Of a stretch of 64,000 nt of DNA, positions 1 to 64,000 are shown piece by piece (positions within the stretch are counted from its first letter, which is position 1; every line of letters begins with the position of its first letter). Source of the DNA: a virus; the IMG/VR virus record IMGVR_UViG_3300045988_136394, positions 1 through 64,000 of that record; one strand, given 5' to 3'. The translations under genes were made by a program, and so were the position numbers. The notes under the pieces were generated by a model, which did not search any database, was not told where the DNA came from, and saw nothing but the letters and a program-made list of their open reading frames with translations.

Positions 1-9
1 CTTGTCTAT

Positions 10-38
10 ATTATAGCCCCCCTTTATCCTGTTGTCAA
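10..38 (-). promoter_or_regulatory. sigmaA-type promoter on the minus strand (TTGACA-17-TATAAT, with a G6 run directly before the -10); it fires leftwards out of the window
   Basis: The reverse complement of 10-38 reads TTGACAACAGGATAAAGGGGGGCTATAAT. A near-identical 40-bp copy lies at 3216-3256. Confidence 0.5.
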
Positions 39-57
39 GTATTTTTTTGAAAAATCG

Positions 58-92
58 CAAAATAAAAAAGCAGGGTATTTGCCCTGCTTTTT
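58..92 (-). terminator. Rho-independent terminator hairpin (GCAGGGT/ACCCTGC stem) with flanking A and T runs, possibly bidirectional
   Basis: Stem-loop aagcagggtatttgccctgctt followed by a T-run on the minus strand, just downstream of gene 117..530. Confidence 0.5.
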
Positions 93-116
93 GACGTAAA
101 TGTTAAGTATTGTTTT

Positions 117-530
117 TTATGGTACTACGGTTAAAACAACGTTGTTTCCTGCTGCGATAATCATTCTGCTTAATTCTTCGCCGTCGATATTCTGCATACG
201 CAGACAGCCGTAAGTCGGTACCCAGCCTTGACGTCCTGCAAACGGATTAGGCAAGCCGCTGCCGCCACCGTGAATATCTCTTGCTCGTGGGTCGTGGGTA
301 GTGATATAGAATGTGCCATAAGCTGCGCCATATGCGCCGTTAGTAACTTCTGCGCTTACGTTTGTATAAACGCCGTCCGGTAAGCTTCCACGGGGGTCGC
401 CTGCTTCGTTGTAGCCCGGAACAAAATCGTCACGACATTCCCAATCACCAATGACATTATAGCTTTCATCCATTGCGAAAATGCGCTGTTTACTACGCTG
501 AAACTGGATTTCTTTGACCATGTTTATCAC
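117..530 (-). CDS. L,D-transpeptidase (YkuD) catalytic-domain protein
   Basis: HGGGSG...TYGCLRM motif, the conserved His...Gly...Cys catalytic pattern of L,D-transpeptidases. Confidence 0.55.
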   Translation of the reverse strand: MINMVKEIQFQRSKQRIFAMDESYNVIGDWECRDDFVPGYNEAGDPRGSLPDGVYTNVSAEVTNGAYGAAYGTFYITTHDPRARDIHGGGSGLPNPFAGRQGWVPTYGCLRMQNIDGEELSRMIIAAGNNVVLTVVP

Positions 531-552
531 TCCTTTTTACCATTTTAGCACG

Positions 553-1143
553 TTATTTCGTGGTAGGCAAAAATTTATTAACTACATAATCAATAACCCT
601 TTTTACTGCGTTAGCAATACTGCTATATCCTAGTTCTATCAGATTCTCGTTTATGCTGGACAGTTCTACTACTAATATACATACTGTGATAATACCCGGC
701 AAAAAGTCGTTTAAAATTAAATTTGTTGAAAATAATTTAATATTCGGAACTACTTGCCCAGCATAAAATGCAATGACTAAACTAGCATTGTAAACCAGCA
801 ATTTTTCTATAACCCTTGAAAGGGCGGCACTGTTTAAATAATTCTTTTTCCATGTTTCGGCTTTAAAGCAGTAATACAAGGCTTTACGAAGTGAGATAAA
901 TTCAATCGGTGTATCAGGCGTTAAATTTTCATGGATGTATTTTTTGCTAATATAAACGACTTTAAGAAATGTATCATAAAGGACTAATCCGAATGATAAA
1001 AACACTACACCCCAAAAGCCTTCTCCAAACGTCTTATATCCAAAAGTCCATATAGCCACAGCATATGCCCATACATCAATATTCGCAAACCTGTTAATTA
1101 TATATTTAAGTTTTTCATATAAATTTGTCCACATAAAATACAC
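553..1143 (-). CDS. hypothetical integral membrane protein
   Basis: 196-aa ORF with several hydrophobic segments. No recognisable motif. Confidence 0.4.
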   Translation of the reverse strand: MYFMWTNLYEKLKYIINRFANIDVWAYAVAIWTFGYKTFGEGFWGVVFLSFGLVLYDTFLKVVYISKKYIHENLTPDTPIEFISLRKALYYCFKAETWKKNYLNSAALSRVIEKLLVYNASLVIAFYAGQVVPNIKLFSTNLILNDFLPGIITVCILVVELSSINENLIELGYSSIANAVKRVIDYVVNKFLPTTK

Positions 1144-1188
1144 CCCTTGTTTTTACTATATTATATCACAGTAAAAACAAGGGGTGTT
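1141..1188. repeat. perfect 15-bp inverted repeat hairpin (CCCCTTGTTTTTACT...AGTAAAAACAAGGGG) between cistrons, overlapping the start codon of 553..1143
   Basis: Seen directly. Stem 15 bp, loop 12 nt. Confidence 0.6.
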
Positions 1189-1191
1189 CCC

Positions 1192-1611
1192 TTATTTCTT
1201 TTTAAAGTAATCGTCTATGCCGTGCGCCTGTACGCTGCTTATGCTTTCATAAAAATCGGGCTTTAAGCTATGTTTTTCAAGCCACTTCATAACGGCTGCT
1301 GTTAATGTTTTTTCTAGTTCGGAACAGGCTTCTTCTGATATATCTTCTAGTTTTAGCCAATCAGCAGCAGCAATTCCTGCTATCTCGTCAGCTTCAATTT
1401 TTAGAATATCCAATACTGTTTCTGATTTTAAAGCTGGCGTGTACAGCTTTGCACTCCCTGTATATACTACTAGACATCCTTTGTTGTGTTCGTCGTTCAT
1501 AGCCGCCTGCATTGCTTCCTCACGGCTGTTAAAATCACCCTGCCATGTTTCCCTATCAAAAGAATAGGCGTATAGCTGTGCTGTCTTTGCGGATTGCTTT
1601 TTTACTACCAT
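1192..1611 (-). CDS. hypothetical protein
   Basis: 139-aa ORF that fits the minus-strand operon context. Confidence 0.4.
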   Translation of the reverse strand: MVVKKQSAKTAQLYAYSFDRETWQGDFNSREEAMQAAMNDEHNKGCLVVYTGSAKLYTPALKSETVLDILKIEADEIAGIAAADWLKLEDISEEACSELEKTLTAAVMKWLEKHSLKPDFYESISSVQAHGIDDYFKKK

Positions 1612-1648
1612 TTTTCACCTTCTTTACCTGGGCTTTTGCCCTGCTTTT

Positions 1649-1972
1649 TCAAAATTTAATTAATGTCGGATTATGTTTGAGCTTTCTCGAAACTTTACGT
1701 TTTATGGCAGCGTTTAAATCGTCGTCCCGTATCGGTAAAGTTATCAATAGCTGCGATAATGATATATATACATCTGCCATTTTTTCTACAATCTTACTGT
1801 ATTGCGGCTCGCTTTTTACTAACTGTTCAACTAATTTAGTGCTAGAAATGCAGCAGCTTTCTATGATTTTTTCTTTCGTTGCAGCTTTAGCAATACATTC
1901 TATGCTCAATCTGTCTAATATCATAGCAGACGGTAGCACACGATTTTTATTTAAGGTTTGGTTTTCAAACAT
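1649..1972 (-). CDS. hypothetical protein; start moved to the ATG at 1972, which has a GAGGA ribosome-binding site (RBS) and an ATGTTTGA overlap with the upstream stop
   Basis: The ORF-track frame is 1649..2068. The internal ATG with an RBS overlaps the stop of 1965..2162. Confidence 0.35.
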   Translation of the reverse strand: MFENQTLNKNRVLPSAMILDRLSIECIAKAATKEKIIESCCISSTKLVEQLVKSEPQYSKIVEKMADVYISLSQLLITLPIRDDDLNAAIKRKVSRKLKHNPTLIKF

Positions 1973-2162
1973 TTTTGTCCTCGCGTTGGGCTTCGTTCCA
2001 TTTTCTAGTCGTTTCAAGAATTCCGTCACCATATGCGCCTGATATAGACTGTCCGCAGTTACATTCAAAGTAAAAGGATAGTCCCAATTTTAGTCTTGGC
2101 TGACTTTTGCATTTTTTACAAGCTGCAATTTTTAATTTTAAGCTGCCGTTTTTCTTTGCCAT
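1965..2162 (-). CDS. Lar-family-like zinc-ribbon protein (putative restriction alleviation)
   Basis: CKKC...ECNCG zinc ribbon and a C-terminal ...TTRKWNEAQRE that resembles the Lar-family C-terminus (…EAI.AWNRR). Confidence 0.4.
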   Translation of the reverse strand: MAKKNGSLKLKIAACKKCKSQPRLKLGLSFYFECNCGQSISGAYGDGILETTRKWNEAQREDKNV

Positions 2163-2164
2163 AG

Positions 2165-2437
2165 CTATAAGCCCCTTTCTGTTTTTTCATCTAACGGAAT
2201 ACCCACATCAACTAACTGCTTGACGCCTTTCAATATGTGGTCTATAGAGTTTTTCCTCTTTTGAATTTTTAAAATGTATCCTACTAAATTCGCGCACACT
2301 ACGGCTGCATGAAATTCGTCTAAATTTAAAAAACATTCGTCGCTGATTAAATCGCCTGACGCTTCCCGTGTTATTCCCACAACGACTACGCTGTCGTTTT
2401 CTTTAGCTAATATCCTAGCTGCTTCTTTCGCGTTCAT
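2165..2437 (-). CDS. hypothetical protein
   Basis: 90-aa ORF. Confidence 0.35.
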   Translation of the reverse strand: MNAKEAARILAKENDSVVVVGITREASGDLISDECFLNLDEFHAAVVCANLVGYILKIQKRKNSIDHILKGVKQLVDVGIPLDEKTERGL

Positions 2438-2447
2438 ATTATCCCCC

Positions 2448-2771
2448 CTAAATCAATTCTAAAATCGCTTGTAATTCGACTTCTGTATTATATTTTTTTA
2501 CGTCATCTTTAATGGTAAAACGGTCTTTAAACCATAAAGTTAAAAAGCAACTCATTGTAAAAAAGCGAACGAAAAACGCGCCATAATTTTTTAAATAAAG
2601 TTGATGAAAACCAAACCAGCCGAAAAATGACCATAGATATAAAGCTCTATCTAAATCAATGCTTTTTTTTGCAACTTTCATCCTGAATTTTGTTTTCCCT
2701 GTTTCTGAAAGTTTTTCATACTGTTCGTTAATAAAGTCCTCTTTTGTTGAAAAATCCATAGTGTGTAGCAT
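2448..2771 (-). CDS. TM2-domain membrane protein
   Basis: GWFGFHQLYLKNYG...FF matches the TM2-domain signature (G..G.H.FYLG). Confidence 0.5.
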   Translation of the reverse strand: MLHTMDFSTKEDFINEQYEKLSETGKTKFRMKVAKKSIDLDRALYLWSFFGWFGFHQLYLKNYGAFFVRFFTMSCFLTLWFKDRFTIKDDVKKYNTEVELQAILELI

Positions 2772-2790
2772 AGTTTTTACCCCTTTCTTT

Positions 2791-3075
2791 TTACAAAAAC
2801 TCTGAAACTAATTCGTATCCCTCGTGGCTCTCGTTGAAGCATACCTTGTTATTCAATTCTTTAGGTACATCCTTTAATACGATACTTGCCCTAATGCCTA
2901 AATATCTTACTGCCGGGTTAACCTCTTTGAATACTCCTTTAGCTAGATTCCTAGCCTCACTGTAGTTGTAGGCAAAGGCTATAACTATTCCCAGCTCAGG
3001 AAACTCTTTGCTAGAACACTTGAAAGCCCTAACTTTTTCATACTGCTTTATCATGTTAGCCATTCTACAGTCCAC
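2791..3075 (-). CDS. hypothetical protein, first gene of the leftward operon
   Basis: 94-aa ORF. The true start may be the internal Met (MANMIKQ...). Confidence 0.35.
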   Translation of the reverse strand: MDCRMANMIKQYEKVRAFKCSSKEFPELGIVIAFAYNYSEARNLAKGVFKEVNPAVRYLGIRASIVLKDVPKELNNKVCFNESHEGYELVSEFL

Positions 3076-3224
3076 CTAACCAGCCGCGCCATATAGGATA
3101 TTCTATCAACACTTCGGCAAGTCCGGCACTTAATTTAACCGCAAAACTCACTAATCCAGCGGCGGCAGCAACTTTAATTATTGTTTTCCACTCAAACAAA
3201 TTATCAACTCCTATCTTTACTTAT

Positions 3225-3254
3225 ATTATAGCCCCCCTCTGTTCTGTTTGTCAA
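3225..3254 (-). promoter_or_regulatory. sigmaA-type promoter on the minus strand (TTGACA-18-TATAAT, G6 run before the -10) driving the 3075 to 117 operon
   Basis: Reverse complement reads TTGACAAACAGAACAGAGGGGGGCTATAAT. It is a direct-repeat copy of 1-40. Confidence 0.55.
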
Positions 3255-3299
3255 TAGGGTAATAAAAAATATAGTCCCTGTTAGAAGCTGGTAGGCAGA

Positions 3300-3620
3300 A
3301 AAACCCCTAACAGCACACAGTATTACTACTGTCTACTGAAAAGAGGTTTTTGCGATTGCGTCCCCGCCGTCGCTGTATAGTTGAATTGCTAGCCATTTCA
3401 TAGCGTCCCCAACGTCCCACGCTCCATGACTTACCCCCGCGCACTCTGCGCCCGTTGCCGCCAGCCGTATATTTTATAGACTATGCCTGTCTAAAGGTAT
3501 ATACACCATACCAGAGTAGGTTGACCTCTGCCAACTTCCCCCCCGCATAAAGCCCACTACAGCTAAAGCGGCTACTGATTTTTGCAATTAGAAAATCAGT
3601 AGGGGCAACGACTTTATAAA
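3300..3620. other. GC-rich ORF-free island between divergent promoters, with several hairpins; possible structured RNA or protein-binding region
   Basis: Local GC is far above the phage average (runs such as gcgtccccgccgtcgc and cccccgcgcactctgcgcccgttgccgcc). No ORF longer than 22 codons. An 11-bp stem ctactgatttt/aaaatcagtag is present. Confidence 0.3.
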
Positions 3621-3745
3621 CTTGGCTCGTTGCAGCACCAACCATTTTTTATACACAGGTGGGGTTATTCTGTGTCATTCCTATAGAGGTAAGGAATTTT
3701 TTCTATATTTAGTTAAAATCTAGTGTCAGCATTTACTTTTTTATA

Positions 3746-3774
3746 TTGACATTACTTTAAAATTTAGATATAAT
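3746..3774 (+). promoter_or_regulatory. consensus sigmaA promoter TTGACA-17-TATAAT
   Basis: ttgaca ttactttaaaatttaga tataat, a perfect consensus. Confidence 0.6.
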
Positions 3775-3780
3775 TTCTAT

Positions 3781-3928
3781 ATAGGCGTAACAAAAGGGGA
3801 CCTATAACTTCTAAAAGTTATAAGTTGATAATTAGTGTCGGCAAACATTTTTTATTGACATTGTTTTTTTTTGTTGCGTTTGCGTATGAGGTAGCAGCTC
3901 TGAAAAGAGTTGCTACTTTTTTATTTTA
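3781..3928 (+). ncRNA. candidate small RNA, about 150 nt, from the consensus promoter to an intrinsic terminator; no plausible ORF
   Basis: Promoter at 3746-3774. Terminator hairpin gtagcagctct-gaaa-agagttgctac followed by TTTTTTATTTT. Internal hairpin ataactt/aagttat. Confidence 0.35.
3891..3928 (+). terminator. Rho-independent terminator
   Basis: 11-bp stem with one G.U pair, GAAA loop, then T6AT4. Nested inside an outer 7-bp stem atgaggt/acctcat. Confidence 0.55.
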
Positions 3929-3953
3929 ACCTCATTTGATAAATTTGTCTAGT

Positions 3954-3983
3954 TGTGGATAATGTGGATAACTCTGTGTATAA
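3954..3983. promoter_or_regulatory. tandem DnaA-box cluster (TGTGGATAA-TGTGGATAA plus TGTGTATAA) followed by an AT-rich stretch
   Basis: Two contiguous perfect 9-mers matching the Firmicute DnaA-box consensus TTATCCACA/TGTGGATAA and a third copy with one mismatch. Confidence 0.55.
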
Positions 3984-4065
3984 ACTATATATAGTATTTA
4001 AACCGGAGTATTAGCCTATAAAAACACAAGATATAGTAAAAATAAAAGTTGTAAAAATTTTTAGC

Positions 4066-4094
4066 TTGATTTTTTTAGCCGTGCCGTTTATAAT
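4066..4094 (+). promoter_or_regulatory. sigmaA-type promoter TTGATT-17-TATAAT
   Basis: ttgatt tttttagccgtgccgtt tataat. Confidence 0.45.
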
Positions 4095-4128
4095 AATTCT
4101 GTAATTACAAATGCGTTAGGGGGGGGCA

Positions 4129-4251
4129 ATGCCTGTTCTCGAACGAATCAAAAGCCGCTCCCCGATAGTTCCTAACGTCGTGAATAACAAGAACATCACA
4201 AGCGCATATTTTCTTTTTCAAAATAAGTATCCTTTCTGTATGATTTATTAA
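4129..4251 (+). CDS. possible 40-aa small ORF (MPVLERIKSRSPIVPNVVNN...) within a roughly 210-nt promoter-to-terminator unit; may instead be a small RNA
   Basis: ATG preceded by a G8 run (RBS-like). The unit is bounded by the promoter at 4066-4094 and the terminator at 4271-4310. Confidence 0.25.
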   Translation: MPVLERIKSRSPIVPNVVNNKNITSAYFLFQNKYPFCMIY

Positions 4252-4270
4252 AAAAATCTTAGTAGGTTAT

Positions 4271-4310
4271 CCCTAGAATGCAGCTATACATTCTAGGGAT
4301 TTTTTCTTTT
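4271..4310 (+). terminator. Rho-independent terminator
   Basis: 10-bp stem ccctagaatg/cattctaggg followed by a T-run. Confidence 0.55.
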
Positions 4311-4329
4311 TATTTTTTTCAAAATTCAC

Positions 4330-4358
4330 TTGACACCTTCTTGTATTCGCTTTATAAT
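4330..4358 (+). promoter_or_regulatory. consensus sigmaA promoter TTGACA-17-TATAAT for the plus-strand operon
   Basis: ttgaca ccttcttgtattcgctt tataat, then RBS AAAGGGGGG before the ATG at 4380. Confidence 0.6.
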
Positions 4359-4379
4359 GAGAATAAAGGGGGGCTACAA

Positions 4380-4556
4380 ATGAGGTTTGTGTTAATGGCG
4401 TTAGGGACTGGTGTCGTTGCCGCAACAGCGGTATTCGACACGTTTAGTCAGATATTAAATTTACTTTTTATCACGGTCAGCAATCAGCGACATTGCTTAC
4501 TGAATTTACTTTACTTTATAAGCGCAGTTCTTGCGCTGCTGGTGATTTTGAAATGA
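4380..4556 (+). CDS. small hydrophobic membrane protein (58 aa)
   Basis: ATG with a strong RBS directly downstream of the consensus promoter. Two hydrophobic helices. Confidence 0.45.
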   Translation: MRFVLMALGTGVVAATAVFDTFSQILNLLFITVSNQRHCLLNLLYFISAVLALLVILK

Positions 4557-4816
4557 GGGTCATATTAAATCCTTTAATGCCGAATAAAGACGGTTACTTG
4601 ATGCCTGTAAAGCCGTCACAAGTCTATCATTGCGATAACATAAATCAATTTGTTACGCAAGTTGTTAAATCCGGCTCGCTCAATACTGAATATGTTGATT
4701 TGTGCAACATAGTTGGCTATTCAGAAGAAAAGGCGGATGTTAAAACATTAGTCGAGATTTTGAAAGACTTATTTTTTGAAAAACATCTAGCTTTAACAGC
4801 GGATTTTGACGAATAA
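4554..4816 (+). CDS. hypothetical protein (87 aa)
   Basis: ATG overlaps the upstream stop (ATGA), suggesting translational coupling. Confidence 0.4.
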
Positions 4817-4938
4817 AAAAACGCCTGCACAAGACGCACAGACGTAAAAAAGGAGTAAGCCGCTACACATAAATAATATAACTAAATATGTGCTTAATCA
4901 AACTTAAAGGATTACTAATGAGAAAGAAGGGCAAAGCT

Positions 4939-5814
4939 ATGCAGATTAAATTCCCATTACTAAACGCAGAAGATATAGAGATACGCGTTAACCGTATCAT
5001 TAAGTGCTATGCCGAGAATGCACAAGGCGAACGTGTTGAATACTACAAGGCAGATTTACTGCTTTATAAAGACGCTCGTGTTGATATGTATTATTTAGAT
5101 AGATACGTCGGGGCGGATAGCTGGCAAAGAACGCACAGGGCAGAAGGAAACGACTTCATCTGCGGAATATCCATAAAAAATGAAGCTGGAGAATGGATAA
5201 CTAAAGAAGATGTAGGCGAATTATCCAACGTTTCGGCGAATAAGGGGCGCGCTTCCGACGCCTTTAAACGTGCTGCTACTAATTGGGGTATAGGGCGGGA
5301 ATTATACAGTTCCCCCAAAATTCAGCTCATACTAAAAAAATATGAAACGTATATCAACAATCGAACGAAAAATGTAGCCTTAAGCAATGATGTTTCTTTT
5401 TTCGTTTCAGAAATTGAATACGACGAAAAAAAGCGTATCATTAAAGCTCTTGTGATTAAAGACGGGAACGGTAACTATCGTTTCGCCTACCCAGACGGCA
5501 AGCGCAACGAGATACAGAAACGAATTGAAGCAGCGCAGCAGGTCGGCGCATTAGTTGCCGCCAGCGTCGAAAAAGGCAAAGAAAAGCCTTTGCCTGAAAT
5601 CATCCCAGTTAAGCGGGAACGGGCAGAGGAAGCACCGCCCGCTATTAAGCCCAAAAATACGCCGCCACCTAAAGATGATGATACACGTAACATGTGTATC
5701 ATGTGCGGTGTCGGAATAAGCAAAGCTGTAGCAGCTATATCCAATCGTAAAGTACAGCAGGCAGTTTGTCTGCAATGTCGAGAAAAAATATTGAAAGGCA
5801 GGTATAAAAAGTGA
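4939..5814 (+). CDS. Rad52-like single-strand annealing protein (Sak-type recombinase)
   Basis: N-terminal FPLLNAEDIEIRVNRI and the RASDAFKRAATNWGIGRELY motif, typical of the Rad52/Sak family. Start chosen at the ATG that has a GAAGGG RBS. Confidence 0.65.
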   Translation: MQIKFPLLNAEDIEIRVNRIIKCYAENAQGERVEYYKADLLLYKDARVDMYYLDRYVGADSWQRTHRAEGNDFICGISIKNEAGEWITKEDVGELSNVSANKGRASDAFKRAATNWGIGRELYSSPKIQLILKKYETYINNRTKNVALSNDVSFFVSEIEYDEKKRIIKALVIKDGNGNYRFAYPDGKRNEIQKRIEAAQQVGALVAASVEKGKEKPLPEIIPVKRERAEEAPPAIKPKNTPPPKDDDTRNMCIMCGVGISKAVAAISNRKVQQAVCLQCREKILKGRYKK

Positions 5815-6002
5815 ATTTAAAAGGTATCGTTTCAGGTGTAGTGTGCGAAAAATGCGGGGCAGTGAAGCTGTTTCCTTTTTCAACAAAAGGTCAGACAAAA
5901 ATCAAAGCCCGGTCTTTAGGCTGGACTATATCTAAGCAAAAGCAGGTAGGCACTGAATGGCGTTGTGTGTGCAAGTGTCCCGATTGCGTGAATAACGGTT
6001 AA
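5811..6002 (+). CDS. zinc-ribbon protein (63 aa)
   Basis: CEKCG...CVCKCPDC cysteine pairs. GTG start overlaps the upstream stop. Confidence 0.35.
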   Translation: MNLKGIVSGVVCEKCGAVKLFPFSTKGQTKIKARSLGWTISKQKQVGTEWRCVCKCPDCVNNG

Positions 6003-6006
6003 GAAA

Positions 6007-6053
6007 AAGCCCCTAGCGTGTCACACAATCGACGCTAGGGGCTTTTAATTTTA
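6007..6053 (+). terminator. Rho-independent terminator ending the plus-strand operon
   Basis: Perfect 11-bp stem gcccctagcgt/acgctaggggc followed by TTTTAATTTT. Confidence 0.65.
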
Positions 6054-6098
6054 TCTTGCTTATGTTTCCTTGTGTTGATGATTTAAACGGCTTATAAC

Positions 6099-6767
6099 TT
6101 AAATTTGACGTTCTCGCACTTTAAAACCTTTACATTCTACTATTGCCGCCGAATTTACTTTCTTATTGCTGACGCTGCTATTAATATACCGCCCTTTCAC
6201 TGCTGACCACGCCAGCATATATTTATCAACAGCAGGTGTAACCTTCGTTGCTGCCTTTTTGGTAATCAGCCTTAATTTACTGTAGCGTCCTTCGTGTGCA
6301 GTGATAAAGCCGATATGCGGCGGTACTTCGTCGAGTAGCCCCAGCTTTTCAAGCTGCTTGAACGTGTCTGACGGCATAACGTAGTAGTTAATATCACCCA
6401 CCAAGTTATGTCCGTTAGGGCTTTTAAAATCGCTTACAGTACTTTTTATCTCGAAACAAATAGTAATTAATTCAGTAGGTAAATCAAAAGTCTTAAAGGT
6501 CTTTATAACGTCGCCTCTGTAGTTCTTTTTTTTACAAGTTATATAATGTTCTTCCGGATTAGTTATACCGTAGGTTATAGGCGGCAGCAGAAAGCTTTCA
6601 CAAACTTTTATACAATCTACCTTCCCAGCTTCACTCAATCCGTTTAAAACGGCTATTTCATACGCGGTTAATATTCCGCGTGCTGTAGCAATTCTAACCC
6701 CGTCAATCTTTGACGGGGTATATTCTTTTAACGCTTTTTCTATTCTTAATACTATATCACTTTTCAT
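6099..6767 (-). CDS. hypothetical protein, possibly a PD-(D/E)xK-type nuclease
   Basis: An FDLPTE...ICFEIK arrangement resembles a D...ExK nuclease motif. The assignment is weak. Confidence 0.3.
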   Translation of the reverse strand: MKSDIVLRIEKALKEYTPSKIDGVRIATARGILTAYEIAVLNGLSEAGKVDCIKVCESFLLPPITYGITNPEEHYITCKKKNYRGDVIKTFKTFDLPTELITICFEIKSTVSDFKSPNGHNLVGDINYYVMPSDTFKQLEKLGLLDEVPPHIGFITAHEGRYSKLRLITKKAATKVTPAVDKYMLAWSAVKGRYINSSVSNKKVNSAAIVECKGFKVRERQI

Positions 6768-6984
6768 TGTTTATATCCTTTTTTCTATAGTCTATAGTTA
6801 AAAGATATCGCCCAGTAGCAAGCAAAGTTTTAACCCGCCGCCTATAGAATATATAAGCCTTTTTTATTTGTCGTTCACGTTCTTTTTTTATCATAGTTCT
6901 AACTATTTCCTTATTTTTCAAAATTGTTAGGAAGTTTTTTCTTCCGAACGTCGCGGATAAAATATAACTTCCACCTGTAAGCAA
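6757..6984 (-). CDS. hypothetical basic protein (start uncertain, TTG)
   Basis: ORF in the minus-strand operon. An alternative 46-aa ORF in another frame reaches about 7049. Confidence 0.3.
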   Translation of the reverse strand: MLTGGSYILSATFGRKNFLTILKNKEIVRTMIKKERERQIKKAYIFYRRRVKTLLATGRYLLTIDYRKKDINNEK

Positions 6985-7053
6985 GGCTATAGCCCCCGCG
7001 ACGGTAGAGGGTAAAGGCTTTTTTAAACTGCTGTATTCGTTCTGTTTTCATTT

Positions 7054-7182
7054 TTACCTCAAATAAATAATAGGTTCACTGTCAGGCTCGTTAACGACTA
7101 TAACGCCAAGCAAAGGGCAGCCGTCCGTTTGTGTTTCAGCAGGCAAGCCCGTTATAGCACTCATAAGTTCTTCTTTAGTCAT
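7054..7182 (-). CDS. small ORF (42 aa, MTKEELMSAITGLPAETQTDG...)
   Basis: Below the ORF-track cut-off. Start overlaps the stop of the next small ORF (ATGA). Confidence 0.3.
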   Translation of the reverse strand: MTKEELMSAITGLPAETQTDGCPLLGVIVVNEPDSEPIIYLR

Positions 7183-7336
7183 TCTTTTTCTCCGTTTCCA
7201 ATTCCAATGTTGCCCAAAAGTTACCATTACCTTTTACTATGCTGATGATTCGCCAACCGCGGCGCGTATAGTATCTGTTGATGAATTCTATCAATTTCTC
7301 GTGGCTTGGGTCGAATATTGACATATATTTTCTCAT
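7179..7336 (-). CDS. small ORF (52 aa, MRKYMSIFDPSHEK...)
   Basis: Strong RBS GGAGGTG 7 nt upstream of the ATG. Confidence 0.4.
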
Positions 7337-7348
7337 TTTGCACACCTC

Positions 7349-7639
7349 CTATATTTTTACCCGTGTAAAGTCAAATGGATTTTTATATGGATTTTTTAAA
7401 CTGTATCCGCTAATTAATCCACCCTGATAACCAAAATTGTCAAGCCATTGCCCATTTTTTCTAAATCTTATGGCGTCCTTGCAATTTGTGCTTCTTAAAT
7501 AAATCGTCCCGCTTTTGGTAATTTTTAAAATTTTTTCTATTGTCTGCCTATCGCCAGCCATTGAATGATATTCTATAGTAACTTCATCACCGACTTTCAA
7601 GGTCGCTGCATATTTTTCTAAAGTCATATATGTTGACAT
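7349..7639 (-). CDS. hypothetical protein
   Basis: 96-aa ORF whose stop abuts the next gene. Confidence 0.4.
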   Translation of the reverse strand: MSTYMTLEKYAATLKVGDEVTIEYHSMAGDRQTIEKILKITKSGTIYLRSTNCKDAIRFRKNGQWLDNFGYQGGLISGYSLKNPYKNPFDFTRVKI

Positions 7640-8004
7640 TATTCTTTTTCCCTATCAAATATACTTTCATAATCCATTTGTAAATAACGCACTGCTTCTT
7701 CACATATTGCTGTATTCCAATAATTTATCAAATTTTGTTTATGATTAAAAAGCCCAGTTGTCAAGTCACAAACACGACAAACAATTTTATATCCGCCATT
7801 TGGAAGTTCACGAATTATTGGTTGATAGCCACATTTAGGGCAAGGTTGTAAGGATTTAATTTCAAATTCATTCAAAATATGACAAATTTCTTCGGCTACC
7901 TGCAAAGGTACATTAACGGCCATGGCTAAAATTCTATAATTCTTATGAACTTCATATACATTATAAAGGTCTGATTTTTCATCTGTTAAAACTGGTTCAT
8001 ACAT
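7639..8004 (-). CDS. zinc-ribbon protein with a Lar-like C-terminal half (putative restriction alleviation)
   Basis: LQPCPKCGY...VCRVCD cysteine pairs in a Lar-like arrangement (CPxCG...C..C). Confidence 0.35.
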   Translation of the reverse strand: MYEPVLTDEKSDLYNVYEVHKNYRILAMAVNVPLQVAEEICHILNEFEIKSLQPCPKCGYQPIIRELPNGGYKIVCRVCDLTTGLFNHKQNLINYWNTAICEEAVRYLQMDYESIFDREKE

Positions 8005-8234
8005 ATTAACATCCTCCTATTTTCATAAGTAATTAAGTAAACACAAGAAAAGTGTAATGGAAATATTAGCAGTAACTAATATAAAAAGCTTTACCCATGC
8101 ACTCTCCGCCACGGATAATAAATCACAAAGTACATATAAATAATATACAAATACACTAATAATAATAGTTAAGCCCAACATTGATAAGAATGTCATAATT
8201 TAGCCTCCTAGGGATATCTCTTTCATTCATTGTC

Positions 8235-8615
8235 TTATTCATCGTCCTCAATTATCCTCAAGTCCTTTTTAAATTTTTCTACTGGAGAAAGGTCGAGAGT
8301 CTGCCCACAATATCTACAATGTTTACCTAAATAATATGATGGATCTTTTAAAACATCTAAAAATTCTTTCTCGTCATAAATTGGTAATTTCTTCAACATA
8401 CTTGAACAATGTGAACAAACAATATCATAACCAAATAGACCACGATCAACTCTAACAGGCGCTGGCCTTTCTTTAGATATGCAATTCAATATCAATTTTA
8501 ATTCTGACTTATTAAAATTTATCGCTATTTTTTCATTATCCGGCAATTCATTTATCCATGAATCCTGTAAAATTGCCCTTAACCTGTTGATAATCTCTAC
8601 AGACTCTTTGTTCAT
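8235..8615 (-). CDS. zinc-finger protein (126 aa)
   Basis: CSHCSS and HCRYCG pairs. Confidence 0.4.
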   Translation of the reverse strand: MNKESVEIINRLRAILQDSWINELPDNEKIAINFNKSELKLILNCISKERPAPVRVDRGLFGYDIVCSHCSSMLKKLPIYDEKEFLDVLKDPSYYLGKHCRYCGQTLDLSPVEKFKKDLRIIEDDE

Positions 8616-8750
8616 TGTTTTTAAACTCCTTTCATATAATTACATTAAAAAATTTTTTACGGCCGTTTACGGACTGTTTTCATTAAGGCATTTTCCCAAC
8701 TCCTAACATTTTATTTACAGTTTTTAGCCCTATTTTGTGGCTATGCGTTT

Positions 8751-8779
8751 ATTATAATGCTATCTAGTATATTTGTCAA
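8751..8779 (-). promoter_or_regulatory. consensus sigmaA promoter (minus strand) TTGACA-17-TATAAT for the 8615 to 6099 operon
   Basis: Reverse complement reads TTGACAAATATACTAGATAGCATTATAAT. Confidence 0.55.
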
Positions 8780-8875
8780 CAATTATTTTTAACGACATAA
8801 ATCGTCCATTAAGGGTCTGTATTTTTGCTTTTAGATTTTATGATTTAACTCCTTAAATGGTTTTACGTGGCTTGT

Positions 8876-8936
8876 GTTTTTGATTATGGAAAATCACTCT
8901 ATAGGAGGGTATATTTTTTGATTATGGAAAATCATC
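8876..8936. repeat. two 21-bp direct repeats (TTTTTGATTATGGAAAATCA) with a 39-bp period; iteron-like
   Basis: Seen directly at 8876-8897 and 8915-8936. A G-rich motif ggtaggggtgggtggtagg follows at about 8948-8968. Confidence 0.6.
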
Positions 8937-8949
8937 CATTAATGGAGAT

Positions 8950-10060
8950 GTATTATGGTAGGGGTGGGTGGTAGGCCACATCTTCAAAACGGACTCCTGG
9001 GGGTATTAATTATGAAGATTAATAACATGGTAAGGGCATCTAGTTGCTTATGCTTATCAATAGCTATTGCTATTAGCTTATTATGCTAATTAATAATAAG
9101 GTATTATTTTGTATATATACTAATAATACACTTTTACTATTTATCTATACTTCATAATCATCTATATTACTAATAATATTCATTTATTATTTACCGCCAA
9201 ATGGCATAAACACTGGCTTTTTAATTAATAATGGCTATTGCTTATAATATATTGCTTGTTTGCATGGCTTGTATTATGGTATATATTGTATATATACATA
9301 TATTATATATTAATAAGGCTTCATAAGCATTAATTGTTACTAATAATGAGCTTGTGCTTATCATGCAGCGGCAAAAATAGTATTAAATCCTTATATGTAT
9401 ATGTTGTTTGTAGCCCTTAAACACTATATTTCCCATATTACCACATTGTTTATATTACTATATTTCACACTATATTTCTACTATTACTTGCATATAACAA
9501 TGGTAAATAGCTACCTAATATAACATAATATACAATATAACATGGTAACATATACTAAAAGCTAAATGGTAATATATTTCACCCTATACTATATGTTATA
9601 TTGTATATATTTCTATACTCTACTATGTAGTAACCTATAGTATATTTCACCTATTACTAATTATTAAAAGCTTTCTATATGTATATTATTATTAGTGTTA
9701 TATGTTGTTATATTTTAGTATTTTCTATATTGTATATATTATTAAAACCTAATAATTTTTACACAGCGCGGCGGCTTAAATTTTATATGGTATTATTAGA
9801 GTTCATTATCTTTACTAATATTTGTTATTAAACAGCATTATTATTACTATTAATATTAATTCCTATTACTCTTATTTTACTAGCTAATTACCTTTGCTTA
9901 TTTACCTGCAATCTGCATAAATATTGGCTTTTTAATCTTTTTTATTGCTTATTAATAATTGTTGCTAATTATATTGTTTGCTAATTATTCTGTGTTATTG
10001 TTTGTTGTATTATTACTATTATTGTTATTTATTATTTAATATTTTCAATAGTCACTAAAA
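8950..10060. repeat. 1.1-kb ORF-free, extremely AT-rich low-complexity tract with degenerate repeats (TTGCT/ATTGC/GCTTAT words; roughly 40-bp related copies at 9186 and 9900; isolated GC islands at 9365, 9765 and 10075)
   Basis: No ORF of 60 aa or more on either strand. Repeated ttatttacc(g/t)..gcataaa..tggctttttaat elements. Confidence 0.5.
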
Positions 10061-10358
10061 TACGTTTGTACTTACTACGCCGCCGCCAAATTTTGCCTAC
10101 ATTAATACTTTTTACCCTGCCCTATTACTTATACCTTTGCACGCAAAAACCTTTTATAGCCAATTTATATGCCTATAAAGCCTATTGCCAATTTACTAAT
10201 TTGCCAAAATACGCTATTTTTATTATATTTTTTATTACTTTTACATCATTTTATAAAATATGTTTACATATTTTGCTTGTAATTTTTTAATATTGTATAT
10301 TGTAATTTACAAGCAATTATGTTATAATAAAACCATAATAAACAAGGGGGTATTTAAT

Positions 10359-10625
10359 ATGCAAGTTAGTAAATATTTGTACAAACATTTTGCGCAATTA
10401 AATTGCCACAATTTAAATTATGGCGTTAAAATTACAAGTGCCGTATTGTTACAGTATGTTAAAGCACTTGGTTTTAGGGTTTTAACATTAAAATTTTATG
10501 GCAAACCAAAACGCAACAATTTTAGTATAACGGTAAAACACCATAATTATAATAATTGTTATTGTTTAAATTGGCGTACTAATAAAAATGGCTATATTGT
10601 TTTTGTTGGGGTTTGCATTGTTTAA
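10359..10625 (+). CDS. hypothetical Cys/Asn/Tyr-rich small protein (89 aa)
   Basis: ATG with RBS AAGGGGG. An intrinsic terminator follows directly. Confidence 0.4.
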   Translation: MQVSKYLYKHFAQLNCHNLNYGVKITSAVLLQYVKALGFRVLTLKFYGKPKRNNFSITVKHHNYNNCYCLNWRTNKNGYIVFVGVCIV

Positions 10626-10634
10626 AAAATTAAT

Positions 10635-10664
10635 AACCTGCAATTTTGCAGGTTATTTTTTTTG
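10635..10664 (+). terminator. Rho-independent terminator
   Basis: aacctgcaa-ttt-tgcaggtt followed by a T9 run. Confidence 0.6.
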
Positions 10665-10677
10665 CCTGTTTTTAGCC

Positions 10678-10704
10678 AAAAAAAAATACCCCTTTTGCAA
10701 GGGG
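10678..10704 (-). terminator. Rho-independent terminator for 10719..11039
   Basis: cccctt-ttgc-aagggg hairpin with a T-run on the minus strand. Confidence 0.5.
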
Positions 10705-10718
10705 CAAATTTTTATATA

Positions 10719-11039
10719 TTAAAAATTATATGTATCGGTATAGCATAAATTAGCAGTGCCACAAATACCAACACTGCAATTAATATAAGCGCCGTCGGGC
10801 ATAACACTTATAAAGCAGTTACCGTTATTAGTATATGTTGTTAGTGTAAATTTGTTATTAGCCATAAACTCGAGCTCGCAATCGTTACCGTTTGCATTTA
10901 ACTCCTCGGTAATATTATCGAGTAATTGGTAAATATTACTAATTTCGTTAGGGTTATTAATAGTATCGAGTATTGTTTGGTAAATTGGTACAAATTGGTT
11001 AACTAAATTGCTTAAATTGTTTACATAATTGGTTAGCAT
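10719..11039 (-). CDS. Asn/Thr-rich protein with a Cys-rich C-terminus (bacteriocin-like or adhesin-like; function unknown)
   Basis: C-terminal ...GNCFISVMPDGAYINCSVGICGTANLCYTDTY. Low-complexity N-rich N-terminus. Own terminator. Confidence 0.4.
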   Translation of the reverse strand: MLTNYVNNLSNLVNQFVPIYQTILDTINNPNEISNIYQLLDNITEELNANGNDCELEFMANNKFTLTTYTNNGNCFISVMPDGAYINCSVGICGTANLCYTDTYNF

Positions 11040-11110
11040 AGGTATTTACCCCCTTTATTTATTGTAAGTACATTATAACATATTTTTGCAGTAAATGCAA
11101 GCACTTTTAC

Positions 11111-11142
11111 AAAAAAAAATAAGGTAGGTTTTTGCCTACCTT
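11111..11142 (-). terminator. terminator hairpin aaggtagg-ttttt-gcctacctt with an A9 run (T-run on the minus strand)
   Basis: Seen directly downstream of 11157..11672. Confidence 0.5.
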
Positions 11143-11156
11143 ATTAATAATTATTT

Positions 11157-11672
11157 TTAATTGTTACCAATGCCTATTTGCCAAAAGCCCTCGCTAGCAT
11201 AATTTACTATTTGCACTGGTGCATTATTAAAAGTAGTATTTAAATAGCCACCATATGGTATTTGCAACACATTACTAATAAATGCTGGTGCATAACTGCA
11301 CTCGTATACCATTTGCAACTGGTTTACATTTACTACACCGTTGTTATTAATAACTATTACTATATCGGTAGTAATACTAATATCGATAAGTAACTGCGGG
11401 TACATTTGCCACTGTATGTAGTTAAAAGTGTACTGTGTACCATTACTTGTTTGGGTAACTATTGGGTTGTATTGCAAGGCCGCCGGGTTAGTGTTGTAGG
11501 TTGCAGTATTTACTGCATTTAATACATATTGCACATTGTTAACTTGGTTAACAGGCACTTGCAAATTTTGCAGGTTTTGCAAAACTGCCTTGTAGTAATT
11601 GGTTGCCCCTACTAAATTTTTGTAAGTACCACTATGTTTTGTTTTTGCCACTTTTGCCATAAATAAACACAC
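11157..11672 (-). CDS. Asn/Gln/Tyr/Val-rich low-complexity protein (171 aa), function unknown
   Basis: Strongly biased composition (N, Q, V, Y, T). Conserved early-gene leader and RBS upstream. Confidence 0.4.
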   Translation of the reverse strand: MCLFMAKVAKTKHSGTYKNLVGATNYYKAVLQNLQNLQVPVNQVNNVQYVLNAVNTATYNTNPAALQYNPIVTQTSNGTQYTFNYIQWQMYPQLLIDISITTDIVIVINNNGVVNVNQLQMVYECSYAPAFISNVLQIPYGGYLNTTFNNAPVQIVNYASEGFWQIGIGNN

Positions 11673-12347
11673 CCTTTTTTATTTATTTGTAGGTAACTTT
11701 TTACCTTAACTATATTATACACCTTTGCTTGTAAAATTGCAATACTTTTTTATAAAAAATTTTAGCATCTTTTTTTATTGTAACCTATTTACAAATTTAA
11801 ATCGAAGTGGTATAGTTTAAGTATGCCAATGTATAAAGCAAATTAGTAATAATTACTAATAATAAACTATTAATATTAATACGCAATATTTATGCGCATT
11901 TTTAAATAATTAATAAATGTTGCTAGTAACAAATATTTGCTATTAGTACAAGTTACTAATAGGGTAAAGCTGCTGTTAAGTGCAAATATACGATGCTGCC
12001 CTAAACCGTTTGCTGCCCAAAATGCAATGCTACCTTCTTTGATAATGATTTCAAATTAAGAGTTATTCCTATATTCTTAATATTGTTATTTTAGTTATTT
12101 TCTTAATTGCTAATGATTTTTAAATTTAAAATTTTGCCGAATTTTACATTCTGCAGATAACTAATATATAGCCCTTGCAATTAGGGCTATTTTTTATACG
12201 AATAACCATTTTAACGCCAACGAAAATGTACCTACATTAATAATAAATAGGCTGGTAAAGGGTTTATATATACCCCTTGCCAGCCTAAAAATTTCAACAA
12301 TTTAAAAATTTGTATATTTTAAAAACGTACTTAATTTAAAAACGGAC

Positions 12348-12659
12348 TTAATCATATTCAACTGCATAAGTAATTCGACGGTCGCCGAAAAGTGTATTGA
12401 TTACTGCTAACTTTAATAGTTTATGTTTAGTAATATGATATTCAACTTCAAAACTGTAACCATAGCCAACGGCAGTGACTTCAATATGATTACCCCCAGT
12501 TTTATAAACAGTGTCAAGGCTATATACATCACCTAAAATTTGTTCACTCAGTTTGCCGACGAAAAGTTCGAAGTCAAGCTCTGTTTTAATTTTTTCGTGG
12601 CCTGCCAAAAATTCAGTTTCAAATTTTTTAAATAATTCGTATAAGTTCATAATGTACAC
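12348..12659 (-). CDS. hypothetical protein
   Basis: 103-aa ORF with a consensus promoter and leader upstream. Confidence 0.45.
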   Translation of the reverse strand: MYIMNLYELFKKFETEFLAGHEKIKTELDFELFVGKLSEQILGDVYSLDTVYKTGGNHIEVTAVGYGYSFEVEYHITKHKLLKLAVINTLFGDRRITYAVEYD

Positions 12660-12677
12660 CCCTTTTTTGTTTTTAAC

Positions 12678-12742
12678 AAGTATTGACTTTGCTTTACCTG
12701 TTAAATAAATTATAACATAGTTTTATAGCAAAGTCAATACTT
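12678..12742. repeat. 15/16-bp perfect inverted repeat AGTATTGACTTTGCT...AGCAAAGTCAATACT (33-bp spacer); each arm carries a TTGACT -35 box
   Basis: Seen directly. The promoter 12709-12737 sits inside it. Confidence 0.55.
12709..12737 (-). promoter_or_regulatory. consensus promoter TTGACT-17-TATAAT (minus strand) for 12348..12659
   Basis: Reverse complement reads TTGACTTTGCTATAAAACTATGTTATAAT. Confidence 0.55.
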
Positions 12743-12755
12743 TTTTTAAACTTTT

Positions 12756-13016
12756 TTAAAATTGTTGGGTATAAATATAACACTTTTTAATGCCATTATA
12801 TTTATAATCAATAAATATTCCTTTTTCGGTTTTTTTCGTATATAGTTTTAATATTACAATACCATATTGTGCTATATAATCACAAAAATACTCTTCAAGT
12901 AATTGGGCTATTTCATCATATGAAAGGTCGGCATAAGGAGCAAACAGTAAATAACTATTAATCATCGCTCCTAAAAAGTCCTCAACATTTAATACTATAT
13001 CATTTCCAATAATCAT
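12756..13016 (-). CDS. hypothetical protein
   Basis: 86-aa ORF. Confidence 0.4.
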   Translation of the reverse strand: MIIGNDIVLNVEDFLGAMINSYLLFAPYADLSYDEIAQLLEEYFCDYIAQYGIVILKLYTKKTEKGIFIDYKYNGIKKCYIYTQQF

Positions 13017-13027
13017 AATTAAACCTC

Positions 13028-13306
13028 CTATAATGGCATTAATGGATTAGTGACTAATAAAGTATTGATGTTATATCGATTTCGACGTAACATATCGTAT
13101 TCAACATTACCATGAATTGTTCTAGTAAATGGCTGTGTAATTAAATAAACACTTTTACCTGAAGGTGATATTTCTTTACTAATAACTTTGCTTAATAATC
13201 CATAATTCCAAACTAATACATCGCCAACTTTAATATCAATTGCTTTAGTACCTTCAAAATAGCCCTTAAAACCTTGTAAATGTACACCATTTTTCATATT
13301 AGTCAT
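13028..13306 (-). CDS. hypothetical protein
   Basis: 92-aa ORF. Confidence 0.4.
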   Translation of the reverse strand: MTNMKNGVHLQGFKGYFEGTKAIDIKVGDVLVWNYGLLSKVISKEISPSGKSVYLITQPFTRTIHGNVEYDMLRRNRYNINTLLVTNPLMPL

Positions 13307-13496
13307 CCTTCCTAAATGTGTTATTAAACCTTTTTAACATTTTATACCAATTGAGCAGCATGAAAATAGGGAAACCTGCAATATAAATAATTGTTACTAC
13401 AATAAAACCACATAATTTTGTAAAAGCGTATTCGTTATTAATTAAGTACCATGCGCCAAACACAATGACGCATGATACTAGCAACATAGTTAACAT
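13299..13496 (-). CDS. small membrane protein (65 aa)
   Basis: Two hydrophobic segments. Overlaps its neighbours by a few nt. Confidence 0.4.
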   Translation of the reverse strand: MLTMLLVSCVIVFGAWYLINNEYAFTKLCGFIVVTIIYIAGFPIFMLLNWYKMLKRFNNTFRKDD

Positions 13497-14152
13497 TATT
13501 TAGCCTCCACTTGTTTACGTTGCATAATAGTCGAACCTTCAACTACTCCTTGCAAAAATGCACATGTATCAACAGGAGCGTTACGCTTTTTAGTTTTAAA
13601 AGTGCCTGCCCCTTTTTCGGCCATAAATTTGTCGAACTCGGTATTTACTTCCTCGGCAACTGTAATTTTTAAAGCCGTGCAGTTTTTGTCAAGCTCCTTT
13701 TTTAAACCTACTAAAAAACCATCGACAAAACTGTTATACACGCCTTTAACTCCGTTACCCTGTTTCCAAATTTTCGTTTGGTAACTATCGGCCATACGGT
13801 GAATGGCCTGCCATAACCATTCGTAAATTTTGGTAACCGTTTTAGCGTTATTTTCGTAACCATAAAATACTGGAATCATTTTTTCAGCCCATATTAATTT
13901 TACACCATAATTATTAGCTAAAATTGTTGCCAGCGCAAAACGGTAACTTTTACCCCTTGCATTCACTGCAAATTCAGCCACGATATTTGCAGGTTTTTTG
14001 CTAATGTTTTGTAATTTAATGTTGTACTTTGCCATTAATTCCTGGGCTTTAGCGGCCGCTGCAATGGCCTCGGCTTGGTTGGTATTTTTGTTCGCCAACT
14101 CCAGTAATTTAATAATTTGTTGTTCTAGTTTGTTTAATTTTTGTTCAGTCAT
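13496..14152 (-). CDS. DUF2786-like N-terminal domain protein (218 aa)
   Basis: N-terminal KLLELANKNTNQAEAIAAAAKAQELMAKYNI resembles the DUF2786 helical motif found in phage proteins. Confidence 0.4.
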   Translation of the reverse strand: MTEQKLNKLEQQIIKLLELANKNTNQAEAIAAAAKAQELMAKYNIKLQNISKKPANIVAEFAVNARGKSYRFALATILANNYGVKLIWAEKMIPVFYGYENNAKTVTKIYEWLWQAIHRMADSYQTKIWKQGNGVKGVYNSFVDGFLVGLKKELDKNCTALKITVAEEVNTEFDKFMAEKGAGTFKTKKRNAPVDTCAFLQGVVEGSTIMQRKQVEAK

Positions 14153-14184
14153 TTTTATGACCCCCTTGTTTATTTGTTATACTT

Positions 14185-14213
14185 ATTATAAACGATTTTG
14201 CTTATAAAGTCAA
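14185..14213 (-). promoter_or_regulatory. consensus promoter TTGACT-17-TATAAT (minus strand) for 13496..14152
   Basis: Reverse complement reads TTGACTTTATAAGCAAAATCGTTTATAAT. Shares the leader ...CAAATAAACAAGGGGG. Confidence 0.55.
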
Positions 14214-14220
14214 GCACTTT

Positions 14221-14514
14221 TTAAAAATTTTTATCATTTTTAATTTGTAACATTAAATCGCTATAAACTTTAATTTGTTGCTCGGTTAGCCATTCTGGCT
14301 TAATTTTTAAACTATCATATATAATGTACATATATTCGATGTGCATTTCAACAGTTTCGCCCCACAAGTGGCGTTCATTGCCGTTGCCATAACCTAAATA
14401 GTATTTGCAATCTGTTTGCAGTCGGTTTAGCAACATATATTTAAATTGTTCATCATGGCTTTCGATATACAATGCAAACCGACCTAATTCAATATTTTGT
14501 TTTTTAGTTAACAT
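14221..14514 (-). CDS. hypothetical protein
   Basis: 97-aa ORF with RBS AAGGGGG. Confidence 0.45.
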   Translation of the reverse strand: MLTKKQNIELGRFALYIESHDEQFKYMLLNRLQTDCKYYLGYGNGNERHLWGETVEMHIEYMYIIYDSLKIKPEWLTEQQIKVYSDLMLQIKNDKNF

Positions 14515-14553
14515 ATTTTTGCCCCCTTTATTATTTGTTTACCTTGTAACTAC

Positions 14554-14582
14554 ATTATAAACGATTGTGATTTAAAAGTCAA
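14554..14582 (-). promoter_or_regulatory. consensus promoter TTGACT-17-TATAAT (minus strand) for 14221..14514
   Basis: Reverse complement reads TTGACTTTTAAATCACAATCGTTTATAAT. Confidence 0.55.
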
Positions 14583-14610
14583 CACTTTTTATGAAAAAAT
14601 TTTCAAAAAA

Positions 14611-14651
14611 AAAGTTATCCACAACTTTATTCACAGCCTGTGGATAACTTT
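14611..14651. promoter_or_regulatory. inverted pair of DnaA boxes (AAAGTTATCCACA...TGTGGATAACTTT, 13-bp perfect inverted repeat, 15-bp spacer) just upstream of the promoter at 14554-14582
   Basis: Perfect TTATCCACA and TGTGGATAA 9-mers seen directly. Confidence 0.5.
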
Positions 14652-14795
14652 CGTCTTCATAAATGGCCTGTATTAAGTTTTTTAGCGTGACCACATATAT
14701 TTATACCTATAAAGCCTAAAAACCGTTAAAACTAAAATATGAAGAAATTTAGGGTGATTGGCAAAAATGCAAAAAAAATAACCTGCAAATGCAGG

Positions 14796-15017
14796 CTATT
14801 TAAATAATTGTTCACGAGTTTTTTGCAGGTCGACTGCCTCTCCAGTACGCTTGTTAACCTTAATTATAGTGTGTGTTTGTGGCTCTTCGTAAAATTCGTG
14901 TGTTTCGTTTTGGGTAATTAGCCTTGGTTTTGGCTTAAAACCTTCAGGCGAATCGACTGGCCGAGTTGTTAAAAAGGTAACGGCCAATATAAATAATATT
15001 ACTGTTAACTTTTTCAT
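14796..15017 (-). CDS. small secreted or membrane-anchored protein (N-terminal signal/TM)
   Basis: MKKLTVILFILAVTFLTT hydrophobic N-terminus. Confidence 0.4.
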   Translation of the reverse strand: MKKLTVILFILAVTFLTTRPVDSPEGFKPKPRLITQNETHEFYEEPQTHTIIKVNKRTGEAVDLQKTREQLFK

Positions 15018-15020
15018 TTT

Positions 15021-15344
15021 TTATTCCTCCTCCGGGTAACGAATATCCAGATATTCACATTCTACAACATCGCCGTCTTCGTCTACTTCAACTTCCTGCA
15101 ACATAAGGCAGTCAACATTGGCGAACTTTAAACCGCAGTGGTTAAAAATATGAATGCAAAGCAATTCGCTTTCTTTTTCTAAATAATTATAGGCTTCGCT
15201 TTCGGACTCAGTTTCGAATATTACAGTGGGGTTAGAGTCGTCTAACAAATCAACGCTATGGCCATTAAAAAACAGAAATTGCAGTTCTTTTTCCCTAACC
15301 TCGGCAGTCCATTTTAATAATTGAAATTTTTTCATGATATACAC
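15021..15344 (-). CDS. hypothetical acidic protein
   Basis: 107-aa ORF with a consensus promoter upstream. Confidence 0.4.
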   Translation of the reverse strand: MYIMKKFQLLKWTAEVREKELQFLFFNGHSVDLLDDSNPTVIFETESESEAYNYLEKESELLCIHIFNHCGLKFANVDCLMLQEVEVDEDGDVVECEYLDIRYPEEE

Positions 15345-15365
15345 CCCTTTTTTATTTGTAACTAA

Positions 15366-15394
15366 AGTATACCATGAAATTAAATACTAGTCAA
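15366..15394 (-). promoter_or_regulatory. promoter TTGACT-17-TATACT (minus strand) for 15021..15344
   Basis: Reverse complement reads TTGACTAGTATTTAATTTCATGGTATACT. Confidence 0.45.
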
Positions 15395-15744
15395 GCATTT
15401 TCGACTGGTATTGTATAAAGTTTTTTTTGTTGTAGCATTACCAAAAACCGCAAAAGAATCTCTCTTCTTATTAAGTAAACGTGACTAATATTAATACTGT
15501 ATTTATCAGCAAATTGTTTTAATTTTTGGTCACGATTAATAGTAAAAGGAGTTTCGTAATATTCAACTATTAGGTTATAATGTAAATCGCTGTGTTGTTG
15601 ACAATAACTCTTTAATGCTTGTACACATTTAAAAATATTATTTGCTTTTTGATTTACATTATTAGGAACTTTATTATTTCTAATAAGAATATTTTCAATT
15701 TCCCTGTAAATCCTTTTTGCCACTATTTCCATTTTGTTCACCAA
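15391..15744 (-). CDS. hypothetical protein
   Basis: 117-aa ORF. Confidence 0.35.
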   Translation of the reverse strand: MVNKMEIVAKRIYREIENILIRNNKVPNNVNQKANNIFKCVQALKSYCQQHSDLHYNLIVEYYETPFTINRDQKLKQFADKYSINISHVYLIRREILLRFLVMLQQKKLYTIPVENA

Positions 15745-16000
15745 TCCTCAATAAATTATAATTCTTATAGGAACGATTCCTAGTTATGATTTTATAACAT
15801 TCAGCACCGTATCCTCTTTGTCTTGAAATGCTATCCTTCAATGGTTTACCACACCGCAAGCAGTGAGTGATATTTTTAATCATGATGCTGCCCCCAAAAA
15901 TCAATTGCTGCCCTCGTGGATATAATGCTGCCCTTTTGCACTTACAAAATTTACAACACATTCTTTTCGATTGAACATCAGGAAAACAATTCGCAATCAA
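15695..16000 (-). CDS. Cys-rich zinc-binding protein
   Basis: CCKFCKC...HCLRCGK...C cysteine clusters. Confidence 0.35.
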   Translation of the reverse strand: MIANCFPDVQSKRMCCKFCKCKRAALYPRGQQLIFGGSIMIKNITHCLRCGKPLKDSISRQRGYGAECYKIITRNRSYKNYNLLRIGEQNGNSGKKDLQGN

Positions 16001-16014
16001 ATTTCACAAATGCT

Positions 16015-16992
16015 TTATTTAGAATTTCGAATTTCTAATCCTAATTGTATTGTCATAAATAGAACGGCTAAATTATCCATGGCTGTTTCGGCGAATACAA
16101 TGCCCATCTTTATTCCACTTTCAACACTTTGAATATAATCCATAACACCTCGAACCTCGGCAATTTGCCATTTAAAACTAAAAATTTCAGCATTTTTCAC
16201 AGCCCAAAAATTCACACCGGACTCATTTTTTTTGAAACTATAACCGGACTCATATGCTACAACGGAGAATAGTGCTTCAAAAGTATTGTATAAAAAGGCT
16301 AATACTTTTAGAGGTGGATCTGTCTTTTCGTCTAACATTTTAGAAATTTCAATAGCCTTGGCAAAATCACGTTCTAAAACTGCATTAATATATAATTGTA
16401 GCTCGGCTGTAGGTAGTGCAATTAATACCCCATCATTAACAGCTTTATTATATAGCTTACTAATTGTTGTATTATTTACTTGTGCCAGCATTTTTAATTT
16501 ATCTAGTTCTAATAAACATAATGTATAGTTTGAAGAACATCTTTTAATTAAATCTTTTGCCTGTGCTGTATCTAAATCGGAATCTTTTTGAATATACTTA
16601 ATTAAAATAGGCTCCGATAATTTTTCAAAATTAACTATAGTATCTTCATAATGTTTATAAAATTTACTTCGTTTATCTAATGTGTTATAAACGAGTATTA
16701 CTTTACAGGCTCCGGAAGTACACAAAGCCTCTAACCGTTGCCATACAACAATATCCTGTTTTATAAAGTCCGTATCATCTCTAATAACATATAATACAGG
16801 CTTGTTTATTAGTTTATTAGCCCCTAATTTTTTAAAAACATCTGCCACTGTTGGCATTTCCTGTTTTAAATAACCTAAATCTGCAATATTATCTATATAA
16901 ACATTTCGAATATAAATTTCTTCACCAATAAAAATATACACATTATCTAATTCATTCGATTTGATTTGTGTTTTTAATTCAGCTATATTCAT
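16015..16992 (-). CDS. clamp-loader delta subunit (HolA-like)
   Basis: N-terminal ...NVYIFIGEEIY resembles the HolA motif (LYGEE). 325 aa. Adjacent to the delta-prime-like and gamma/tau-like genes. Confidence 0.5.
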   Translation of the reverse strand: MNIAELKTQIKSNELDNVYIFIGEEIYIRNVYIDNIADLGYLKQEMPTVADVFKKLGANKLINKPVLYVIRDDTDFIKQDIVVWQRLEALCTSGACKVILVYNTLDKRSKFYKHYEDTIVNFEKLSEPILIKYIQKDSDLDTAQAKDLIKRCSSNYTLCLLELDKLKMLAQVNNTTISKLYNKAVNDGVLIALPTAELQLYINAVLERDFAKAIEISKMLDEKTDPPLKVLAFLYNTFEALFSVVAYESGYSFKKNESGVNFWAVKNAEIFSFKWQIAEVRGVMDYIQSVESGIKMGIVFAETAMDNLAVLFMTIQLGLEIRNSK

Positions 16993-17204
16993 TTCTTATC
17001 GTACCTCACTTGATATATTAATCCGCATTTATGACATACATATTGACGATATTTTACATTCCCAATAAATATTATTTGCAGGCGTGTCAATTTCCCACAC
17101 CTGCAAATGCGAATATTTTTCTTAATAATGTCCCGATATATCTGACGTATTTTATTCTTTTTCATAATAATTTTCATCTGCGAATATAGTGATTCCCTGA
17201 ACAC
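16989..17204 (-). CDS. small zinc-ribbon protein
   Basis: CRCG...CHKCG pairs. Confidence 0.35.
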   Translation of the reverse strand: MFRESLYSQMKIIMKKNKIRQIYRDIIKKNIRICRCGKLTRLQIIFIGNVKYRQYVCHKCGLIYQVRYDKK

Positions 17205-17430
17205 CTAATAAAACGATTTTATCTAAAGGAAATTTATGTTCTATATTACAAATTAACTTTCCTGTATTTTTATTACGTTTATTACCTAGTGCTTTTAAAA
17301 TTCTTGTTTCTGGATCATAACTAAGAAATTTTGCATGACGATATAATATTCGTTGCTTATAAATAACTCCAACATAAAGCTCGTCGCCAACATTTAATAA
17401 TGCAATTTTTTCTTCATTCAACATTTTCAC
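17152..17430 (-). CDS. hypothetical protein
   Basis: 92-aa ORF. Confidence 0.3.
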   Translation of the reverse strand: MKMLNEEKIALLNVGDELYVGVIYKQRILYRHAKFLSYDPETRILKALGNKRNKNTGKLICNIEHKFPLDKIVLLGVQGITIFADENYYEKE

Positions 17431-18286
17431 CCCCTAAAATTTCCCATTGCTGAATTAACCATTTTTTAAAAGCCATGGCTTTATTAATACCGCTATACTG
17501 CAAAATGGATTTTAATTTCAAAGTAGATTGAGTTGAAAAATCTAATTGTTCTTTATCATAATCCCCATCAATAAAACATTCTAAAAGATAATTCGTATAA
17601 GTATTTAAAAATAATTCCAAATCATATTTATCTTCCTCTTCTTTAAAGTTTATCTGATTTGCTATTTTTAAACAATTTGTAATTGTAACTTCTGGAATAT
17701 TTTCAACAACCTTACGAACATAATCACAAAAATCATGAACACCATAATTTAATAACATTTTTACCTGTTCCGGAGTTTCACAGACTTTTGCAATTTTCGT
17801 CAATTCTTCATTCTTTAGTTTTGGCTGAATTTGTAGAGCATATTCTTTAAGTTCTGAAGGTGGAAATGGTAATAAAGAAATTAACATACCACGACTTAAT
17901 ATAGTTGCCAATGTATTTGATGTACTTTTCAATAACATTACAAAGTAAGCCTGTTGTGGAGGTTCTTCAATAACTTTTAGTAAAGCATTTTTAGCTGCAT
18001 TACTCATATTATCGCAATCTTTAAAAACATACATAATAGGTTTTGTTTGTTTATATGCCATTGAAATAATATTACGAACATCATCAACTTTATTACCACA
18101 ATGAATATAAACTGTTTGCAATCTAGTGCTAATACACTCTGCAATATCTTCGGAGGCTATAGAACTAGCCCCCGAAATAATCATAAATCTTGCAAATGTT
18201 AAATTATCTAAAGTATTTTTTAATTCTTCTTGCATCATAATGTCAACAACCCTGCAATAATAAATTGCTTTGGATTCTGCTCCCAT
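17414..18286 (-). CDS. clamp-loader delta-prime subunit (HolB-like AAA+)
   Basis: NALLKVIEEPP and TILSR motifs, characteristic of clamp-loader subunits. Confidence 0.6.
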   Translation of the reverse strand: MGAESKAIYYCRVVDIMMQEELKNTLDNLTFARFMIISGASSIASEDIAECISTRLQTVYIHCGNKVDDVRNIISMAYKQTKPIMYVFKDCDNMSNAAKNALLKVIEEPPQQAYFVMLLKSTSNTLATILSRGMLISLLPFPPSELKEYALQIQPKLKNEELTKIAKVCETPEQVKMLLNYGVHDFCDYVRKVVENIPEVTITNCLKIANQINFKEEEDKYDLELFLNTYTNYLLECFIDGDYDKEQLDFSTQSTLKLKSILQYSGINKAMAFKKWLIQQWEILGGENVE

Positions 18287-19260
18287 TTAATACGATTAAG
18301 TAGTTCTTGCAATTCACCAGTTAAAACAATTATAAATTGCTTCTTGCCAGTTTCTAATTTACACTCTTTGCTGTAAGAACTAGGAATTTGAACATAATCA
18401 AAATTATGACAAATATTATATTTAACTAAATCAAGTACAAAGAAAAAGAATTGGCGTGTAAATTGTTTTAAATCTTTGCCATCCATATATATATTTTCAA
18501 TGGTTTCTATAATGTTAAACTCGTCTTTTTCATATATATATTCCAGTAATTCAAACATTACACCATAATCTGTTGCCCCTAATGCGTTAACTACATTTTC
18601 AACGGTAATATCCCCACTATAAGATAAACATTTATCTAATAATGTAATGGCATCTCTCATTCCGCCATCTGCAATTTTAGCGATGTACTCTAATGCCTCT
18701 TTATCCCATTCATAACAAATCCCTGCATTAACTTCAAGATCATAATTTTCCTTTTGAAGAATTAAATCTAATCTTTCCACAATTTGATTTGTTGGGATAC
18801 GATGAAAATCAAATCGTTGAACTCGACTTAATATTGTAGCCGGGATTTTTTGTGGGTCTGTAGTACACATTAAAAAGATTGTTTTTAGTGGAGGTTCTTC
18901 TAAAAGTTTTAACATGGCATTCCATGCGCCTGTACTTAACATATGAACTTCGTCTAAAATATAAATTTTAAATTCACCGTCTAAAGATTTGTGTTTAGAG
19001 TCATCAATAATGTTACGAACATTTTCAACGCCATTATTGGAAGCGGCATCAATTTCAATGGCTTTACCTTTACCACCATTTAATTCATTGGCAAAAATGC
19101 GAGCACAGGTTGTTTTACCTGTGCCAGCACCGCCAGTAAATAAGTAACAATTTTTATGATTTTTTGTAACAATTTGCTGTTCAAGAATAGCTTTAATATT
19201 CTCTTGAGCTACTACGTCATTAAAAGTTGTTGGTCTATATTTAACAGCGAGTGAAATCAT
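18235..19260 (-). CDS. clamp-loader ATPase (DnaX gamma/tau-like AAA+)
   Basis: Walker A GGAGTGKTT, Walker B ILDEVHML, LLEEPP motif and a sensor TILSRVQ motif. Confidence 0.75.
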   Translation of the reverse strand: MISLAVKYRPTTFNDVVAQENIKAILEQQIVTKNHKNCYLFTGGAGTGKTTCARIFANELNGGKGKAIEIDAASNNGVENVRNIIDDSKHKSLDGEFKIYILDEVHMLSTGAWNAMLKLLEEPPLKTIFLMCTTDPQKIPATILSRVQRFDFHRIPTNQIVERLDLILQKENYDLEVNAGICYEWDKEALEYIAKIADGGMRDAITLLDKCLSYSGDITVENVVNALGATDYGVMFELLEYIYEKDEFNIIETIENIYMDGKDLKQFTRQFFFFVLDLVKYNICHNFDYVQIPSSYSKECKLETGKKQFIIVLTGELQELLNRIKWEQNPKQFIIAGLLTL

Positions 19261-19261
19261 T

Positions 19262-19684
19262 TTAATTCATAAACTCCTTGTTCATCTTCTTCAAAATTTC
19301 AAATAAAGAATCTTCTTTATTATCTTTTAAATCCTTGGTCATCTTTTCATCATTAAGTAATATTGACATTAAACCCATACATAAAGCCAAAGGTGAAATT
19401 TTATGACGTCTTGCAACATCAATAACAATTCCCATAATAGCATATAAAATGCTAAGTTCACATCCATTAGCCTCCACATCAGATGAAAAACCAGTTTCAT
19501 GCGCTGTAAAAACAGCTGATATATTACAATCAATGATCTTTTCTTTTTCAACAAAATCACCAAAATCTGGAACACTACTTAAAAATTCAATAATTTCTTT
19601 TTGGTTACTTTCGCTATCTCCAAAAACTCCCTCATTCACCTGATTCATAAATGTTAAAACTCGCATTACAGTATTATTATTCAT
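19262..19684 (-). CDS. hypothetical protein
   Basis: 140-aa ORF. Confidence 0.35.
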   Translation of the reverse strand: MNNNTVMRVLTFMNQVNEGVFGDSESNQKEIIEFLSSVPDFGDFVEKEKIIDCNISAVFTAHETGFSSDVEANGCELSILYAIMGIVIDVARRHKISPLALCMGLMSILLNDEKMTKDLKDNKEDSLFEILKKMNKEFMN

Positions 19685-20000
19685 CTTGTAAACCCTCCAT
19701 TAATTGTTTAAATAGTTTTTCATTAATAATAAAGTAATCTTCATTATCTCCGAAATTAAATGTTATTGCCCAATAAGGACGACGCATTGCAAATGCTTCT
19801 TCCTTTAACTTTTCAATCCAATCTTTTTGAATTGAAATAGATTTAGATTCTTTAACTTTAGTTTTACATTCAATTAATATCTTATCAGTAATTACATCTC
19901 CTTTCTGAAACATAGTAGCTCCACTGTTTAACTGCTTTCTTCCGTGAAGCTTTTTAGCAATTCTTTTTTCTTGTAAATTGCTATATTTTCTTGTGTCCAT
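19677..20000 (-). CDS. putative PD-(D/E)xK nuclease (resolvase-like)
   Basis: GDVITDKILIECKTK resembles a D...ExK motif. Weak. Confidence 0.3.
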   Translation of the reverse strand: MDTRKYSNLQEKRIAKKLHGRKQLNSGATMFQKGDVITDKILIECKTKVKESKSISIQKDWIEKLKEEAFAMRRPYWAITFNFGDNEDYFIINEKLFKQLMEGLQDE

Positions 20001-20340
20001 TAGAATTAAACTCCTTTATCAAGTCCTGTGCTAAAGTTACAATTTCATAATTATTAATAGGTAATTGAAATCCAGAATATGTTTTTCCTAGTGCGTATAC
20101 CCAATCACTAAAAAATTCATCGTAACAACTTATCTTTATTACACCATATTTCTGATGAAGTTTTGCCAACTCCCTCGCCCATTTATCATAAGTTGCATCA
20201 GAAATTAAATTATCATTTAATCTGTAATAAATGCAACTATGAACTATTAATTGTAACCTTCGACGCTTAATCAGTATTTTAATATCTTCTGGAATAGTAG
20301 GTTCTTTTTTAGCTAACTTTTTAATATCAAATAGTGGCAT
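19981..20340 (-). CDS. hypothetical protein
   Basis: 119-aa ORF. Confidence 0.35.
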   Translation of the reverse strand: MPLFDIKKLAKKEPTIPEDIKILIKRRRLQLIVHSCIYYRLNDNLISDATYDKWARELAKLHQKYGVIKISCYDEFFSDWVYALGKTYSGFQLPINNYEIVTLAQDLIKEFNSNGHKKI

Positions 20341-20403
20341 TTACCGCCCCCCCCTGTATGATACTATTATACTATCATACAGGGTCATTGTCAATGATTA
20401 TTT

Positions 20404-21558
20404 TCAACGAACATTAGAGGAAATAGCTTTTGCAATGTCATCATCCAAATCTTGAAGGAAATCCAAGTTTTCTTCTGCTTCTAAAAATTCAACAACAGAT
20501 TGCCTACCTTGTAATTTAATTTCTTCACCATCTACATCAGTTAAAATTTCGCCATCTTTTGATACAAATCTAAACCATGCTCCGGATTGGTCAATGTAAC
20601 CTAATTTAATTGCAAGGTCTACTAAATCTGATACCCAATCAATTCCAAAAGTATAGTTAAGTGTATAACTACCAACACGACGGTCAGGTCTACATGCTTT
20701 TGTTTTTGGCATATTTATCAACACATAATTACCTGCGGGGGATTCTGTATTTCTTGTTAAATCTTTACCATTTTCATCAAAGAAATTACCCTTACTAAAA
20801 AATAAACGAATTATTGCATTATGTTTCCATGCACGTCCACCAGTAGTATCCTTGCCACCCATAGGACTATTAATCTTATCCCTTAATTGATTAATACCAA
20901 TAAAAGTAGTATTAAATCTTGAACAAATTTGAACTAACTGTTTAGTAAATCTTGTTAATGGAATTGAAATGCCACCATAACTTCTTTTTTCATTGGATTC
21001 TTCATAAACATCCTGTGAAATCAATACTGCAAGACTATCTAACACAGCGAGTCCAAATTCCCCTGTTTCTAAAAGGTTTTGTACAATGTCGAAAACTTGT
21101 TCTGCCGTTTGGTTAGTTGGTTTTACTACCCACAACTCGTCTACATTTACTCCTAATAATTCAGCCCAATCTTCGTCCAATGTATTCTCACAATCCACAA
21201 ATAAGCATTTTAAAGGTCCTCTTGCTTTTAAATGTTTATATGCTTCTTCTTGTGATTTATTTCTCTTTGGAATTTCTTCAAAAGCTTTTAATTCATCTTC
21301 ATATTCTTGTGCAAATAATACCTGTGCATTACCAACAGCGTCAAGGGCTGTAGTTGTTTTTCCGGAGTTTTCTTCCCCTGCAAATTCAATCAGTTTACCT
21401 CGAGGTAAACCTCCATAAAGCATATAGTTTAATCTGCAACTTGTAAATTTTAATTTATTCTTACTTTGCTCATATTTTACTCGACCCTGAAATATAACTT
21501 CAGATTTAAATTTCTTGTTCACTTCCTGCACTACTGTTAATATAGACATCAGGATCAC
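20404..21558 (-). CDS. RecA-family recombinase (RecA/UvsX-like)
   Basis: GGLPRGKLIEFAGEENSGKTT closely matches the RecA Walker A region ([21 protein letters not shown]). Confidence 0.7.
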   Translation of the reverse strand: MILMSILTVVQEVNKKFKSEVIFQGRVKYEQSKNKLKFTSCRLNYMLYGGLPRGKLIEFAGEENSGKTTTALDAVGNAQVLFAQEYEDELKAFEEIPKRNKSQEEAYKHLKARGPLKCLFVDCENTLDEDWAELLGVNVDELWVVKPTNQTAEQVFDIVQNLLETGEFGLAVLDSLAVLISQDVYEESNEKRSYGGISIPLTRFTKQLVQICSRFNTTFIGINQLRDKINSPMGGKDTTGGRAWKHNAIIRLFFSKGNFFDENGKDLTRNTESPAGNYVLINMPKTKACRPDRRVGSYTLNYTFGIDWVSDLVDLAIKLGYIDQSGAWFRFVSKDGEILTDVDGEEIKLQGRQSVVEFLEAEENLDFLQDLDDDIAKAISSNVR

Positions 21559-22108
21559 CCTTTCTGCTTGCTAAATAATCACATAAATGAACAAATTGTT
21601 GTATGTCTGATTTTGGTTTTGGTAAAGTCACATTACTGTTAAAAGCCCTATTCCACTGCCCCATATGGGAAGCAATTAAACGACTAATAATTGCACCACA
21701 TTCAATATATCTTCTAGAACCATTAGTTTCAGCTAATTCTTCACAAACATTTGTCACAAGTTCCGCTGCATAAATAGGATGTTCGAAAACAGTATATTTT
21801 GATTTTCCAAAACCCTTTTTAACGCTATCATGCAAAATCAAAGCGGCTAGAATATAATCTGCTTTTGGCAATAAAATGGAATATTGCTCTAACTGCAATA
21901 AATCTTTAGCCCAGCAACAAGCTGCTAATGTGTGACGAACTAATCCACCTTCACCAAGAGCAAAAGGCGGGTGATATTTACCTGTAGTTGAGGCTGGCAT
22001 TGTATAAAATTCTTTAGGGCATTTTTGCAAACATTCTTCAACAATTTCTTGAATTTTAGGATCTCCAATTTCATTAATATAACGGTTAAAAATTGTGCTA
22101 TCGTACAT
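21506..22108 (-). CDS. HD-domain phosphohydrolase
   Basis: H...HD (ALILHDSVK) metal-binding motifs. Confidence 0.55.
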   Translation of the reverse strand: MYDSTIFNRYINEIGDPKIQEIVEECLQKCPKEFYTMPASTTGKYHPPFALGEGGLVRHTLAACCWAKDLLQLEQYSILLPKADYILAALILHDSVKKGFGKSKYTVFEHPIYAAELVTNVCEELAETNGSRRYIECGAIISRLIASHMGQWNRAFNSNVTLPKPKSDIQQFVHLCDYLASRKGDPDVYINSSAGSEQEI

Positions 22109-22632
22109 TATAAATTCTCCTTATATCCCATATTATTAAGGTTATTAAAATCATTTTCACTAATACGTCTTGTGGCGACCTTTTTCAAGCTTTGTAGCAT
22201 TTCTGTCGCTAAATCTAATTTATTCTGAATTTGCTTTCTTGCACGACTATAAATACTTATAACCAACACATCATAAACAATATCAGATTCAGCTAATTGT
22301 TTACGTTCTATGGCAGTACCTTCATAACTTGAATAACTGTCATTATAACGTTGTAATTTTTCTTGTTTAGCAATATCTTCACGCATGCCTACAAGTTCTT
22401 GCTTTTCATAAGCATAATACATTAAGGCAGGTAAATTTAAAATAAAATAATCAAGTTGTTCATTTGTTAATGTTACATTAGGATTTGAAATTGTTTCTCG
22501 AATTGTATTCATTAAATTATCTAAAGAACCACAACACTCTTTTACAATCGAATTAATATGACGTGTTAAAGCTCTTTGATTAGTATTAATAGAATTTAAT
22601 CTGTCTGTAACTAAAGATTGTTCAATTTCCAT
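22108..22632 (-). CDS. hypothetical protein
   Basis: 174-aa ORF. Confidence 0.35.
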   Translation of the reverse strand: MEIEQSLVTDRLNSINTNQRALTRHINSIVKECCGSLDNLMNTIRETISNPNVTLTNEQLDYFILNLPALMYYAYEKQELVGMREDIAKQEKLQRYNDSYSSYEGTAIERKQLAESDIVYDVLVISIYSRARKQIQNKLDLATEMLQSLKKVATRRISENDFNNLNNMGYKENL

Positions 22633-23173
22633 ATTTCATCCTGTCCTCTATTATTTTTTGTAAATTATGCTTAATATCATATTCAAAAAATGTTCTTTTC
22701 TTTTTACCTTTAAAAACAATACAGCCACCAGGAAGATCATTTATTTTGATAGATTTTTGTTCATCTACCTCTTTTAACATATATAAAACTCTTGCAGGTA
22801 CAAATATCGTTAAATCCTCGTCGACAAACCATAACAGGATACCAGCAATAACTGAATTATAAGAACTCTTATTTTGCAGGCCATTATATTGATTATCAGT
22901 TAAATTTTTAAAATTAAAACTTTTACCATGAATAGTTTTACATTCAATATAAATCAAATAGCCATTAAAAAATACAACAAAATCACAAATATTACGAATA
23001 CCTTTATACCCGGCTGTATCATCTTTAAAACGGTCAAAACATACACCGCAATCATCAAGCTGGGAAGCGATTAAAGCTTCAAACTTTTTTCCTAATGAAA
23101 CAGGCATTTTCCTAATCCTTTCTACATTGTGAACGATATATACAGTATTGACAAATTTTAGCTTTAATACCAA
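22622..23173 (-). CDS. RecU-like Holliday-junction resolvase
   Basis: CDFVVFFNGYLIYIECKTIHGKSF resembles the RecU D...ECK catalytic region. Confidence 0.55.
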   Translation of the reverse strand: MVLKLKFVNTVYIVHNVERIRKMPVSLGKKFEALIASQLDDCGVCFDRFKDDTAGYKGIRNICDFVVFFNGYLIYIECKTIHGKSFNFKNLTDNQYNGLQNKSSYNSVIAGILLWFVDEDLTIFVPARVLYMLKEVDEQKSIKINDLPGGCIVFKGKKKRTFFEYDIKHNLQKIIEDRMKYGN

Positions 23174-23900
23174 CAGGTTTTGGCGGTACTATATTCGCAT
23201 CCACATAATCATCACAATCCTGTATTAATTGTATTAAATCTTTTTTCATTTTTTCTGTTATTTCAAGCAAATAACATTTCTTTTCGCAAGTATCCCTATT
23301 TTCATAAACGAATATAATTTTATCAAGTCCTAAAGATAAGGAATATGCAATGGCCTGTCTTTTATGGTCTTCATCTACATCATTACGAGTAACAAACTTG
23401 CGGGAAACTTCTGTCTTAAACTCTATAATGTATAACTCACCTCTATATTTAATAATACCATCGCATAAAAAACTAATATTCCAAGTTTCATTAAAAAGCT
23501 GTGTTTCAATACCTCGTTTACCTTTTACAATAATTCCGGGTAATTCTTTTTGTTCAACATATTTAGCCACATCTAAATATTCACAAGCAAAGCCATTCTT
23601 TTTCATTTCAATAACAGCATTTTGTAAATGTTCATGCCTATCAGTTCCAGACTCCCCTATACCGATAAGGGGAGCCTCTTTAATAGAACTGTCAGGTTCT
23701 TGCTCAACAATTTGATAAAACATATTACGAATACAATTCAAACTGCTGGGCTTATAATGAGCACTAGGTTTACGTTTATTACTATTTGCTGTTCTTTCAA
23801 TGGACTGCAAATAATCTTGTAAAAAAGATTGTGCTACTGGACTTTGCTTCTTTGCCTCATTTACTAAAGTAAGTAAATTTTTTAAAGAAGATTTAGCCAT
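23112..23900 (-). CDS. Cas4/RecB-like PD-(D/E)xK exonuclease with a C-terminal Cys cluster
   Basis: IIEFKT (ExK) motif plus C-terminal CQYC...C cysteines, typical of Cas4-like Fe-S nucleases. Confidence 0.5.
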   Translation of the reverse strand: MAKSSLKNLLTLVNEAKKQSPVAQSFLQDYLQSIERTANSNKRKPSAHYKPSSLNCIRNMFYQIVEQEPDSSIKEAPLIGIGESGTDRHEHLQNAVIEMKKNGFACEYLDVAKYVEQKELPGIIVKGKRGIETQLFNETWNISFLCDGIIKYRGELYIIEFKTEVSRKFVTRNDVDEDHKRQAIAYSLSLGLDKIIFVYENRDTCEKKCYLLEITEKMKKDLIQLIQDCDDYVDANIVPPKPVGIKAKICQYCIYRSQCRKD

Positions 23901-24981
23901 CGATATCCTCGTCTAAAGAAGATAAAATTTGAACGACTTTACCTTCTACCATTTTAATAGCTGTTGGTGTGCCATAGGATAAAGTGATAATATCTGTGGA
24001 TAAAGTATTTACAAGTTCTTTAAATTGAACAATGTCCAATAAGCACTCAAATTCTTTAAAATCATCACTTTCATCATATGGAATAATTTCTTCTGCTTTT
24101 GTTCTTGAAGAAATCATTTTAAGGCCTGTTTTAGTAAACAACAATTTAATAGTATTTTTATCATATTCAGATACGAAAATACTTAAACGGTCTAATGCCG
24201 CTTGCACTAAAGATTTTTTAATTGTACAAGTAGAAGGAAATTTTGTTTCTAAAAAACCATCAAGAGCTTCTACAGGATACGATTCAATATCTTCTAATTG
24301 TGTGCCTGCAATTTCAATCGTTTTGGATTTAATGATAACATCATTATCTACGAAATATACCTGTACATCTTCCTCTGTAATTAGAGTTGACAATTTCAAT
24401 AATTCGATTGGCAATAATGCAGGTCTTTTAAAAACATTTACTGAATATACGCAAAGCCTCAAGCTATCCGTGGTCATTACCCTGTCATTGAAATAATATC
24501 CAGTTATTACAGGATTTTCAATGGTTTTAGCTAAGCTTGCTGTGCAAATATCATAAACCGCCTGAAGAATTGGCTGTTTAACACGTACGGGTTTAACATC
24601 CTCAGGTATTTCTATGGAAACGTCCGGAAATTGCAATATATCCCCATTTTCGTCCAGTACAAGCTCAATATGATAATATCCATTACCTTTAAAAGTTAAA
24701 ACACCTTCCTCAATGGTAAGAATAATATGCTCACTTGTTGTTTTACTTACAAGCTTAGCAAAACTTGCAACAGGCAATACACAAGAAATATTTGGAGCTT
24801 TTACTTTATCTTTGTAAATACTTAAAAAATTAGCTCCATCTGTAGTTCTTAAACACAATACATTATCTTTTACTTCAAAACCAATATAATTCGTTAAAGG
24901 AATAAGTTTATCACAACTTGCACCTTTAACAACTCTGGATACCATATCTTTTAACTCTGATGTAATAATATCAATTTTCAT
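23893..24981 (-). CDS. DNA polymerase sliding clamp (DnaN-like beta subunit)
   Basis: 362 aa. N-terminal MKIDIIT...L...V pattern and clamp-loader context. Confidence 0.5.
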   Translation of the reverse strand: MKIDIITSELKDMVSRVVKGASCDKLIPLTNYIGFEVKDNVLCLRTTDGANFLSIYKDKVKAPNISCVLPVASFAKLVSKTTSEHIILTIEEGVLTFKGNGYYHIELVLDENGDILQFPDVSIEIPEDVKPVRVKQPILQAVYDICTASLAKTIENPVITGYYFNDRVMTTDSLRLCVYSVNVFKRPALLPIELLKLSTLITEEDVQVYFVDNDVIIKSKTIEIAGTQLEDIESYPVEALDGFLETKFPSTCTIKKSLVQAALDRLSIFVSEYDKNTIKLLFTKTGLKMISSRTKAEEIIPYDESDDFKEFECLLDIVQFKELVNTLSTDIITLSYGTPTAIKMVEGKVVQILSSLDEDIDG

Positions 24982-25559
24982 TATTTACTACTCCTTACTA
25001 AATTAATAAAAGATTGTTGTTCATCAAGATTTTCAAAAACGCCACTAGTATGCAAAGTTCTTGTAACCGCTCCTGGCTTTTTAATACCTCTTGCAGTCAT
25101 ACAAGAATGTTCTCCTTCAATCATTACAATTACATTGTCAGTCGATAAAATAGCAGACATAATACGATGAATACTAAATCCCATTCTTTCCTGAATTTGA
25201 AATCTTTTTGCAACCATATCAGCAATACGTGCCATCTTCGAAAGTCCAATTACTTTCGTTCTTGGATAATATCCAATACTTACATTCATATTATACATCA
25301 ATGCAAGATGATGTTCACAGTGACTAAAAACAGGAATATTTGTACAGGTTACAATACCGTGACCAGTTGTTTCAAAACACTTGCCAAACTTACTAACAAG
25401 ATCGGAATCAGAATAGAACTCACCCTCAAGTTGCTCTAACATCATTTTTGCAAATCTTTTAGGAGTTTCCTTTAATGAAGGATCTTGAAGATCTTTTCCA
25501 AAAGCCTGTAAAATAAGCTCTCCTGCGGATATAAGCATTTGTTCTTTAGTATTTTCCAT
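24981..25559 (-). CDS. folE: GTP cyclohydrolase I (FolE); start moved to the internal Met (MENTKEQ...) that abuts the queE stop
   Basis: HCEHH and GHG motifs of FolE. The ORF track extends to 25697 and overlaps queE. Confidence 0.75.
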   Translation of the reverse strand: MENTKEQMLISAGELILQAFGKDLQDPSLKETPKRFAKMMLEQLEGEFYSDSDLVSKFGKCFETTGHGIVTCTNIPVFSHCEHHLALMYNMNVSIGYYPRTKVIGLSKMARIADMVAKRFQIQERMGFSIHRIMSAILSTDNVIVMIEGEHSCMTARGIKKPGAVTRTLHTSGVFENLDEQQSFINLVRSSK

Positions 25560-25560
25560 T

Positions 25561-26214
25561 TTATACTCCTCTTTCATCCGGATTCCATATAATTTTATGA
25601 AGTTGAACTTGTACCATTGTATTTTCAAACATATTATCTTTAACAAATTGAACAAGTTCTTTCGGTTCAATCTGCCCATACACTGGGCTAAGAACATAGG
25701 TACAAATCAAATCCATATTATAAATTCGTTTAAATTCTTCTAAATCTTCTTTAGTAGCAACAACGAATTTCAATACATCATTATAAGTGAGCTTTTTAAG
25801 ATTACTTTCAAGCATTGAACCTAGCATACCACTACTCGGACATTTCCAATCCATTGTAACAAATACTCCGGGCAAACTACAACATGGTTCAATCGGCACA
25901 GAACCATTTGTTTCAATATTTACATGATACCCACCCCAAGATAAAGCTTCAATAAGATCGTTCATACCCGCTCTAAATAATGGTTCTCCACCTGTTAAAG
26001 TTACACGGCAACAACCAATTTTAGCAATGCTTTCAAGAATTTCCTGTAAAGACATATTTGGTTCTTGAACATCTTGTGCGTAAAGGGTATCACAATAACT
26101 ACAACATAAGTTACAGCCATTAAAGCGTACAAAAGTTGAAAGAAATCCAGTTCTAATTCCTTCACCTTCCACACTTAAAAACATTTCATTTACACTATAT
26201 ATCTTCTTGTTCAT
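25561..26214 (-). CDS. queE: 7-carboxy-7-deazaguanine synthase (QueE, radical SAM)
   Basis: CNLCCSYC (CxxxCxxC) radical-SAM cluster motif, about 217 aa. Confidence 0.75.
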   Translation of the reverse strand: MNKKIYSVNEMFLSVEGEGIRTGFLSTFVRFNGCNLCCSYCDTLYAQDVQEPNMSLQEILESIAKIGCCRVTLTGGEPLFRAGMNDLIEALSWGGYHVNIETNGSVPIEPCCSLPGVFVTMDWKCPSSGMLGSMLESNLKKLTYNDVLKFVVATKEDLEEFKRIYNMDLICTYVLSPVYGQIEPKELVQFVKDNMFENTMVQVQLHKIIWNPDERGV

Positions 26215-26533
26215 AAATTGCTAAATTCCCTTCGCTTTCTTGTACTTCTACTCTGTAACACGTTGGAATAATATCACAAATATATTTTGCAATATTTTCA
26301 GCTGTTGGATTAAAAGGAACAACTTGATTAATACTTTGATGATCGAATACATCCATTACACATTTTTTAATATGTGTAAAATCCTCAACCATGCCATAAT
26401 CCGAAAGTTCTCTAGCTTTGCAATAAATTTTAACTTTCCAATTATGACCGTGAAGATTAGCGCATTTACTCTCATAAGGCAGATTTAAATAATGAGATGC
26501 AGATATTTCTAATTCTTTGATAACTGTGTACAT
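26195..26533 (-). CDS. queD: 6-carboxy-5,6,7,8-tetrahydropterin synthase (QueD)
   Basis: CANLHGHNW (CxxxHGH) zinc motif, about 112 aa. Confidence 0.75.
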   Translation of the reverse strand: MYTVIKELEISASHYLNLPYESKCANLHGHNWKVKIYCKARELSDYGMVEDFTHIKKCVMDVFDHQSINQVVPFNPTAENIAKYICDIIPTCYRVEVQESEGNLAIYEQEDI

Positions 26534-26712
26534 TTTCTTCCTCCTGGTTTAATACGATTATGATATCTTTTTACTTTTACTTCGTGAATAAGATTTAATA
26601 ATACTTCAGCAGAAACTAATAAATTACCATTAGTATATTCATTTGCATATAAAGCAGTCTTTGCTCTTGTTTCTAGTTCTTTGATGGTTTTACCGTCTAC
26701 CATTTTTGCCAT
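26509..26712 (-). CDS. hypothetical 67-aa protein embedded in the deazaguanine operon
   Basis: ORF between queC and queD. No motif. Confidence 0.3.
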   Translation of the reverse strand: MAKMVDGKTIKELETRAKTALYANEYTNGNLLVSAEVLLNLIHEVKVKRYHNRIKPGGRKCTQLSKN

Positions 26713-26714
26713 AA

Positions 26715-27401
26715 TTAACCTCGCAAAGCTGGATCTTTTACACCATTAACTTCAAAAGCATGAGCTCTATCTCTACATGTACCACATACTCCACAAGGTT
26801 TTTCTCCACCCTCATAACAAGACCATGTAAATTTATAAGGGACTTTCAATGACAATCCAGCTTTAACAACTTCGCCTTTATTAAACATAATCAAAGGAGC
26901 TCTTAATGTAAGTTGGCCGCCAGTACCTTCTAAAATTGCTTTACGCATGGCATCCACAAATTCAGGAGTACAGTCCGGATATGCCCTACCAGCCGCATCA
27001 TCTGCATGAGCGCCATACCACACTTCACAGCCCCCGAGGGAATAAGCCAAAGACGCCGCTGAAGATAACATTAAGCCGTTACGAAATGGTACATAGGTAC
27101 TAACAGTCCCTTCACCACCTAATTCCTTTAATTGTTCGGCATAGGTAGTATGTTTAATTTCATTTTTACTATTTTTTAATAAACAGCAATCACTCAATTC
27201 CATAATACTACTAATATCCCGAACAATATGTTGAACACCATAATGTTCCGCTAACTTTTTAGCACAAGCTAATTCTTTCTCATGCTTTTGGCCGTAGTAA
27301 ATAGATAACGCTGTTACCTCTTTATTGCCATAACAATCAACTGCCATACCTAAACAAGTAGCGCTATCAACACCACCGCTCAACAATACAACTGCTTTCA
27401 A
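26715..27401 (-). CDS. queC: 7-cyano-7-deazaguanine synthase (QueC)
   Basis: SGGVDS PP-loop and C-terminal CGVCGTCRDR zinc motif. Confidence 0.85.
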   Translation of the reverse strand: MKAVVLLSGGVDSATCLGMAVDCYGNKEVTALSIYYGQKHEKELACAKKLAEHYGVQHIVRDISSIMELSDCCLLKNSKNEIKHTTYAEQLKELGGEGTVSTYVPFRNGLMLSSAASLAYSLGGCEVWYGAHADDAAGRAYPDCTPEFVDAMRKAILEGTGGQLTLRAPLIMFNKGEVVKAGLSLKVPYKFTWSCYEGGEKPCGVCGTCRDRAHAFEVNGVKDPALRG

Positions 27402-28321
27402 AATAATCGCCTCCTAATAATTTTTCCACCATGATAAGTATATTCTTTTGCCCAATCCATCAAAAATGTTACATTCCACAAATCGCGCTGAACATAATCT
27501 TCCATTAACTGCTCAAAATCGAAATTCTTGCTTTTAATGTAAGATTTTAAATCTTCCAAAGCTACAGCACTACCATTTAAAGGGTGAGCCATTTTATCCT
27601 TTTGCTGAGCACTAATAATAATAGTACCCCATGGAGTATAAATTGCTCCATTATGCCCGCTTTGAATCCACGAAGAACTATCCGCAGAAGTAACTGGATA
27701 TTGGACTAAAGTTTTTCTTACAGTCATTCCAAAAGCATGGACTTTAACATTGGGATTACTCGAACTTTTTATAATATCAAAACATAACGATAAAAAGTTC
27801 TTTTGTACATCTTTAGGCTTGCCCACCATACCACCAAGAGCGATATATTTTAATGGTTGGCCATTTTCATCTCGCCATTCTAAGGCTCTACGCAAACACC
27901 ATATCGGTTCACCCACATGGAACGTATATAGTAAGCCATCCTTATTTAAAACAGCATCCCTCATATACAAATAATTTTTCCATGTTTTTACAGCTGCATC
28001 TAATACTTGTGCTTGTGTAGGCTTTTGCCTGATGTTTCCTGGAATACAGTCCAATTGACCAAATAAATCAATATACTGCACTCTGTCGTTTAAAAAGTAA
28101 ACATAATCATCAACATTAATATATGTACCTTTAGTCCATGCAGTAAAAGCACCACTGTCAATAAATAGTTTACCTTTTCGACCGTATTGATTAATCCAGC
28201 CAATCCATCTATCAATATTTTTCCTTTCGTTCAAATAACTGAATAGATGATTGGCTCCCATATCGAACAAGCACTTATCTACATGATCTGTAACTTGTCC
28301 CGCAAAATATAAATCTAACAT
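27398..28321 (-). CDS. dpdA: DpdA-like tRNA-guanine-transglycosylase-family protein (putative 7-deazaguanine DNA transglycosylase)
   Basis: ALGGMVGK resembles the TGT AIGGL(A/S)VGE motif. Operon context with folE, queD, queE and queC. Confidence 0.55.
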   Translation of the reverse strand: MLDLYFAGQVTDHVDKCLFDMGANHLFSYLNERKNIDRWIGWINQYGRKGKLFIDSGAFTAWTKGTYINVDDYVYFLNDRVQYIDLFGQLDCIPGNIRQKPTQAQVLDAAVKTWKNYLYMRDAVLNKDGLLYTFHVGEPIWCLRRALEWRDENGQPLKYIALGGMVGKPKDVQKNFLSLCFDIIKSSSNPNVKVHAFGMTVRKTLVQYPVTSADSSSWIQSGHNGAIYTPWGTIIISAQQKDKMAHPLNGSAVALEDLKSYIKSKNFDFEQLMEDYVQRDLWNVTFLMDWAKEYTYHGGKIIRRRLF

Positions 28322-28349
28322 TACAAACCCCCTTTCTGTTTATATTACT

Positions 28350-28378
28350 ATTATACCTTACTATTATAATAATGTCAA
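28350..28378 (-). promoter_or_regulatory. consensus promoter TTGACA-17-TATAAT (minus strand) for the dpdA-queC-queD-queE-folE operon
   Basis: Reverse complement reads TTGACATTATTATAATAGTAAGGTATAAT. Confidence 0.55.
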
Positions 28379-28415
28379 TAAAAATAACCATTACGATTCA
28401 GTCGTAATGGTTATT
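28379..28415 (-). terminator. Rho-independent terminator after the DNA polymerase gene
   Basis: aataaccattacg-attcagt-cgtaatggttatt hairpin with a T-run on the minus strand. Confidence 0.55.
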
Positions 28416-28422
28416 AATAGTC

Positions 28423-30705
28423 TTATTCGTTTTCATACCAACACTTTGTGATTTCAACATCACATTTTAAAGGCACAGAGAGTGAGGCTGCATTTATCAT
28501 ACATTCAGAAAGTAATTCAGCACATCTTATTTTATTCTCCTCTGGACATTCCCCAATAATTTCATCATGTACCTGAATAAGTAGTCGGAAGCCAAGCTGT
28601 TTTAACTCTTCACAACGACTAATAGATAACATGGCGAATTTTGTTAGGTCAGCCGCACTTCCTTGTACCCTAGCATTTACACACATACGAGTTGCATCAG
28701 CAATTTTCATCCGATTATCAACTACCTTTATACCCTCGTTATTCGCCTCTTCAATTACGGCTTGATGTTGCTTAAAGCTCTTACATCCAGCTAATTTATT
28801 CCAATAATATGTTACGATTTCTTCAGGTACTTCAGTATTTTGATCTTCATCATCGGCAAGTGGGTCATAGTCTTTCGACACACCATCTTTCCAATAAAAT
28901 TCGTAGGTGTCTAATTGCATATCAGGAAGTCTTCTTTTTCTTCCCCATGCAGTAGTTACATAACCTAGATCTCTTGCCATTTGCCGACTCTCTTCTCTAA
29001 ATGTTTTTAATTTAGGAAAAGCGTTTAAAACTGCATCGTATATTTCCTGAGCTAATTTTTTAGAAATATGTAAATCATCTGCAATAGCCGGGATTCCTTT
29101 ATCATAGTTAATACCTAAAAGAATAGCCTTTGCTCGACTACGTCTTTCCTTTCCTTCAGGATTGTGTGTGCCATCGGGTCTAAATTCCAAACAGTCATCA
29201 TACGGAACATTGAAAGCTAATGAAGCGATTTCGGCGTACAAATCTTTTCCATCGATATAAGCCTGAATACCTTTTTCGTCCTGCGCTAAATGCACAGTCA
29301 ATCGAGGTTCCTGAGCTGAGTAATCGCAGGATAACATTACATAGCCGTCACTAGCCTTGAACATTTTTCGTATGTCTTTTGCATGGCTTGGAATATTTTG
29401 CAAATTAGGGTCATCACTCGAGAAACGACCTGTAATTGTTCCAAGTTGATTAAATCTCGCATGAATCCTCCCTGTTTTTGCATTTATAATTTTTGGGAAT
29501 TTATCTACATATGTAGATACTAATTTTGAAGCCTTACGAAATTTCAATAAGGCCGTTACCAATGGATTATCAAACTGCTCAAGAATTTCTTCTCCTGTGC
29601 CACGAGGTTTCTTCTTGCTTACTGGAGGCAGTTTCATAATATCATACAACAGGATAGATAGTTGCTCTGGACTGGCTGGATTAATCTTCTCAGGCAGTTT
29701 ACAAGAAGAACCTTGTTTGATTCTATATTCTTCGATTTCAGATTCATAGAGTGAAAGAGTTTCTTCGAACTCTACCGCAGCTTCACTCATAAGCTTGTTA
29801 TACTTTTCAGATAACTTTTGCTGAACCTCTAAATCAAGAAATACTCCTGTATCTTCCATTTCAGAAACGATTGGAACCAATGGCATTTCTAATTCATGGA
29901 ATATTTTAGCAACATCTTGCAACTCATACTCTCTGCATACTTCAGTATCGGTTAAAAACGGACGTTGAAATTCGGCTAATTCATATGTAATCATAGGGTC
30001 ATTAGCCGCATATAAATACGCAACATCAACAGGAATCATTGTAAACGGAATACCCGCAAACAACTCTGAAAATGTATGCGATTTATCCTTGCCTTTATTA
30101 ACGTACTTATCCCATAAACCCTTTAAACTATTATTTTTATTATTTTCATCGAGCAGTCGTTGTGCAATATAGCCATCCCACCAACAAAACATTTTAATGC
30201 CTAAAGTATGTTTTAATACCCTACAGTCAAAATCGCTATTAAACATATCAATTTTCACTTTTGCATCTATTAAACGCTGTAATTCACGTTTAACAATTTC
30301 AGCTGAAATTTGCCCTTTAATCGGCATACCTGTCATATAACTAACATGATTTACAGGTACATAAGCAGCTTTATATCCTGGAGTATATAAACAAACACCT
30401 GCTAAAGTTGTAGTGATGGGATCTAAACTTGTTGTTTCTGTATCGATTGCCCCAATACCATTTTCAATAAATTTATCAATTAAATCTATTAAAATAGCTT
30501 CGTCCATAACATTTAAGTACATATCTTTTTTATCAGCAAAATACCTATTTGTCATGGCTTTAATTGAAGTAATTCGACTAGATAAATTACCTGCCTTCAA
30601 CTTTACGTTTCCGGCAGATAATATAGGTAATTTTGATTTAGCTTTATTGACAACTTGTGCATCCGTTATTTTTGATGAACGAGGTTTAAAATCAAATAGA
30701 GCCAT
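28423..30705 (-). CDS. family-A DNA polymerase (PolA-like) with a 3'-5' exonuclease domain
   Basis: Exo I motif AIDTETTSL. Motif A LSCDYSAQEPRL, motif B RRSRAKAILLGINYDKG, motif C QVHDEII. Confidence 0.9.
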   Translation of the reverse strand: MALFDFKPRSSKITDAQVVNKAKSKLPILSAGNVKLKAGNLSSRITSIKAMTNRYFADKKDMYLNVMDEAILIDLIDKFIENGIGAIDTETTSLDPITTTLAGVCLYTPGYKAAYVPVNHVSYMTGMPIKGQISAEIVKRELQRLIDAKVKIDMFNSDFDCRVLKHTLGIKMFCWWDGYIAQRLLDENNKNNSLKGLWDKYVNKGKDKSHTFSELFAGIPFTMIPVDVAYLYAANDPMITYELAEFQRPFLTDTEVCREYELQDVAKIFHELEMPLVPIVSEMEDTGVFLDLEVQQKLSEKYNKLMSEAAVEFEETLSLYESEIEEYRIKQGSSCKLPEKINPASPEQLSILLYDIMKLPPVSKKKPRGTGEEILEQFDNPLVTALLKFRKASKLVSTYVDKFPKIINAKTGRIHARFNQLGTITGRFSSDDPNLQNIPSHAKDIRKMFKASDGYVMLSCDYSAQEPRLTVHLAQDEKGIQAYIDGKDLYAEIASLAFNVPYDDCLEFRPDGTHNPEGKERRSRAKAILLGINYDKGIPAIADDLHISKKLAQEIYDAVLNAFPKLKTFREESRQMARDLGYVTTAWGRKRRLPDMQLDTYEFYWKDGVSKDYDPLADDEDQNTEVPEEIVTYYWNKLAGCKSFKQHQAVIEEANNEGIKVVDNRMKIADATRMCVNARVQGSAADLTKFAMLSISRCEELKQLGFRLLIQVHDEIIGECPEENKIRCAELLSECMINAASLSVPLKCDVEITKCWYENE

Positions 30706-31361
30706 TAGAAGCTTTCTCTACGATTACGTCGAGCTTTAGGTTCTGCAGGTGTACGTCTTTTAACCCCTTCATCTGTGGCAGGATTTCTTCTTTGGGATTG
30801 TTCTTCCAATCCTGGCATTTTACCAGTATCTAAAAATTCATCCAATTCTTCGGCTGTTTTATTTAATAAGAATGTTTCCGGAACTTCTGGAACTTCTGGA
30901 AAATCTTCCAATGTTTTATCGTCACCTTTTATTGGAAACAAAAGATATTCAGTAGTTTGTTCTCCTTTTGCTCCATTACGTTCAATTTCAATTGATTGTG
31001 AGCATAAAGGATTATAACGCGCACATAAACTTGTGAGCTTATCGATAAACTTTTTACCACGTTCCCATAATTTAACAGAACCATCATCTTCTATATATAA
31101 TGGAACAAAAACCCGTAATTGAATTTTATTTCCAGAAGCACATAACGGACAAACTTCTATAGAATCATTAATCTGTCTTAGGCATTCAACCCATTTATCT
31201 CGGCCATTAATTTTGACACGATGAAGTGAATGAGCTTCAATATCGTCAACATTATTATACAAAATTCTTACTGTAGCAACATCGCGATCTTCTTTAAGTT
31301 GAAAAAAATTAGTTGTACTTGTAGTATATTGGTCTACTTCATCATATCGAACTCGTGCCAT
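30705..31361 (-). CDS. putative gp32-like single-stranded-DNA-binding protein (zinc-binding)
   Basis: H-x12-C-x10-C-x2-C spacing (LHRVKINGRDKWVEC...CPLC) matches the T4 gp32 zinc-site architecture. Confidence 0.45.
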   Translation of the reverse strand: MARVRYDEVDQYTTSTTNFFQLKEDRDVATVRILYNNVDDIEAHSLHRVKINGRDKWVECLRQINDSIEVCPLCASGNKIQLRVFVPLYIEDDGSVKLWERGKKFIDKLTSLCARYNPLCSQSIEIERNGAKGEQTTEYLLFPIKGDDKTLEDFPEVPEVPETFLLNKTAEELDEFLDTGKMPGLEEQSQRRNPATDEGVKRRTPAEPKARRNRRESF

Positions 31362-31364
31362 GTT

Positions 31365-32273
31365 TTATTCCTCCTCGTCCTCTAATGCCTCTGCCTCAAC
31401 TTCTGGAGTTTCTACTTTTTTAGATGCTTTTTTTGCAGCCTTTTTAGGTTTTACACCCAATTTTTCAGCAATTGCTTCTTTTTTCTTTTGTTCTTCTTTT
31501 TCCAATTTTTTCTGGCGTGCGGCCTCTAATGCCTCTGCCTTTTGAGCCTTACGAGTATTTACACCTTTTTGATATTCAACAGAAGCGGCTACACATTTAC
31601 GGATAAGATTTGCAGTTTTCTCATTATCCTCTGTTAAAGAAATACGAGCATCAAACATATGCTTCATAGTTTTATATTCAATATTCAGGCCATCAAGAGC
31701 TTTAGTACGAAGCCACAATACAATTCCTTTAGTGCTAAAAGTAAAGGCCATGCACATATGACCATCAAGTTTAATGGTGTGGAAACCTTTAACACGAGTT
31801 ACAAAAATTGTGCAACCAGCGGCTTTAACAATAGTTTCAACAACATCTTTCAAAGGAGAAATTTGACGTGGAGCTTTAGGCTCTTTTACTTTTTTCTCTT
31901 TTTTAGGTTTTGGTTCTTTTTTAGCTTCAGCTTTCTTAGTACCACGTTTTACAGGTTTTACTGGTTCAGGTTCTTCCTCAGATTCTTCATCCTCTTCTTC
32001 GCAGTCCTCAACAGCGTCTTCATCCGCATCTTCGACTTCTTCTTCCTCAGAATCCTCAGAAGCTTCCTCGTCAACTTCCTCTTCAGTTTCTTCTTCTTCA
32101 AGATCTTCGACTTCCTCAACTACTTCTTCCTCAACTTCCTTGTAAAAGCGTTCATAAGATTTGCGATTAACAATTCTTTCTTTACCGGAGTTCAAATCTT
32201 TTAAAGTGATGTCATCTCCATCTTTGCTAACCAATTCAAATTCTGCGTTGTTTCTTGTGCAAATTACTTTCAT
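31365..32273 (-). CDS. bipartite acidic/basic low-complexity protein (poly-E/D stretch followed by K-rich segments); start moved to the first ATG
   Basis: About 55-aa E/D run and then KKEPKPKKEKKVKEPK. The TTG at 32321 is too close to the promoter to be the start. Confidence 0.4.
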   Translation of the reverse strand: MKVICTRNNAEFELVSKDGDDITLKDLNSGKERIVNRKSYERFYKEVEEEVVEEVEDLEEEETEEEVDEEASEDSEEEEVEDADEDAVEDCEEEDEESEEEPEPVKPVKRGTKKAEAKKEPKPKKEKKVKEPKAPRQISPLKDVVETIVKAAGCTIFVTRVKGFHTIKLDGHMCMAFTFSTKGIVLWLRTKALDGLNIEYKTMKHMFDARISLTEDNEKTANLIRKCVAASVEYQKGVNTRKAQKAEALEAARQKKLEKEEQKKKEAIAEKLGVKPKKAAKKASKKVETPEVEAEALEDEEE

Positions 32274-32325
32274 AATACTACCACACTTTCTAAATAAATT
32301 TTGTAAGGTTTTCACCTTCAATTAC

Positions 32326-32354
32326 ATTATACCCTTCGTAAATTCAAAAGTCAA
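32326..32354 (-). promoter_or_regulatory. consensus promoter TTGACT-17-TATAAT (minus strand)
   Basis: Reverse complement reads TTGACTTTTGAATTTACGAAGGGTATAAT. Confidence 0.55.
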
Positions 32355-33361
32355 TACTTTTTGGATAAAAAAATTTCAGGGCAATTTTTAAATTCCTGCT
32401 CAGATAAATCATTAATATCTTTACCTCTTGGAACTACTAAAGATTTAACCAATTTATTATCAATAACTTTAATTAATCTCTTAGCGCCTTTATCTCCAGC
32501 TTCATCTCCATCAAAAGCGGCTACTATTTTTCTAAAAGGAAGTTTTTTAATTAAATTAAATTGTTCTGGCGTGCCTGTACCTAATAATGCTATAGCAGCT
32601 ACACCATATTTAACAGCCGTTATAGCATTTATTATACTCTCACACACATATAATGTATCTTGACTATAATCCAATTCATACACACCATATAATGGTTTAA
32701 ACACGTTTTCCGGATAATGGTAAAGCTTGAAATGTATTGCCCTTCGTGCAATAAACAGAGTTCTGCCCTGCATATCCCTCACAGGGAATGTTATGCAGGG
32801 AAAGGTATTTTCATTTTTCTTTAACTTAAATTTAGGGTCATAACCAATATCGTATTTTTCAATAAGTTCTTCAGTAAGACCTCGTTTAAACATATAATCA
32901 TGATAATAACGATATCTATCTAATTGTTTTTCCGGAACATATTGTTGTTCTGAATGATTACTATTTCTACTCAATTTTAAATCTAAAGGTTTTCTATCTT
33001 CTATATCTATAGATAAAAAATTCTTTATTAGCCACTTTGTACCATATGCACCCGAATCATCATATCCATAAATATAACTAATCATTTCAGGTAGTGTTGC
33101 AGTATAGCCACATGTAAAACAATGTACAGTCCCGGCTGGAATTTTTTTACCATTTATTATTTTATCAACTCTTGATATACCACAAGAAGGCCTTTTTTCT
33201 TGCCCATTATTATGCACCGGACAACAAATTTGTATATTTGAATCTGTTACTATAAACCGACCAAACAAACTAATACCTAATTGTTCTTCTATCTGTGATT
33301 GTAAAAATTGCAAAATAGAAACATCGTCTTCTAATAAAGCTTTGCCCCGAATTGTAAACAT
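32351..33361 (-). CDS. DnaG-type DNA primase
   Basis: Zinc finger CCPVH...CGI and CFTCG. TOPRIM aspartates AAFDGDEAGDKG. Confidence 0.75.
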   Translation of the reverse strand: MFTIRGKALLEDDVSILQFLQSQIEEQLGISLFGRFIVTDSNIQICCPVHNNGQEKRPSCGISRVDKIINGKKIPAGTVHCFTCGYTATLPEMISYIYGYDDSGAYGTKWLIKNFLSIDIEDRKPLDLKLSRNSNHSEQQYVPEKQLDRYRYYHDYMFKRGLTEELIEKYDIGYDPKFKLKKNENTFPCITFPVRDMQGRTLFIARRAIHFKLYHYPENVFKPLYGVYELDYSQDTLYVCESIINAITAVKYGVAAIALLGTGTPEQFNLIKKLPFRKIVAAFDGDEAGDKGAKRLIKVIDNKLVKSLVVPRGKDINDLSEQEFKNCPEIFLSKKY

Positions 33362-34686
33362 TAAAAGACCTCTTTTCTATCTTTATATTTTTTACGTTGT
33401 GTTTCTTCGACTTTTTGCCGTTCTTGTGGGGCTACTGAATCCGTTGCACTTGGCACATAAACAAAACGCCCTTTATCGATATCCCAAAAATAAATCAGGT
33501 TTACTCCTACAGCACCAGTTCTATTTTTAGTCAACGATAATTTTAAGCCAGCCCCTGTTTGCCTAATAAACAATACCTTTGAACTATTTTGACCGATACT
33601 ATCGCTATCGGCTAAATTAGTTAAGTCTGGATCGTCTTGAACATTATCTTTACGAATATCACCATCACGATTTAATTGAGATAATCCGATTATTGGAATA
33701 TCATATCTTTCGGATAAACGCATTAAACCTTCAGTTATACTAAATAATTGTTCTGTTTTACTTTTTCCTCGACGATATGTTTCATCGTCCATTAAACTGT
33801 ATTGGTCAATACCAATAATATCAGCCTTACAAGCCGTTATCATTGATTGTATAGAGGATACGGTTGCCCTACCGCCAAAACTTTTAGGTGTAAAAACATA
33901 AAAAGGCAGCATATTTTTCTGTGTTTTATCAATAAAATCTTCATAACCTGAAACATTTTCACCAATAACAAGAGCTTTGTTCGAAAAATTGGCTAATAAA
34001 GTATCAAAACGATACCCAATTTGCATATCATTCATTTCGCCACTGTACATAGCAATACGCTTGCCCTGTTTCCATGCCTCTACTAACATTTTCAATAATA
34101 TCCACGTTTTACCCTGATTAGGTCTTCCTGCTACAGTCAATAATTCGTTTCCTGGCTCTAATCCATATATTACTTCGTCGAGTTCAGGAAATCCGGTTTT
34201 GATATAATTTGTTCCAAATTCCTTTTTTTGTTGGTGTAATTCTAATCTTTCTTTTGCTTTTTTAACTATATTAGAGCCACCAACAATATTTTGACTATTT
34301 AATGCAACTACCTGTGCAGATAAATAATTCAAAGCTTCCCTTGAATCGTCCCGCATTTTATCTGCGGTTTCCTGCACTACAGAAACCATCTGTGAATATA
34401 AATATTCTTCTCTTAGAGTGCTAATTAAAAAGTCGTCAGTTTCTTTAACTTCTGTAATTGGGAAATCTGGAAAATTTTGAAGCATTGTTTCTTTATCCGG
34501 AACTTTGCCATAAAGACTAACATGTCTACGAATAAAATTAAACTCTTCTTCGTATTCTAAAAAATAATCTTCCGTTAGGTTGTTTTGTGTAACAATATCA
34601 AAACTTCCTGTATTTAAACATTTGCTTAAAATTTGAAGTTTAACCACGACGTCTATCCTTTCCACGCAAAGCAACAATATCTCCAC
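33361..34686 (-). CDS. DnaB-family replicative helicase
   Basis: Walker A AGRPNQGKTW and C-terminal IIGLSQLNRD, typical of DnaB-family helicases. Confidence 0.8.
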   Translation of the reverse strand: MEILLLCVERIDVVVKLQILSKCLNTGSFDIVTQNNLTEDYFLEYEEEFNFIRRHVSLYGKVPDKETMLQNFPDFPITEVKETDDFLISTLREEYLYSQMVSVVQETADKMRDDSREALNYLSAQVVALNSQNIVGGSNIVKKAKERLELHQQKKEFGTNYIKTGFPELDEVIYGLEPGNELLTVAGRPNQGKTWILLKMLVEAWKQGKRIAMYSGEMNDMQIGYRFDTLLANFSNKALVIGENVSGYEDFIDKTQKNMLPFYVFTPKSFGGRATVSSIQSMITACKADIIGIDQYSLMDDETYRRGKSKTEQLFSITEGLMRLSERYDIPIIGLSQLNRDGDIRKDNVQDDPDLTNLADSDSIGQNSSKVLFIRQTGAGLKLSLTKNRTGAVGVNLIYFWDIDKGRFVYVPSATDSVAPQERQKVEETQRKKYKDRKEVF

Positions 34687-35326
34687 TCAAAATTCGACTG
34701 GATAAGCGTTTACCAACCTGTTTTTCTAAATCTTTATCAGAAACATTACTTGTAAAAATATTAGCAAGTCCCATATTCATTCTTGAATTAATAAAATCAT
34801 ATAAAGTATTTTGTTCAAAAGCGCTTAATCCTGAAACTGCAACATCATCCCAAACTACTAAATCAACAACAGGAATTAAATCTAATAAATCTTGTACATT
34901 ATTTGCTGAATTAAAGGATTGTTTTATGGAAAACAATAAATTTTGTGTAGAAAGGAACAGTCCCCGAGGTTTAAATCCGTTACCTAGCCAGATTTCACTA
35001 AAGTATCGCAGGAGAAATTTGGTTGCCCATGTAGTTTTCCCATTACCTGTAAAACAACTGTGAATAAATAAATTTTCACCCGCCGCCACAAAATTAATAA
35101 TATCCTGTTTTAAATCATTAAGATATTCAAAACTATCATAATCACAACTATCAGGTTTTAAATTTACAGATTTCTGATATACTTTTGGAATACGGCTAGT
35201 ATAAATTAAAAAATCAAATTCCATAAATCTTAAACAACTAGCACAACAGTCAGTTGTTTTGTACTTGCCACAAACATCTTTAAACCAGCATTTTTCACGA
35301 TCAAATTTATACTCATACATAATCAA
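34640..35326 (-). CDS. DnaI/DnaC-like helicase loader (N-terminal Cys-rich zinc module plus P-loop ATPase)
   Basis: CGKYKTTDCCASC zinc cluster and GNGKTT P-loop. Confidence 0.45.
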   Translation of the reverse strand: MIMYEYKFDREKCWFKDVCGKYKTTDCCASCLRFMEFDFLIYTSRIPKVYQKSVNLKPDSCDYDSFEYLNDLKQDIINFVAAGENLFIHSCFTGNGKTTWATKFLLRYFSEIWLGNGFKPRGLFLSTQNLLFSIKQSFNSANNVQDLLDLIPVVDLVVWDDVAVSGLSAFEQNTLYDFINSRMNMGLANIFTSNVSDKDLEKQVGKRLSSRILSGDIVALRGKDRRRG

Positions 35327-36102
35327 TACACCTTGTCAATAATAGTGTGATCTAATCCATCATCTTCCGGAGTTTGTTGGATATTATCAATAGGCTTATC
35401 TTTACGTTGCAATTCCCACACAGGCACTAAAACTTTATATCCTGCCGCAAGGGCTGTTTGAACTCTTGAATATACTTCTGTAAAAGATCTGCCTTTAAGG
35501 CTATTTAAAATTGCTTGCCATTGTTCTGGCTCTAATTTAAATTTTAATCGATATTTTAGATATGAACTCAAACAAGCTTTTAATACAGTCCTGTCATTCT
35601 TTATTAAAAAATTTTCTAAAAGAAAAGCGTCCAACTGCTTATCAAACCGCGAAAAATTATTTTCTTTGCTTGTTTTAGCACGTACCCCCCTTATACCCCC
35701 TAGTTTATTATCTATATTGCTATTTGGTATATTATTCTTATTGTCTAATTGTCTAGTATTATTATATTTATTATTTTCTTGTGTTCTACTTTCTGGAACA
35801 CGTTGTTCTACTTTCTGGAACACGTCAAAATTAATAGCATACGCATTTTTTAGTCCAATACCATTTTCGTGCATTGACTGTTTTTTTAGAATCAAATCTT
35901 TCTCGACTAAAGAATTTATACATTTCTGAACTGTTGCATTTGATAAATTTAAATGTTCAGCAAGACTTCTAATAGTCATTGTAAAATACTGATTTTCAAC
36001 ATTTGCATATCTATAAATTACAGCATAAATTGTTAGCTCCGAACCACTTAATTTAAGGTCTTTAAACATCCATTCGTGTACTGTATAGTAGAAATCTTTC
36101 AT
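35323..36102 (-). CDS. DnaD-like replication initiation / replisome organiser protein
   Basis: N-terminal winged-helix-like region and a C-terminal DnaD-like domain (YLKYRLKFKLEPEQWQAILN). Confidence 0.5.
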   Translation of the reverse strand: MKDFYYTVHEWMFKDLKLSGSELTIYAVIYRYANVENQYFTMTIRSLAEHLNLSNATVQKCINSLVEKDLILKKQSMHENGIGLKNAYAINFDVFQKVEQRVPESRTQENNKYNNTRQLDNKNNIPNSNIDNKLGGIRGVRAKTSKENNFSRFDKQLDAFLLENFLIKNDRTVLKACLSSYLKYRLKFKLEPEQWQAILNSLKGRSFTEVYSRVQTALAAGYKVLVPVWELQRKDKPIDNIQQTPEDDGLDHTIIDKVY

Positions 36103-36120
36103 AATTTTTCCTCAATTCTT

Positions 36121-36420
36121 TTATTTGTATACAATTTTTGTCGGTTTATCAATTCTTCTAGTATTAGCTTTTATAAAATCCTGTCTAGCTGCTTTTGTAG
36201 CAACTTGTTCATCAGACATTTTTTCTTGCAATTCAATTTCAATAATAATCTCTAACTCTCTATATTTTTTATAAATTGGGCAACTATCTTGCATACAGGG
36301 CTTGAAGTCTGTAATGATCTCCCCTTTATTATTAGCCCCTTTGTGTTCTACCTCGCAGGCATTAACGGTGTTGATACCCACTAATAAAGCCATACTCATT
36401 AACAATACTTTTTTCAACAT
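36121..36420 (-). CDS. small secreted protein (signal peptide)
   Basis: MLKKVLLMSMALLVGINTVNA signal-like N-terminus. Confidence 0.4.
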   Translation of the reverse strand: MLKKVLLMSMALLVGINTVNACEVEHKGANNKGEIITDFKPCMQDSCPIYKKYRELEIIIEIELQEKMSDEQVATKAARQDFIKANTRRIDKPTKIVYK

Positions 36421-36636
36421 AATAAATCCTCCTTATAACAGGAAAAGCCCCCTATATGATTGGCGGTCATAGGGGGCTTTAGCCTGACAAATAAACAAAA
36501 ATGAGGGTTAAAAAGCGGCAAATACTTTTTGGAGTTACTCCTGAACATATCCGGGAACCGACCGCCAAGCTATTTCCCGCTTCTGTTATTATAATACCAC
36601 AACCATTACAAGCTGTCAATACTTCGTAAAAAATTT

Positions 36637-36849
36637 TTATCTGCCACCGAACATCTTACTTGTTTCAATAATTTGATTATCTACTTCATCATTTACACGA
36701 CTCCAGGCTTTCTGCCTTACTTCATCTATATTGTCGTCAGTTTCTAGGCTAATCAACTCACTGGCTTCAAAAGTAAAAAATTCACCCTGTATCTGACAAC
36801 TTCTTTTACTGGAAACTGTGATTTCTTTAATCTTTGACATATTTAACAT
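36637..36849 (-). CDS. hypothetical protein
   Basis: 70-aa ORF. Confidence 0.3.
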   Translation of the reverse strand: MLNMSKIKEITVSSKRSCQIQGEFFTFEASELISLETDDNIDEVRQKAWSRVNDEVDNQIIETSKMFGGR

Positions 36850-37186
36850 CCATCCTTTGTGATTTTTTAACTACTTGAAAAGCAATTAATTCTTGTGGAA
36901 GTTTTTTATCCTCAAAAGCTACTTTATCTAACATATCATAATCAATAACTGTTTTAACTGTTAGACATTCTGGATGATTTTCTTCAAGCCATGTTATTAA
37001 TCTATCTTCATTGAAACTTGTTTGTTCAACTTCTTTAATTATTACTTCGCCATCATCAACAGTTATTGAAGATACATTATTTTTTTGCATATAAGCACGA
37101 ACATCTTCTTTTAACTTTTTAAGTTTTTTACTAAGAATGCTTTCTTCTTTATGTACACTAATTAATTCTTTTATTATTTTGTTCAT
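36827..37186 (-). CDS. hypothetical protein
   Basis: 119-aa ORF. Confidence 0.35.
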   Translation of the reverse strand: MNKIIKELISVHKEESILSKKLKKLKEDVRAYMQKNNVSSITVDDGEVIIKEVEQTSFNEDRLITWLEENHPECLTVKTVIDYDMLDKVAFEDKKLPQELIAFQVVKKSQRMDVKYVKD

Positions 37187-37190
37187 TTTA

Positions 37191-37475
37191 TTACCTCCAA
37201 ACTAAATAAGCACAGCCAACAATTAATAATACAGCAAAAATAATAAACGCTACGTATTCACTTGAAGATACAGGAGCTCCAATATCATTACACAAATAAT
37301 TGTTTACCGTAGAATTTTCAGATTCTTTAGCTTTTGGTAAAGAATTATCGGCTGGAACAAAAGAATTGCAAACTTTAGCTGTTTTTTGATTGCATGTATC
37401 TTCAAAAAAGCATAAATTGCAATCTGTGCTTTTAGGTTTAAAACCTCTTCTTTTCTTTCTACGACTTCTTGACAC
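37191..37475 (-). CDS. small Cys-containing membrane protein
   Basis: C-terminal TM segment and several Cys residues. Confidence 0.35.
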   Translation of the reverse strand: MSRSRRKKRRGFKPKSTDCNLCFFEDTCNQKTAKVCNSFVPADNSLPKAKESENSTVNNYLCNDIGAPVSSSEYVAFIIFAVLLIVGCAYLVWR

Positions 37476-37486
37476 ATTATCCCTCC

Positions 37487-39157
37487 TTAATAAAGTAACA
37501 TATTAATGATTTCCTGCATACGAATAATATTACCACTATCAATAATACCTTGTGATAATAATTCTTTACGCCGAACAATCATCTCGACCTTTTCATCTAT
37601 TGAATTGGCACAAACAAGAGAATAAATATTCAAATCATTTGTTTGACCAATACGATGACATCTATCAATACATTGCTGTTTATCTGCACCAGTCCAAGGA
37701 CTATCAAAAAATATTACATTATTTGAATTATTGAAAGTTAAGCCAGTACCCATTAATTTTATAGTACCAACTAAAGCAACTTTGTTTTTGTCTGACTTAA
37801 AGGCATTTTCTGTGTCCTTTAGGTTTTTATTTTTGGCAAGATACCCCATAGCATTGTAAGGTTTTAGGATATCAACTATTATCTGCACTACCTCAGCCCA
37901 ATTACTAAATATAAGGCATTGTTCCCCTCTACTGGCAATTTCGTCCACCAGTTCTACTAATTTATCTAATTTAGCAGATTTTTGAACTGTAGAGCTTACT
38001 AGCTGCGGAGTTCCAACGACCTGTCTTAATCTTGTAAATTGTGCTAATGGATTTGGACTTAACATTATTAAATCAATTTTATCTTGCAATCCAGCTAATA
38101 CTTCTTTGTATAAAGGTTCTTGCTCTTTATACATATCAACATAAACTGTTTGTGGAAATTTTTGTGGTAATTCTAAAACATCTTCTTTTAATCGTCTTAA
38201 TTGAATATTTTTCAATCTTGTTTTTAATTCTTGCAAATTTCGATATCCAACTATTTCACGATCCATATACCCACCAAAAATACAATAATGATTTTTAAAG
38301 GCTGTATAACTATTTTCTTCATAACCTAATGATTTAAAGATAATAAATAAATCCATAGGTTGATTAACTAATGGTGTACCACTCATTGTTACACGATAAT
38401 CATTTTTGTTTTTGGTATTCATCACCTTAATGAATCCTTTTCCCTGTGCAGAGAGTGGATTCTTAACCTTATGAACTTCATCAATGAAAATAGCTCCTAT
38501 AGTTCCATTCTCATGATATTTTTTTAGTAATTTAACAATAGCTTCTTCCCGAAATGCTTCTATATTTATAATCCAGAAAAATTCTTCCGGAACTTCTTCT
38601 AAATCTTCTAATTTAGCTTTTGTTCCACCATCATATAATTTATTACTTCTTTTTCTAGAACGAAAACCTAATAATTTATAAGTTTCATCACTATGTGTTT
38701 CAATTTCATCACGCCAGTTCCAACGTAGTGAAGCTACACCACAAATAACAAGGCAATGCTCTACACCTTGTATTTCCTTCAGATATCTGGCTAAATCAAT
38801 TATTTGCTTTGTTTTACCAAGACCTTGTTCATCACCTAAATGCCAATGTCTTTTATCAATACCATATTTAACACCTTCTATCTGATATTGATAAGGCTTT
38901 GTTTTAAATGTAAAATCTCCAAGATCATTTTGCAATAATTCTTCACCAATTATTTGGTATTCTTGATTAATTAAAATATTTTTCACTGCTTGTAAATGTA
39001 TAGGAGCAATTTCCCAACAATCAGAATTTACATGAAAATATCTAAATTCTAATTTTCTAAATTTACTTACAATATCAATATCAAAACTGCATTTAATAAA
39101 TAAACAGTATTGAAAATCTTTAAATTTTTTAGATTCTTTCACATTAATTCTAATCAC
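37487..39157 (-). CDS. SNF2-family helicase / ATPase
   Basis: GLGKTKQ Walker A, DEVHKVKN DExH box and C-terminal helicase-C motifs. Confidence 0.8.
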   Translation of the reverse strand: MIRINVKESKKFKDFQYCLFIKCSFDIDIVSKFRKLEFRYFHVNSDCWEIAPIHLQAVKNILINQEYQIIGEELLQNDLGDFTFKTKPYQYQIEGVKYGIDKRHWHLGDEQGLGKTKQIIDLARYLKEIQGVEHCLVICGVASLRWNWRDEIETHSDETYKLLGFRSRKRSNKLYDGGTKAKLEDLEEVPEEFFWIINIEAFREEAIVKLLKKYHENGTIGAIFIDEVHKVKNPLSAQGKGFIKVMNTKNKNDYRVTMSGTPLVNQPMDLFIIFKSLGYEENSYTAFKNHYCIFGGYMDREIVGYRNLQELKTRLKNIQLRRLKEDVLELPQKFPQTVYVDMYKEQEPLYKEVLAGLQDKIDLIMLSPNPLAQFTRLRQVVGTPQLVSSTVQKSAKLDKLVELVDEIASRGEQCLIFSNWAEVVQIIVDILKPYNAMGYLAKNKNLKDTENAFKSDKNKVALVGTIKLMGTGLTFNNSNNVIFFDSPWTGADKQQCIDRCHRIGQTNDLNIYSLVCANSIDEKVEMIVRRKELLSQGIIDSGNIIRMQEIINMLLY

Positions 39158-39247
39158 AATTATTGGCCTCCTTATATACTAATTATACCGCAATGATTTT
39201 AAAATGTCAATAAAAAAGAGTACATTCCGAAGAATGTACTCTTTAAA

Positions 39248-39712
39248 TTAAGCTTTGGCGACTTGCATATAGTAGCGATAAGCTTTGCCTTCGCTAACAT
39301 CGGGATCTTCAAACCAAGCCTTGCTCATTTTAACGTAGGTCGCTGTATCAGAACCTAATACGTTGTAATAATCGCTATAAAGCATATTCATTACAAAATA
39401 TAAATCCCAACGGTTAAATCCGATACATTTAATACCATACTGGCGGATTACATCATCAATCTGTTCAACAGACCAGTGAGCTCCTTCCGTACCATCTACG
39501 TTCTTGAAATTTTCAACAGCTTTTTCAGCTAACCAATCACTAAAATGCTCACCATAACACTCTTTATACAATTTGTCAACGACTTCGTCATAAACTTCTT
39601 TATCCGAATATTTTAATGGTTTAATAGCACTTTTAAAAGTTTCCATTAAAATATCATTAGTAAGACCTAAATCTTTCTGCTCTTTAAGATGTTTTAATAA
39701 TGTTTCTAACAT
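39248..39712 (-). CDS. hypothetical protein
   Basis: 154-aa ORF. Confidence 0.4.
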   Translation of the reverse strand: MLETLLKHLKEQKDLGLTNDILMETFKSAIKPLKYSDKEVYDEVVDKLYKECYGEHFSDWLAEKAVENFKNVDGTEGAHWSVEQIDDVIRQYGIKCIGFNRWDLYFVMNMLYSDYYNVLGSDTATYVKMSKAWFEDPDVSEGKAYRYYMQVAKA

Positions 39713-39713
39713 A

Positions 39714-40091
39714 TTAATCTTCCAATACTTCTACCGTAGGTACAGTAGGTGCTGTTGGAGTATAAACAGTATTAGGCACACAACACAACATAGAGAAATG
39801 ATTCGGGTCACTACCAAAGATAATTGGATAAACTCTACGGCAACGAATTTGATCTGCTCTTAACAGATTACCTGTGCGGGTATAAACCGGATAAACAGTA
39901 GTTCCGATTTGAATCTGCACTGGAAGCGTATTCGCCCCTGAAGGAAGACTCTGTGCAAGCACAAGACAAAATCTTTTTAAATTGGTGAGTGTAGGTGTAG
40001 TGCTAAGAGTGATAACTAGATTAGTTGAAGTAGTTGTGATGCTGGAACTTTTAATAAATCTATCACAGCGGTTACAGGCCACAATAATCAC
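39714..40091 (-). CDS. Thr/Pro-rich Cys-containing protein (possibly spore-surface-like)
   Basis: TTTSTNLVITLSTTPTLTN and TPTAPTVPTV low-complexity stretches plus CC/CxxC. Confidence 0.35.
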   Translation of the reverse strand: MIIVACNRCDRFIKSSSITTTSTNLVITLSTTPTLTNLKRFCLVLAQSLPSGANTLPVQIQIGTTVYPVYTRTGNLLRADQIRCRRVYPIIFGSDPNHFSMLCCVPNTVYTPTAPTVPTVEVLED

Positions 40092-40098
40092 TTCCTAA

Positions 40099-40764
40099 TT
40101 AGATGCAGCCACAGCCATTGTTGCAACCGAATCCATTAGCGGAAGTATAGGGGCTGCAAGTAATGTATGCGGGCTGCGGGAATGGACGAACTGCGTTAAT
40201 AATGTTTTGAGTTTGGGACAAGTTGCCAAGTTGCAGTTGAGCAGCTTGCAGTTGATCACGAAGCTCTTGCATTACGTTTGCAGTCATCAGAGCACGAGTT
40301 GCTTCAGCTTCTGCATGAATTGCAGTAGTGATTTCACAAGTGTTCTTGTAGTTTTCTGCACGAACAGCATCAATATTGCGATTAGTTTCGCAGCAGCATT
40401 GCTGTGCGGCAAAGCGACTTTCTGCGATTGCAGCATTAGTCTGGTTGAATCCTTGACACAGACCCATTTGTAAAGCGCCAGTAGATTCACAGATATCTTT
40501 TTGGATACCGAAATTCTGATTAGCAAGCTGATTAAAGCCACGATCCAAAGTATTATTAAGGTTGGTATAAAGAAATTCATTAGTCAAGGTATTTACAGCA
40601 CCATTAGCGCCGTTACCACCAAAACCGCCGAAGCCACCGCCCCATGCGAGTAAGAAAAATAACATTACTACCCACATCCAGCCAGCTCCACCACCCATGA
40701 AGCCATCGCCATCAGATTTGTTCATGTCATAGACAGGAACCATTTGAGCACCTTCGAATGCCAT
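40099..40764 (-). CDS. YjcZ-like Gly-rich membrane segment fused to a Gln/Cys-rich domain
   Basis: GGGAGWMWVVMLFFLLAWGGGFGGFGG resembles the YjcZ sporulation-protein family. C-terminal ...CNNGCGCI. Confidence 0.4.
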   Translation of the reverse strand: MAFEGAQMVPVYDMNKSDGDGFMGGGAGWMWVVMLFFLLAWGGGFGGFGGNGANGAVNTLTNEFLYTNLNNTLDRGFNQLANQNFGIQKDICESTGALQMGLCQGFNQTNAAIAESRFAAQQCCCETNRNIDAVRAENYKNTCEITTAIHAEAEATRALMTANVMQELRDQLQAAQLQLGNLSQTQNIINAVRPFPQPAYITCSPYTSANGFGCNNGCGCI

Positions 40765-40817
40765 GATAAAACACTTCCTTTAATTTATTAAATCAAAATC
40801 TTTAGGTGCGCACCTTT

Positions 40818-41051
40818 TTAGATTTTAATTCCAAAATTACTTAAAACTCCCATAATTTGTTTAGGATCAATACCTTGAGTTTTAGCTAAATTAAAAGCCG
40901 TTTCTTTTAATTGATCCGGAGTTTTGCCTTGTGCCATTTTCATGGCCTGTTGAAATTTAGGGTCATTTCCGAACATGTGCTGCATTGCCGTTTGAGGATT
41001 TTGCATTTGCCGGAGTTGGTTGAATGCTTGCATCATTTGCATTAGATTCAT
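40818..41051 (-). CDS. small Met/Gln-rich protein (77 aa)
   Basis: Strong RBS AGGAGGT 7 nt upstream. Overlaps the 3' end of 40963..41481 in another frame. Confidence 0.4.
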   Translation of the reverse strand: MNLMQMMQAFNQLRQMQNPQTAMQHMFGNDPKFQQAMKMAQGKTPDQLKETAFNLAKTQGIDPKQIMGVLSNFGIKI

Positions 41052-41481
41052 TTTGCTGACCTCCTAACTGATTTAAGAAATTTTCTATATTCTGTACCCG
41101 CTGATTTAAACCATTAAAATCATTAGATGTTACATATTCAATCTTATTTTCTTGTGGATTTACTAACTTATAAGTTTTTAATTCGGCTAAACCATTCATA
41201 CTCAATTGTTTTGTATAAATTTCACCATCTTGAATATTCACAAATACACTCATAGAGCCATCTAAAGCAATTCTAGCAGCTTTAGCTTCTTCTAAACAGG
41301 TAACAGGAACTGCTGATATAAATGATTGCATTTGTTGTGGCTGTTCTACTTGTCCGAACATATTTGGAACTTGAGGATTTATGGCTCTCTGCATTTGCTG
41401 AACTTGTTGCATACGATTATAACCATAATTAGGATTTGTCATTGGATTATTCATAGGATTCATATAATTATCGGGATACAT
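40963..41481 (-). CDS. Gln/Asn/Met/Pro-rich N-terminus with a globular C-terminal domain (GerQ-like spore-coat flavour)
   Basis: Strong RBS GGTAGGAGGAC. Composition resembles Q-rich spore-coat proteins. No firm motif. Confidence 0.35.
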   Translation of the reverse strand: MYPDNYMNPMNNPMTNPNYGYNRMQQVQQMQRAINPQVPNMFGQVEQPQQMQSFISAVPVTCLEEAKAARIALDGSMSVFVNIQDGEIYTKQLSMNGLAELKTYKLVNPQENKIEYVTSNDFNGLNQRVQNIENFLNQLGGQQNESNANDASIQPTPANAKSSNGNAAHVRK

Positions 41482-41570
41482 ACATTTGTCCTCCTACCGC
41501 CGCCACCATATTTGGTTGATATTAAACTTTTTTGTAGTGGCGCATGGTTTATTACCTGTAATTATTGTAA

Positions 41571-41612
41571 CAAAAATAAACCGCCCACACATATCCTAAA
41601 TTGTGTAGACGG
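41571..41612 (-). terminator. probable intrinsic terminator after the sigma-like gene
   Basis: Imperfect hairpin ccgtctacaca/tgtgtgggcgg with a T-run on the minus strand. Confidence 0.35.
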
Positions 41613-41632
41613 TTTGTCTGTTTATTCCCTTG

Positions 41633-41932
41633 CTATTGTTTTTGCAATAGGAGCTCAATATATGGTTTTACTTCGTCCGGAATTAATTCCTTTTCATTAC
41701 TAATAATGGTTTGTAATTCCTTTTTGGCATTCCATAAGGCTTTGCCTACTGAAGAACTTTCAATTCCTAAGTCATCGGCTATCTCATAATATGATTTACC
41801 CTCAATATAAAACTTCCATAAAAGTAATTCACTTTTTGTTTTCAAGCCAGTCCCTTTTATAATCACCTTTAGTGCAATTAAAGATAATGTTTTAAGTCTT
41901 TTATTGAAATCTGATTCAGTCATTAGCTCCAA
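41633..41932 (-). CDS. ArpU/sigma-70-region-4-like transcriptional regulator (putative late-gene activator)
   Basis: SYYEIADDLGIESSSVGKALWNAKKEL is a classic sigma region-4.2 helix-turn-helix (HTH). Confidence 0.5.
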   Translation of the reverse strand: MELMTESDFNKRLKTLSLIALKVIIKGTGLKTKSELLLWKFYIEGKSYYEIADDLGIESSSVGKALWNAKKELQTIISNEKELIPDEVKPYIELLLQKQ

Positions 41933-42296
41933 ATACCCGCCAAGCTGTTATAATTCCTCCAACTAGACCACCTATAATTAAAGTTAGTATTGTATTGACA
42001 ATTACTCTCTTATAATTATAGTAGTCCTTTAAATCTTTCATTTGATATTCTTCAAAATCTCGCTTTAAAGAACCTATACGTCCATGGAGAATTTCTTGAT
42101 CTTTATTTAATCTAGATTCTAATTTATCAAATAATTTTAAAATAGTAACGACATTAAAGTTTATCTCTTGCACATCTTTACAGGTTTGACGGAATTGTTC
42201 TTCAAATAATTCTGACCGTTTTTCGTATCTATCACAACGGCTTTCTAAAGTTTTAATCCTTTGTAATAGTTCTGCAATTACCTTTTCATTTTCCAT
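41916..42296 (-). CDS. XhlA-like protein (coiled coil plus C-terminal TM)
   Basis: Heptad-rich N-terminus and C-terminal TM (ILTLIIGGLVGGIITAW), as in the PBSX XhlA family. Confidence 0.4.
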   Translation of the reverse strand: MENEKVIAELLQRIKTLESRCDRYEKRSELFEEQFRQTCKDVQEINFNVVTILKLFDKLESRLNKDQEILHGRIGSLKRDFEEYQMKDLKDYYNYKRVIVNTILTLIIGGLVGGIITAWRVFGAND

Positions 42297-42630
42297 TTAT
42301 TGTTGCTCCGTTACTTCTGTTCATAATAACACTGTTTCCAGCATCGGAAATAGTATCAGATTCTTCCGTAACAGTTCTTACAATACCTTGTTCATAAGTA
42401 AAATATTCTTTAGCAATAAGCACCGACGAAATACCCAATGCACAGGCACAAAAAAAGATGCAACAGAGAAAACCAATGACTAAAATTTTTAAAAGTCCTA
42501 ATAATTTTACATTATAGTCCCGATAAATTTGAGCGTCTTTTGCTTTTTTATCTATTTCATCTTGTCTTTGCATTAACCTCTCTAGATACTTATCTAGGTG
42601 CTGCAAATCTTTATCATTTGGATTTTCCAT
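42286..42630 (-). CDS. membrane protein (coiled coil plus TM), lysis-associated
   Basis: Central TM LKILVIGFLCCIFFCACALGI. Confidence 0.4.
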   Translation of the reverse strand: MENPNDKDLQHLDKYLERLMQRQDEIDKKAKDAQIYRDYNVKLLGLLKILVIGFLCCIFFCACALGISSVLIAKEYFTYEQGIVRTVTEESDTISDAGNSVIMNRSNGATINGK

Positions 42631-42639
42631 TACATCCTC

Positions 42640-43059
42640 CTAGGATATCGCAATTAATAAAACAGTACCAAGTCCAATATACAATAAAGTTTTTTCAGCT
42701 TTTAATTGTTTAATCTTCTTTTTGTATTCTTTGGACTCCTGTTCTAAAGTCTGATTGCAACTCTCTAAGTATTTGATTTTGTTGTCGTAAGATGTCTTCA
42801 ACATCGTTTGCTGTTTTTCCAATGTTATTACTGACTGATTGGCTTTCTGTAAGTTGTTGTTTAATTCCGTCCGTTGTTTTTTCAACGTCAGAATTTTGTT
42901 TATCGATTGTTCGTTTAGGGATATCGCTTGCGCTATTTGTTGTTCTTGCATTTCGAATTTCTTCGCTGGAACTAAATAATAATCCTGTGCATAAGCCTGC
43001 TGACATAAACCCAATGATAAACCAAACAACAAAAGCATGAAAAATATTTTTCTTTTCAT
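42640..43059 (-). CDS. secreted coiled-coil protein with a C-terminal membrane anchor
   Basis: Signal peptide with an AYA|Q cleavage-like site, long coiled coil, C-terminal TM. An overlapping alternative-frame ORF (42710..43075) was judged less likely. Confidence 0.4.
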   Translation of the reverse strand: MKRKIFFMLLLFGLSLGLCQQAYAQDYYLVPAKKFEMQEQQIAQAISLNEQSINKILTLKKQRTELNNNLQKANQSVITLEKQQTMLKTSYDNKIKYLESCNQTLEQESKEYKKKIKQLKAEKTLLYIGLGTVLLIAIS

Positions 43060-43192
43060 TTACCATTGCTTCCAAGTAAAGTAAACTCCGATTGCAAATC
43101 CAAGTCCAAAGGAAATCAGTTTTGGATAACGATTAAAAGTAGCTTTTATTTTATCAAAAAATTCTTTAATTTCTTCCATTTTAGATTCCTCC

Positions 43193-43735
43193 TCAGTTAT
43201 TCTGTTTCCAGATTGCCAATCCACGAATTACATCACCGCCGGGCTGGTTTTTCTTACCTGTTCCGGGGTCGTCTAAAAGAAGTAAATCCCATCTCATATC
43301 GGGATCGTTACCATAAAGACCATAACCATCAATATCAGCGATTTCTGCATGAGTCATAACATGCTCTGAGTCTATTGGAATTTCTAGAACAGTTGCTATA
43401 AAACAAATTACCTCGGCTAACCGTTCGACTTGAATTGGTGTTGGTGGATAACCGTTCCAATTAATTCTTTCAGGATTTTTATAAACAGTCGCCCCATAAG
43501 CACAACATAAAGCGATTCCAATAGCATTACTGTTTCGATGCCATGTATGCTCTTTGTAGTCTGTAAGTTCACCATTAATACGAACAGTTCCATCACTTTC
43601 AATACAAATATGATAATGTTCTTTTTCAACACTATTCATTTTGTATAATCCACCTGTATGGTGACAATAGATTCGATTAATACCACTATTTTTAGCCCTT
43701 TCGGCAAGTGCAATGATCTCATTTATAGTTACCAT
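43193..43735 (-). CDS. N-acetylmuramoyl-L-alanine amidase endolysin (Amidase_2/PGRP fold)
   Basis: HHTGG...NSNAIGIAL...HVMTHAEIA zinc-amidase motifs. Start moved to the Met with RBS AAGGAGG. Confidence 0.7.
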   Translation of the reverse strand: MVTINEIIALAERAKNSGINRIYCHHTGGLYKMNSVEKEHYHICIESDGTVRINGELTDYKEHTWHRNSNAIGIALCCAYGATVYKNPERINWNGYPPTPIQVERLAEVICFIATVLEIPIDSEHVMTHAEIADIDGYGLYGNDPDMRWDLLLLDDPGTGKKNQPGGDVIRGLAIWKQNN

Positions 43736-44048
43736 TGTCTTTTTCCTCCTTTCCTTCAAGAATATCTGATATGCCATTATTATTTTTATCAATAAATAAT
43801 TTAGCTAAAAATGTAATGGCATAAACAGTTGACCCACTTACAAAGAAAGTCAAAAATGAAATAATTATCGGCAAGTCCGCTTCGTTTGTTACATTTAGGT
43901 TATGTATCCATCCGTAAACAAACATTACAGTAAAGCCGAGATACACCAATATAAGGTAGAAAGCTATATACTTAATGTATTTGTTACCTATTAATTGTGG
44001 TGTATTTTCAACCAATTTTTTAAACCAGTTAAGTATTTTATCTTTCAT
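43719..44048 (-). CDS. holin-like membrane protein
   Basis: Two TM helices, 109 aa, immediately upstream of the endolysin. Confidence 0.45.
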   Translation of the reverse strand: MKDKILNWFKKLVENTPQLIGNKYIKYIAFYLILVYLGFTVMFVYGWIHNLNVTNEADLPIIISFLTFFVSGSTVYAITFLAKLFIDKNNNGISDILEGKEEKDNGNYK

Positions 44049-44096
44049 CTTATACTCCTTAATTATAGTATATTATTTTTATTTTGTCAAGCTTTA

Positions 44097-44825
44097 TTAA
44101 GATACTAATACTTGCAATTCATTTATTTTATCTTCAAAATATCCAACAGGAGCTTGTGTTTGACCAGTAGTCCCATCCTCACAGGTTACTTCAACATTAA
44201 GTGATTCTGCTGTTTTTAATACATTATAACCAGCATATGATAGTAAATATCTACCATCAGCGAGAGTCTTTCCTGTTTCTGTATATTCAGAACCTATTGA
44301 TATGTTAACAGTAGCTCCTCTAACTATACCTTGAGAATTAACAACTTGAATATAAATTCTTACATCTTCACCATAAACAGATGAATTAGCATTTAAAGCT
44401 GGATAAAAATATACTCTACAATCATTACTCCAATTAAAATAAACAGTCTGACCTTTTCGTACAGCTAAATTACCACATAAATTAATATATGGTTGACCAT
44501 AATCACAATAAATTAAAGTGCCATAATTAGTTGTATCTGCATTAGTAGAGTCCCAAACATTTAACCAACTATTTACAACATTACTACCTCCAACCTTCAT
44601 TCCCCATATATAACCATCACAGGGGGCTGTCCAGGAATCTCCCTGATTTTTTAAATTAATAATTATCTTGTTATTAGACGGCATACTCAATTTATTATTT
44701 TTTGCTAATAATTCCCAAGTTGGATCATGATAAAATTCATCACGATGATCAAAAGCCATTTGCCATTGTTTGTTAGGTGTTATACTATTAAAAAAACATC
44801 TACAAAATGTTATTGCTTTTTCCAT
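44097..44825 (-). CDS. hypothetical beta-rich tail/lysis-associated protein
   Basis: 242-aa ORF between the fibre and lysis genes. Confidence 0.35.
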   Translation of the reverse strand: MEKAITFCRCFFNSITPNKQWQMAFDHRDEFYHDPTWELLAKNNKLSMPSNNKIIINLKNQGDSWTAPCDGYIWGMKVGGSNVVNSWLNVWDSTNADTTNYGTLIYCDYGQPYINLCGNLAVRKGQTVYFNWSNDCRVYFYPALNANSSVYGEDVRIYIQVVNSQGIVRGATVNISIGSEYTETGKTLADGRYLLSYAGYNVLKTAESLNVEVTCEDGTTGQTQAPVGYFEDKINELQVLVS

Positions 44826-44850
44826 TGTAAATATTCCACTTCTGCACCGC

Positions 44851-45450
44851 CTAATCTAAAATAATCGCATCCAATTCCTCTTTGCTTTGAGCTGCATTTA
44901 CTTCAGCCTGTTTATTCCAACCTGCCTGCTTACACGTACCTATATGGGTAGAAAGGTCAGCGCACCATTCAAGCACCTGTTCCGGCGTAAGATAGAATAT
45001 CGTTTTGTCAGTGCTTCCGTCTGCGTAACCACGTACAGGGCAGCCTGTAGGATACTCTACAGCAAAGCGATCAGTATTTACGTTCAAGGCTATACCCTGC
45101 ATTGTAAGTTGTGTATCCTTGTCGCTGTCGTATCTGATCAGTTCTCCACTACATTCAGACGTAAAACCGCCGGTGATTTTTCCTTCTGTCCAAGCGTCTA
45201 CCTCTGCCAGTTTATTTGCCTTCAGTTCTTCTAAGTCAGGCGTAGGAGGTTCATATATACTATAACTTCCATCAGATTTACGTATATACTCATGCCCATC
45301 AATATTTCCTAACAATAATTGATAATCTTCTTCTGATACTTCTTCAAATCCATTATCTAATAAATTTTGTATTTCTTCACTTGTTTTTTCTTCGTAGACG
45401 TAAGTCTCCCCACGTCTACCATTATTATCAAATTTAATTAAATATTTCAT
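44851..45450 (-). CDS. putative tail-fibre-associated protein
   Basis: 199-aa ORF downstream of the large fibre gene. Confidence 0.35.
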   Translation of the reverse strand: MKYLIKFDNNGRRGETYVYEEKTSEEIQNLLDNGFEEVSEEDYQLLLGNIDGHEYIRKSDGSYSIYEPPTPDLEELKANKLAEVDAWTEGKITGGFTSECSGELIRYDSDKDTQLTMQGIALNVNTDRFAVEYPTGCPVRGYADGSTDKTIFYLTPEQVLEWCADLSTHIGTCKQAGWNKQAEVNAAQSKEELDAIILD

Positions 45451-45477
45451 TTGTTACTCCTCTCTTATTTGCAATAA

Positions 45478-47796
45478 TTAGCTAACCCCTATTGCAAATA
45501 TATAACAATCGCCCCAGTTTTGAATATCATCGTTATAGCCATTGTTGGTATTAAATGTAATGCTTGTATTAGACCTTGCTATAATATAAGGCACTAAGTT
45601 GGAGCTACACATTACATTTGAATAATAGCAAGTGGTAAAAGTGCGTGGAAATGTAAGTGTTCCACTGATGATATTACTTCTATTTACATATTCCCATTGT
45701 ACAGTTAAACCTGTACTGTTTTCTCTTGCCCAACCATTAGTACCTTTGGAGATTGTCCATGAACTATCTCCTGCTAATGCACTTATAGCTTGTTTAACTC
45801 TTAAAGGGGACATAAACTTTGTGTTATTAGTACCAGCCTCGGCTTCCGCTTCACTGGCAATAACAGGTTTGGGTATATCAATAGTTACATTACCATTTGT
45901 CGGTTTTATTCCATTAACACTTTTAACTACACTATTACTTAAATTAGTTAAGTCAGATTGTTTAGCTATTTGAGTCCAAGAAGGATTAGTATTATTAGTA
46001 ACATGGTAATGAGTGACATACATTGTTTGATTCGTGCCTGTAAAATGAAATATAGTAATATCTCCTGTAAGTCGAGTAGCTATAAAGTTACCATAACTTG
46101 CAGGATATATATCCGCAAAATTTTGTGCTTCAGAAGCATAATACTCCAATACACTGTTTATTGGTAATGCGGAGTGAATAGAAGCGAATGTTTCTTCCCC
46201 TGGAGTTATTCCGATTTGTTCTAAAGAAGTATATGTTGTTAAATTAGAACCACTTCCTGCATCACAGTTAATGGTAATATCTTGCGTGCCGTCAAAAGCC
46301 ACACCATTTATTGTGCGTGCGGTTTGTAACTTTGTTGCTGTATTAGCATTACCTAACCATTTTGCAACACCATCATGTGTGACCGTTGCAAAGGGATTAT
46401 TATTGCTAGAAAAAGTTACTTTTGTATTATCGTCACGTATGACAAACACATTATTATTCGTTCCAACTCTAAATACATGAGGTTGATTTGTGCTTGTGTG
46501 ATAAAATAATCCACCTAAATTATCCGTCCCAATTCTTGCTTGTACTGTTTCATTTGTTGGAGGAATACCAAAATTTATACTACCACTGCTACCTGCCGCA
46601 CTGCCATTTGATACTTTAATGTTTGCTCTGAAAGTATTTAAAGCTGTAAAGGTATTTGCTTGATTTAATAAGCCTACTTCATCAGTACAAGCAATTTCTC
46701 GCCATGCAGTCCAACTACTATTTTCATGGTAAAAACAGCGTTGATACGTTCTTGAAGCTACATAACTACTCCCATAAGTTCGATAAATCTGGACTAAACT
46801 TGTTCTAGGGGCATTAAATCCAATCAATACACTTAATACACCGCCCCTTGGCGTTGCATCATTATAGCTAGTGGGGAGATTTGCTATTGTGTTTGCTTCT
46901 GTATTGCTTTGTACTTGATATTCTCCAGGAGTTTTGTAATCATTAAAATCGCTATTTGAAGGGATAAAATTCGTTATGTTTAAATATTTAGCCGAATTTA
47001 CATCTCCGTTAGCTATACTATCATCTACATATTTTTTGTTCGGCACATCATTATTTACTGTAGGAGTTTTGTGTACTGTCAGTTCCAGCCCATTTGCATT
47101 AGTATATTTACCCCACGGAGTATTATTTAACGAGCTAAATTCTACTGTGCCATCAGAATTATACACGCTAGCAAAGGATGTTTGAATACCGCTTTGTAAA
47201 AAACAATGTCTATAATCAGCGGCACGCATTATTAATTCGCCTGTTTTATTTCTGACTATACTAGGTGTTTGTTCACTACCTTCAGGTTTTAGTCCGAGCC
47301 ATAAATAAGTTGATGCATCACCAGGAGTGGTAGCACTGCCCCGTATGTTTAAATTTGCATTAAATATAGCACTACCATTCCAATAGTTATTGCCTGTCCA
47401 TGTGTTATTGCCTGCTAATTTGCCATAGGTCGTATGAATATTATTGCCATTAATATCAGCTAATGCTTTTGTTGCTGTACCCGCTGCATATTCTTGAAAT
47501 GCGTCCATTGTGCCTAATTTAGTATCATCTACGACTTGATATTGTACTGGAGGAGTAACTCCTATTATCATTACAGTATCGCCATTTTGAACATCATCAA
47601 CAGTTAAAGCAAGCATATCTGTAACAGTATCAACCTTTATAACATTATCCAAGCCTGCTGGAGGAATATTAGAAATATCTAATTGTCCTTTTATACGAGT
47701 GGCATCAATATCACTGGTATTTACATAATCAATTAAACTATTTATATATTTGATAAATGCCAGTCCGGATAATGTTTTCGTTATTTTCTCAAACAT
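45478..47796 (-). CDS. large tail fibre / receptor-binding protein (772 aa)
   Basis: Size, Gly/Asn/Thr-rich beta-repeat composition and position after the baseplate genes. Confidence 0.55.
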   Translation of the reverse strand: MFEKITKTLSGLAFIKYINSLIDYVNTSDIDATRIKGQLDISNIPPAGLDNVIKVDTVTDMLALTVDDVQNGDTVMIIGVTPPVQYQVVDDTKLGTMDAFQEYAAGTATKALADINGNNIHTTYGKLAGNNTWTGNNYWNGSAIFNANLNIRGSATTPGDASTYLWLGLKPEGSEQTPSIVRNKTGELIMRAADYRHCFLQSGIQTSFASVYNSDGTVEFSSLNNTPWGKYTNANGLELTVHKTPTVNNDVPNKKYVDDSIANGDVNSAKYLNITNFIPSNSDFNDYKTPGEYQVQSNTEANTIANLPTSYNDATPRGGVLSVLIGFNAPRTSLVQIYRTYGSSYVASRTYQRCFYHENSSWTAWREIACTDEVGLLNQANTFTALNTFRANIKVSNGSAAGSSGSINFGIPPTNETVQARIGTDNLGGLFYHTSTNQPHVFRVGTNNNVFVIRDDNTKVTFSSNNNPFATVTHDGVAKWLGNANTATKLQTARTINGVAFDGTQDITINCDAGSGSNLTTYTSLEQIGITPGEETFASIHSALPINSVLEYYASEAQNFADIYPASYGNFIATRLTGDITIFHFTGTNQTMYVTHYHVTNNTNPSWTQIAKQSDLTNLSNSVVKSVNGIKPTNGNVTIDIPKPVIASEAEAEAGTNNTKFMSPLRVKQAISALAGDSSWTISKGTNGWARENSTGLTVQWEYVNRSNIISGTLTFPRTFTTCYYSNVMCSSNLVPYIIARSNTSITFNTNNGYNDDIQNWGDCYIFAIGVS

Positions 47797-48976
47797 TTTC
47801 AGTAACTCCTTCCACTAAATCATAAATACATAATCTACCTGCAAAAGGATAAATTGCTCTTAATGTAACTGATTTATCAGTCATAGTATTAAATTCCATA
47901 TCCACGAAAGGCACTCTAATATATTGATTATTAGCTTCGTCCTTCATTTGAATATTTAAAATTGCTTTACCACTTGTATCAATTTCGATTGTATATGTAT
48001 CCCCATCAGCGACCCATAAATCTTCCGAAATCTCATCTGTAAATTCGAGGTAACTTGCAGCCTGATGAAATTTTTCATACCATTCCTGAATTTGCAAATA
48101 TTGCATATTTACATTTTCAGCTTTATTCGTAAGATCTTTTTCAATTTCTTGAATATTTTCATGTCTTGTTTGAATATCGGCATAAATGGTATCAATTTGT
48201 TCTTTTGCTTCTGTTACAATCTCTTGATTAGCCTGCGCTCTATCTGCATCTAATTTAGCGGATTCTGCACTTTCTGCGGCATTGGATTCTGAATTAGCGG
48301 CATTTAATTCAGATTGTTTAGCATTTTGTGAATATATTTTAGATTCACCAGCATAACGTCCAGCTTCTGTTTCTGACTTACTAGCCGCCTCTGCAGAAGT
48401 TTTAGCCGCTTCTGCATATTGATAAGCTGTATTTGTTGATTCCTGAACTTGATGAAGTAAATCTTCTATATCTGATTTAACATCTTTAACATTTTGATAA
48501 ATTACATCAATTTGGTTTTTAATATTTTGGGAGGCTTCTTGTGCCTTTTTAGCTTCATCAGCCGCTTTAACAGCTTTATCTGCATTTTCCTGAACTTGTT
48601 GAACATATTGTTCAAATATATCTGGAGTAGGATCTTCAGGAAGTAGACTATCCTCATTAAACCCACTATCAATAATTTCTATATCGATTTCATTAGTTGT
48701 TGCTCTTTTGTTATCCATAGATACGGCAAAAGCATTTACCTGCATTATTCCTGCACCAACTAAAACTTCCCACGGTACTGGATATTCTACGCCATCTGAA
48801 ATGTTGGTTACATTGTAAGTTTTTCCATTCTTGGTAAATTGTACTGTCTTACCTACATAATTAGCCCAATCTTCAGAGGTTTCAAGTGTAAATGTTAAAT
48901 AACCCTTACTATCTGCAACAACTTCAGAATCTCCATAATAACTCAATCTTTGTTTAAATATTCTAAATTTTATCAT
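47789..48976 (-). CDS. tail structural protein with a long coiled coil (395 aa)
   Basis: Ala/Glu/Gln-rich heptad region. The 37-bp inverted repeat lies directly upstream of its start. Confidence 0.45.
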   Translation of the reverse strand: MIKFRIFKQRLSYYGDSEVVADSKGYLTFTLETSEDWANYVGKTVQFTKNGKTYNVTNISDGVEYPVPWEVLVGAGIMQVNAFAVSMDNKRATTNEIDIEIIDSGFNEDSLLPEDPTPDIFEQYVQQVQENADKAVKAADEAKKAQEASQNIKNQIDVIYQNVKDVKSDIEDLLHQVQESTNTAYQYAEAAKTSAEAASKSETEAGRYAGESKIYSQNAKQSELNAANSESNAAESAESAKLDADRAQANQEIVTEAKEQIDTIYADIQTRHENIQEIEKDLTNKAENVNMQYLQIQEWYEKFHQAASYLEFTDEISEDLWVADGDTYTIEIDTSGKAILNIQMKDEANNQYIRVPFVDMEFNTMTDKSVTLRAIYPFAGRLCIYDLVEGVTENV

Positions 48977-48981
48977 TTTTA

Positions 48982-49278
48982 ATTCCTTTCTTTAAAGATC
49001 AGAATAAGCTCCATAACCATACGGCTAATATAAATACTACTCCAGCGCAAGGTTCTTTCCGTACTTGGAAGTTTGATCCAGTAGCTTCCGGAGTGTTTTC
49101 ATCTACCTATTTAGGACGATGGGCAAATAGCAAAAATGGCGGAGATGATGCCATGTGGCAAGTTAACTTTAATTTAGCAAATACATTAAATAATATTACT
49201 ATTGGAAATTCTGGAGAATCTGAAGGATTTCCAAAACACGTTATAATGCCTTATTACCTGAGAGTTTTAAATATTTAA
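48982..49278 (+). other. silent alternative tail-fibre C-terminal cassette (no start or RBS; homologous to the last roughly 95 aa of 49267..50205)
   Basis: Translation ...NTTPAQGSFRTWKFDPVASGVFSS...FPKHVIMPYYLRVLNI aligns with ...NKTGTTQLRGTFIAGN...TGVFSG...YPKHIIMPYYLRILNI of the fibre gene. Confidence 0.6.
48985..49021. repeat. left copy of the 37-bp perfect inverted repeat (CTTTCTTTAAAGATCAGAATAAGCTCCATAACCATAA)
   Basis: Exact reverse-complement match to 49550-49586. Confidence 0.85.
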
Positions 49279-50205
49279 TATTCTTAAATAATATGGCATA
49301 ATTATATGCTTTGGATAAGCTTCTTCTCCACCTGTATTCACGCCTGTAGATTCAATTTTAATATCATGATTATGGTCGCCATTAAATTGTATAACTTCAC
49401 GAGTATCACTTTTATGAGCACATTCGCCAGCCCATGTACCAGTTCCGGAAAATACGCCAGTTGTTCGACCCCAACTGCCTCCAACCTGATTTCCTGCAAT
49501 GAAAGTTCCTCGAAGTTGTGTAGTTCCAGTCTTATTTCCAGTGGCCAAATTATGGTTATGGAGCTTATTCTGATCTTTAAAGAAAGAACCAGCATTTTCT
49601 CCACCACGACCAAAATCTAATATAAATGGAGTTCTAAAAGTTGTACTGTCATCACCAGTTGAAAAATAGCCAACAGAAGTTTTATTTAATGTTAACATTT
49701 TTTGCCATTCAACTTCAGAAGTTAAAGGATAATATTTTTGAACAAAATCCCACAATTCTGGATATTCTGATCTATTTAATACATGACTTTGTGTCATTTT
49801 TAAGTATCCTGGAGGAGCGCTATTCCATAATTGCTGTTTAATCGTTCCTATTGGTGTAGTATCTGCAGATACTTGAATTGGTTGTTCTTCCCAAATAATA
49901 TCATTATCTGTTATCGTTCTGGAACCTTCTTGTCCACTTGCTTCCGACCATGTTGGTTCATTACTTCCACTTGTACCAGCATTTTTAGATACTAATTTAG
50001 TATGCAATCCAAAAGGATAAAGTAATACAGAATTTTTAGGATATGCTGTATTCGGTTGCCAAGAAAATCTTTTTAAAAATTCTGCATGCTGTTGCAATGT
50101 ATTTTCCCAACCATTAATATTTTTAGCCATTACAATGTCGTTATCTGTGTCATGCCATAAATGAGCGATGTAATCAGTAATTTTCATAACAATATTATTA
50201 GCCAT
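49267..50205 (-). CDS. tail fibre protein with a switchable C-terminal domain
   Basis: 313 aa from the ATG overlapping the upstream stop. The C-terminal roughly 95 aa is homologous to the opposite-strand cassette. The right inverted repeat lies in-frame within codons FFKDQNKLHNHN. Confidence 0.55.
   Translation of the reverse strand: MANNIVMKITDYIAHLWHDTDNDIVMAKNINGWENTLQQHAEFLKRFSWQPNTAYPKNSVLLYPFGLHTKLVSKNAGTSGSNEPTWSEASGQEGSRTITDNDIIWEEQPIQVSADTTPIGTIKQQLWNSAPPGYLKMTQSHVLNRSEYPELWDFVQKYYPLTSEVEWQKMLTLNKTSVGYFSTGDDSTTFRTPFILDFGRGGENAGSFFKDQNKLHNHNLATGNKTGTTQLRGTFIAGNQVGGSWGRTTGVFSGTGTWAGECAHKSDTREVIQFNGDHNHDIKIESTGVNTGGEEAYPKHIIMPYYLRILNI
49550..49586. repeat. right copy of the 37-bp perfect inverted repeat (inside the tail fibre gene)
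   Basis: Exact reverse complement of 48985-49021. Confidence 0.85.
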
Positions 50206-51115
50206 TTGTTCCAACCTCCCGAATATTAATTCGATGTTCAATCATAGTATCTAAAGCAATAGGAATATAAACAGGATCATTAGAAAGAATTAAATCTTTC
50301 CCATCTAAAAATTTAATATTAGTGATTAATTTTATTTCTTCCCAATTTTCAATATTATATTGGATTCTTAAATACCCACCAGTAATAATTTTTTGAACAA
50401 AATTTGTTATCTTATAAGTATCATTTATAAGAACTGCCTGTATTTCTTCCCCTGTAAATGTTTTTAATTTATTAAGCATTAATGGAGTCAAGGATTGCAC
50501 CTCCTCAGATTTTAATTTTGCTAATTCTTGAACACTTATAATAGGTTTTTGACCTACTTTCCATTTACCACCTAAAATATAATTCCACCACCATTTTTGT
50601 TGATAAATTTCTTCGCCAACTTCAATCGTATTTGGAATAAATGGAACATTGATAAATACAATGTTTGCAGGTTTTATTTTATTTATAGTAGCAATACTTT
50701 CCTTATAAATAAAAGAATTAGAAGCATTACTTTTAATGTATAAGGTATAATTCGGATAATCCATTTCTATTTCATAATTATTTTTTCCAAATAAAGAGTC
50801 TAATTTTTGACGAAGATAAATCATTGTATAATAGGATAATGTTTGTATCCTATTTAATAATCTAAATCTTCTTTCCTCCAATGTTTCTGTTTCCGGATCT
50901 GCAACTATTTGGAATAATTGTTCATAAGCATAAATACCATCTTCATCTGCGTATGCAATAAATTGATTATTTTTTGCTTTATTTAATAACAAGTATAAGT
51001 TATTCCAAATATCATTTTCAACTTTAATTAATTCATCTGTTTCTAAAATACCTTCATAATAACGAGGAAAATAACGACCAATTCTAGTTCTGTATAAACC
51101 ATACCTATTGTTCAT
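50198..51115 (-). CDS. XkdU/YmfQ-like tail protein (DUF2313-like)
   Basis: Position after the baseplate J-like gene, 305 aa, N-terminal RYFPRYY...LE.DE motif flavour. Confidence 0.4.
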   Translation of the reverse strand: MNNRYGLYRTRIGRYFPRYYEGILETDELIKVENDIWNNLYLLLNKAKNNQFIAYADEDGIYAYEQLFQIVADPETETLEERRFRLLNRIQTLSYYTMIYLRQKLDSLFGKNNYEIEMDYPNYTLYIKSNASNSFIYKESIATINKIKPANIVFINVPFIPNTIEVGEEIYQQKWWWNYILGGKWKVGQKPIISVQELAKLKSEEVQSLTPLMLNKLKTFTGEEIQAVLINDTYKITNFVQKIITGGYLRIQYNIENWEEIKLITNIKFLDGKDLILSNDPVYIPIALDTMIEHRINIREVGTNG

Positions 51116-52271
51116 CTAGACTCACCGTACCTAATACAGGAATTTCTTGTAATGAACTTGTTTCTGTTAATTTAATATCTGTGTCTGTTTCATTTAATTT
51201 TAATTCATAGGCACTAGATACACCTTTAACATTTAGAATAGCAAAATTAATTCTACCTAAATAAACAGTTACAGAATAATTATTTTCATCGTCACTATTT
51301 TCCCAAGCTTCTCTTAAAGACAAAAGATAATTTTCTAAAGCAGCTTTAATATCAGGCATCAAAGTTTCTAATTTATATCCTGGCAATAAAGTGATTTTTC
51401 CAGACACATTAATTGTTCTAGGTAATGGAGTGCTTACTGTTACTTTATGCCCAATGGGAGCAATACCTAACCCTAAACCAGTTTCCCCGCCAGAATTTTC
51501 CGGATCGAATTTTTCTAAAATAGTTTGACAAAATTCTGAAGAACAAGAATTGTAATCTGTATCAATAATACTTAACTTTACAGTTCCTCCGCCTGCCCAT
51601 ACAGGATAAACTTGAACGCCACCAATGCCCGGAATTTCTTTAGCCCATTGCCGATACTGTGCAATATTACCACCAAACGCTGTTTTCATTAAATTAGCTA
51701 AAAATCTTTCTCTTAGAGAATCATCTGATTCTTCTTCTTCTCCCGGATAAAGTAAAGTAGTAATTTCAGCACTTGCCAACTTTTCAATATAATCATTAGG
51801 AACGATTCTACCTATATAACTATTTCCCACGCTACCAACAGTATTGCATTGCATAACATAACTTCCGGGTACTACATCACCATCTTCATTTGCGTATACC
51901 TGTACTGCGGTATAATTTAAGATAGTATCTCCAACGGTTGAAAAAGATTGTCCAATAGAAATTTGACAAGGTTCATCCAGCTGTGTTTTAAATACTCCTA
52001 ATTTTTTAGCGTATGTTGCGGGATCTCGAGTTATACCCCCCTCTATTACACGCCCATCAAGCCATAATCCATTTGCAGTTTCGATATATGTTTGTTCGAT
52101 AATATCAGCTAAATATAATATGTGTTTTGCGGCTTCATAACAACATGGTGATAAAGCATCCCGAATAATCGAACCTTCTCGTTTATCAACATTATCTGGA
52201 ACTTTGCTTAATGCTTCCGTTAAAATATACTCATAGGTATACTTTTGCAGGTATTCACTTAAAACATTCAT
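51105..52271 (-). CDS. baseplate J-like protein (XkdT-like)
   Basis: 388 aa. Composition and synteny match baseplate J. Confidence 0.55.
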   Translation of the reverse strand: MNVLSEYLQKYTYEYILTEALSKVPDNVDKREGSIIRDALSPCCYEAAKHILYLADIIEQTYIETANGLWLDGRVIEGGITRDPATYAKKLGVFKTQLDEPCQISIGQSFSTVGDTILNYTAVQVYANEDGDVVPGSYVMQCNTVGSVGNSYIGRIVPNDYIEKLASAEITTLLYPGEEEESDDSLRERFLANLMKTAFGGNIAQYRQWAKEIPGIGGVQVYPVWAGGGTVKLSIIDTDYNSCSSEFCQTILEKFDPENSGGETGLGLGIAPIGHKVTVSTPLPRTINVSGKITLLPGYKLETLMPDIKAALENYLLSLREAWENSDDENNYSVTVYLGRINFAILNVKGVSSAYELKLNETDTDIKLTETSSLQEIPVLGTVSLDEQ

Positions 52272-52669
52272 TTTTTCACCTCCAAAGTTATTGGCAATAC
52301 GCCAGATTCAGTTTGTAAATCTAAAGTAATTGACATATAGTCAAGTCCTTCTTGTGTAAACTGTAAATTACTAATAGCGTAAATTCGAGAATCTGCTAAT
52401 AAACAATCTTCCAAAGCTCTCTGTAAGTCTGCTTGAATATAATCAAAATCTTTACCGATATACTTTTCTAATTCAATTCCATAATTTTTAGAATAAATAA
52501 CATAAGCATATCTTTCAGTATCGAAATTTTTCATTATTGCTTGTTCAATAGCAGACTGTCCATCTGTTGTACCTATAATTCGTTTATTATAATTATCAAC
52601 CTTATAGGTTCTTGTAACTTCATTTTGCCCTATTTGATTTACAATAATATTGCGATTTGTGGGTATCAT
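52268..52669 (-). CDS. XkdS-like baseplate protein (DUF2634-like)
   Basis: 133 aa, synteny. Confidence 0.4.
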   Translation of the reverse strand: MIPTNRNIIVNQIGQNEVTRTYKVDNYNKRIIGTTDGQSAIEQAIMKNFDTERYAYVIYSKNYGIELEKYIGKDFDYIQADLQRALEDCLLADSRIYAISNLQFTQEGLDYMSITLDLQTESGVLPITLEVKK

Positions 52670-53067
52670 GGTATTCCCTCCACCCTTTGCTGAATTAAAA
52701 ATTTCTGTCCATTATTAAATCTAATTAAAATAACTCTGTCGCCGGGATTCAAGCCACGCCATAATTGTATCTCAGGAAGCTCTTCTGTGGTATTGTGCAT
52801 ACCATTATGAATAGCTTGATGTTTATGCTTTACTTGTCCTTTTTCCGGAAAAGGAATCTTAATTATTGTTTCCTTACATAAAGCTCCGACAACTAATTGA
52901 TTTTCACCTAATGTCGTTCTCGAATCTAATTGTACACTTAAAGGAGAAACAGAAAGCACTGTTCCGTATACACAATCAGACATATCGGAACTTTGAGCTC
53001 TCTGTTTTACCATTTTTCGCGTTATACTTAGAATCCGAACAACTCCAGAATCTTCCATATTAAACAC
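52666..53067 (-). CDS. XkdR-like baseplate protein (DUF2577-like)
   Basis: 133 aa, synteny. Confidence 0.4.
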   Translation of the reverse strand: MFNMEDSGVVRILSITRKMVKQRAQSSDMSDCVYGTVLSVSPLSVQLDSRTTLGENQLVVGALCKETIIKIPFPEKGQVKHKHQAIHNGMHNTTEELPEIQLWRGLNPGDRVILIRFNNGQKFLIQQRVEGIP

Positions 53068-54049
53068 CTACATCCAAACTATATTGACTTAAATTTAATT
53101 TAACTATGTGCTCATTATTTTTCCAAGTGTGCGAACAATCTGTTGCAATATATTCCTGCATATTAACAAATCCAGCTTTAGTTAGAGGGTCTAATTTAAC
53201 GGTTAACCAATTTCCAGCTCTAAAAGAATAGGGTAAACCAACACACTCAACTCTTAAAGATTTTAATTCCCTATTTTTAACCTTCAAAAGAGCATCGCCT
53301 CTTTGTTTGATTTGATTTTCAGTTGCTGTTTTATCTACTTTTTCGTAATATTGCAATATGCCCCATTTACGCTGATTTTCATCATCCTGAGCCACATAAA
53401 CTTTACGAACTCCTTCTTTCGTATTGTCTTGTACTAATTTTACACGATTATATGAATCCCTGTCAATGTTTTTCTTAAAATTGTAACCTGTAATATTTAA
53501 ATCGTCTGAAATGTAGTAGTTTGTTTTTGTTGATAATAAACTGATTTGTTCTAATGTACCATAATTATCTCTTAGAATAAACCAATTTTGTATATTCACT
53601 AACGCTTCGTCATAGCCATAATTAATTATTGAATACAAGGATTTTCCATCATGAACTCGTGGAGAAACTTCCCATGAACAATCATCAACTATTTTGTAAG
53701 TAAATTTCCAGTCTTCACAAATAGCTTTAAAAATCTGAGTTGCTGTCTTTCCGGAAAAGACATAGGATTCTTTATTTTTTAAATAAAAAACTTGATCAAC
53801 AGCTTCATAAGTAATAGTATCTTCAGAAGCTGTCATATTAACAACATATCCATAGAAAATTGGTATATCGTCAATTCTTAAATTAACTGTGGTTGCAAAT
53901 TCTAAAATTAATTCAATATTATTAGGTACGGAGAATCTTAATTTTCCAGGCTGTTCTAGCAATGTCGTTGTCCAAGATATATCAAAGACAACTTGAGAAA
54001 TTTCAAAAACTTTAGTATTCGGAAGTTGTACAGCTAATAAAATATTCAT
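53060..54049 (-). CDS. XkdQ / late-control-D-like tail protein
   Basis: 329 aa, synteny between the tape measure and baseplate genes. Confidence 0.4.
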   Translation of the reverse strand: MNILLAVQLPNTKVFEISQVVFDISWTTTLLEQPGKLRFSVPNNIELILEFATTVNLRIDDIPIFYGYVVNMTASEDTITYEAVDQVFYLKNKESYVFSGKTATQIFKAICEDWKFTYKIVDDCSWEVSPRVHDGKSLYSIINYGYDEALVNIQNWFILRDNYGTLEQISLLSTKTNYYISDDLNITGYNFKKNIDRDSYNRVKLVQDNTKEGVRKVYVAQDDENQRKWGILQYYEKVDKTATENQIKQRGDALLKVKNRELKSLRVECVGLPYSFRAGNWLTVKLDPLTKAGFVNMQEYIATDCSHTWKNNEHIVKLNLSQYSLDVGV

Positions 54050-54906
54050 TACAGTATACCCGATATTTTATTTACCGCTGTTTCGGATACCCAACCAATC
54101 CAACGGTCTTCATTATCAGTTATATGGATTGCTCCATTATTATCGAAATCTAAAAGATTTACGTAACAGCCAGTTTTATTCTTAACATACCTATCTACAA
54201 ACTGCATAGCTGGATCTTTATAAATTGTACCTGTTACACTTACTTCATCCCCCATTGTTAAGGCCTCGGATTCATCTGTTCTTAATCCACCAGTATCAAC
54301 AGTTATTGTACCATCTTCATCAACGGTAGCGTTATTAACTGCATAAATCTGATAAACCTTAAATTCGATATCATAATATGGATCTGGATCTGCTTCCTTC
54401 CAATCATAATCGAATTTTTCAATAGATACAAGCTTATTAAATCCAACAGCAAGTCCAGTAATAATTAACCTTACAGGTTCTTTGCTATCTCTAATCTTAC
54501 TAAATAAACTTACATAAAATGAAGGTTCATGAAATTGTGCTTTATTTTGCCTATCTAAAATTTGCTTAATTAATGCAGTATAAAAAGTTTGTTCTGAATT
54601 GCCTGTTAGCACATATGGATAGTTCTGTGTTTCTATTGTTGGGAAAAAACAACTAAATCCAATCGTGCTTAATTTAGGATTTTTTAAAACATTTATTTCT
54701 CCTAATGATACAATAGGGTATGTTTTATTATTTCCCGGAGTAGCGATTTTTAAGTCTGAAGGATTTACAGGAATTTGCACTGTATCTCCTTTATACACAA
54801 TAAATATCTTTACATCGCCTCTAGCCCTACTTATAGAATCCGAATTTGGAGAAAGGCTCTCAAGAAGTGTGGTAGTATCACTTATTTTTCCGGATTGTGC
54901 AACCAT
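54049..54906 (-). CDS. tail protein following the tape measure (XkdP position)
   Basis: 285 aa, synteny. No LysM motif seen. Confidence 0.35.
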   Translation of the reverse strand: MVAQSGKISDTTTLLESLSPNSDSISRARGDVKIFIVYKGDTVQIPVNPSDLKIATPGNNKTYPIVSLGEINVLKNPKLSTIGFSCFFPTIETQNYPYVLTGNSEQTFYTALIKQILDRQNKAQFHEPSFYVSLFSKIRDSKEPVRLIITGLAVGFNKLVSIEKFDYDWKEADPDPYYDIEFKVYQIYAVNNATVDEDGTITVDTGGLRTDESEALTMGDEVSVTGTIYKDPAMQFVDRYVKNKTGCYVNLLDFDNNGAIHITDNEDRWIGWVSETAVNKISGIL

Positions 54907-54912
54907 TTTATC

Positions 54913-56628
54913 CTACTCCTCTCCAACACTTAAATTATAGGCATTTTCAAACATATCCGCCAAATCATCTGCAATTTGTCCTACATCTGCATTTTGATGC
55001 ACATCTCCAAACACAACTCTCATAATTGGACGCATTGTAGTATACCTATTCACAAATTCTATTGCCTGAGATTCTTTGATCCACTTAATACTATCTTCAT
55101 CAAGACTAATTTTACCACCTTTAACATTTTTTACTTCTCCAACAGTATCAAGATCCGTAATAGGTTTAGCTTTAACTCCACCAGTAGCTCCAACACCATT
55201 TGGATTAAATGTATTTTTCATGGTATTTAAAAAACTGTCTATTTTAGTGTTAGTATCTTTAGCAAAATTAGTTCCCCAATCATAACCTGATTTATAACTA
55301 GCTCCTACATCTTCCATCGCAAACATACTTACATAACCAATTTTTTCTTTACCTAATTTATCTAAAACAAAATTCATTCCTCGAAGAATTATGTTATTAA
55401 ATAGTAAGATAAAATAATCGGCAACCATTTTTACTAAATTCATAAAGGCTGTTTTCATTGCATTAATACCACCCATAATAACTCCAAAAGCTTCCGGAAA
55501 AGCTAAAAATAATTTCATTAACATTCCGACGGCGGCTACTACGAGCAATACTTGCCAATTCATAGCAATAAAACTTAATGCCAACGCAGCGGCTCCAGGA
55601 AGCGCTGCTGCAATATTACGAACTAATATAACAAGAGAAACGCCTGCAATGTAGCCTAAAATTCCAGCTAATATATCAAAATTTTCTACAAGTGTTTGAA
55701 TCATTCCTACGCCGCTGGTACTAATGCCAGTAAATATTTCATCCATTCCAATTAGCAGACTATTTCCAGCCATCGTCATAGCTTGACCGAATGTTATAGG
55801 AAGTTCATTAAATTTATTTTCAATTTCTGTAGCTTTTTGAAAAACTGCATTCTTAATTACTTCAGCAGTTATTTCCCCATTTTTTTGTGCTTCTTTAAAA
55901 GCTGCATCATCAAGTCCCATATAATTTTGTATAGCTTTTTTAATTAAAGGAGCAGATTCGCGAATAGTACGCATTTCATCGCCTTGCAATCTTCCAGAGG
56001 CCATAGCTTGTGTGAGCTGATACATGGCCGCTTTTTGTTCTTGTGGTGTACTACCACCAACAAGGAAAGCCTTATTTACTAACTCAGTAAAAGCTATTAA
56101 TTCATTGTTATTTGCAAAAGCGTGTCCTGCAAGAATACCCATACGACCAATAACTCGGCTTGTAGCTAAATAGTCAGCTCTTGATCTTTGTGCAGAATCA
56201 TAAATATCTCTGGATAGTTGATCTTGTGTTCTTAAACCATCATTAATAATATTTAATCTCGCTGCATTTAACATTAAGGCATCGCCTATATCTGTTACAC
56301 GTCCAATTTCTGAAATGGTACTTTTCAACAAATACACACCAGCTAATAATTCTGTTAAAGGATTCATTGCATTTGAAAATACGTTTCCAATAGGATTTTC
56401 ATCTTTAAAGCCAAGCCCCTTAATTAAATTCTGAGAACGATTAACATCAGAATTAAAATCTTTAAGTAAAGCATTAGCTTTTGATATATCCCGCGAAGCT
56501 GCTTTAAATAGACTCGCTTCGCCCGGCGTTTGATTTAATGCCGTTAAAGTAAGACGAAGCGAGGCTAAAACCTTATTTAGCACAGGGGACATTTGATCGT
56601 TTAAATATAATGTATTCCTGACTTCCAT
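54913..56628 (-). CDS. tail tape measure protein
   Basis: 571 aa, mostly helical with internal hydrophobic segments, downstream of the frameshifted chaperone pair. Confidence 0.65.
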   Translation of the reverse strand: MEVRNTLYLNDQMSPVLNKVLASLRLTLTALNQTPGEASLFKAASRDISKANALLKDFNSDVNRSQNLIKGLGFKDENPIGNVFSNAMNPLTELLAGVYLLKSTISEIGRVTDIGDALMLNAARLNIINDGLRTQDQLSRDIYDSAQRSRADYLATSRVIGRMGILAGHAFANNNELIAFTELVNKAFLVGGSTPQEQKAAMYQLTQAMASGRLQGDEMRTIRESAPLIKKAIQNYMGLDDAAFKEAQKNGEITAEVIKNAVFQKATEIENKFNELPITFGQAMTMAGNSLLIGMDEIFTGISTSGVGMIQTLVENFDILAGILGYIAGVSLVILVRNIAAALPGAAALALSFIAMNWQVLLVVAAVGMLMKLFLAFPEAFGVIMGGINAMKTAFMNLVKMVADYFILLFNNIILRGMNFVLDKLGKEKIGYVSMFAMEDVGASYKSGYDWGTNFAKDTNTKIDSFLNTMKNTFNPNGVGATGGVKAKPITDLDTVGEVKNVKGGKISLDEDSIKWIKESQAIEFVNRYTTMRPIMRVVFGDVHQNADVGQIADDLADMFENAYNLSVGEE

Positions 56629-56650
56629 AGGCTAACCTCGCTATCTTTTA

Positions 56651-57216
56651 TGTTTTCGTTTTCTTTTGTAATTCAGCATCTTGTTTAGCGGCGATTTCAA
56701 TAAATGCCAGCACACAGGCTTTTTCTGAAATTGGCAAATTTAGATATTCAGAAGGCTTCCAATGAAGTCTTCTGAAACACCAAAATGCTGCCACTGTATC
56801 GGAATCTCCTTCTTTAAAGAGCTGTTTTACTTTTTTGCTGTGTCAACAGCCTCTTCACCATAGCCAGAATGTTGCATGATTTTATTTGCAATAAATTCAA
56901 TTTCGCCGGGTTTAAATTTAGCTTTAACAAATTCCGTTGGAACTGTAACACCACCTAAAACAGCCGGGTCACGGAAATTAGGGTTTACACAGCCAATAGC
57001 CATTAAGCTACTGGATAATGCCATGTTATCAACTGTTGGTTCACCTTTTGCATTAATTTTAATTGCCTTAGCTCTAGCTTCTTGCCATTCATCGGCATCA
57101 ATAGCTCTAATAGTAATTGTTATTCCTGCAAGCTCACCCTTTAAAGCAATTTCTTTTGTATCACGTATATCACGATTTCGAATAAGATCTAAAAGTTCCA
57201 TTATAATAACCTCCAA
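56651..57216 (-). CDS. tail assembly chaperone (XkdN-like) with a -1 frameshift site (A AAA AAG); the coordinates span both the short form (56827..57216) and the frameshift-extended form
   Basis: Slippery heptamer (gca aaa aag taa) at the end of the 129-codon ORF. The -1 frame stays open for 60 further codons and ends 20 nt before the tape measure start. Confidence 0.55.
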
Positions 57217-57696
57217 TTAAATTTCCGGATTAGGGCTTGAAAAGTAATCTAAATATTCAAAGTCGGAGAATGTGCAAGTCATAGACTCTTCCAAAACTTC
57301 GCTTTCAACATCTAATTTTGCCAAGACCCCTTCATCAATATTGCAGTAATAGAATGCAGACACCTGTTTTCCGATTGTGGTAGTTGGGTCATTATTCTTG
57401 ATAGTAATAGTGAAATATAAATCTTTACCTGTTTTAGCGTATTCACGCATAAGTTTACGAAATACAGAAGAAACATAGTAAAGAGTAAATTCACCTTTAC
57501 CAGACCAGCCAGAAGATTTATGTTGCGCCCCACGAAAACCAAGAGAACGAAATTCTTTCTTGCGTTTTGTGAAAGTCATTGTACAATCCTTAATCATAAA
57601 CAATTCTGTAAGAACACCGTCAACAACCATAGTTGCCCAACCTTCTTGACCGGAAACGGCATCGCCAGCTCGTAAATAATCATACTCCTGTGACAT
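57217..57696 (-). CDS. tail tube protein (XkdM-like)
   Basis: 159 aa, directly downstream of the sheath gene. Confidence 0.55.
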   Translation of the reverse strand: MSQEYDYLRAGDAVSGQEGWATMVVDGVLTELFMIKDCTMTFTKRKKEFRSLGFRGAQHKSSGWSGKGEFTLYYVSSVFRKLMREYAKTGKDLYFTITIKNNDPTTTIGKQVSAFYYCNIDEGVLAKLDVESEVLEESMTCTFSDFEYLDYFSSPNPEI

Positions 57697-57713
57697 TATT
57701 TAATCCTCCCTTC

Positions 57714-59048
57714 TTAACGACGAATAGTTACTGTCATATACAATTTTTCCATTGAATCAACAGGCTGTAAATACAATTCAACTACAACTTCGTCAAGGTT
57801 AGCACCTTGTCTGATTGTAATGTCTGTAGAGCCGTCAAAATTCTGAATAGCGCCCATTTTTTGAAGTTTATTTAAGTAATCAACGATATCAGCTTTAAAT
57901 ATTTCTCGACCATCATCATTATTATTCTGTTTACCTAAATAACTCTTTTCAAATAATAAACGAATATCATTATTAATTTGATCAATGGTACGAATTACTC
58001 TGTTTTTACTAAAAGAATAATCTTTTAGTGCAGTAAACGTATGCAATGTATTAATATCCTGTTCAACAACAACAACGCCATCTTGGCGAGAAGAAAGAAT
58101 AAATTTACCCCTTCTTAAAGCATCAATAATTTGTTCATGTGTCAATTGATTAATGATTTCTGTTGCATCTTCAAAAGCATAATAAGTTAAAGATTTATTA
58201 ATTGCACAACCTGCACTCATACCAGTTACACGAGCCACAAAAATAGGAACTGTAATCTCATACTGAGCGGATATATAACCTTGATTAAGAGTAGAAATAA
58301 TACCCTCTGTATCTGCATCAATATTATTTAAAACGGCCTGAACTTTCGTTCCGGTTGTTTCTCTCATATAACTGATAAAGGATTTTACTTGAGCGTGTAT
58401 TTCAGTTGATGTTTCGAGTGGGATACCCATTGTATTCCATTTTGCAGTTTTCAGTAATTCAAAATAACGAGTATAATTAGAATTAACTACAGTCCCATTT
58501 GTGCCATCTTCCAATTCCCCGCCCGCATCAGCTGTTAAAGATGCTGAACTTGTACCACTAAAATCAACAAAATCATTATTTTCGATATCGCCTACAGTAG
58601 TCCCTGTCTGTGTATCCTTAACAATTCCATTAAAAGTAGTAATAACATCGAATGCAGACCCATTTTCAACCACGGAAACGGCAATTTTATTTCCGCCAAC
58701 ACCTGCATATTTCGCAGTAGCCGTAAGATTGTTTAAAATAAGCTTTGCTTTAGTGCCTCCAGTATCCATACGGAAAAGCAAAACTTTAGAACAATCTGTC
58801 AAAACTTGCTGATATATTAAAGATTCTTCATCCATAATATTACAGCCAATAATACTTTCACAGGAGCCATCTAAAAGTTGTTCTGGAGTTAAACTAATTA
58901 ATACATCATTAGCGCCAAAGTTCATTTGAATTGGTAATGTAGCAATTCCACGATCGCCTACCATATTCAAAGGCTGAGATGCACTTTGAAAATTAATATA
59001 AGCACCCGGACGAACTTTATTCATAGCTTCAAAAGTTCCACCTGCCAT
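57714..59048 (-). CDS. contractile tail sheath protein
   Basis: 444 aa, N-terminal MAGGTFEAMNKVRPGAYINF sheath-like start, synteny. Confidence 0.65.
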   Translation of the reverse strand: MAGGTFEAMNKVRPGAYINFQSASQPLNMVGDRGIATLPIQMNFGANDVLISLTPEQLLDGSCESIIGCNIMDEESLIYQQVLTDCSKVLLFRMDTGGTKAKLILNNLTATAKYAGVGGNKIAVSVVENGSAFDVITTFNGIVKDTQTGTTVGDIENNDFVDFSGTSSASLTADAGGELEDGTNGTVVNSNYTRYFELLKTAKWNTMGIPLETSTEIHAQVKSFISYMRETTGTKVQAVLNNIDADTEGIISTLNQGYISAQYEITVPIFVARVTGMSAGCAINKSLTYYAFEDATEIINQLTHEQIIDALRRGKFILSSRQDGVVVVEQDINTLHTFTALKDYSFSKNRVIRTIDQINNDIRLLFEKSYLGKQNNNDDGREIFKADIVDYLNKLQKMGAIQNFDGSTDITIRQGANLDEVVVELYLQPVDSMEKLYMTVTIRR

Positions 59049-59545
59049 TATTCTTCATCCTCCATTCGTTGAATTTCCAAAACTTGCATTTTAGGTTCTT
59101 CAGGCAAAATAAGTTTTGCCTTAATTTTATAATTAACAAAGAACTGTAAGACATTTTCAATAATTTGATAATTCATCTTACTTGCCTTTGCTTTTCTTGT
59201 TACTACTTCATCGCCATCTTGTTTATCTGGAATGTCGATTATTCTTAGAATACCAAACAATTTTTCAGCCATATCACGATATTCACTATGCCTACCATAA
59301 TCAGATTCTTCTAAATAATATTCGACTTTCATTCGATATGTTCTCCAAGCCGAAGCAGTCATCCCATTTTCTTGTGTTACATCAATTACAGATAATACGA
59401 AAAAGGGCTCTACTGCACCTTCCATTATCTTATTTTTAAAAATAGTTGGAATTATGGGTGGGTCTACAGAATCATTTTTTAACCGATTTGCAATATTTTT
59501 TGCCATTGCACTAATAATGAAATCGCCTTTAATTGGTATAATCAT
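59048..59545 (-). CDS. tail-associated protein (sheath stabiliser / terminator position)
   Basis: 165 aa, synteny. Confidence 0.35.
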   Translation of the reverse strand: MIIPIKGDFIISAMAKNIANRLKNDSVDPPIIPTIFKNKIMEGAVEPFFVLSVIDVTQENGMTASAWRTYRMKVEYYLEESDYGRHSEYRDMAEKLFGILRIIDIPDKQDGDEVVTRKAKASKMNYQIIENVLQFFVNYKIKAKLILPEEPKMQVLEIQRMEDEE

Positions 59546-60012
59546 AATCCTTTTCCTTTATAAAATGCTTTAAATGCAGCTTCAAAGTTGGCTTTAATTG
59601 TATCATCATATCTATCAATTGCGATCCGGCACATATGAAAACCATTTACAAAAGGCTTTTTTAATACTATTCCTGATTTAGCTCCTTTTGTATAAACAAA
59701 CTTCCCACCAACAAAAATTCCAGGAACAAATCTACCGACTTGTTGCCTATGCCCATCTTCCACATATGACGCATATTCTAGTGAATTGAAAATTTGAATA
59801 TAATAACCTTTAGCAGTTTTAAAAACTTGAGTTAATTCCCAGCGATTTCTTAAATCCCCTGTCTTAACTGGAGTTAGTGCTTTTGTGTCAGCTAATACCT
59901 TCATGGCCTCTTTTAAAAGAAACTGACGACAAAATAAATCATAATCTTTTTCTAGGTTCTCAAAATTTTTTAAAAACTTGTCAAAATCTTTATGATCAAA
60001 TTTTATAGACAT
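59542..60012 (-). CDS. HK97-gp10-like tail completion protein
   Basis: 156 aa, synteny. Confidence 0.35.
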   Translation of the reverse strand: MSIKFDHKDFDKFLKNFENLEKDYDLFCRQFLLKEAMKVLADTKALTPVKTGDLRNRWELTQVFKTAKGYYIQIFNSLEYASYVEDGHRQQVGRFVPGIFVGGKFVYTKGAKSGIVLKKPFVNGFHMCRIAIDRYDDTIKANFEAAFKAFYKGKGL

Positions 60013-60404
60013 TAGGCAAACTCCCTATTTACAAGAGCGAATTGCTGATGGGAAGTATGCTTTTCAGGTCTACCAGCATAATCTGTATATGTATCTAATA
60101 CATTTCCATGATCGTCTAGTACATAAGCTTTAATCTTATCACCTTTACGAATATCATAGGAAGGATCACAAAAAATTCCAATATGCTGATTTGTTGGGTT
60201 TATTAATAATGAATCTTCTTCCGGTAAATCTTGATAATTCAAACTAATTTTACAAGGAATTTTTGTATAAATAGGCTGAACGGATTGTTCATTTGATACA
60301 GTAAAGTCCTCCCCCATAGTTAAACCTAACCGATAAACTTCCATTCTGTCTTTATACATTAATGATTTAAAGAGTTTTCTTGTAAAACCAATTTTTATCA
60401 CCAT
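60012..60404 (-). CDS. head-tail adaptor / head closure protein
   Basis: 130 aa, synteny. Confidence 0.35.
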   Translation of the reverse strand: MVIKIGFTRKLFKSLMYKDRMEVYRLGLTMGEDFTVSNEQSVQPIYTKIPCKISLNYQDLPEEDSLLINPTNQHIGIFCDPSYDIRKGDKIKAYVLDDHGNVLDTYTDYAGRPEKHTSHQQFALVNREFA

Positions 60405-60832
60405 ACTAACCTCCGAAATTTCTTCAGTTGGGATTCATAATCTAAAACAACAGTATCTAAATTAGCTTGATGACTTCTTAAATTCTTGTTATATATAGAG
60501 GTATCGCTACCACTTCCAAAGGTTATAGTAGTATCCCCTACTCTTATAGAGTTGATATTGCCTGTATTCACATCTGGCTCGGCTTCTTCCTCCTCACCTT
60601 CTACAGAAACAGTTGTTGCCTTTATAAACTCATCTTCATACCTAAATAAGTCAACTACCATATTCGCAAAAGTATAAGTTAATTCTTTAGGAATCTCATT
60701 AATATTACAATAATTTAAAATAGTCTGTTCTATTTCATCTACTGTTATTTTTAGTAAAGGCTCGGAGGGTGTATCCGCTCCGAGCTTTACTTTTACAATG
60801 TCCGTAACTAAAGATTTATCAACAGTTTTCAT
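60398..60832 (-). CDS. gp6-like head-tail connector protein
   Basis: 144 aa, N-terminal ...VKVKLG...DEIEQTIL.YC pattern typical of the gp6-like family. Confidence 0.4.
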   Translation of the reverse strand: MKTVDKSLVTDIVKVKLGADTPSEPLLKITVDEIEQTILNYCNINEIPKELTYTFANMVVDLFRYEDEFIKATTVSVEGEEEEAEPDVNTGNINSIRVGDTTITFGSGSDTSIYNKNLRSHQANLDTVVLDYESQLKKFRRLVW

Positions 60833-61038
60833 TCCGTTAATCTTCCAGATTTAGATTTTTTTCTTTTTGGAGTTGCAACAGGTTTTTCTTCCTGTTCTAC
60901 TTGTTCTTCAAAAACAACAGCTCCAGATTTTTTCATTTCCGGAAGATCAGATTCATCGGCGATAATATCAGTATAGGGAGGATATACTTTACGATTATAT
61001 TTTACAGTTATGGGAAACTGTACTTTAACCTTAGACAT
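60829..61038 (-). CDS. small hypothetical head-module protein
   Basis: 69-aa ORF. Confidence 0.3.
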   Translation of the reverse strand: MSKVKVQFPITVKYNRKVYPPYTDIIADESDLPEMKKSGAVVFEEQVEQEEKPVATPKRKKSKSGRLTE

Positions 61039-61052
61039 ATTAGCCTCCTAAA

Positions 61053-62132
61053 TTATTGAACTTTCATTACATAAATGTCATCCATTCTTTCGAAGGAAGG
61101 CAGCATAATAGCATCTACAACAGTAAATACATTTACTGGATGCGGTTCTTTAACTGTGGTAATGGCAACACCATTAGCTACAACAGAAACAGAAGCGGAA
61201 GAATTACCGCTCATTAAATCATATTCTTCAGGAGTAGTGCCAAACCAAGTATTACCTAAAGAATAACTCGGTAACAAAGTTACATATCCATCAGGATAGA
61301 ATTTATGGTCAACACCTTGTTCATCTTTGAACATCTTATCATATGTAATGATTTCAAGTTGAGTTTCTTGACTTACAAAGGATTTAGCCTGAGCGCTAGA
61401 AACCAACATATTCGGAGCTGCTAATGGATTCATAAATTTCTTAATGGATTCAGAAGCCAACATATCTCGCAATGTTTTAGTTGTCATCAATGCTCGAGTA
61501 AGAGTGACACCATATTGATCAGCCATTGTAGTTGTTGCGTCAAGTAAGTCACCAATCGGATCATTTACAGCTTTCTTTTCTTGAGTCCAAACACCATCAC
61601 CAGTCAAAGTGATTTTATGGTCGGAAGCCCAATCGCCGTCAGGATCATAATTATATTGATAACTAATATCACGACCAGTGCCTGCGGTTGCAGTAACAGA
61701 GATAGTACCATCTACCAGCAAGCTCATACGCATACGTTCTGCTTGTACCAATGCACCATCTACAAGACGAGTAATATCGTCATATACACGTGCAATAGTA
61801 GGCTGTGCAAAAGGAATGCCTTTAGCCAACAGATTTTGAATATCCTGACGTTCTTTTTCACCAATACGAGTTGCTTCACGGAAGAACGGCATTTCCGTAG
61901 AAACTTCAGTAACACCAATACGATCTCTTAAAGTCGCTTTGGTATCAAAAGCAGACGGTTGCAATGCAACAGGAAGTTGATTACGACCTTTAATCCATGC
62001 AAGCTCAAGACCATTATTTTTATTATTAGGGAAAAATTGACTACCAATCATAGGATTTTTCATGGCTGTATTAACATCAGTCCAATAAGCTGCAATGGCC
62101 TTTGAATCAAAAATTTCAAAAATAGATTTCAT
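61053..62132 (-). CDS. major capsid protein (HK97-fold family)
   Basis: 359 aa, downstream of the scaffold gene. Confidence 0.6.
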   Translation of the reverse strand: MKSIFEIFDSKAIAAYWTDVNTAMKNPMIGSQFFPNNKNNGLELAWIKGRNQLPVALQPSAFDTKATLRDRIGVTEVSTEMPFFREATRIGEKERQDIQNLLAKGIPFAQPTIARVYDDITRLVDGALVQAERMRMSLLVDGTISVTATAGTGRDISYQYNYDPDGDWASDHKITLTGDGVWTQEKKAVNDPIGDLLDATTTMADQYGVTLTRALMTTKTLRDMLASESIKKFMNPLAAPNMLVSSAQAKSFVSQETQLEIITYDKMFKDEQGVDHKFYPDGYVTLLPSYSLGNTWFGTTPEEYDLMSGNSSASVSVVANGVAITTVKEPHPVNVFTVVDAIMLPSFERMDDIYVMKVQ

Positions 62133-62157
62133 TTCTATTATTCTCCTTTACTAATAA

Positions 62158-62538
62158 TTAACTACCAACAGACGCATCCGCAGGTTGTAAGATGGTCATA
62201 TCATCTTTTAAGAAATAAATCATTCTTAAATTTTTAAGTGCTGCATCTGATGGCTGAGCAGGTAAACGATCTGCTCGAATAAATCCATGTAAAACAATAG
62301 CCATGGAAGCATCACTTTCAGTTACATCATAATCTTGCAATACAACACCAATCGCTTTATTGTCATTAGACGGATAAATAGTACCCGCTTTAATAATAAA
62401 ACGATCACCTTCTTTAACTACCATACCACCAGCCTCTGTGGCTTTTGTGGCCTTTCTTGCAATAGATACATAGTGATCAGGCATTGCAAGAATATGCTTA
62501 GCAGAATCGTAAGCAATAGTTTTGTACTTCATTGTCAT
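62158..62538 (-). CDS. head-module protein (possible decoration / minor capsid)
   Basis: 126 aa between the scaffold and capsid genes. Confidence 0.35.
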   Translation of the reverse strand: MTMKYKTIAYDSAKHILAMPDHYVSIARKATKATEAGGMVVKEGDRFIIKAGTIYPSNDNKAIGVVLQDYDVTESDASMAIVLHGFIRADRLPAQPSDAALKNLRMIYFLKDDMTILQPADASVGS

Positions 62539-62540
62539 TT

Positions 62541-63152
62541 TTAATTTCCTCCTTCTGTCTGAATCCCAAGCATTTGAAGTTTTTGTTTTGCTAAAGATTT
62601 ACCGAAATCTTCACTTGTTGTAGGCTCTTTTTTATTGGTATCACTGTCCCTCGGTGTATTGCCACTAGGATTTCCAGGATTATCCGCAGGTTTAAACAAG
62701 AAAGATTTATCTTTTTGCAAAGATTCAACCTGTTCTTTCAGTCCACTAACAACCTTGTCCCCATCTAATTTAATTAGACTTAAATCGATTAACCCTTTTA
62801 CAAGTTGCAAATCGTGCGGTTTATTTTCGCCAGCTAATAAGGCTAATTCAACTGCATTAACTTTGCGTAATTTTTCGAGCTGCTCTTTATACTCAGTTTC
62901 CTTCGTAGTAGCCTCGCCCTGAAGTTTTTCGATTTTGGCGGCAAGTTCAGCATTAGTACCTTCAAATTTTTTCAATTTTTCCAGTTCTGTTTTATTGCTG
63001 TTGACTGTTGCAACAAGGTTTTCATTCTCTGCCTTTAGCACATCATAAGTCCCTTTAGGCACATAACCTTCCATAGCTGCATTATGCAGTTGTATTGCTT
63101 TTTCTGCTTGTTCTTCTGTTAAGCCAAAAGCAATCAAGGCTTCTTTTGTCAT
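62541..63152 (-). CDS. capsid scaffolding protein
   Basis: N-terminal ...LIAFGLTEEQAEKAIQLH followed by a long coiled coil. Confidence 0.55.
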   Translation of the reverse strand: MTKEALIAFGLTEEQAEKAIQLHNAAMEGYVPKGTYDVLKAENENLVATVNSNKTELEKLKKFEGTNAELAAKIEKLQGEATTKETEYKEQLEKLRKVNAVELALLAGENKPHDLQLVKGLIDLSLIKLDGDKVVSGLKEQVESLQKDKSFLFKPADNPGNPSGNTPRDSDTNKKEPTTSEDFGKSLAKQKLQMLGIQTEGGN

Positions 63153-63244
63153 ATCATTCGCTCCTTTTCATAAAAAATGTACTCGTAGAATCATCTACGA
63201 GTACATTATACAATATAAATTCTTAAAATTCAATATAAAAGTTC

Positions 63245-63898
63245 TTATTTATTTACATATTCTTTTAACCATTGTTTATAACTGATATTTTTATCAACTG
63301 TATAATAACTTTCTTCTTTAGCAATGCGTTGTGTATAAGATTGCCCATCTATAACTGGAACAGTTGTTGTTCTACAATTTGGATGAAATGGTGGAAAGTT
63401 TACCCCTCGTTCAGCTTTAGATACTTTAAAAATTCTACCGTCCATACTTATACAAATTTCTGATGTTTTAAAATCCAAAGTTGCTAAAAGTTGATATTCT
63501 TTTATGCCAGCTTGTGTATAAGCTTGTAAAGCCGCCTGATTTGCTACATTATTCATTTCAGTTCTGACTAAAGTCATTGCTACACCTTGGCGTGTATTCA
63601 TGGCACTGGCAATTTTATCCGCAACATATCTAGATGATTTTCCAGCTGCAAAAGCAAATTGCATTTCTTTTTTAAGATTATAAATTAGCATTTCTTTATT
63701 TTTCCAAAGACGATCACTAAAATCCTCTCCTAAATAATTTTGTGAGAGAACACTAATAACTAAATCTTTGGAAGGGGTAGTGAAGGACATGCCTACGCCC
63801 GAATAAGTCTGCACGTCATATAAAGTATGGTAGTACATATCTTCATAGCCTTGTAGGTATATATTCGGTTGTTGATCTTCCTGTTTTAATAATAGCAT
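63245..63898 (-). CDS. head morphogenesis protein (Mu F / SPP1 gp7 family), probably cut at the window end
   Basis: C-terminal ...GVNFPPFHPNCRTTTVPV matches the Mu F family signature. Confidence 0.75.
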   Translation of the reverse strand: MLLLKQEDQQPNIYLQGYEDMYYHTLYDVQTYSGVGMSFTTPSKDLVISVLSQNYLGEDFSDRLWKNKEMLIYNLKKEMQFAFAAGKSSRYVADKIASAMNTRQGVAMTLVRTEMNNVANQAALQAYTQAGIKEYQLLATLDFKTSEICISMDGRIFKVSKAERGVNFPPFHPNCRTTTVPVIDGQSYTQRIAKEESYYTVDKNISYKQWLKEYVNK

Positions 63899-64000
63899 TT
63901 CAATAGCATGCCTATATTCGGCTATTAATAATTCTAATCTGGATAATCTTGCACGATCTTGAAGTTCCTTTAAATTTTTAAGGTAACTTTGAGCATTTTT

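What the first reader, a model, noticed from the sequence alone, without database searches (positions are those of the whole stretch)
48982..49590. Putative invertible tail-fibre switch: 37-bp perfect inverted repeats around two convergent, homologous C-terminal cassettes
A 37-bp perfect inverted repeat lies at 48985-49021 and, as reverse complement, at 49550-49586. The right copy sits in-frame inside the tail fibre gene (codons FFKDQNKLHNHN). The left copy is at the 5' edge of an ORF on the opposite strand that has no start or RBS. That ORF is homologous to the last 95 aa of the fibre, including the shared end ...PKH(I/V)IMPYYLR(I/V)LNI. The two cassettes converge and overlap tail to tail across the perfect palindrome TTAAATATTTAA (49267-49278), and both read LNI-stop through it. 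This layout, a constant N-terminal part followed by inverted repeats flanking two alternative C-termini, matches the Mu G / P1 C segment and shufflon host-range switches, but here for a PBSX-like Firmicute phage fibre. No invertase gene is visible in the 64 kb, so the recombinase would be encoded elsewhere or by the host.
Basis: partly seen in the sequence, partly recalled or inferred. Interest (0 to 1): 0.85.

Follow-up and report, generated by a model that had tools for sequence, protein, structure and literature searches.

The report
Invertible tail-fibre tip switch, no invertase
An uncultured human-gut phage swaps the receptor-binding tip of one tail fibre by flipping a 0.6-kb DNA segment between two identical 36-bp inverted repeats; both orientations occur in nature, yet the roughly 65-kb genome holds no recognisable invertase gene.

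Summary

In 24 related human-gut metagenome and virome contigs plus the window, the segment is found in both orientations, with breakpoints exactly at the repeats. This includes contigs 99.4-99.8% identical to each other. The same layout recurs in four lineages of this phage group. Each has a different perfect repeat (29, 34-35, 36 or 41 nt) at the constant/variable junction, and each lineage is seen flipped both ways. Every silent cassette is an intact in-frame ORF.

No serine or tyrosine recombinase was detected in the window or in the packaging region of a 98.8%-identical relative. The repeats differ in sequence, length and position but stay perfect, and their two copies change together. 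I therefore favour homology-driven inversion, using phage RecA-like, RecU-like and exonuclease functions or host recombination, over a trans-acting site-specific invertase. This point is inferred, not shown.

It works like Mu G or P1 C but is not a member of that family. I rate it a new variant of a known kind.

The parts
49267..50205 (-). Tail-fibre / receptor-binding protein gene as currently fused (constant part plus tip 1), 312 aa. It sits directly after the Mu gp48-like and Baseplate_J genes.
   Evidence: ORF and translation. PHROG tail and tail-fibre families. Similarity to the phage T5 L-shaped tail fibre 8hqz, E=3.5e-13, and to Burkholderia P2-like tail fibres. The ATG at 50205 matches the gene calls in relatives.
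49587..50205 (-). Constant N-terminal part of the fibre, outside the invertible segment.
   Evidence: Collinear in all relatives whatever the segment orientation. Shared by the tip-1 and tip-2 protein forms.
49551..49586 (-). Right inverted-repeat copy, in frame in the fibre gene (codons S-FFKDQNKLHNH).
48986..49021 (+). Left inverted-repeat copy, at the 5' edge of the silent cassette. Its outer end overlaps the ribosome-binding site of the downstream gene.
48986..49586 (.). Invertible segment: 601 bp including both repeats, 529 bp between them.
   Evidence: Inverted relative to both flanks in L001, L002, L004, L005, L006, L008, L011, L013 and L014. Same orientation as the window in L003, L010, L012, L047 and L048.
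49267..49550 (-). Tip 1 cassette, expressed in the window (NLATGNKTG...PKHIIMPYYLRILNI-stop).
49022..49278 (+). Tip 2 cassette, silent in the window. It has no start codon or promoter of its own and is in frame with the left repeat (TANINTTPAQ...PKHVIMPYYLRVLNI-stop).
   Evidence: Translation. Intact in every relative. Expressed as constant part plus tip 2 in P0003 and P0005 and in the orientation-B contigs.
49267..49278 (.). Perfect palindrome TTAAATATTTAA, in which the two stop codons overlap. Both cassettes read LNI-stop through it.
   Evidence: Sequence. The same tail-to-tail overlap is seen in other lineages.
47789..48976 (-). Downstream fibre-module gene (395 aa, coiled-coil, tail-fibre-like). 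Its RBS AAAGGAA (48983-48989) abuts the left repeat, so its expression signals are the same in both orientations.
20404..21558 (-). Phage RecA-like recombinase. A candidate catalyst of homology-driven inversion; this role is inferred, not shown.
   Evidence: Pfam RecA 8.5e-30, RecA_C 6e-7
22622..23900 (-). RecU-like Holliday-junction resolvase (22622-23173) and Cas4-like exonuclease (23112-23900). Candidate accessory functions; inferred.
   Evidence: Pfam RecU 1.8e-7; phrog_1706 5e-42 and Cas4-domain exonuclease

Best explanation
This is a working DNA-inversion switch for the receptor-binding tip of one tail fibre of a roughly 65-kb phage. The phage is uncultured, apparently virulent, comes from the human gut, and has a PBSX-like contractile tail.

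How it works:
- The fibre gene has a constant N-terminal part, which attaches to the baseplate, followed by a tip of about 100 codons.
- A second, homologous tip cassette lies immediately downstream in inverted orientation. It has no promoter or start codon, and its stop codon overlaps the first tip's stop in a 12-bp palindrome.
- A perfect 36-bp repeat sits at the constant/variable junction of the gene and, inverted, at the head of the silent cassette. It is in frame in both places.
- Recombination between the two copies flips the 601-bp segment and fuses the other tip in frame to the constant part. The downstream gene's RBS lies just outside the segment and is unaffected.

Shown: the anatomy, both orientations in nature in four lineages, and the integrity of the silent cassettes.

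Inferred: (a) the two tips give different receptor or host specificity, a form of bet-hedging. (b) The flip is most likely driven by homology across the identical 29-41-bp patch rather than by a dedicated site-specific invertase. Candidates are the phage's own RecA-like, RecU-like, exonuclease and SSB functions, host RecA, or RecA-independent template switching. Gene conversion would then keep the two copies identical.
For: (1) Both orientations occur, with breakpoints exactly at the repeat ends.
- In lineage 1, 6 genomes are oriented like the window and 9 are inverted.
- Near-identical pairs differ only in orientation: L006/L012 are 99.4-99.8% identical, and L002/L010 and L003/L008 behave likewise. 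Orientation does not follow the relatedness of the segment or the flanks.
- Contigs assembled at k=141 (L054 against L056) carry opposite orientations, so reads span the 34-nt repeat.

(2) Both fusion proteins are abundant, and both occur on 63-68-kb contigs.

(3) Three further lineages have the same layout with different perfect repeats, and each is seen in both orientations.
- 34-35 nt: CTTTCTTTAAAGACCAAAATAAACTCCATAACCA (L054, L055, L063, L064 against L056, L061).
- 29 nt: CATTGGTAAATATTATAATGACCAAAATA, shifted upstream and paired with a different tip type (L057 against L065).
- 41 nt: TGTCTACACCGCTGACCAGAATAAGAAACATAACCATAACG (L070 against L071).

(4) The two copies change together.
- Three synonymous differences between lineages 1 and 2 are present in both copies.
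- One C>T change in L071 is present in both copies.
- Where no silent cassette exists (L066), the same stretch has drifted at 5 positions (4 synonymous, 1 Asn-to-Asp).
- Only GAYCARAATA, the codons for DQN-K, is common to all four repeats.

(5) All 12 codons in the repeat are identical between the two copies. In the conserved C-terminal peptide only 7 of 15 are.

(6) No recombinase was found.
- There is no Resolvase, Phage_integrase or other site-specific recombinase hit among 60 window ORFs. There is none among the five largest ORFs upstream of the portal gene in the packaging region of a 98.8%-identical relative. Together these cover a whole genome of about 64.7 kb.
- There is no recombinase within 10 kb of the switch in L054-L058, L066 or L069-L071.

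(7) The phage encodes RecA-like, RecU-like, Cas4-like exonuclease, SSB and Rad52-like proteins.

(8) A 64,185-nt IMG/VR contig starts and ends exactly at the inner ends of the two repeats. It is the whole genome minus the segment, as expected if both orientations were present in that sample. L009 also ends exactly at a repeat's inner end.
Against: - No reads were available, so mixed orientations within one phage population are inferred from contig breaks and from near-identical contigs in different samples, not measured.
- The catalyst is not identified. A host-encoded invertase acting in trans cannot be excluded, and neither can a phage protein with no Pfam or PHROG match (for example 22108-22632, 11157-11672, 6099-6767).
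- A repeat of 29-41 bp is near the lower limit for RecA-type recombination (from my own knowledge of minimal homology lengths), so rates might be low.
- All known phage tail-fibre inversion systems use a dedicated invertase.
- Copies changing together also occurs in invertase systems, so it is suggestive rather than decisive.
- Different receptor specificity for the two tips is untested.
- L047 and L048 carry one or two mismatches in the repeat, so perfection is not absolute.
Confidence: 0.55

Rival explanations
1. Same switch, but flipped by a site-specific invertase supplied in trans. This could be a host 'master' invertase, as known in Bacteroides (Mpi) and Clostridioides (RecV), or an unrecognised phage protein. 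It would act on a core within the repeat, for example around GAYCARAATAA.
For: - Every characterised tail-fibre inversion system uses an invertase (established knowledge).
- Some programmed inversions lack a nearby recombinase gene (PMC9881135).
- A 10-nt core is shared by all four repeats.
- The window's repeat contains a 10-bp palindrome, TCTTTAAAGA (read from the repeat sequence).
- Several phage ORFs have no family match.
Against: - The shared core is fully explained by the conserved codons DQN-K.
- The palindrome TCTTTAAAGA is absent from the lineage 3 and 4 repeats.
- Repeat length (29-41 nt), boundaries and sequence differ between lineages, although all of them flip.
- A site-specific enzyme does not need long perfect identity, and cannot copy changes from one repeat to the other.
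- There is no gix/hix-like AAACC-NN-GGTTT core anywhere in the window.
- A virulent phage has little time per infection for a slow host invertase to act (inference).
Confidence: 0.3
2. The two orientations are old, stable alleles spread among co-infecting phages by ordinary recombination in the flanks. Intramolecular inversion would then be rare or no longer occurring.
For: These genomes are clearly mosaic. The left flank of the window is only 89-95% identical to relatives whose right flank is 99-100% identical. No within-sample read data are available.
Against: - Segment sequences do not split by orientation. The nearest neighbour of an inverted segment is a non-inverted one at 99.4%, and at 98.1% in another clade.
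- Four lineages with different repeats each show both states.
- The silent cassettes stay intact and the repeats stay perfect, which requires continuing selection for switching.
- Contigs break exactly at the repeats.
Confidence: 0.08
3. There is no switch. It is either an inert inverted duplication left from a past rearrangement, or an assembly artefact in which assemblers pick an arbitrary orientation across a short inverted repeat.
For: Short inverted repeats can confuse de Bruijn assemblers when the k-mer is shorter than the repeat.
Against: - Contigs built at k=141 and SPAdes NODE contigs pass through the 34-36-nt repeats in both orientations.
- Hundreds of independent gene calls exist for each fusion.
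- There is not one frameshift or stop codon in any silent cassette. This includes an in-frame 12-nt deletion in L008.
- The repeats are maintained against synonymous drift.
Confidence: 0.03

Closest known systems
Phage Mu G segment (Gin) and phage P1/P7 C segment (Cin); also e14 P (Pin) and p15B Min
   Same: - DNA inversion between inverted repeats fuses a constant N-terminal tail-fibre part to alternative C-terminal parts, giving alternative host range.
- The repeat lies inside the coding sequence at the constant/variable junction.
- The repeat length (Mu: 34 bp, from memory) is close to the 36 bp found here.
   Different: - No serine invertase gene next to the segment or anywhere in the genome examined.
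- No gix/cix-type site.
- The segment is about 0.6 kb rather than 3-4 kb.
- It carries only the two tips, placed tail to tail with overlapping stop codons, and no tail-fibre assembly (U/U') genes.
- The phage is apparently virulent and Firmicute-type, not a temperate enterobacterial phage.
- The repeat sequence is not conserved among related phages.
Shufflons (R64 pilV, Rci tyrosine recombinase)
   Same: The C-terminal end of an adhesin is switched by inversion of promoterless cassettes.
   Different: - A single two-cassette segment rather than a clustered set of multiple inversions.
- No 19-bp sfx repeats.
- No rci-like gene.
Gene-altering programmed inversions / intragenic invertons found by comparative genomics (Milman et al. 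2023, PMC9881135), including prophage tail-fibre genes
   Same: - The operational definition is the same: inverted repeats overlapping a CDS, alternative in-frame alleles, and both orientations among close relatives.
- Tail-fibre genes are an enriched target class.
   Different: - That survey covered bacterial genomes (prophages), and recombinase genes were enriched next to the targets.
- Here the element is in an uncultured phage absent from 185,579 representative bacterial genomes, with no recombinase gene.
- A 2026 paper states that invertons in gut metagenome-assembled viral genomes had not been reported before it (PMC13501310).
Invertible genome segments in Anabaena cyanophages (about 30 kb, flanked by 400-700-bp inverted repeats; bioRxiv 10.64898/2026.02.14.705889)
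   Same: - Both isomers coexist.
- Orientation does not follow phylogeny.
- The repeat sequences are not conserved among relatives.
- The authors consider inversion without a dedicated recombinase.
   Different: Those repeats are more than ten times longer and flip a 30-kb block of whole genes. Here a 29-41-bp patch flips a 0.6-kb intragenic cassette pair and rewrites one protein.
Diversity-generating retroelements acting on phage receptor-binding proteins
   Same: They serve the same biological purpose, varying a tail-fibre tip. They are present in relatives of this very phage on a neighbouring fibre gene (RVT_1 plus mtd-like target).
   Different: The mechanism is entirely different (mutagenic retrohoming). 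The window itself has no reverse-transcriptase hit among the ORFs scanned.

Membership tests
Gin/Cin/Pin/Hin serine-invertase switches (Mu G, P1 C) | Segment bounded by inverted repeats and found in both orientations | tested here: met
Gin/Cin/Pin/Hin serine-invertase switches (Mu G, P1 C) | Constant N-terminal fibre part fused to alternative C-terminal parts | tested here: met
Gin/Cin/Pin/Hin serine-invertase switches (Mu G, P1 C) | Serine invertase gene (Resolvase domain plus HTH) adjacent to the segment | tested here: not met
   No Resolvase or any recombinase family among 60 window ORFs. None among the five largest ORFs upstream of the portal gene in a relative's packaging region. None within 10 kb of the switch in 8 relatives.
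Gin/Cin/Pin/Hin serine-invertase switches (Mu G, P1 C) | 26-bp gix/hix/cix-type crossover site with an ...AAACC NN GGTTT... core (consensus recalled from memory) | tested here: not met
   No match to AAACCNNGGTTT with up to 1 mismatch anywhere in the window. The repeat sequence differs among the four lineages.
Gin/Cin/Pin/Hin serine-invertase switches (Mu G, P1 C) | Fis-dependent recombinational enhancer inside the invertase gene | not testable with these tools
   There is no invertase gene to hold one, and Fis is not expected in a Firmicute host (established knowledge).
Gin/Cin/Pin/Hin serine-invertase switches (Mu G, P1 C) | Alternative tail-fibre assembly genes (U/U') inside the segment | tested here: not met
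   The 529 bp between the repeats are fully taken up by the two tip cassettes.
Shufflon (Rci) | Several adjacent invertible segments separated by 19-bp sfx repeats | tested here: not met
   There is only one inverted-repeat pair of 20 nt or more at the locus.
Shufflon (Rci) | Adjacent rci-type tyrosine recombinase gene | tested here: not met
   No Phage_integrase hit.
Gene-altering programmed inversion / intragenic inverton (operational class) | Inverted repeats overlapping a CDS, with inversion yielding an alternative in-frame allele | tested here: met
Gene-altering programmed inversion / intragenic inverton (operational class) | Both orientations among closely related genomes, independent of phylogeny | tested here: met
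   (pairs 99.4-99.8% identical with opposite orientation); four lineages
Gene-altering programmed inversion / intragenic inverton (operational class) | Both orientations within one clonal population (read-level evidence) | not testable with these tools
   No reads available. The only indirect signs are contigs ending exactly at the repeats (L009; IMGVR_UViG_3300045988_115771).
Gene-altering programmed inversion / intragenic inverton (operational class) | Nearby recombinase gene (usual, but not obligatory) | tested here: not met
   See above. PMC9881135 notes exceptions.

The most novel reading that the evidence does not exclude
A family of abundant human-gut phages performs programmed tail-fibre switching with no dedicated invertase. 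A patch of perfect identity 29 bp or longer sits at the constant/variable junction. It is kept identical by gene conversion, lies just above the minimal length for homologous pairing, and is flipped by general recombination (phage RecA-like, RecU-like and exonuclease functions) during replication. The conserved junction and the palindromic LNI-stop end would also serve as the joints through which new tip cassettes are captured. That would explain the dozen or more tip types seen on one constant part.
Probability: 0.45. Interest if true: 0.8.

Novelty: new variant of a known kind. Interest (0 to 1): 0.68.

Why it matters
Host-range switching by inversion is textbook biology for Mu and P1. It has hardly been documented in the uncultured phages that dominate the human gut, and never, to my knowledge, in a phage with no invertase gene.

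Here the switch can be verified directly from public assemblies. It recurs in four lineages of a phage group seen in many hundreds of assemblies. In some relatives it sits beside a diversity-generating retroelement acting on a neighbouring fibre.

If flipping is homology-driven, then a programmed, reversible change of protein sequence needs only about 30 bp of inverted identity and general recombination. That would:
- change how invertons should be searched for, because requiring a nearby recombinase gene would miss them;
- give a minimal design for engineering phages with switchable receptor-binding tips;
- warn that assemblies and host-range predictions for such phages capture only one of two states.

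Tried and rejected
- Cultured-phage database: no DNA match to 47500-51200, even at blastn sensitivity. Only distant (28%) protein matches to P2-like Burkholderia tail fibres. There is therefore no annotated relative to lean on.
- Representative bacterial genomes: the repeat core gave 0 hits and the fibre profile gave 0 confirmed relatives. The phage is not seen as a prophage, and no host could be named.
- Pfam on the fibre and on the silent cassette: no family, and the Collar domain was not detected.
- Window-end proteins (look-up of encoding contigs): one short contig and one miss. I switched to the search for related loci instead.
- The lineage-3 repeat in IMG/VR: 0 hits. The flipped lineage-3 form was found through proteins instead.
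- L007 and L014 as evidence that contigs break at the repeat: rejected, because their ends are Nextera adapter sequence (CTGTCTCTTATACACATCT).
- A gix/hix-like site: none.
- Promoter and terminator scan of 48500-50500: nothing above the shuffle expectation. No terminator lies between the fibre and the downstream gene.
- Cluster look-up to find both forms in one sample: no sample accessions were returned.
- Structure prediction of the tips: not run. A shallow alignment of a trimeric fibre would give an unreliable model, and the result would not bear on the switch.
Full report
**1. The observation**

The window holds a perfect inverted repeat of 36 nt, CTTTCTTTAAAGATCAGAATAAGCTCCATAACCATA, at 48986-49021. 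Its reverse complement is at 49551-49586, with 529 nt between the arms. No shuffle of the window produced a match. It is also the longest perfect inverted repeat in the 64 kb.

The right copy lies in frame in a minus-strand gene. That gene runs 49267-50205 and encodes 312 aa from the ATG used in all relatives; the mechanical ORF list extends it to a TTG at 50241. Across the repeat it reads ...GRGGENAGSFFKDQNKLHNHNLATG...

The left copy opens a plus-strand frame, 48982-49278. This frame has no start codon and no ribosome-binding site. It reads IPFFKDQNKLHNHTANINTTPAQ...PKHVIMPYYLRVLNI-stop.

The two tips are homologous: 43% identity over 67 aa, E=3e-14. Their stop codons overlap in the palindrome TTAAATATTTAA at 49267-49278.

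Protein conservation cannot explain the identity of the repeat. All 12 of its codons are the same in both copies. In the equally conserved C-terminal peptide, 13 of 15 residues are shared but only 7 of 15 codons. DNA identity between the cassettes falls to 25-50% in between.

**2. Context**

The gene is a tail fibre or receptor-binding protein.
- It follows Baseplate_J (51105-52271) and a Mu gp48-like gene (50198-51115).
- It matches PHROG tail-fibre families.
- It matches the collar-like repeats of the phage T5 L-shaped fibre 8hqz, E=3.5e-13.
- It matches P2-like Burkholderia tail fibres at 28% identity.

In relatives the upstream genes carry YQBQ, DUF2577, DUF2001, Phage_TAC_5 and sheath domains. 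Two more fibre-like genes follow: 47789-48976, and 45478-47796 with a weak gp53-like C-terminal match.

The rest of the window is a phage replication and modification module. It includes PolA, DnaB, primase, clamp loader, sliding clamp, SNF2 helicase, SSB, RecA-like, RecU-like and Cas4-like exonuclease genes. It also includes a 7-deazaguanine gene set.

The nearest cultured relatives by PolA are Clostridium phage phiCTP1 and Streptococcus phage Dp-1, at about 46% identity. This points to a Firmicute host. No DNA match exists among 50,697 cultured-phage records. No relative exists in 185,579 representative bacterial genomes. No integrase was found. The phage therefore looks virulent.

**3. The decisive test: do relatives carry the other orientation?**

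I searched IMG/VR and the metagenome collection for the repeat core. This returned 14 loci, most of them named human-gut contigs, 89-100% identical to the window. I then compared the left flank, the segment and the right flank separately.
- The segment has the window's orientation in L003, L010, L012, L047 and L048.
- It is inverted relative to both flanks in L001, L002, L004, L005, L006, L008, L011, L013 and L014.
- In every case the breakpoints fall exactly at the repeat ends.

Orientation does not follow relatedness.
- L006 (inverted) and L012 (not inverted) are 99.6%, 99.4% and 99.8% identical in left flank, segment and right flank.
- L002/L010 and L003/L008 behave the same way.
- The nearest neighbour of an inverted segment is a non-inverted one.

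This is not an assembly artefact. MEGAHIT k141 contigs and SPAdes NODE contigs read through the 34-36-nt repeat in both orientations.

At the protein level, constant part plus tip 1 (P0001, a cluster of 426 sequences) and constant part plus tip 2 (P0003, 661 sequences) are both abundant. Both are found on 63-68-kb contigs.

All silent cassettes are intact and in frame. One of them (L008) carries an in-frame 12-nt deletion.

One IMG/VR contig of 64,185 nt starts and ends exactly at the inner ends of the two repeats. It is the genome minus the segment. This is what a graph assembler yields when both orientations are present, and it puts the genome at about 64.7 kb. L009 also ends exactly at a repeat's inner end. 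The ends of L007 and L014 are adapter sequence and were discarded as evidence.

**4. The layout recurs with different repeats**

Protein searches and context look-ups define four lineages.

| Lineage | Constant part vs window | Perfect repeat | Orientations seen |
|---|---|---|---|
| 1 (the window) | - | 36 nt | 6 as in the window, 9 inverted |
| 2 | 78% aa identity | 34-35 nt, CTTTCTTTAAAGACCAAAATAAACTCCATAACCA | 4 contigs one way, 2 the other |
| 3 | about 65% aa identity | 29 nt, CATTGGTAAATATTATAATGACCAAAATA | L057 one way, L065 the other |
| 4 | - | 41 nt, TGTCTACACCGCTGACCAGAATAAGAAACATAACCATAACG | L070 one way, L071 the other |

- In lineage 2, the three synonymous differences from the window's repeat are present in both copies.
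- In lineage 3, the repeat is shifted about 12 nt upstream and pairs a tip-1-like cassette with a quite different tip-3-like cassette.
- In lineage 4, both copies in L071 share a C>T change relative to L070.
- The only DNA common to all four repeats is GAYCARAATA, the codons for DQN-K.
- Where relatives have no silent cassette (L052, L053, L058, L066, L069), the next gene follows the fibre directly. In L066 the junction DNA has drifted at five positions, four of them synonymous and one changing Asn to Asp.
- Lineage 4 shows a dozen or more tip types on one constant part. All of them diverge right after the conserved ...DQNKxHxH junction.

**5. Who flips it?**

I scanned 60 window ORFs, including all non-structural ORFs of 150 aa or more, and found no site-specific recombinase. 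I also scanned the five largest ORFs upstream of the portal gene in the packaging region of a 98.8%-identical relative (L017, positions 1404-9898). That region joins window position 64000 back to about window position 7863, closing a genome of about 64.7 kb. It too had no Resolvase, Phage_integrase or other site-specific recombinase family.

Precomputed Pfam hits show none within 10 kb of the switch in eight relatives. No gix/hix-like core occurs in the window.

The phage does encode general recombination functions:
- RecA-like, 20404-21558
- RecU-like, 22622-23173
- Cas4-like exonuclease, 23112-23900
- SSB, 30705-31361
- Rad52-like, 4888-5814

Four features fit a requirement for identity rather than for a particular site.
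- The repeats are always perfect, at 29-41 nt.
- This is just above the roughly 25-bp minimal pairing length known for RecA-type recombination (my own knowledge).
- Their sequence, length and boundaries differ between lineages, and all of them flip.
- Changes appear in both copies at once, which a site-specific enzyme cannot achieve without gene conversion.

I therefore favour homology-driven inversion, at about 0.55 including the reality of the switch. A trans-acting invertase, from the host or an unrecognised phage protein, gets about 0.3. Old alleles exchanged between genomes get about 0.08. A remnant or artefact gets about 0.03. Nothing here measures the reaction itself.

**6. Comparison with what is known**

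Functionally this is a Mu G / P1 C-type switch. It is not a member of that family, because it lacks:
- the adjacent serine invertase;
- the gix-type site;
- the internal chaperone genes;
- the 3-4-kb segment size.

It is not a shufflon either. It has a single segment, no sfx repeats and no rci gene.

It does meet the operational definition of a gene-altering programmed inversion (PMC9881135). However, that survey covered bacterial genomes, and recombinase genes were enriched next to the targets. A 2026 paper calls its own candidates the first putative invertons in gut metagenome-assembled viral genomes (PMC13501310).

Cyanophage genome isomers, with 400-700-bp repeats flanking a 30-kb block, are the nearest case in which inversion without a dedicated recombinase has been considered.

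**7. Verdict**

- The new aspects are the absence of any invertase gene, the minimal tail-to-tail two-tip design, and the repeats that are specific to each lineage yet always perfect. A further new aspect is that this occurs in an abundant, uncultured, apparently virulent gut phage group, some of whose members also carry a retroelement acting on a neighbouring fibre.
- I rate it a new variant of a known kind, with interest 0.68.

Noticed in passing
L054:12886-16107; L066:9861-12969; L069:9828-12897; L052:8755-10581: Several relatives carry a diversity-generating retroelement two genes downstream of the switchable fibre. It consists of an mtd_2nd-domain target protein (534-608 aa) followed by an RVT_1 reverse transcriptase. 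The window has instead a 772-aa fibre (45478-47796) and no reverse-transcriptase hit. Lineage-2 genomes such as L054 combine the inversion switch and the retroelement in one fibre module.
   Followed up: partly
window 24981-28321: A 7-deazaguanine (queuosine/preQ0-type) gene set: GTP cyclohydrolase I (24981-25697), a radical-SAM QueE-like gene (25561-26214), QueC (26715-27401) and a queuine tRNA-ribosyltransferase-like gene (27398-28321). This suggests modified DNA, as in Streptococcus phage Dp-1, which is also among the nearest PolA relatives.
   Followed up: partly
window 1-7862: The left end of the window has higher GC (0.37-0.40 against about 0.30-0.33). It is collinear with a different phage group that has its own terminase (L024). 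A 98.8%-identical relative (L017) joins window position 7863 directly to the dUTPase/terminase region instead. So this block, which holds the Rad52-like gene on the + strand, is either a mosaic accessory module or an assembly join.
   Followed up: partly
L060:1-35 and L062:14681-14715 (IMGVR_UViG_3300045988_115771, 64,185 nt): This contig begins and ends exactly at the inner ends of the two inverted repeats. It is the complete genome without the invertible segment. That gives a genome size of about 64.7 kb and hints that both orientations were present in that sample.
   Followed up: yes
L007:1-11; the last ~47 nt of L014 (from about position 5356 to the end, 5402): These public metagenome contigs end in Nextera adapter sequence (CTGTCTCTTATACACATCT...) fused to phage sequence within or near the repeat. 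The cause is untrimmed adapters, not biology.
   Followed up: yes
P0122-P0161 (lineage-4 fibres); L066, L069, L070, L071: One nearly invariant constant part carries a dozen or more unrelated tip types of 70-120 aa. All begin right after ...YTADQNKxHxH and end in ...MPYFLRALNI. Many tips contain repeated HxH motifs. This suggests frequent cassette exchange at the same two conserved joints that serve the inversion.
   Followed up: partly
window 11066-11108, 12703-12745, 14548-14590, 32320-32362: A four-copy family of 43-nt direct repeats. On the coding (minus) strand it reads like a strong sigma-70 promoter (TTGACT...TATAAT). It probably marks the early and middle promoters of the phage.
   Followed up: no
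L047:6656-6691 and 7221-7256; L048:6656-6691; L001:1666-1701: A few lineage-1 genomes carry one or two mismatches between the repeat copies, giving K>N or L>P at the protein level. L047 and L048 both have the window's orientation. These may be partly locked variants or sequencing errors.
   Followed up: no
window 10645-10671 and 14763-14789: A 27-nt inverted repeat, 93% complementary, with its copies 4.1 kb apart. Each copy looks like a terminator hairpin. One follows the only plus-strand ORF in that region (10260-10625).
   Followed up: no
window 20404-21558: The RecA-like protein matches the Pfam RecA model in two separate stretches. A separate P-loop match lies at residues 36-74. The core may be interrupted or divergent.
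   Followed up: no
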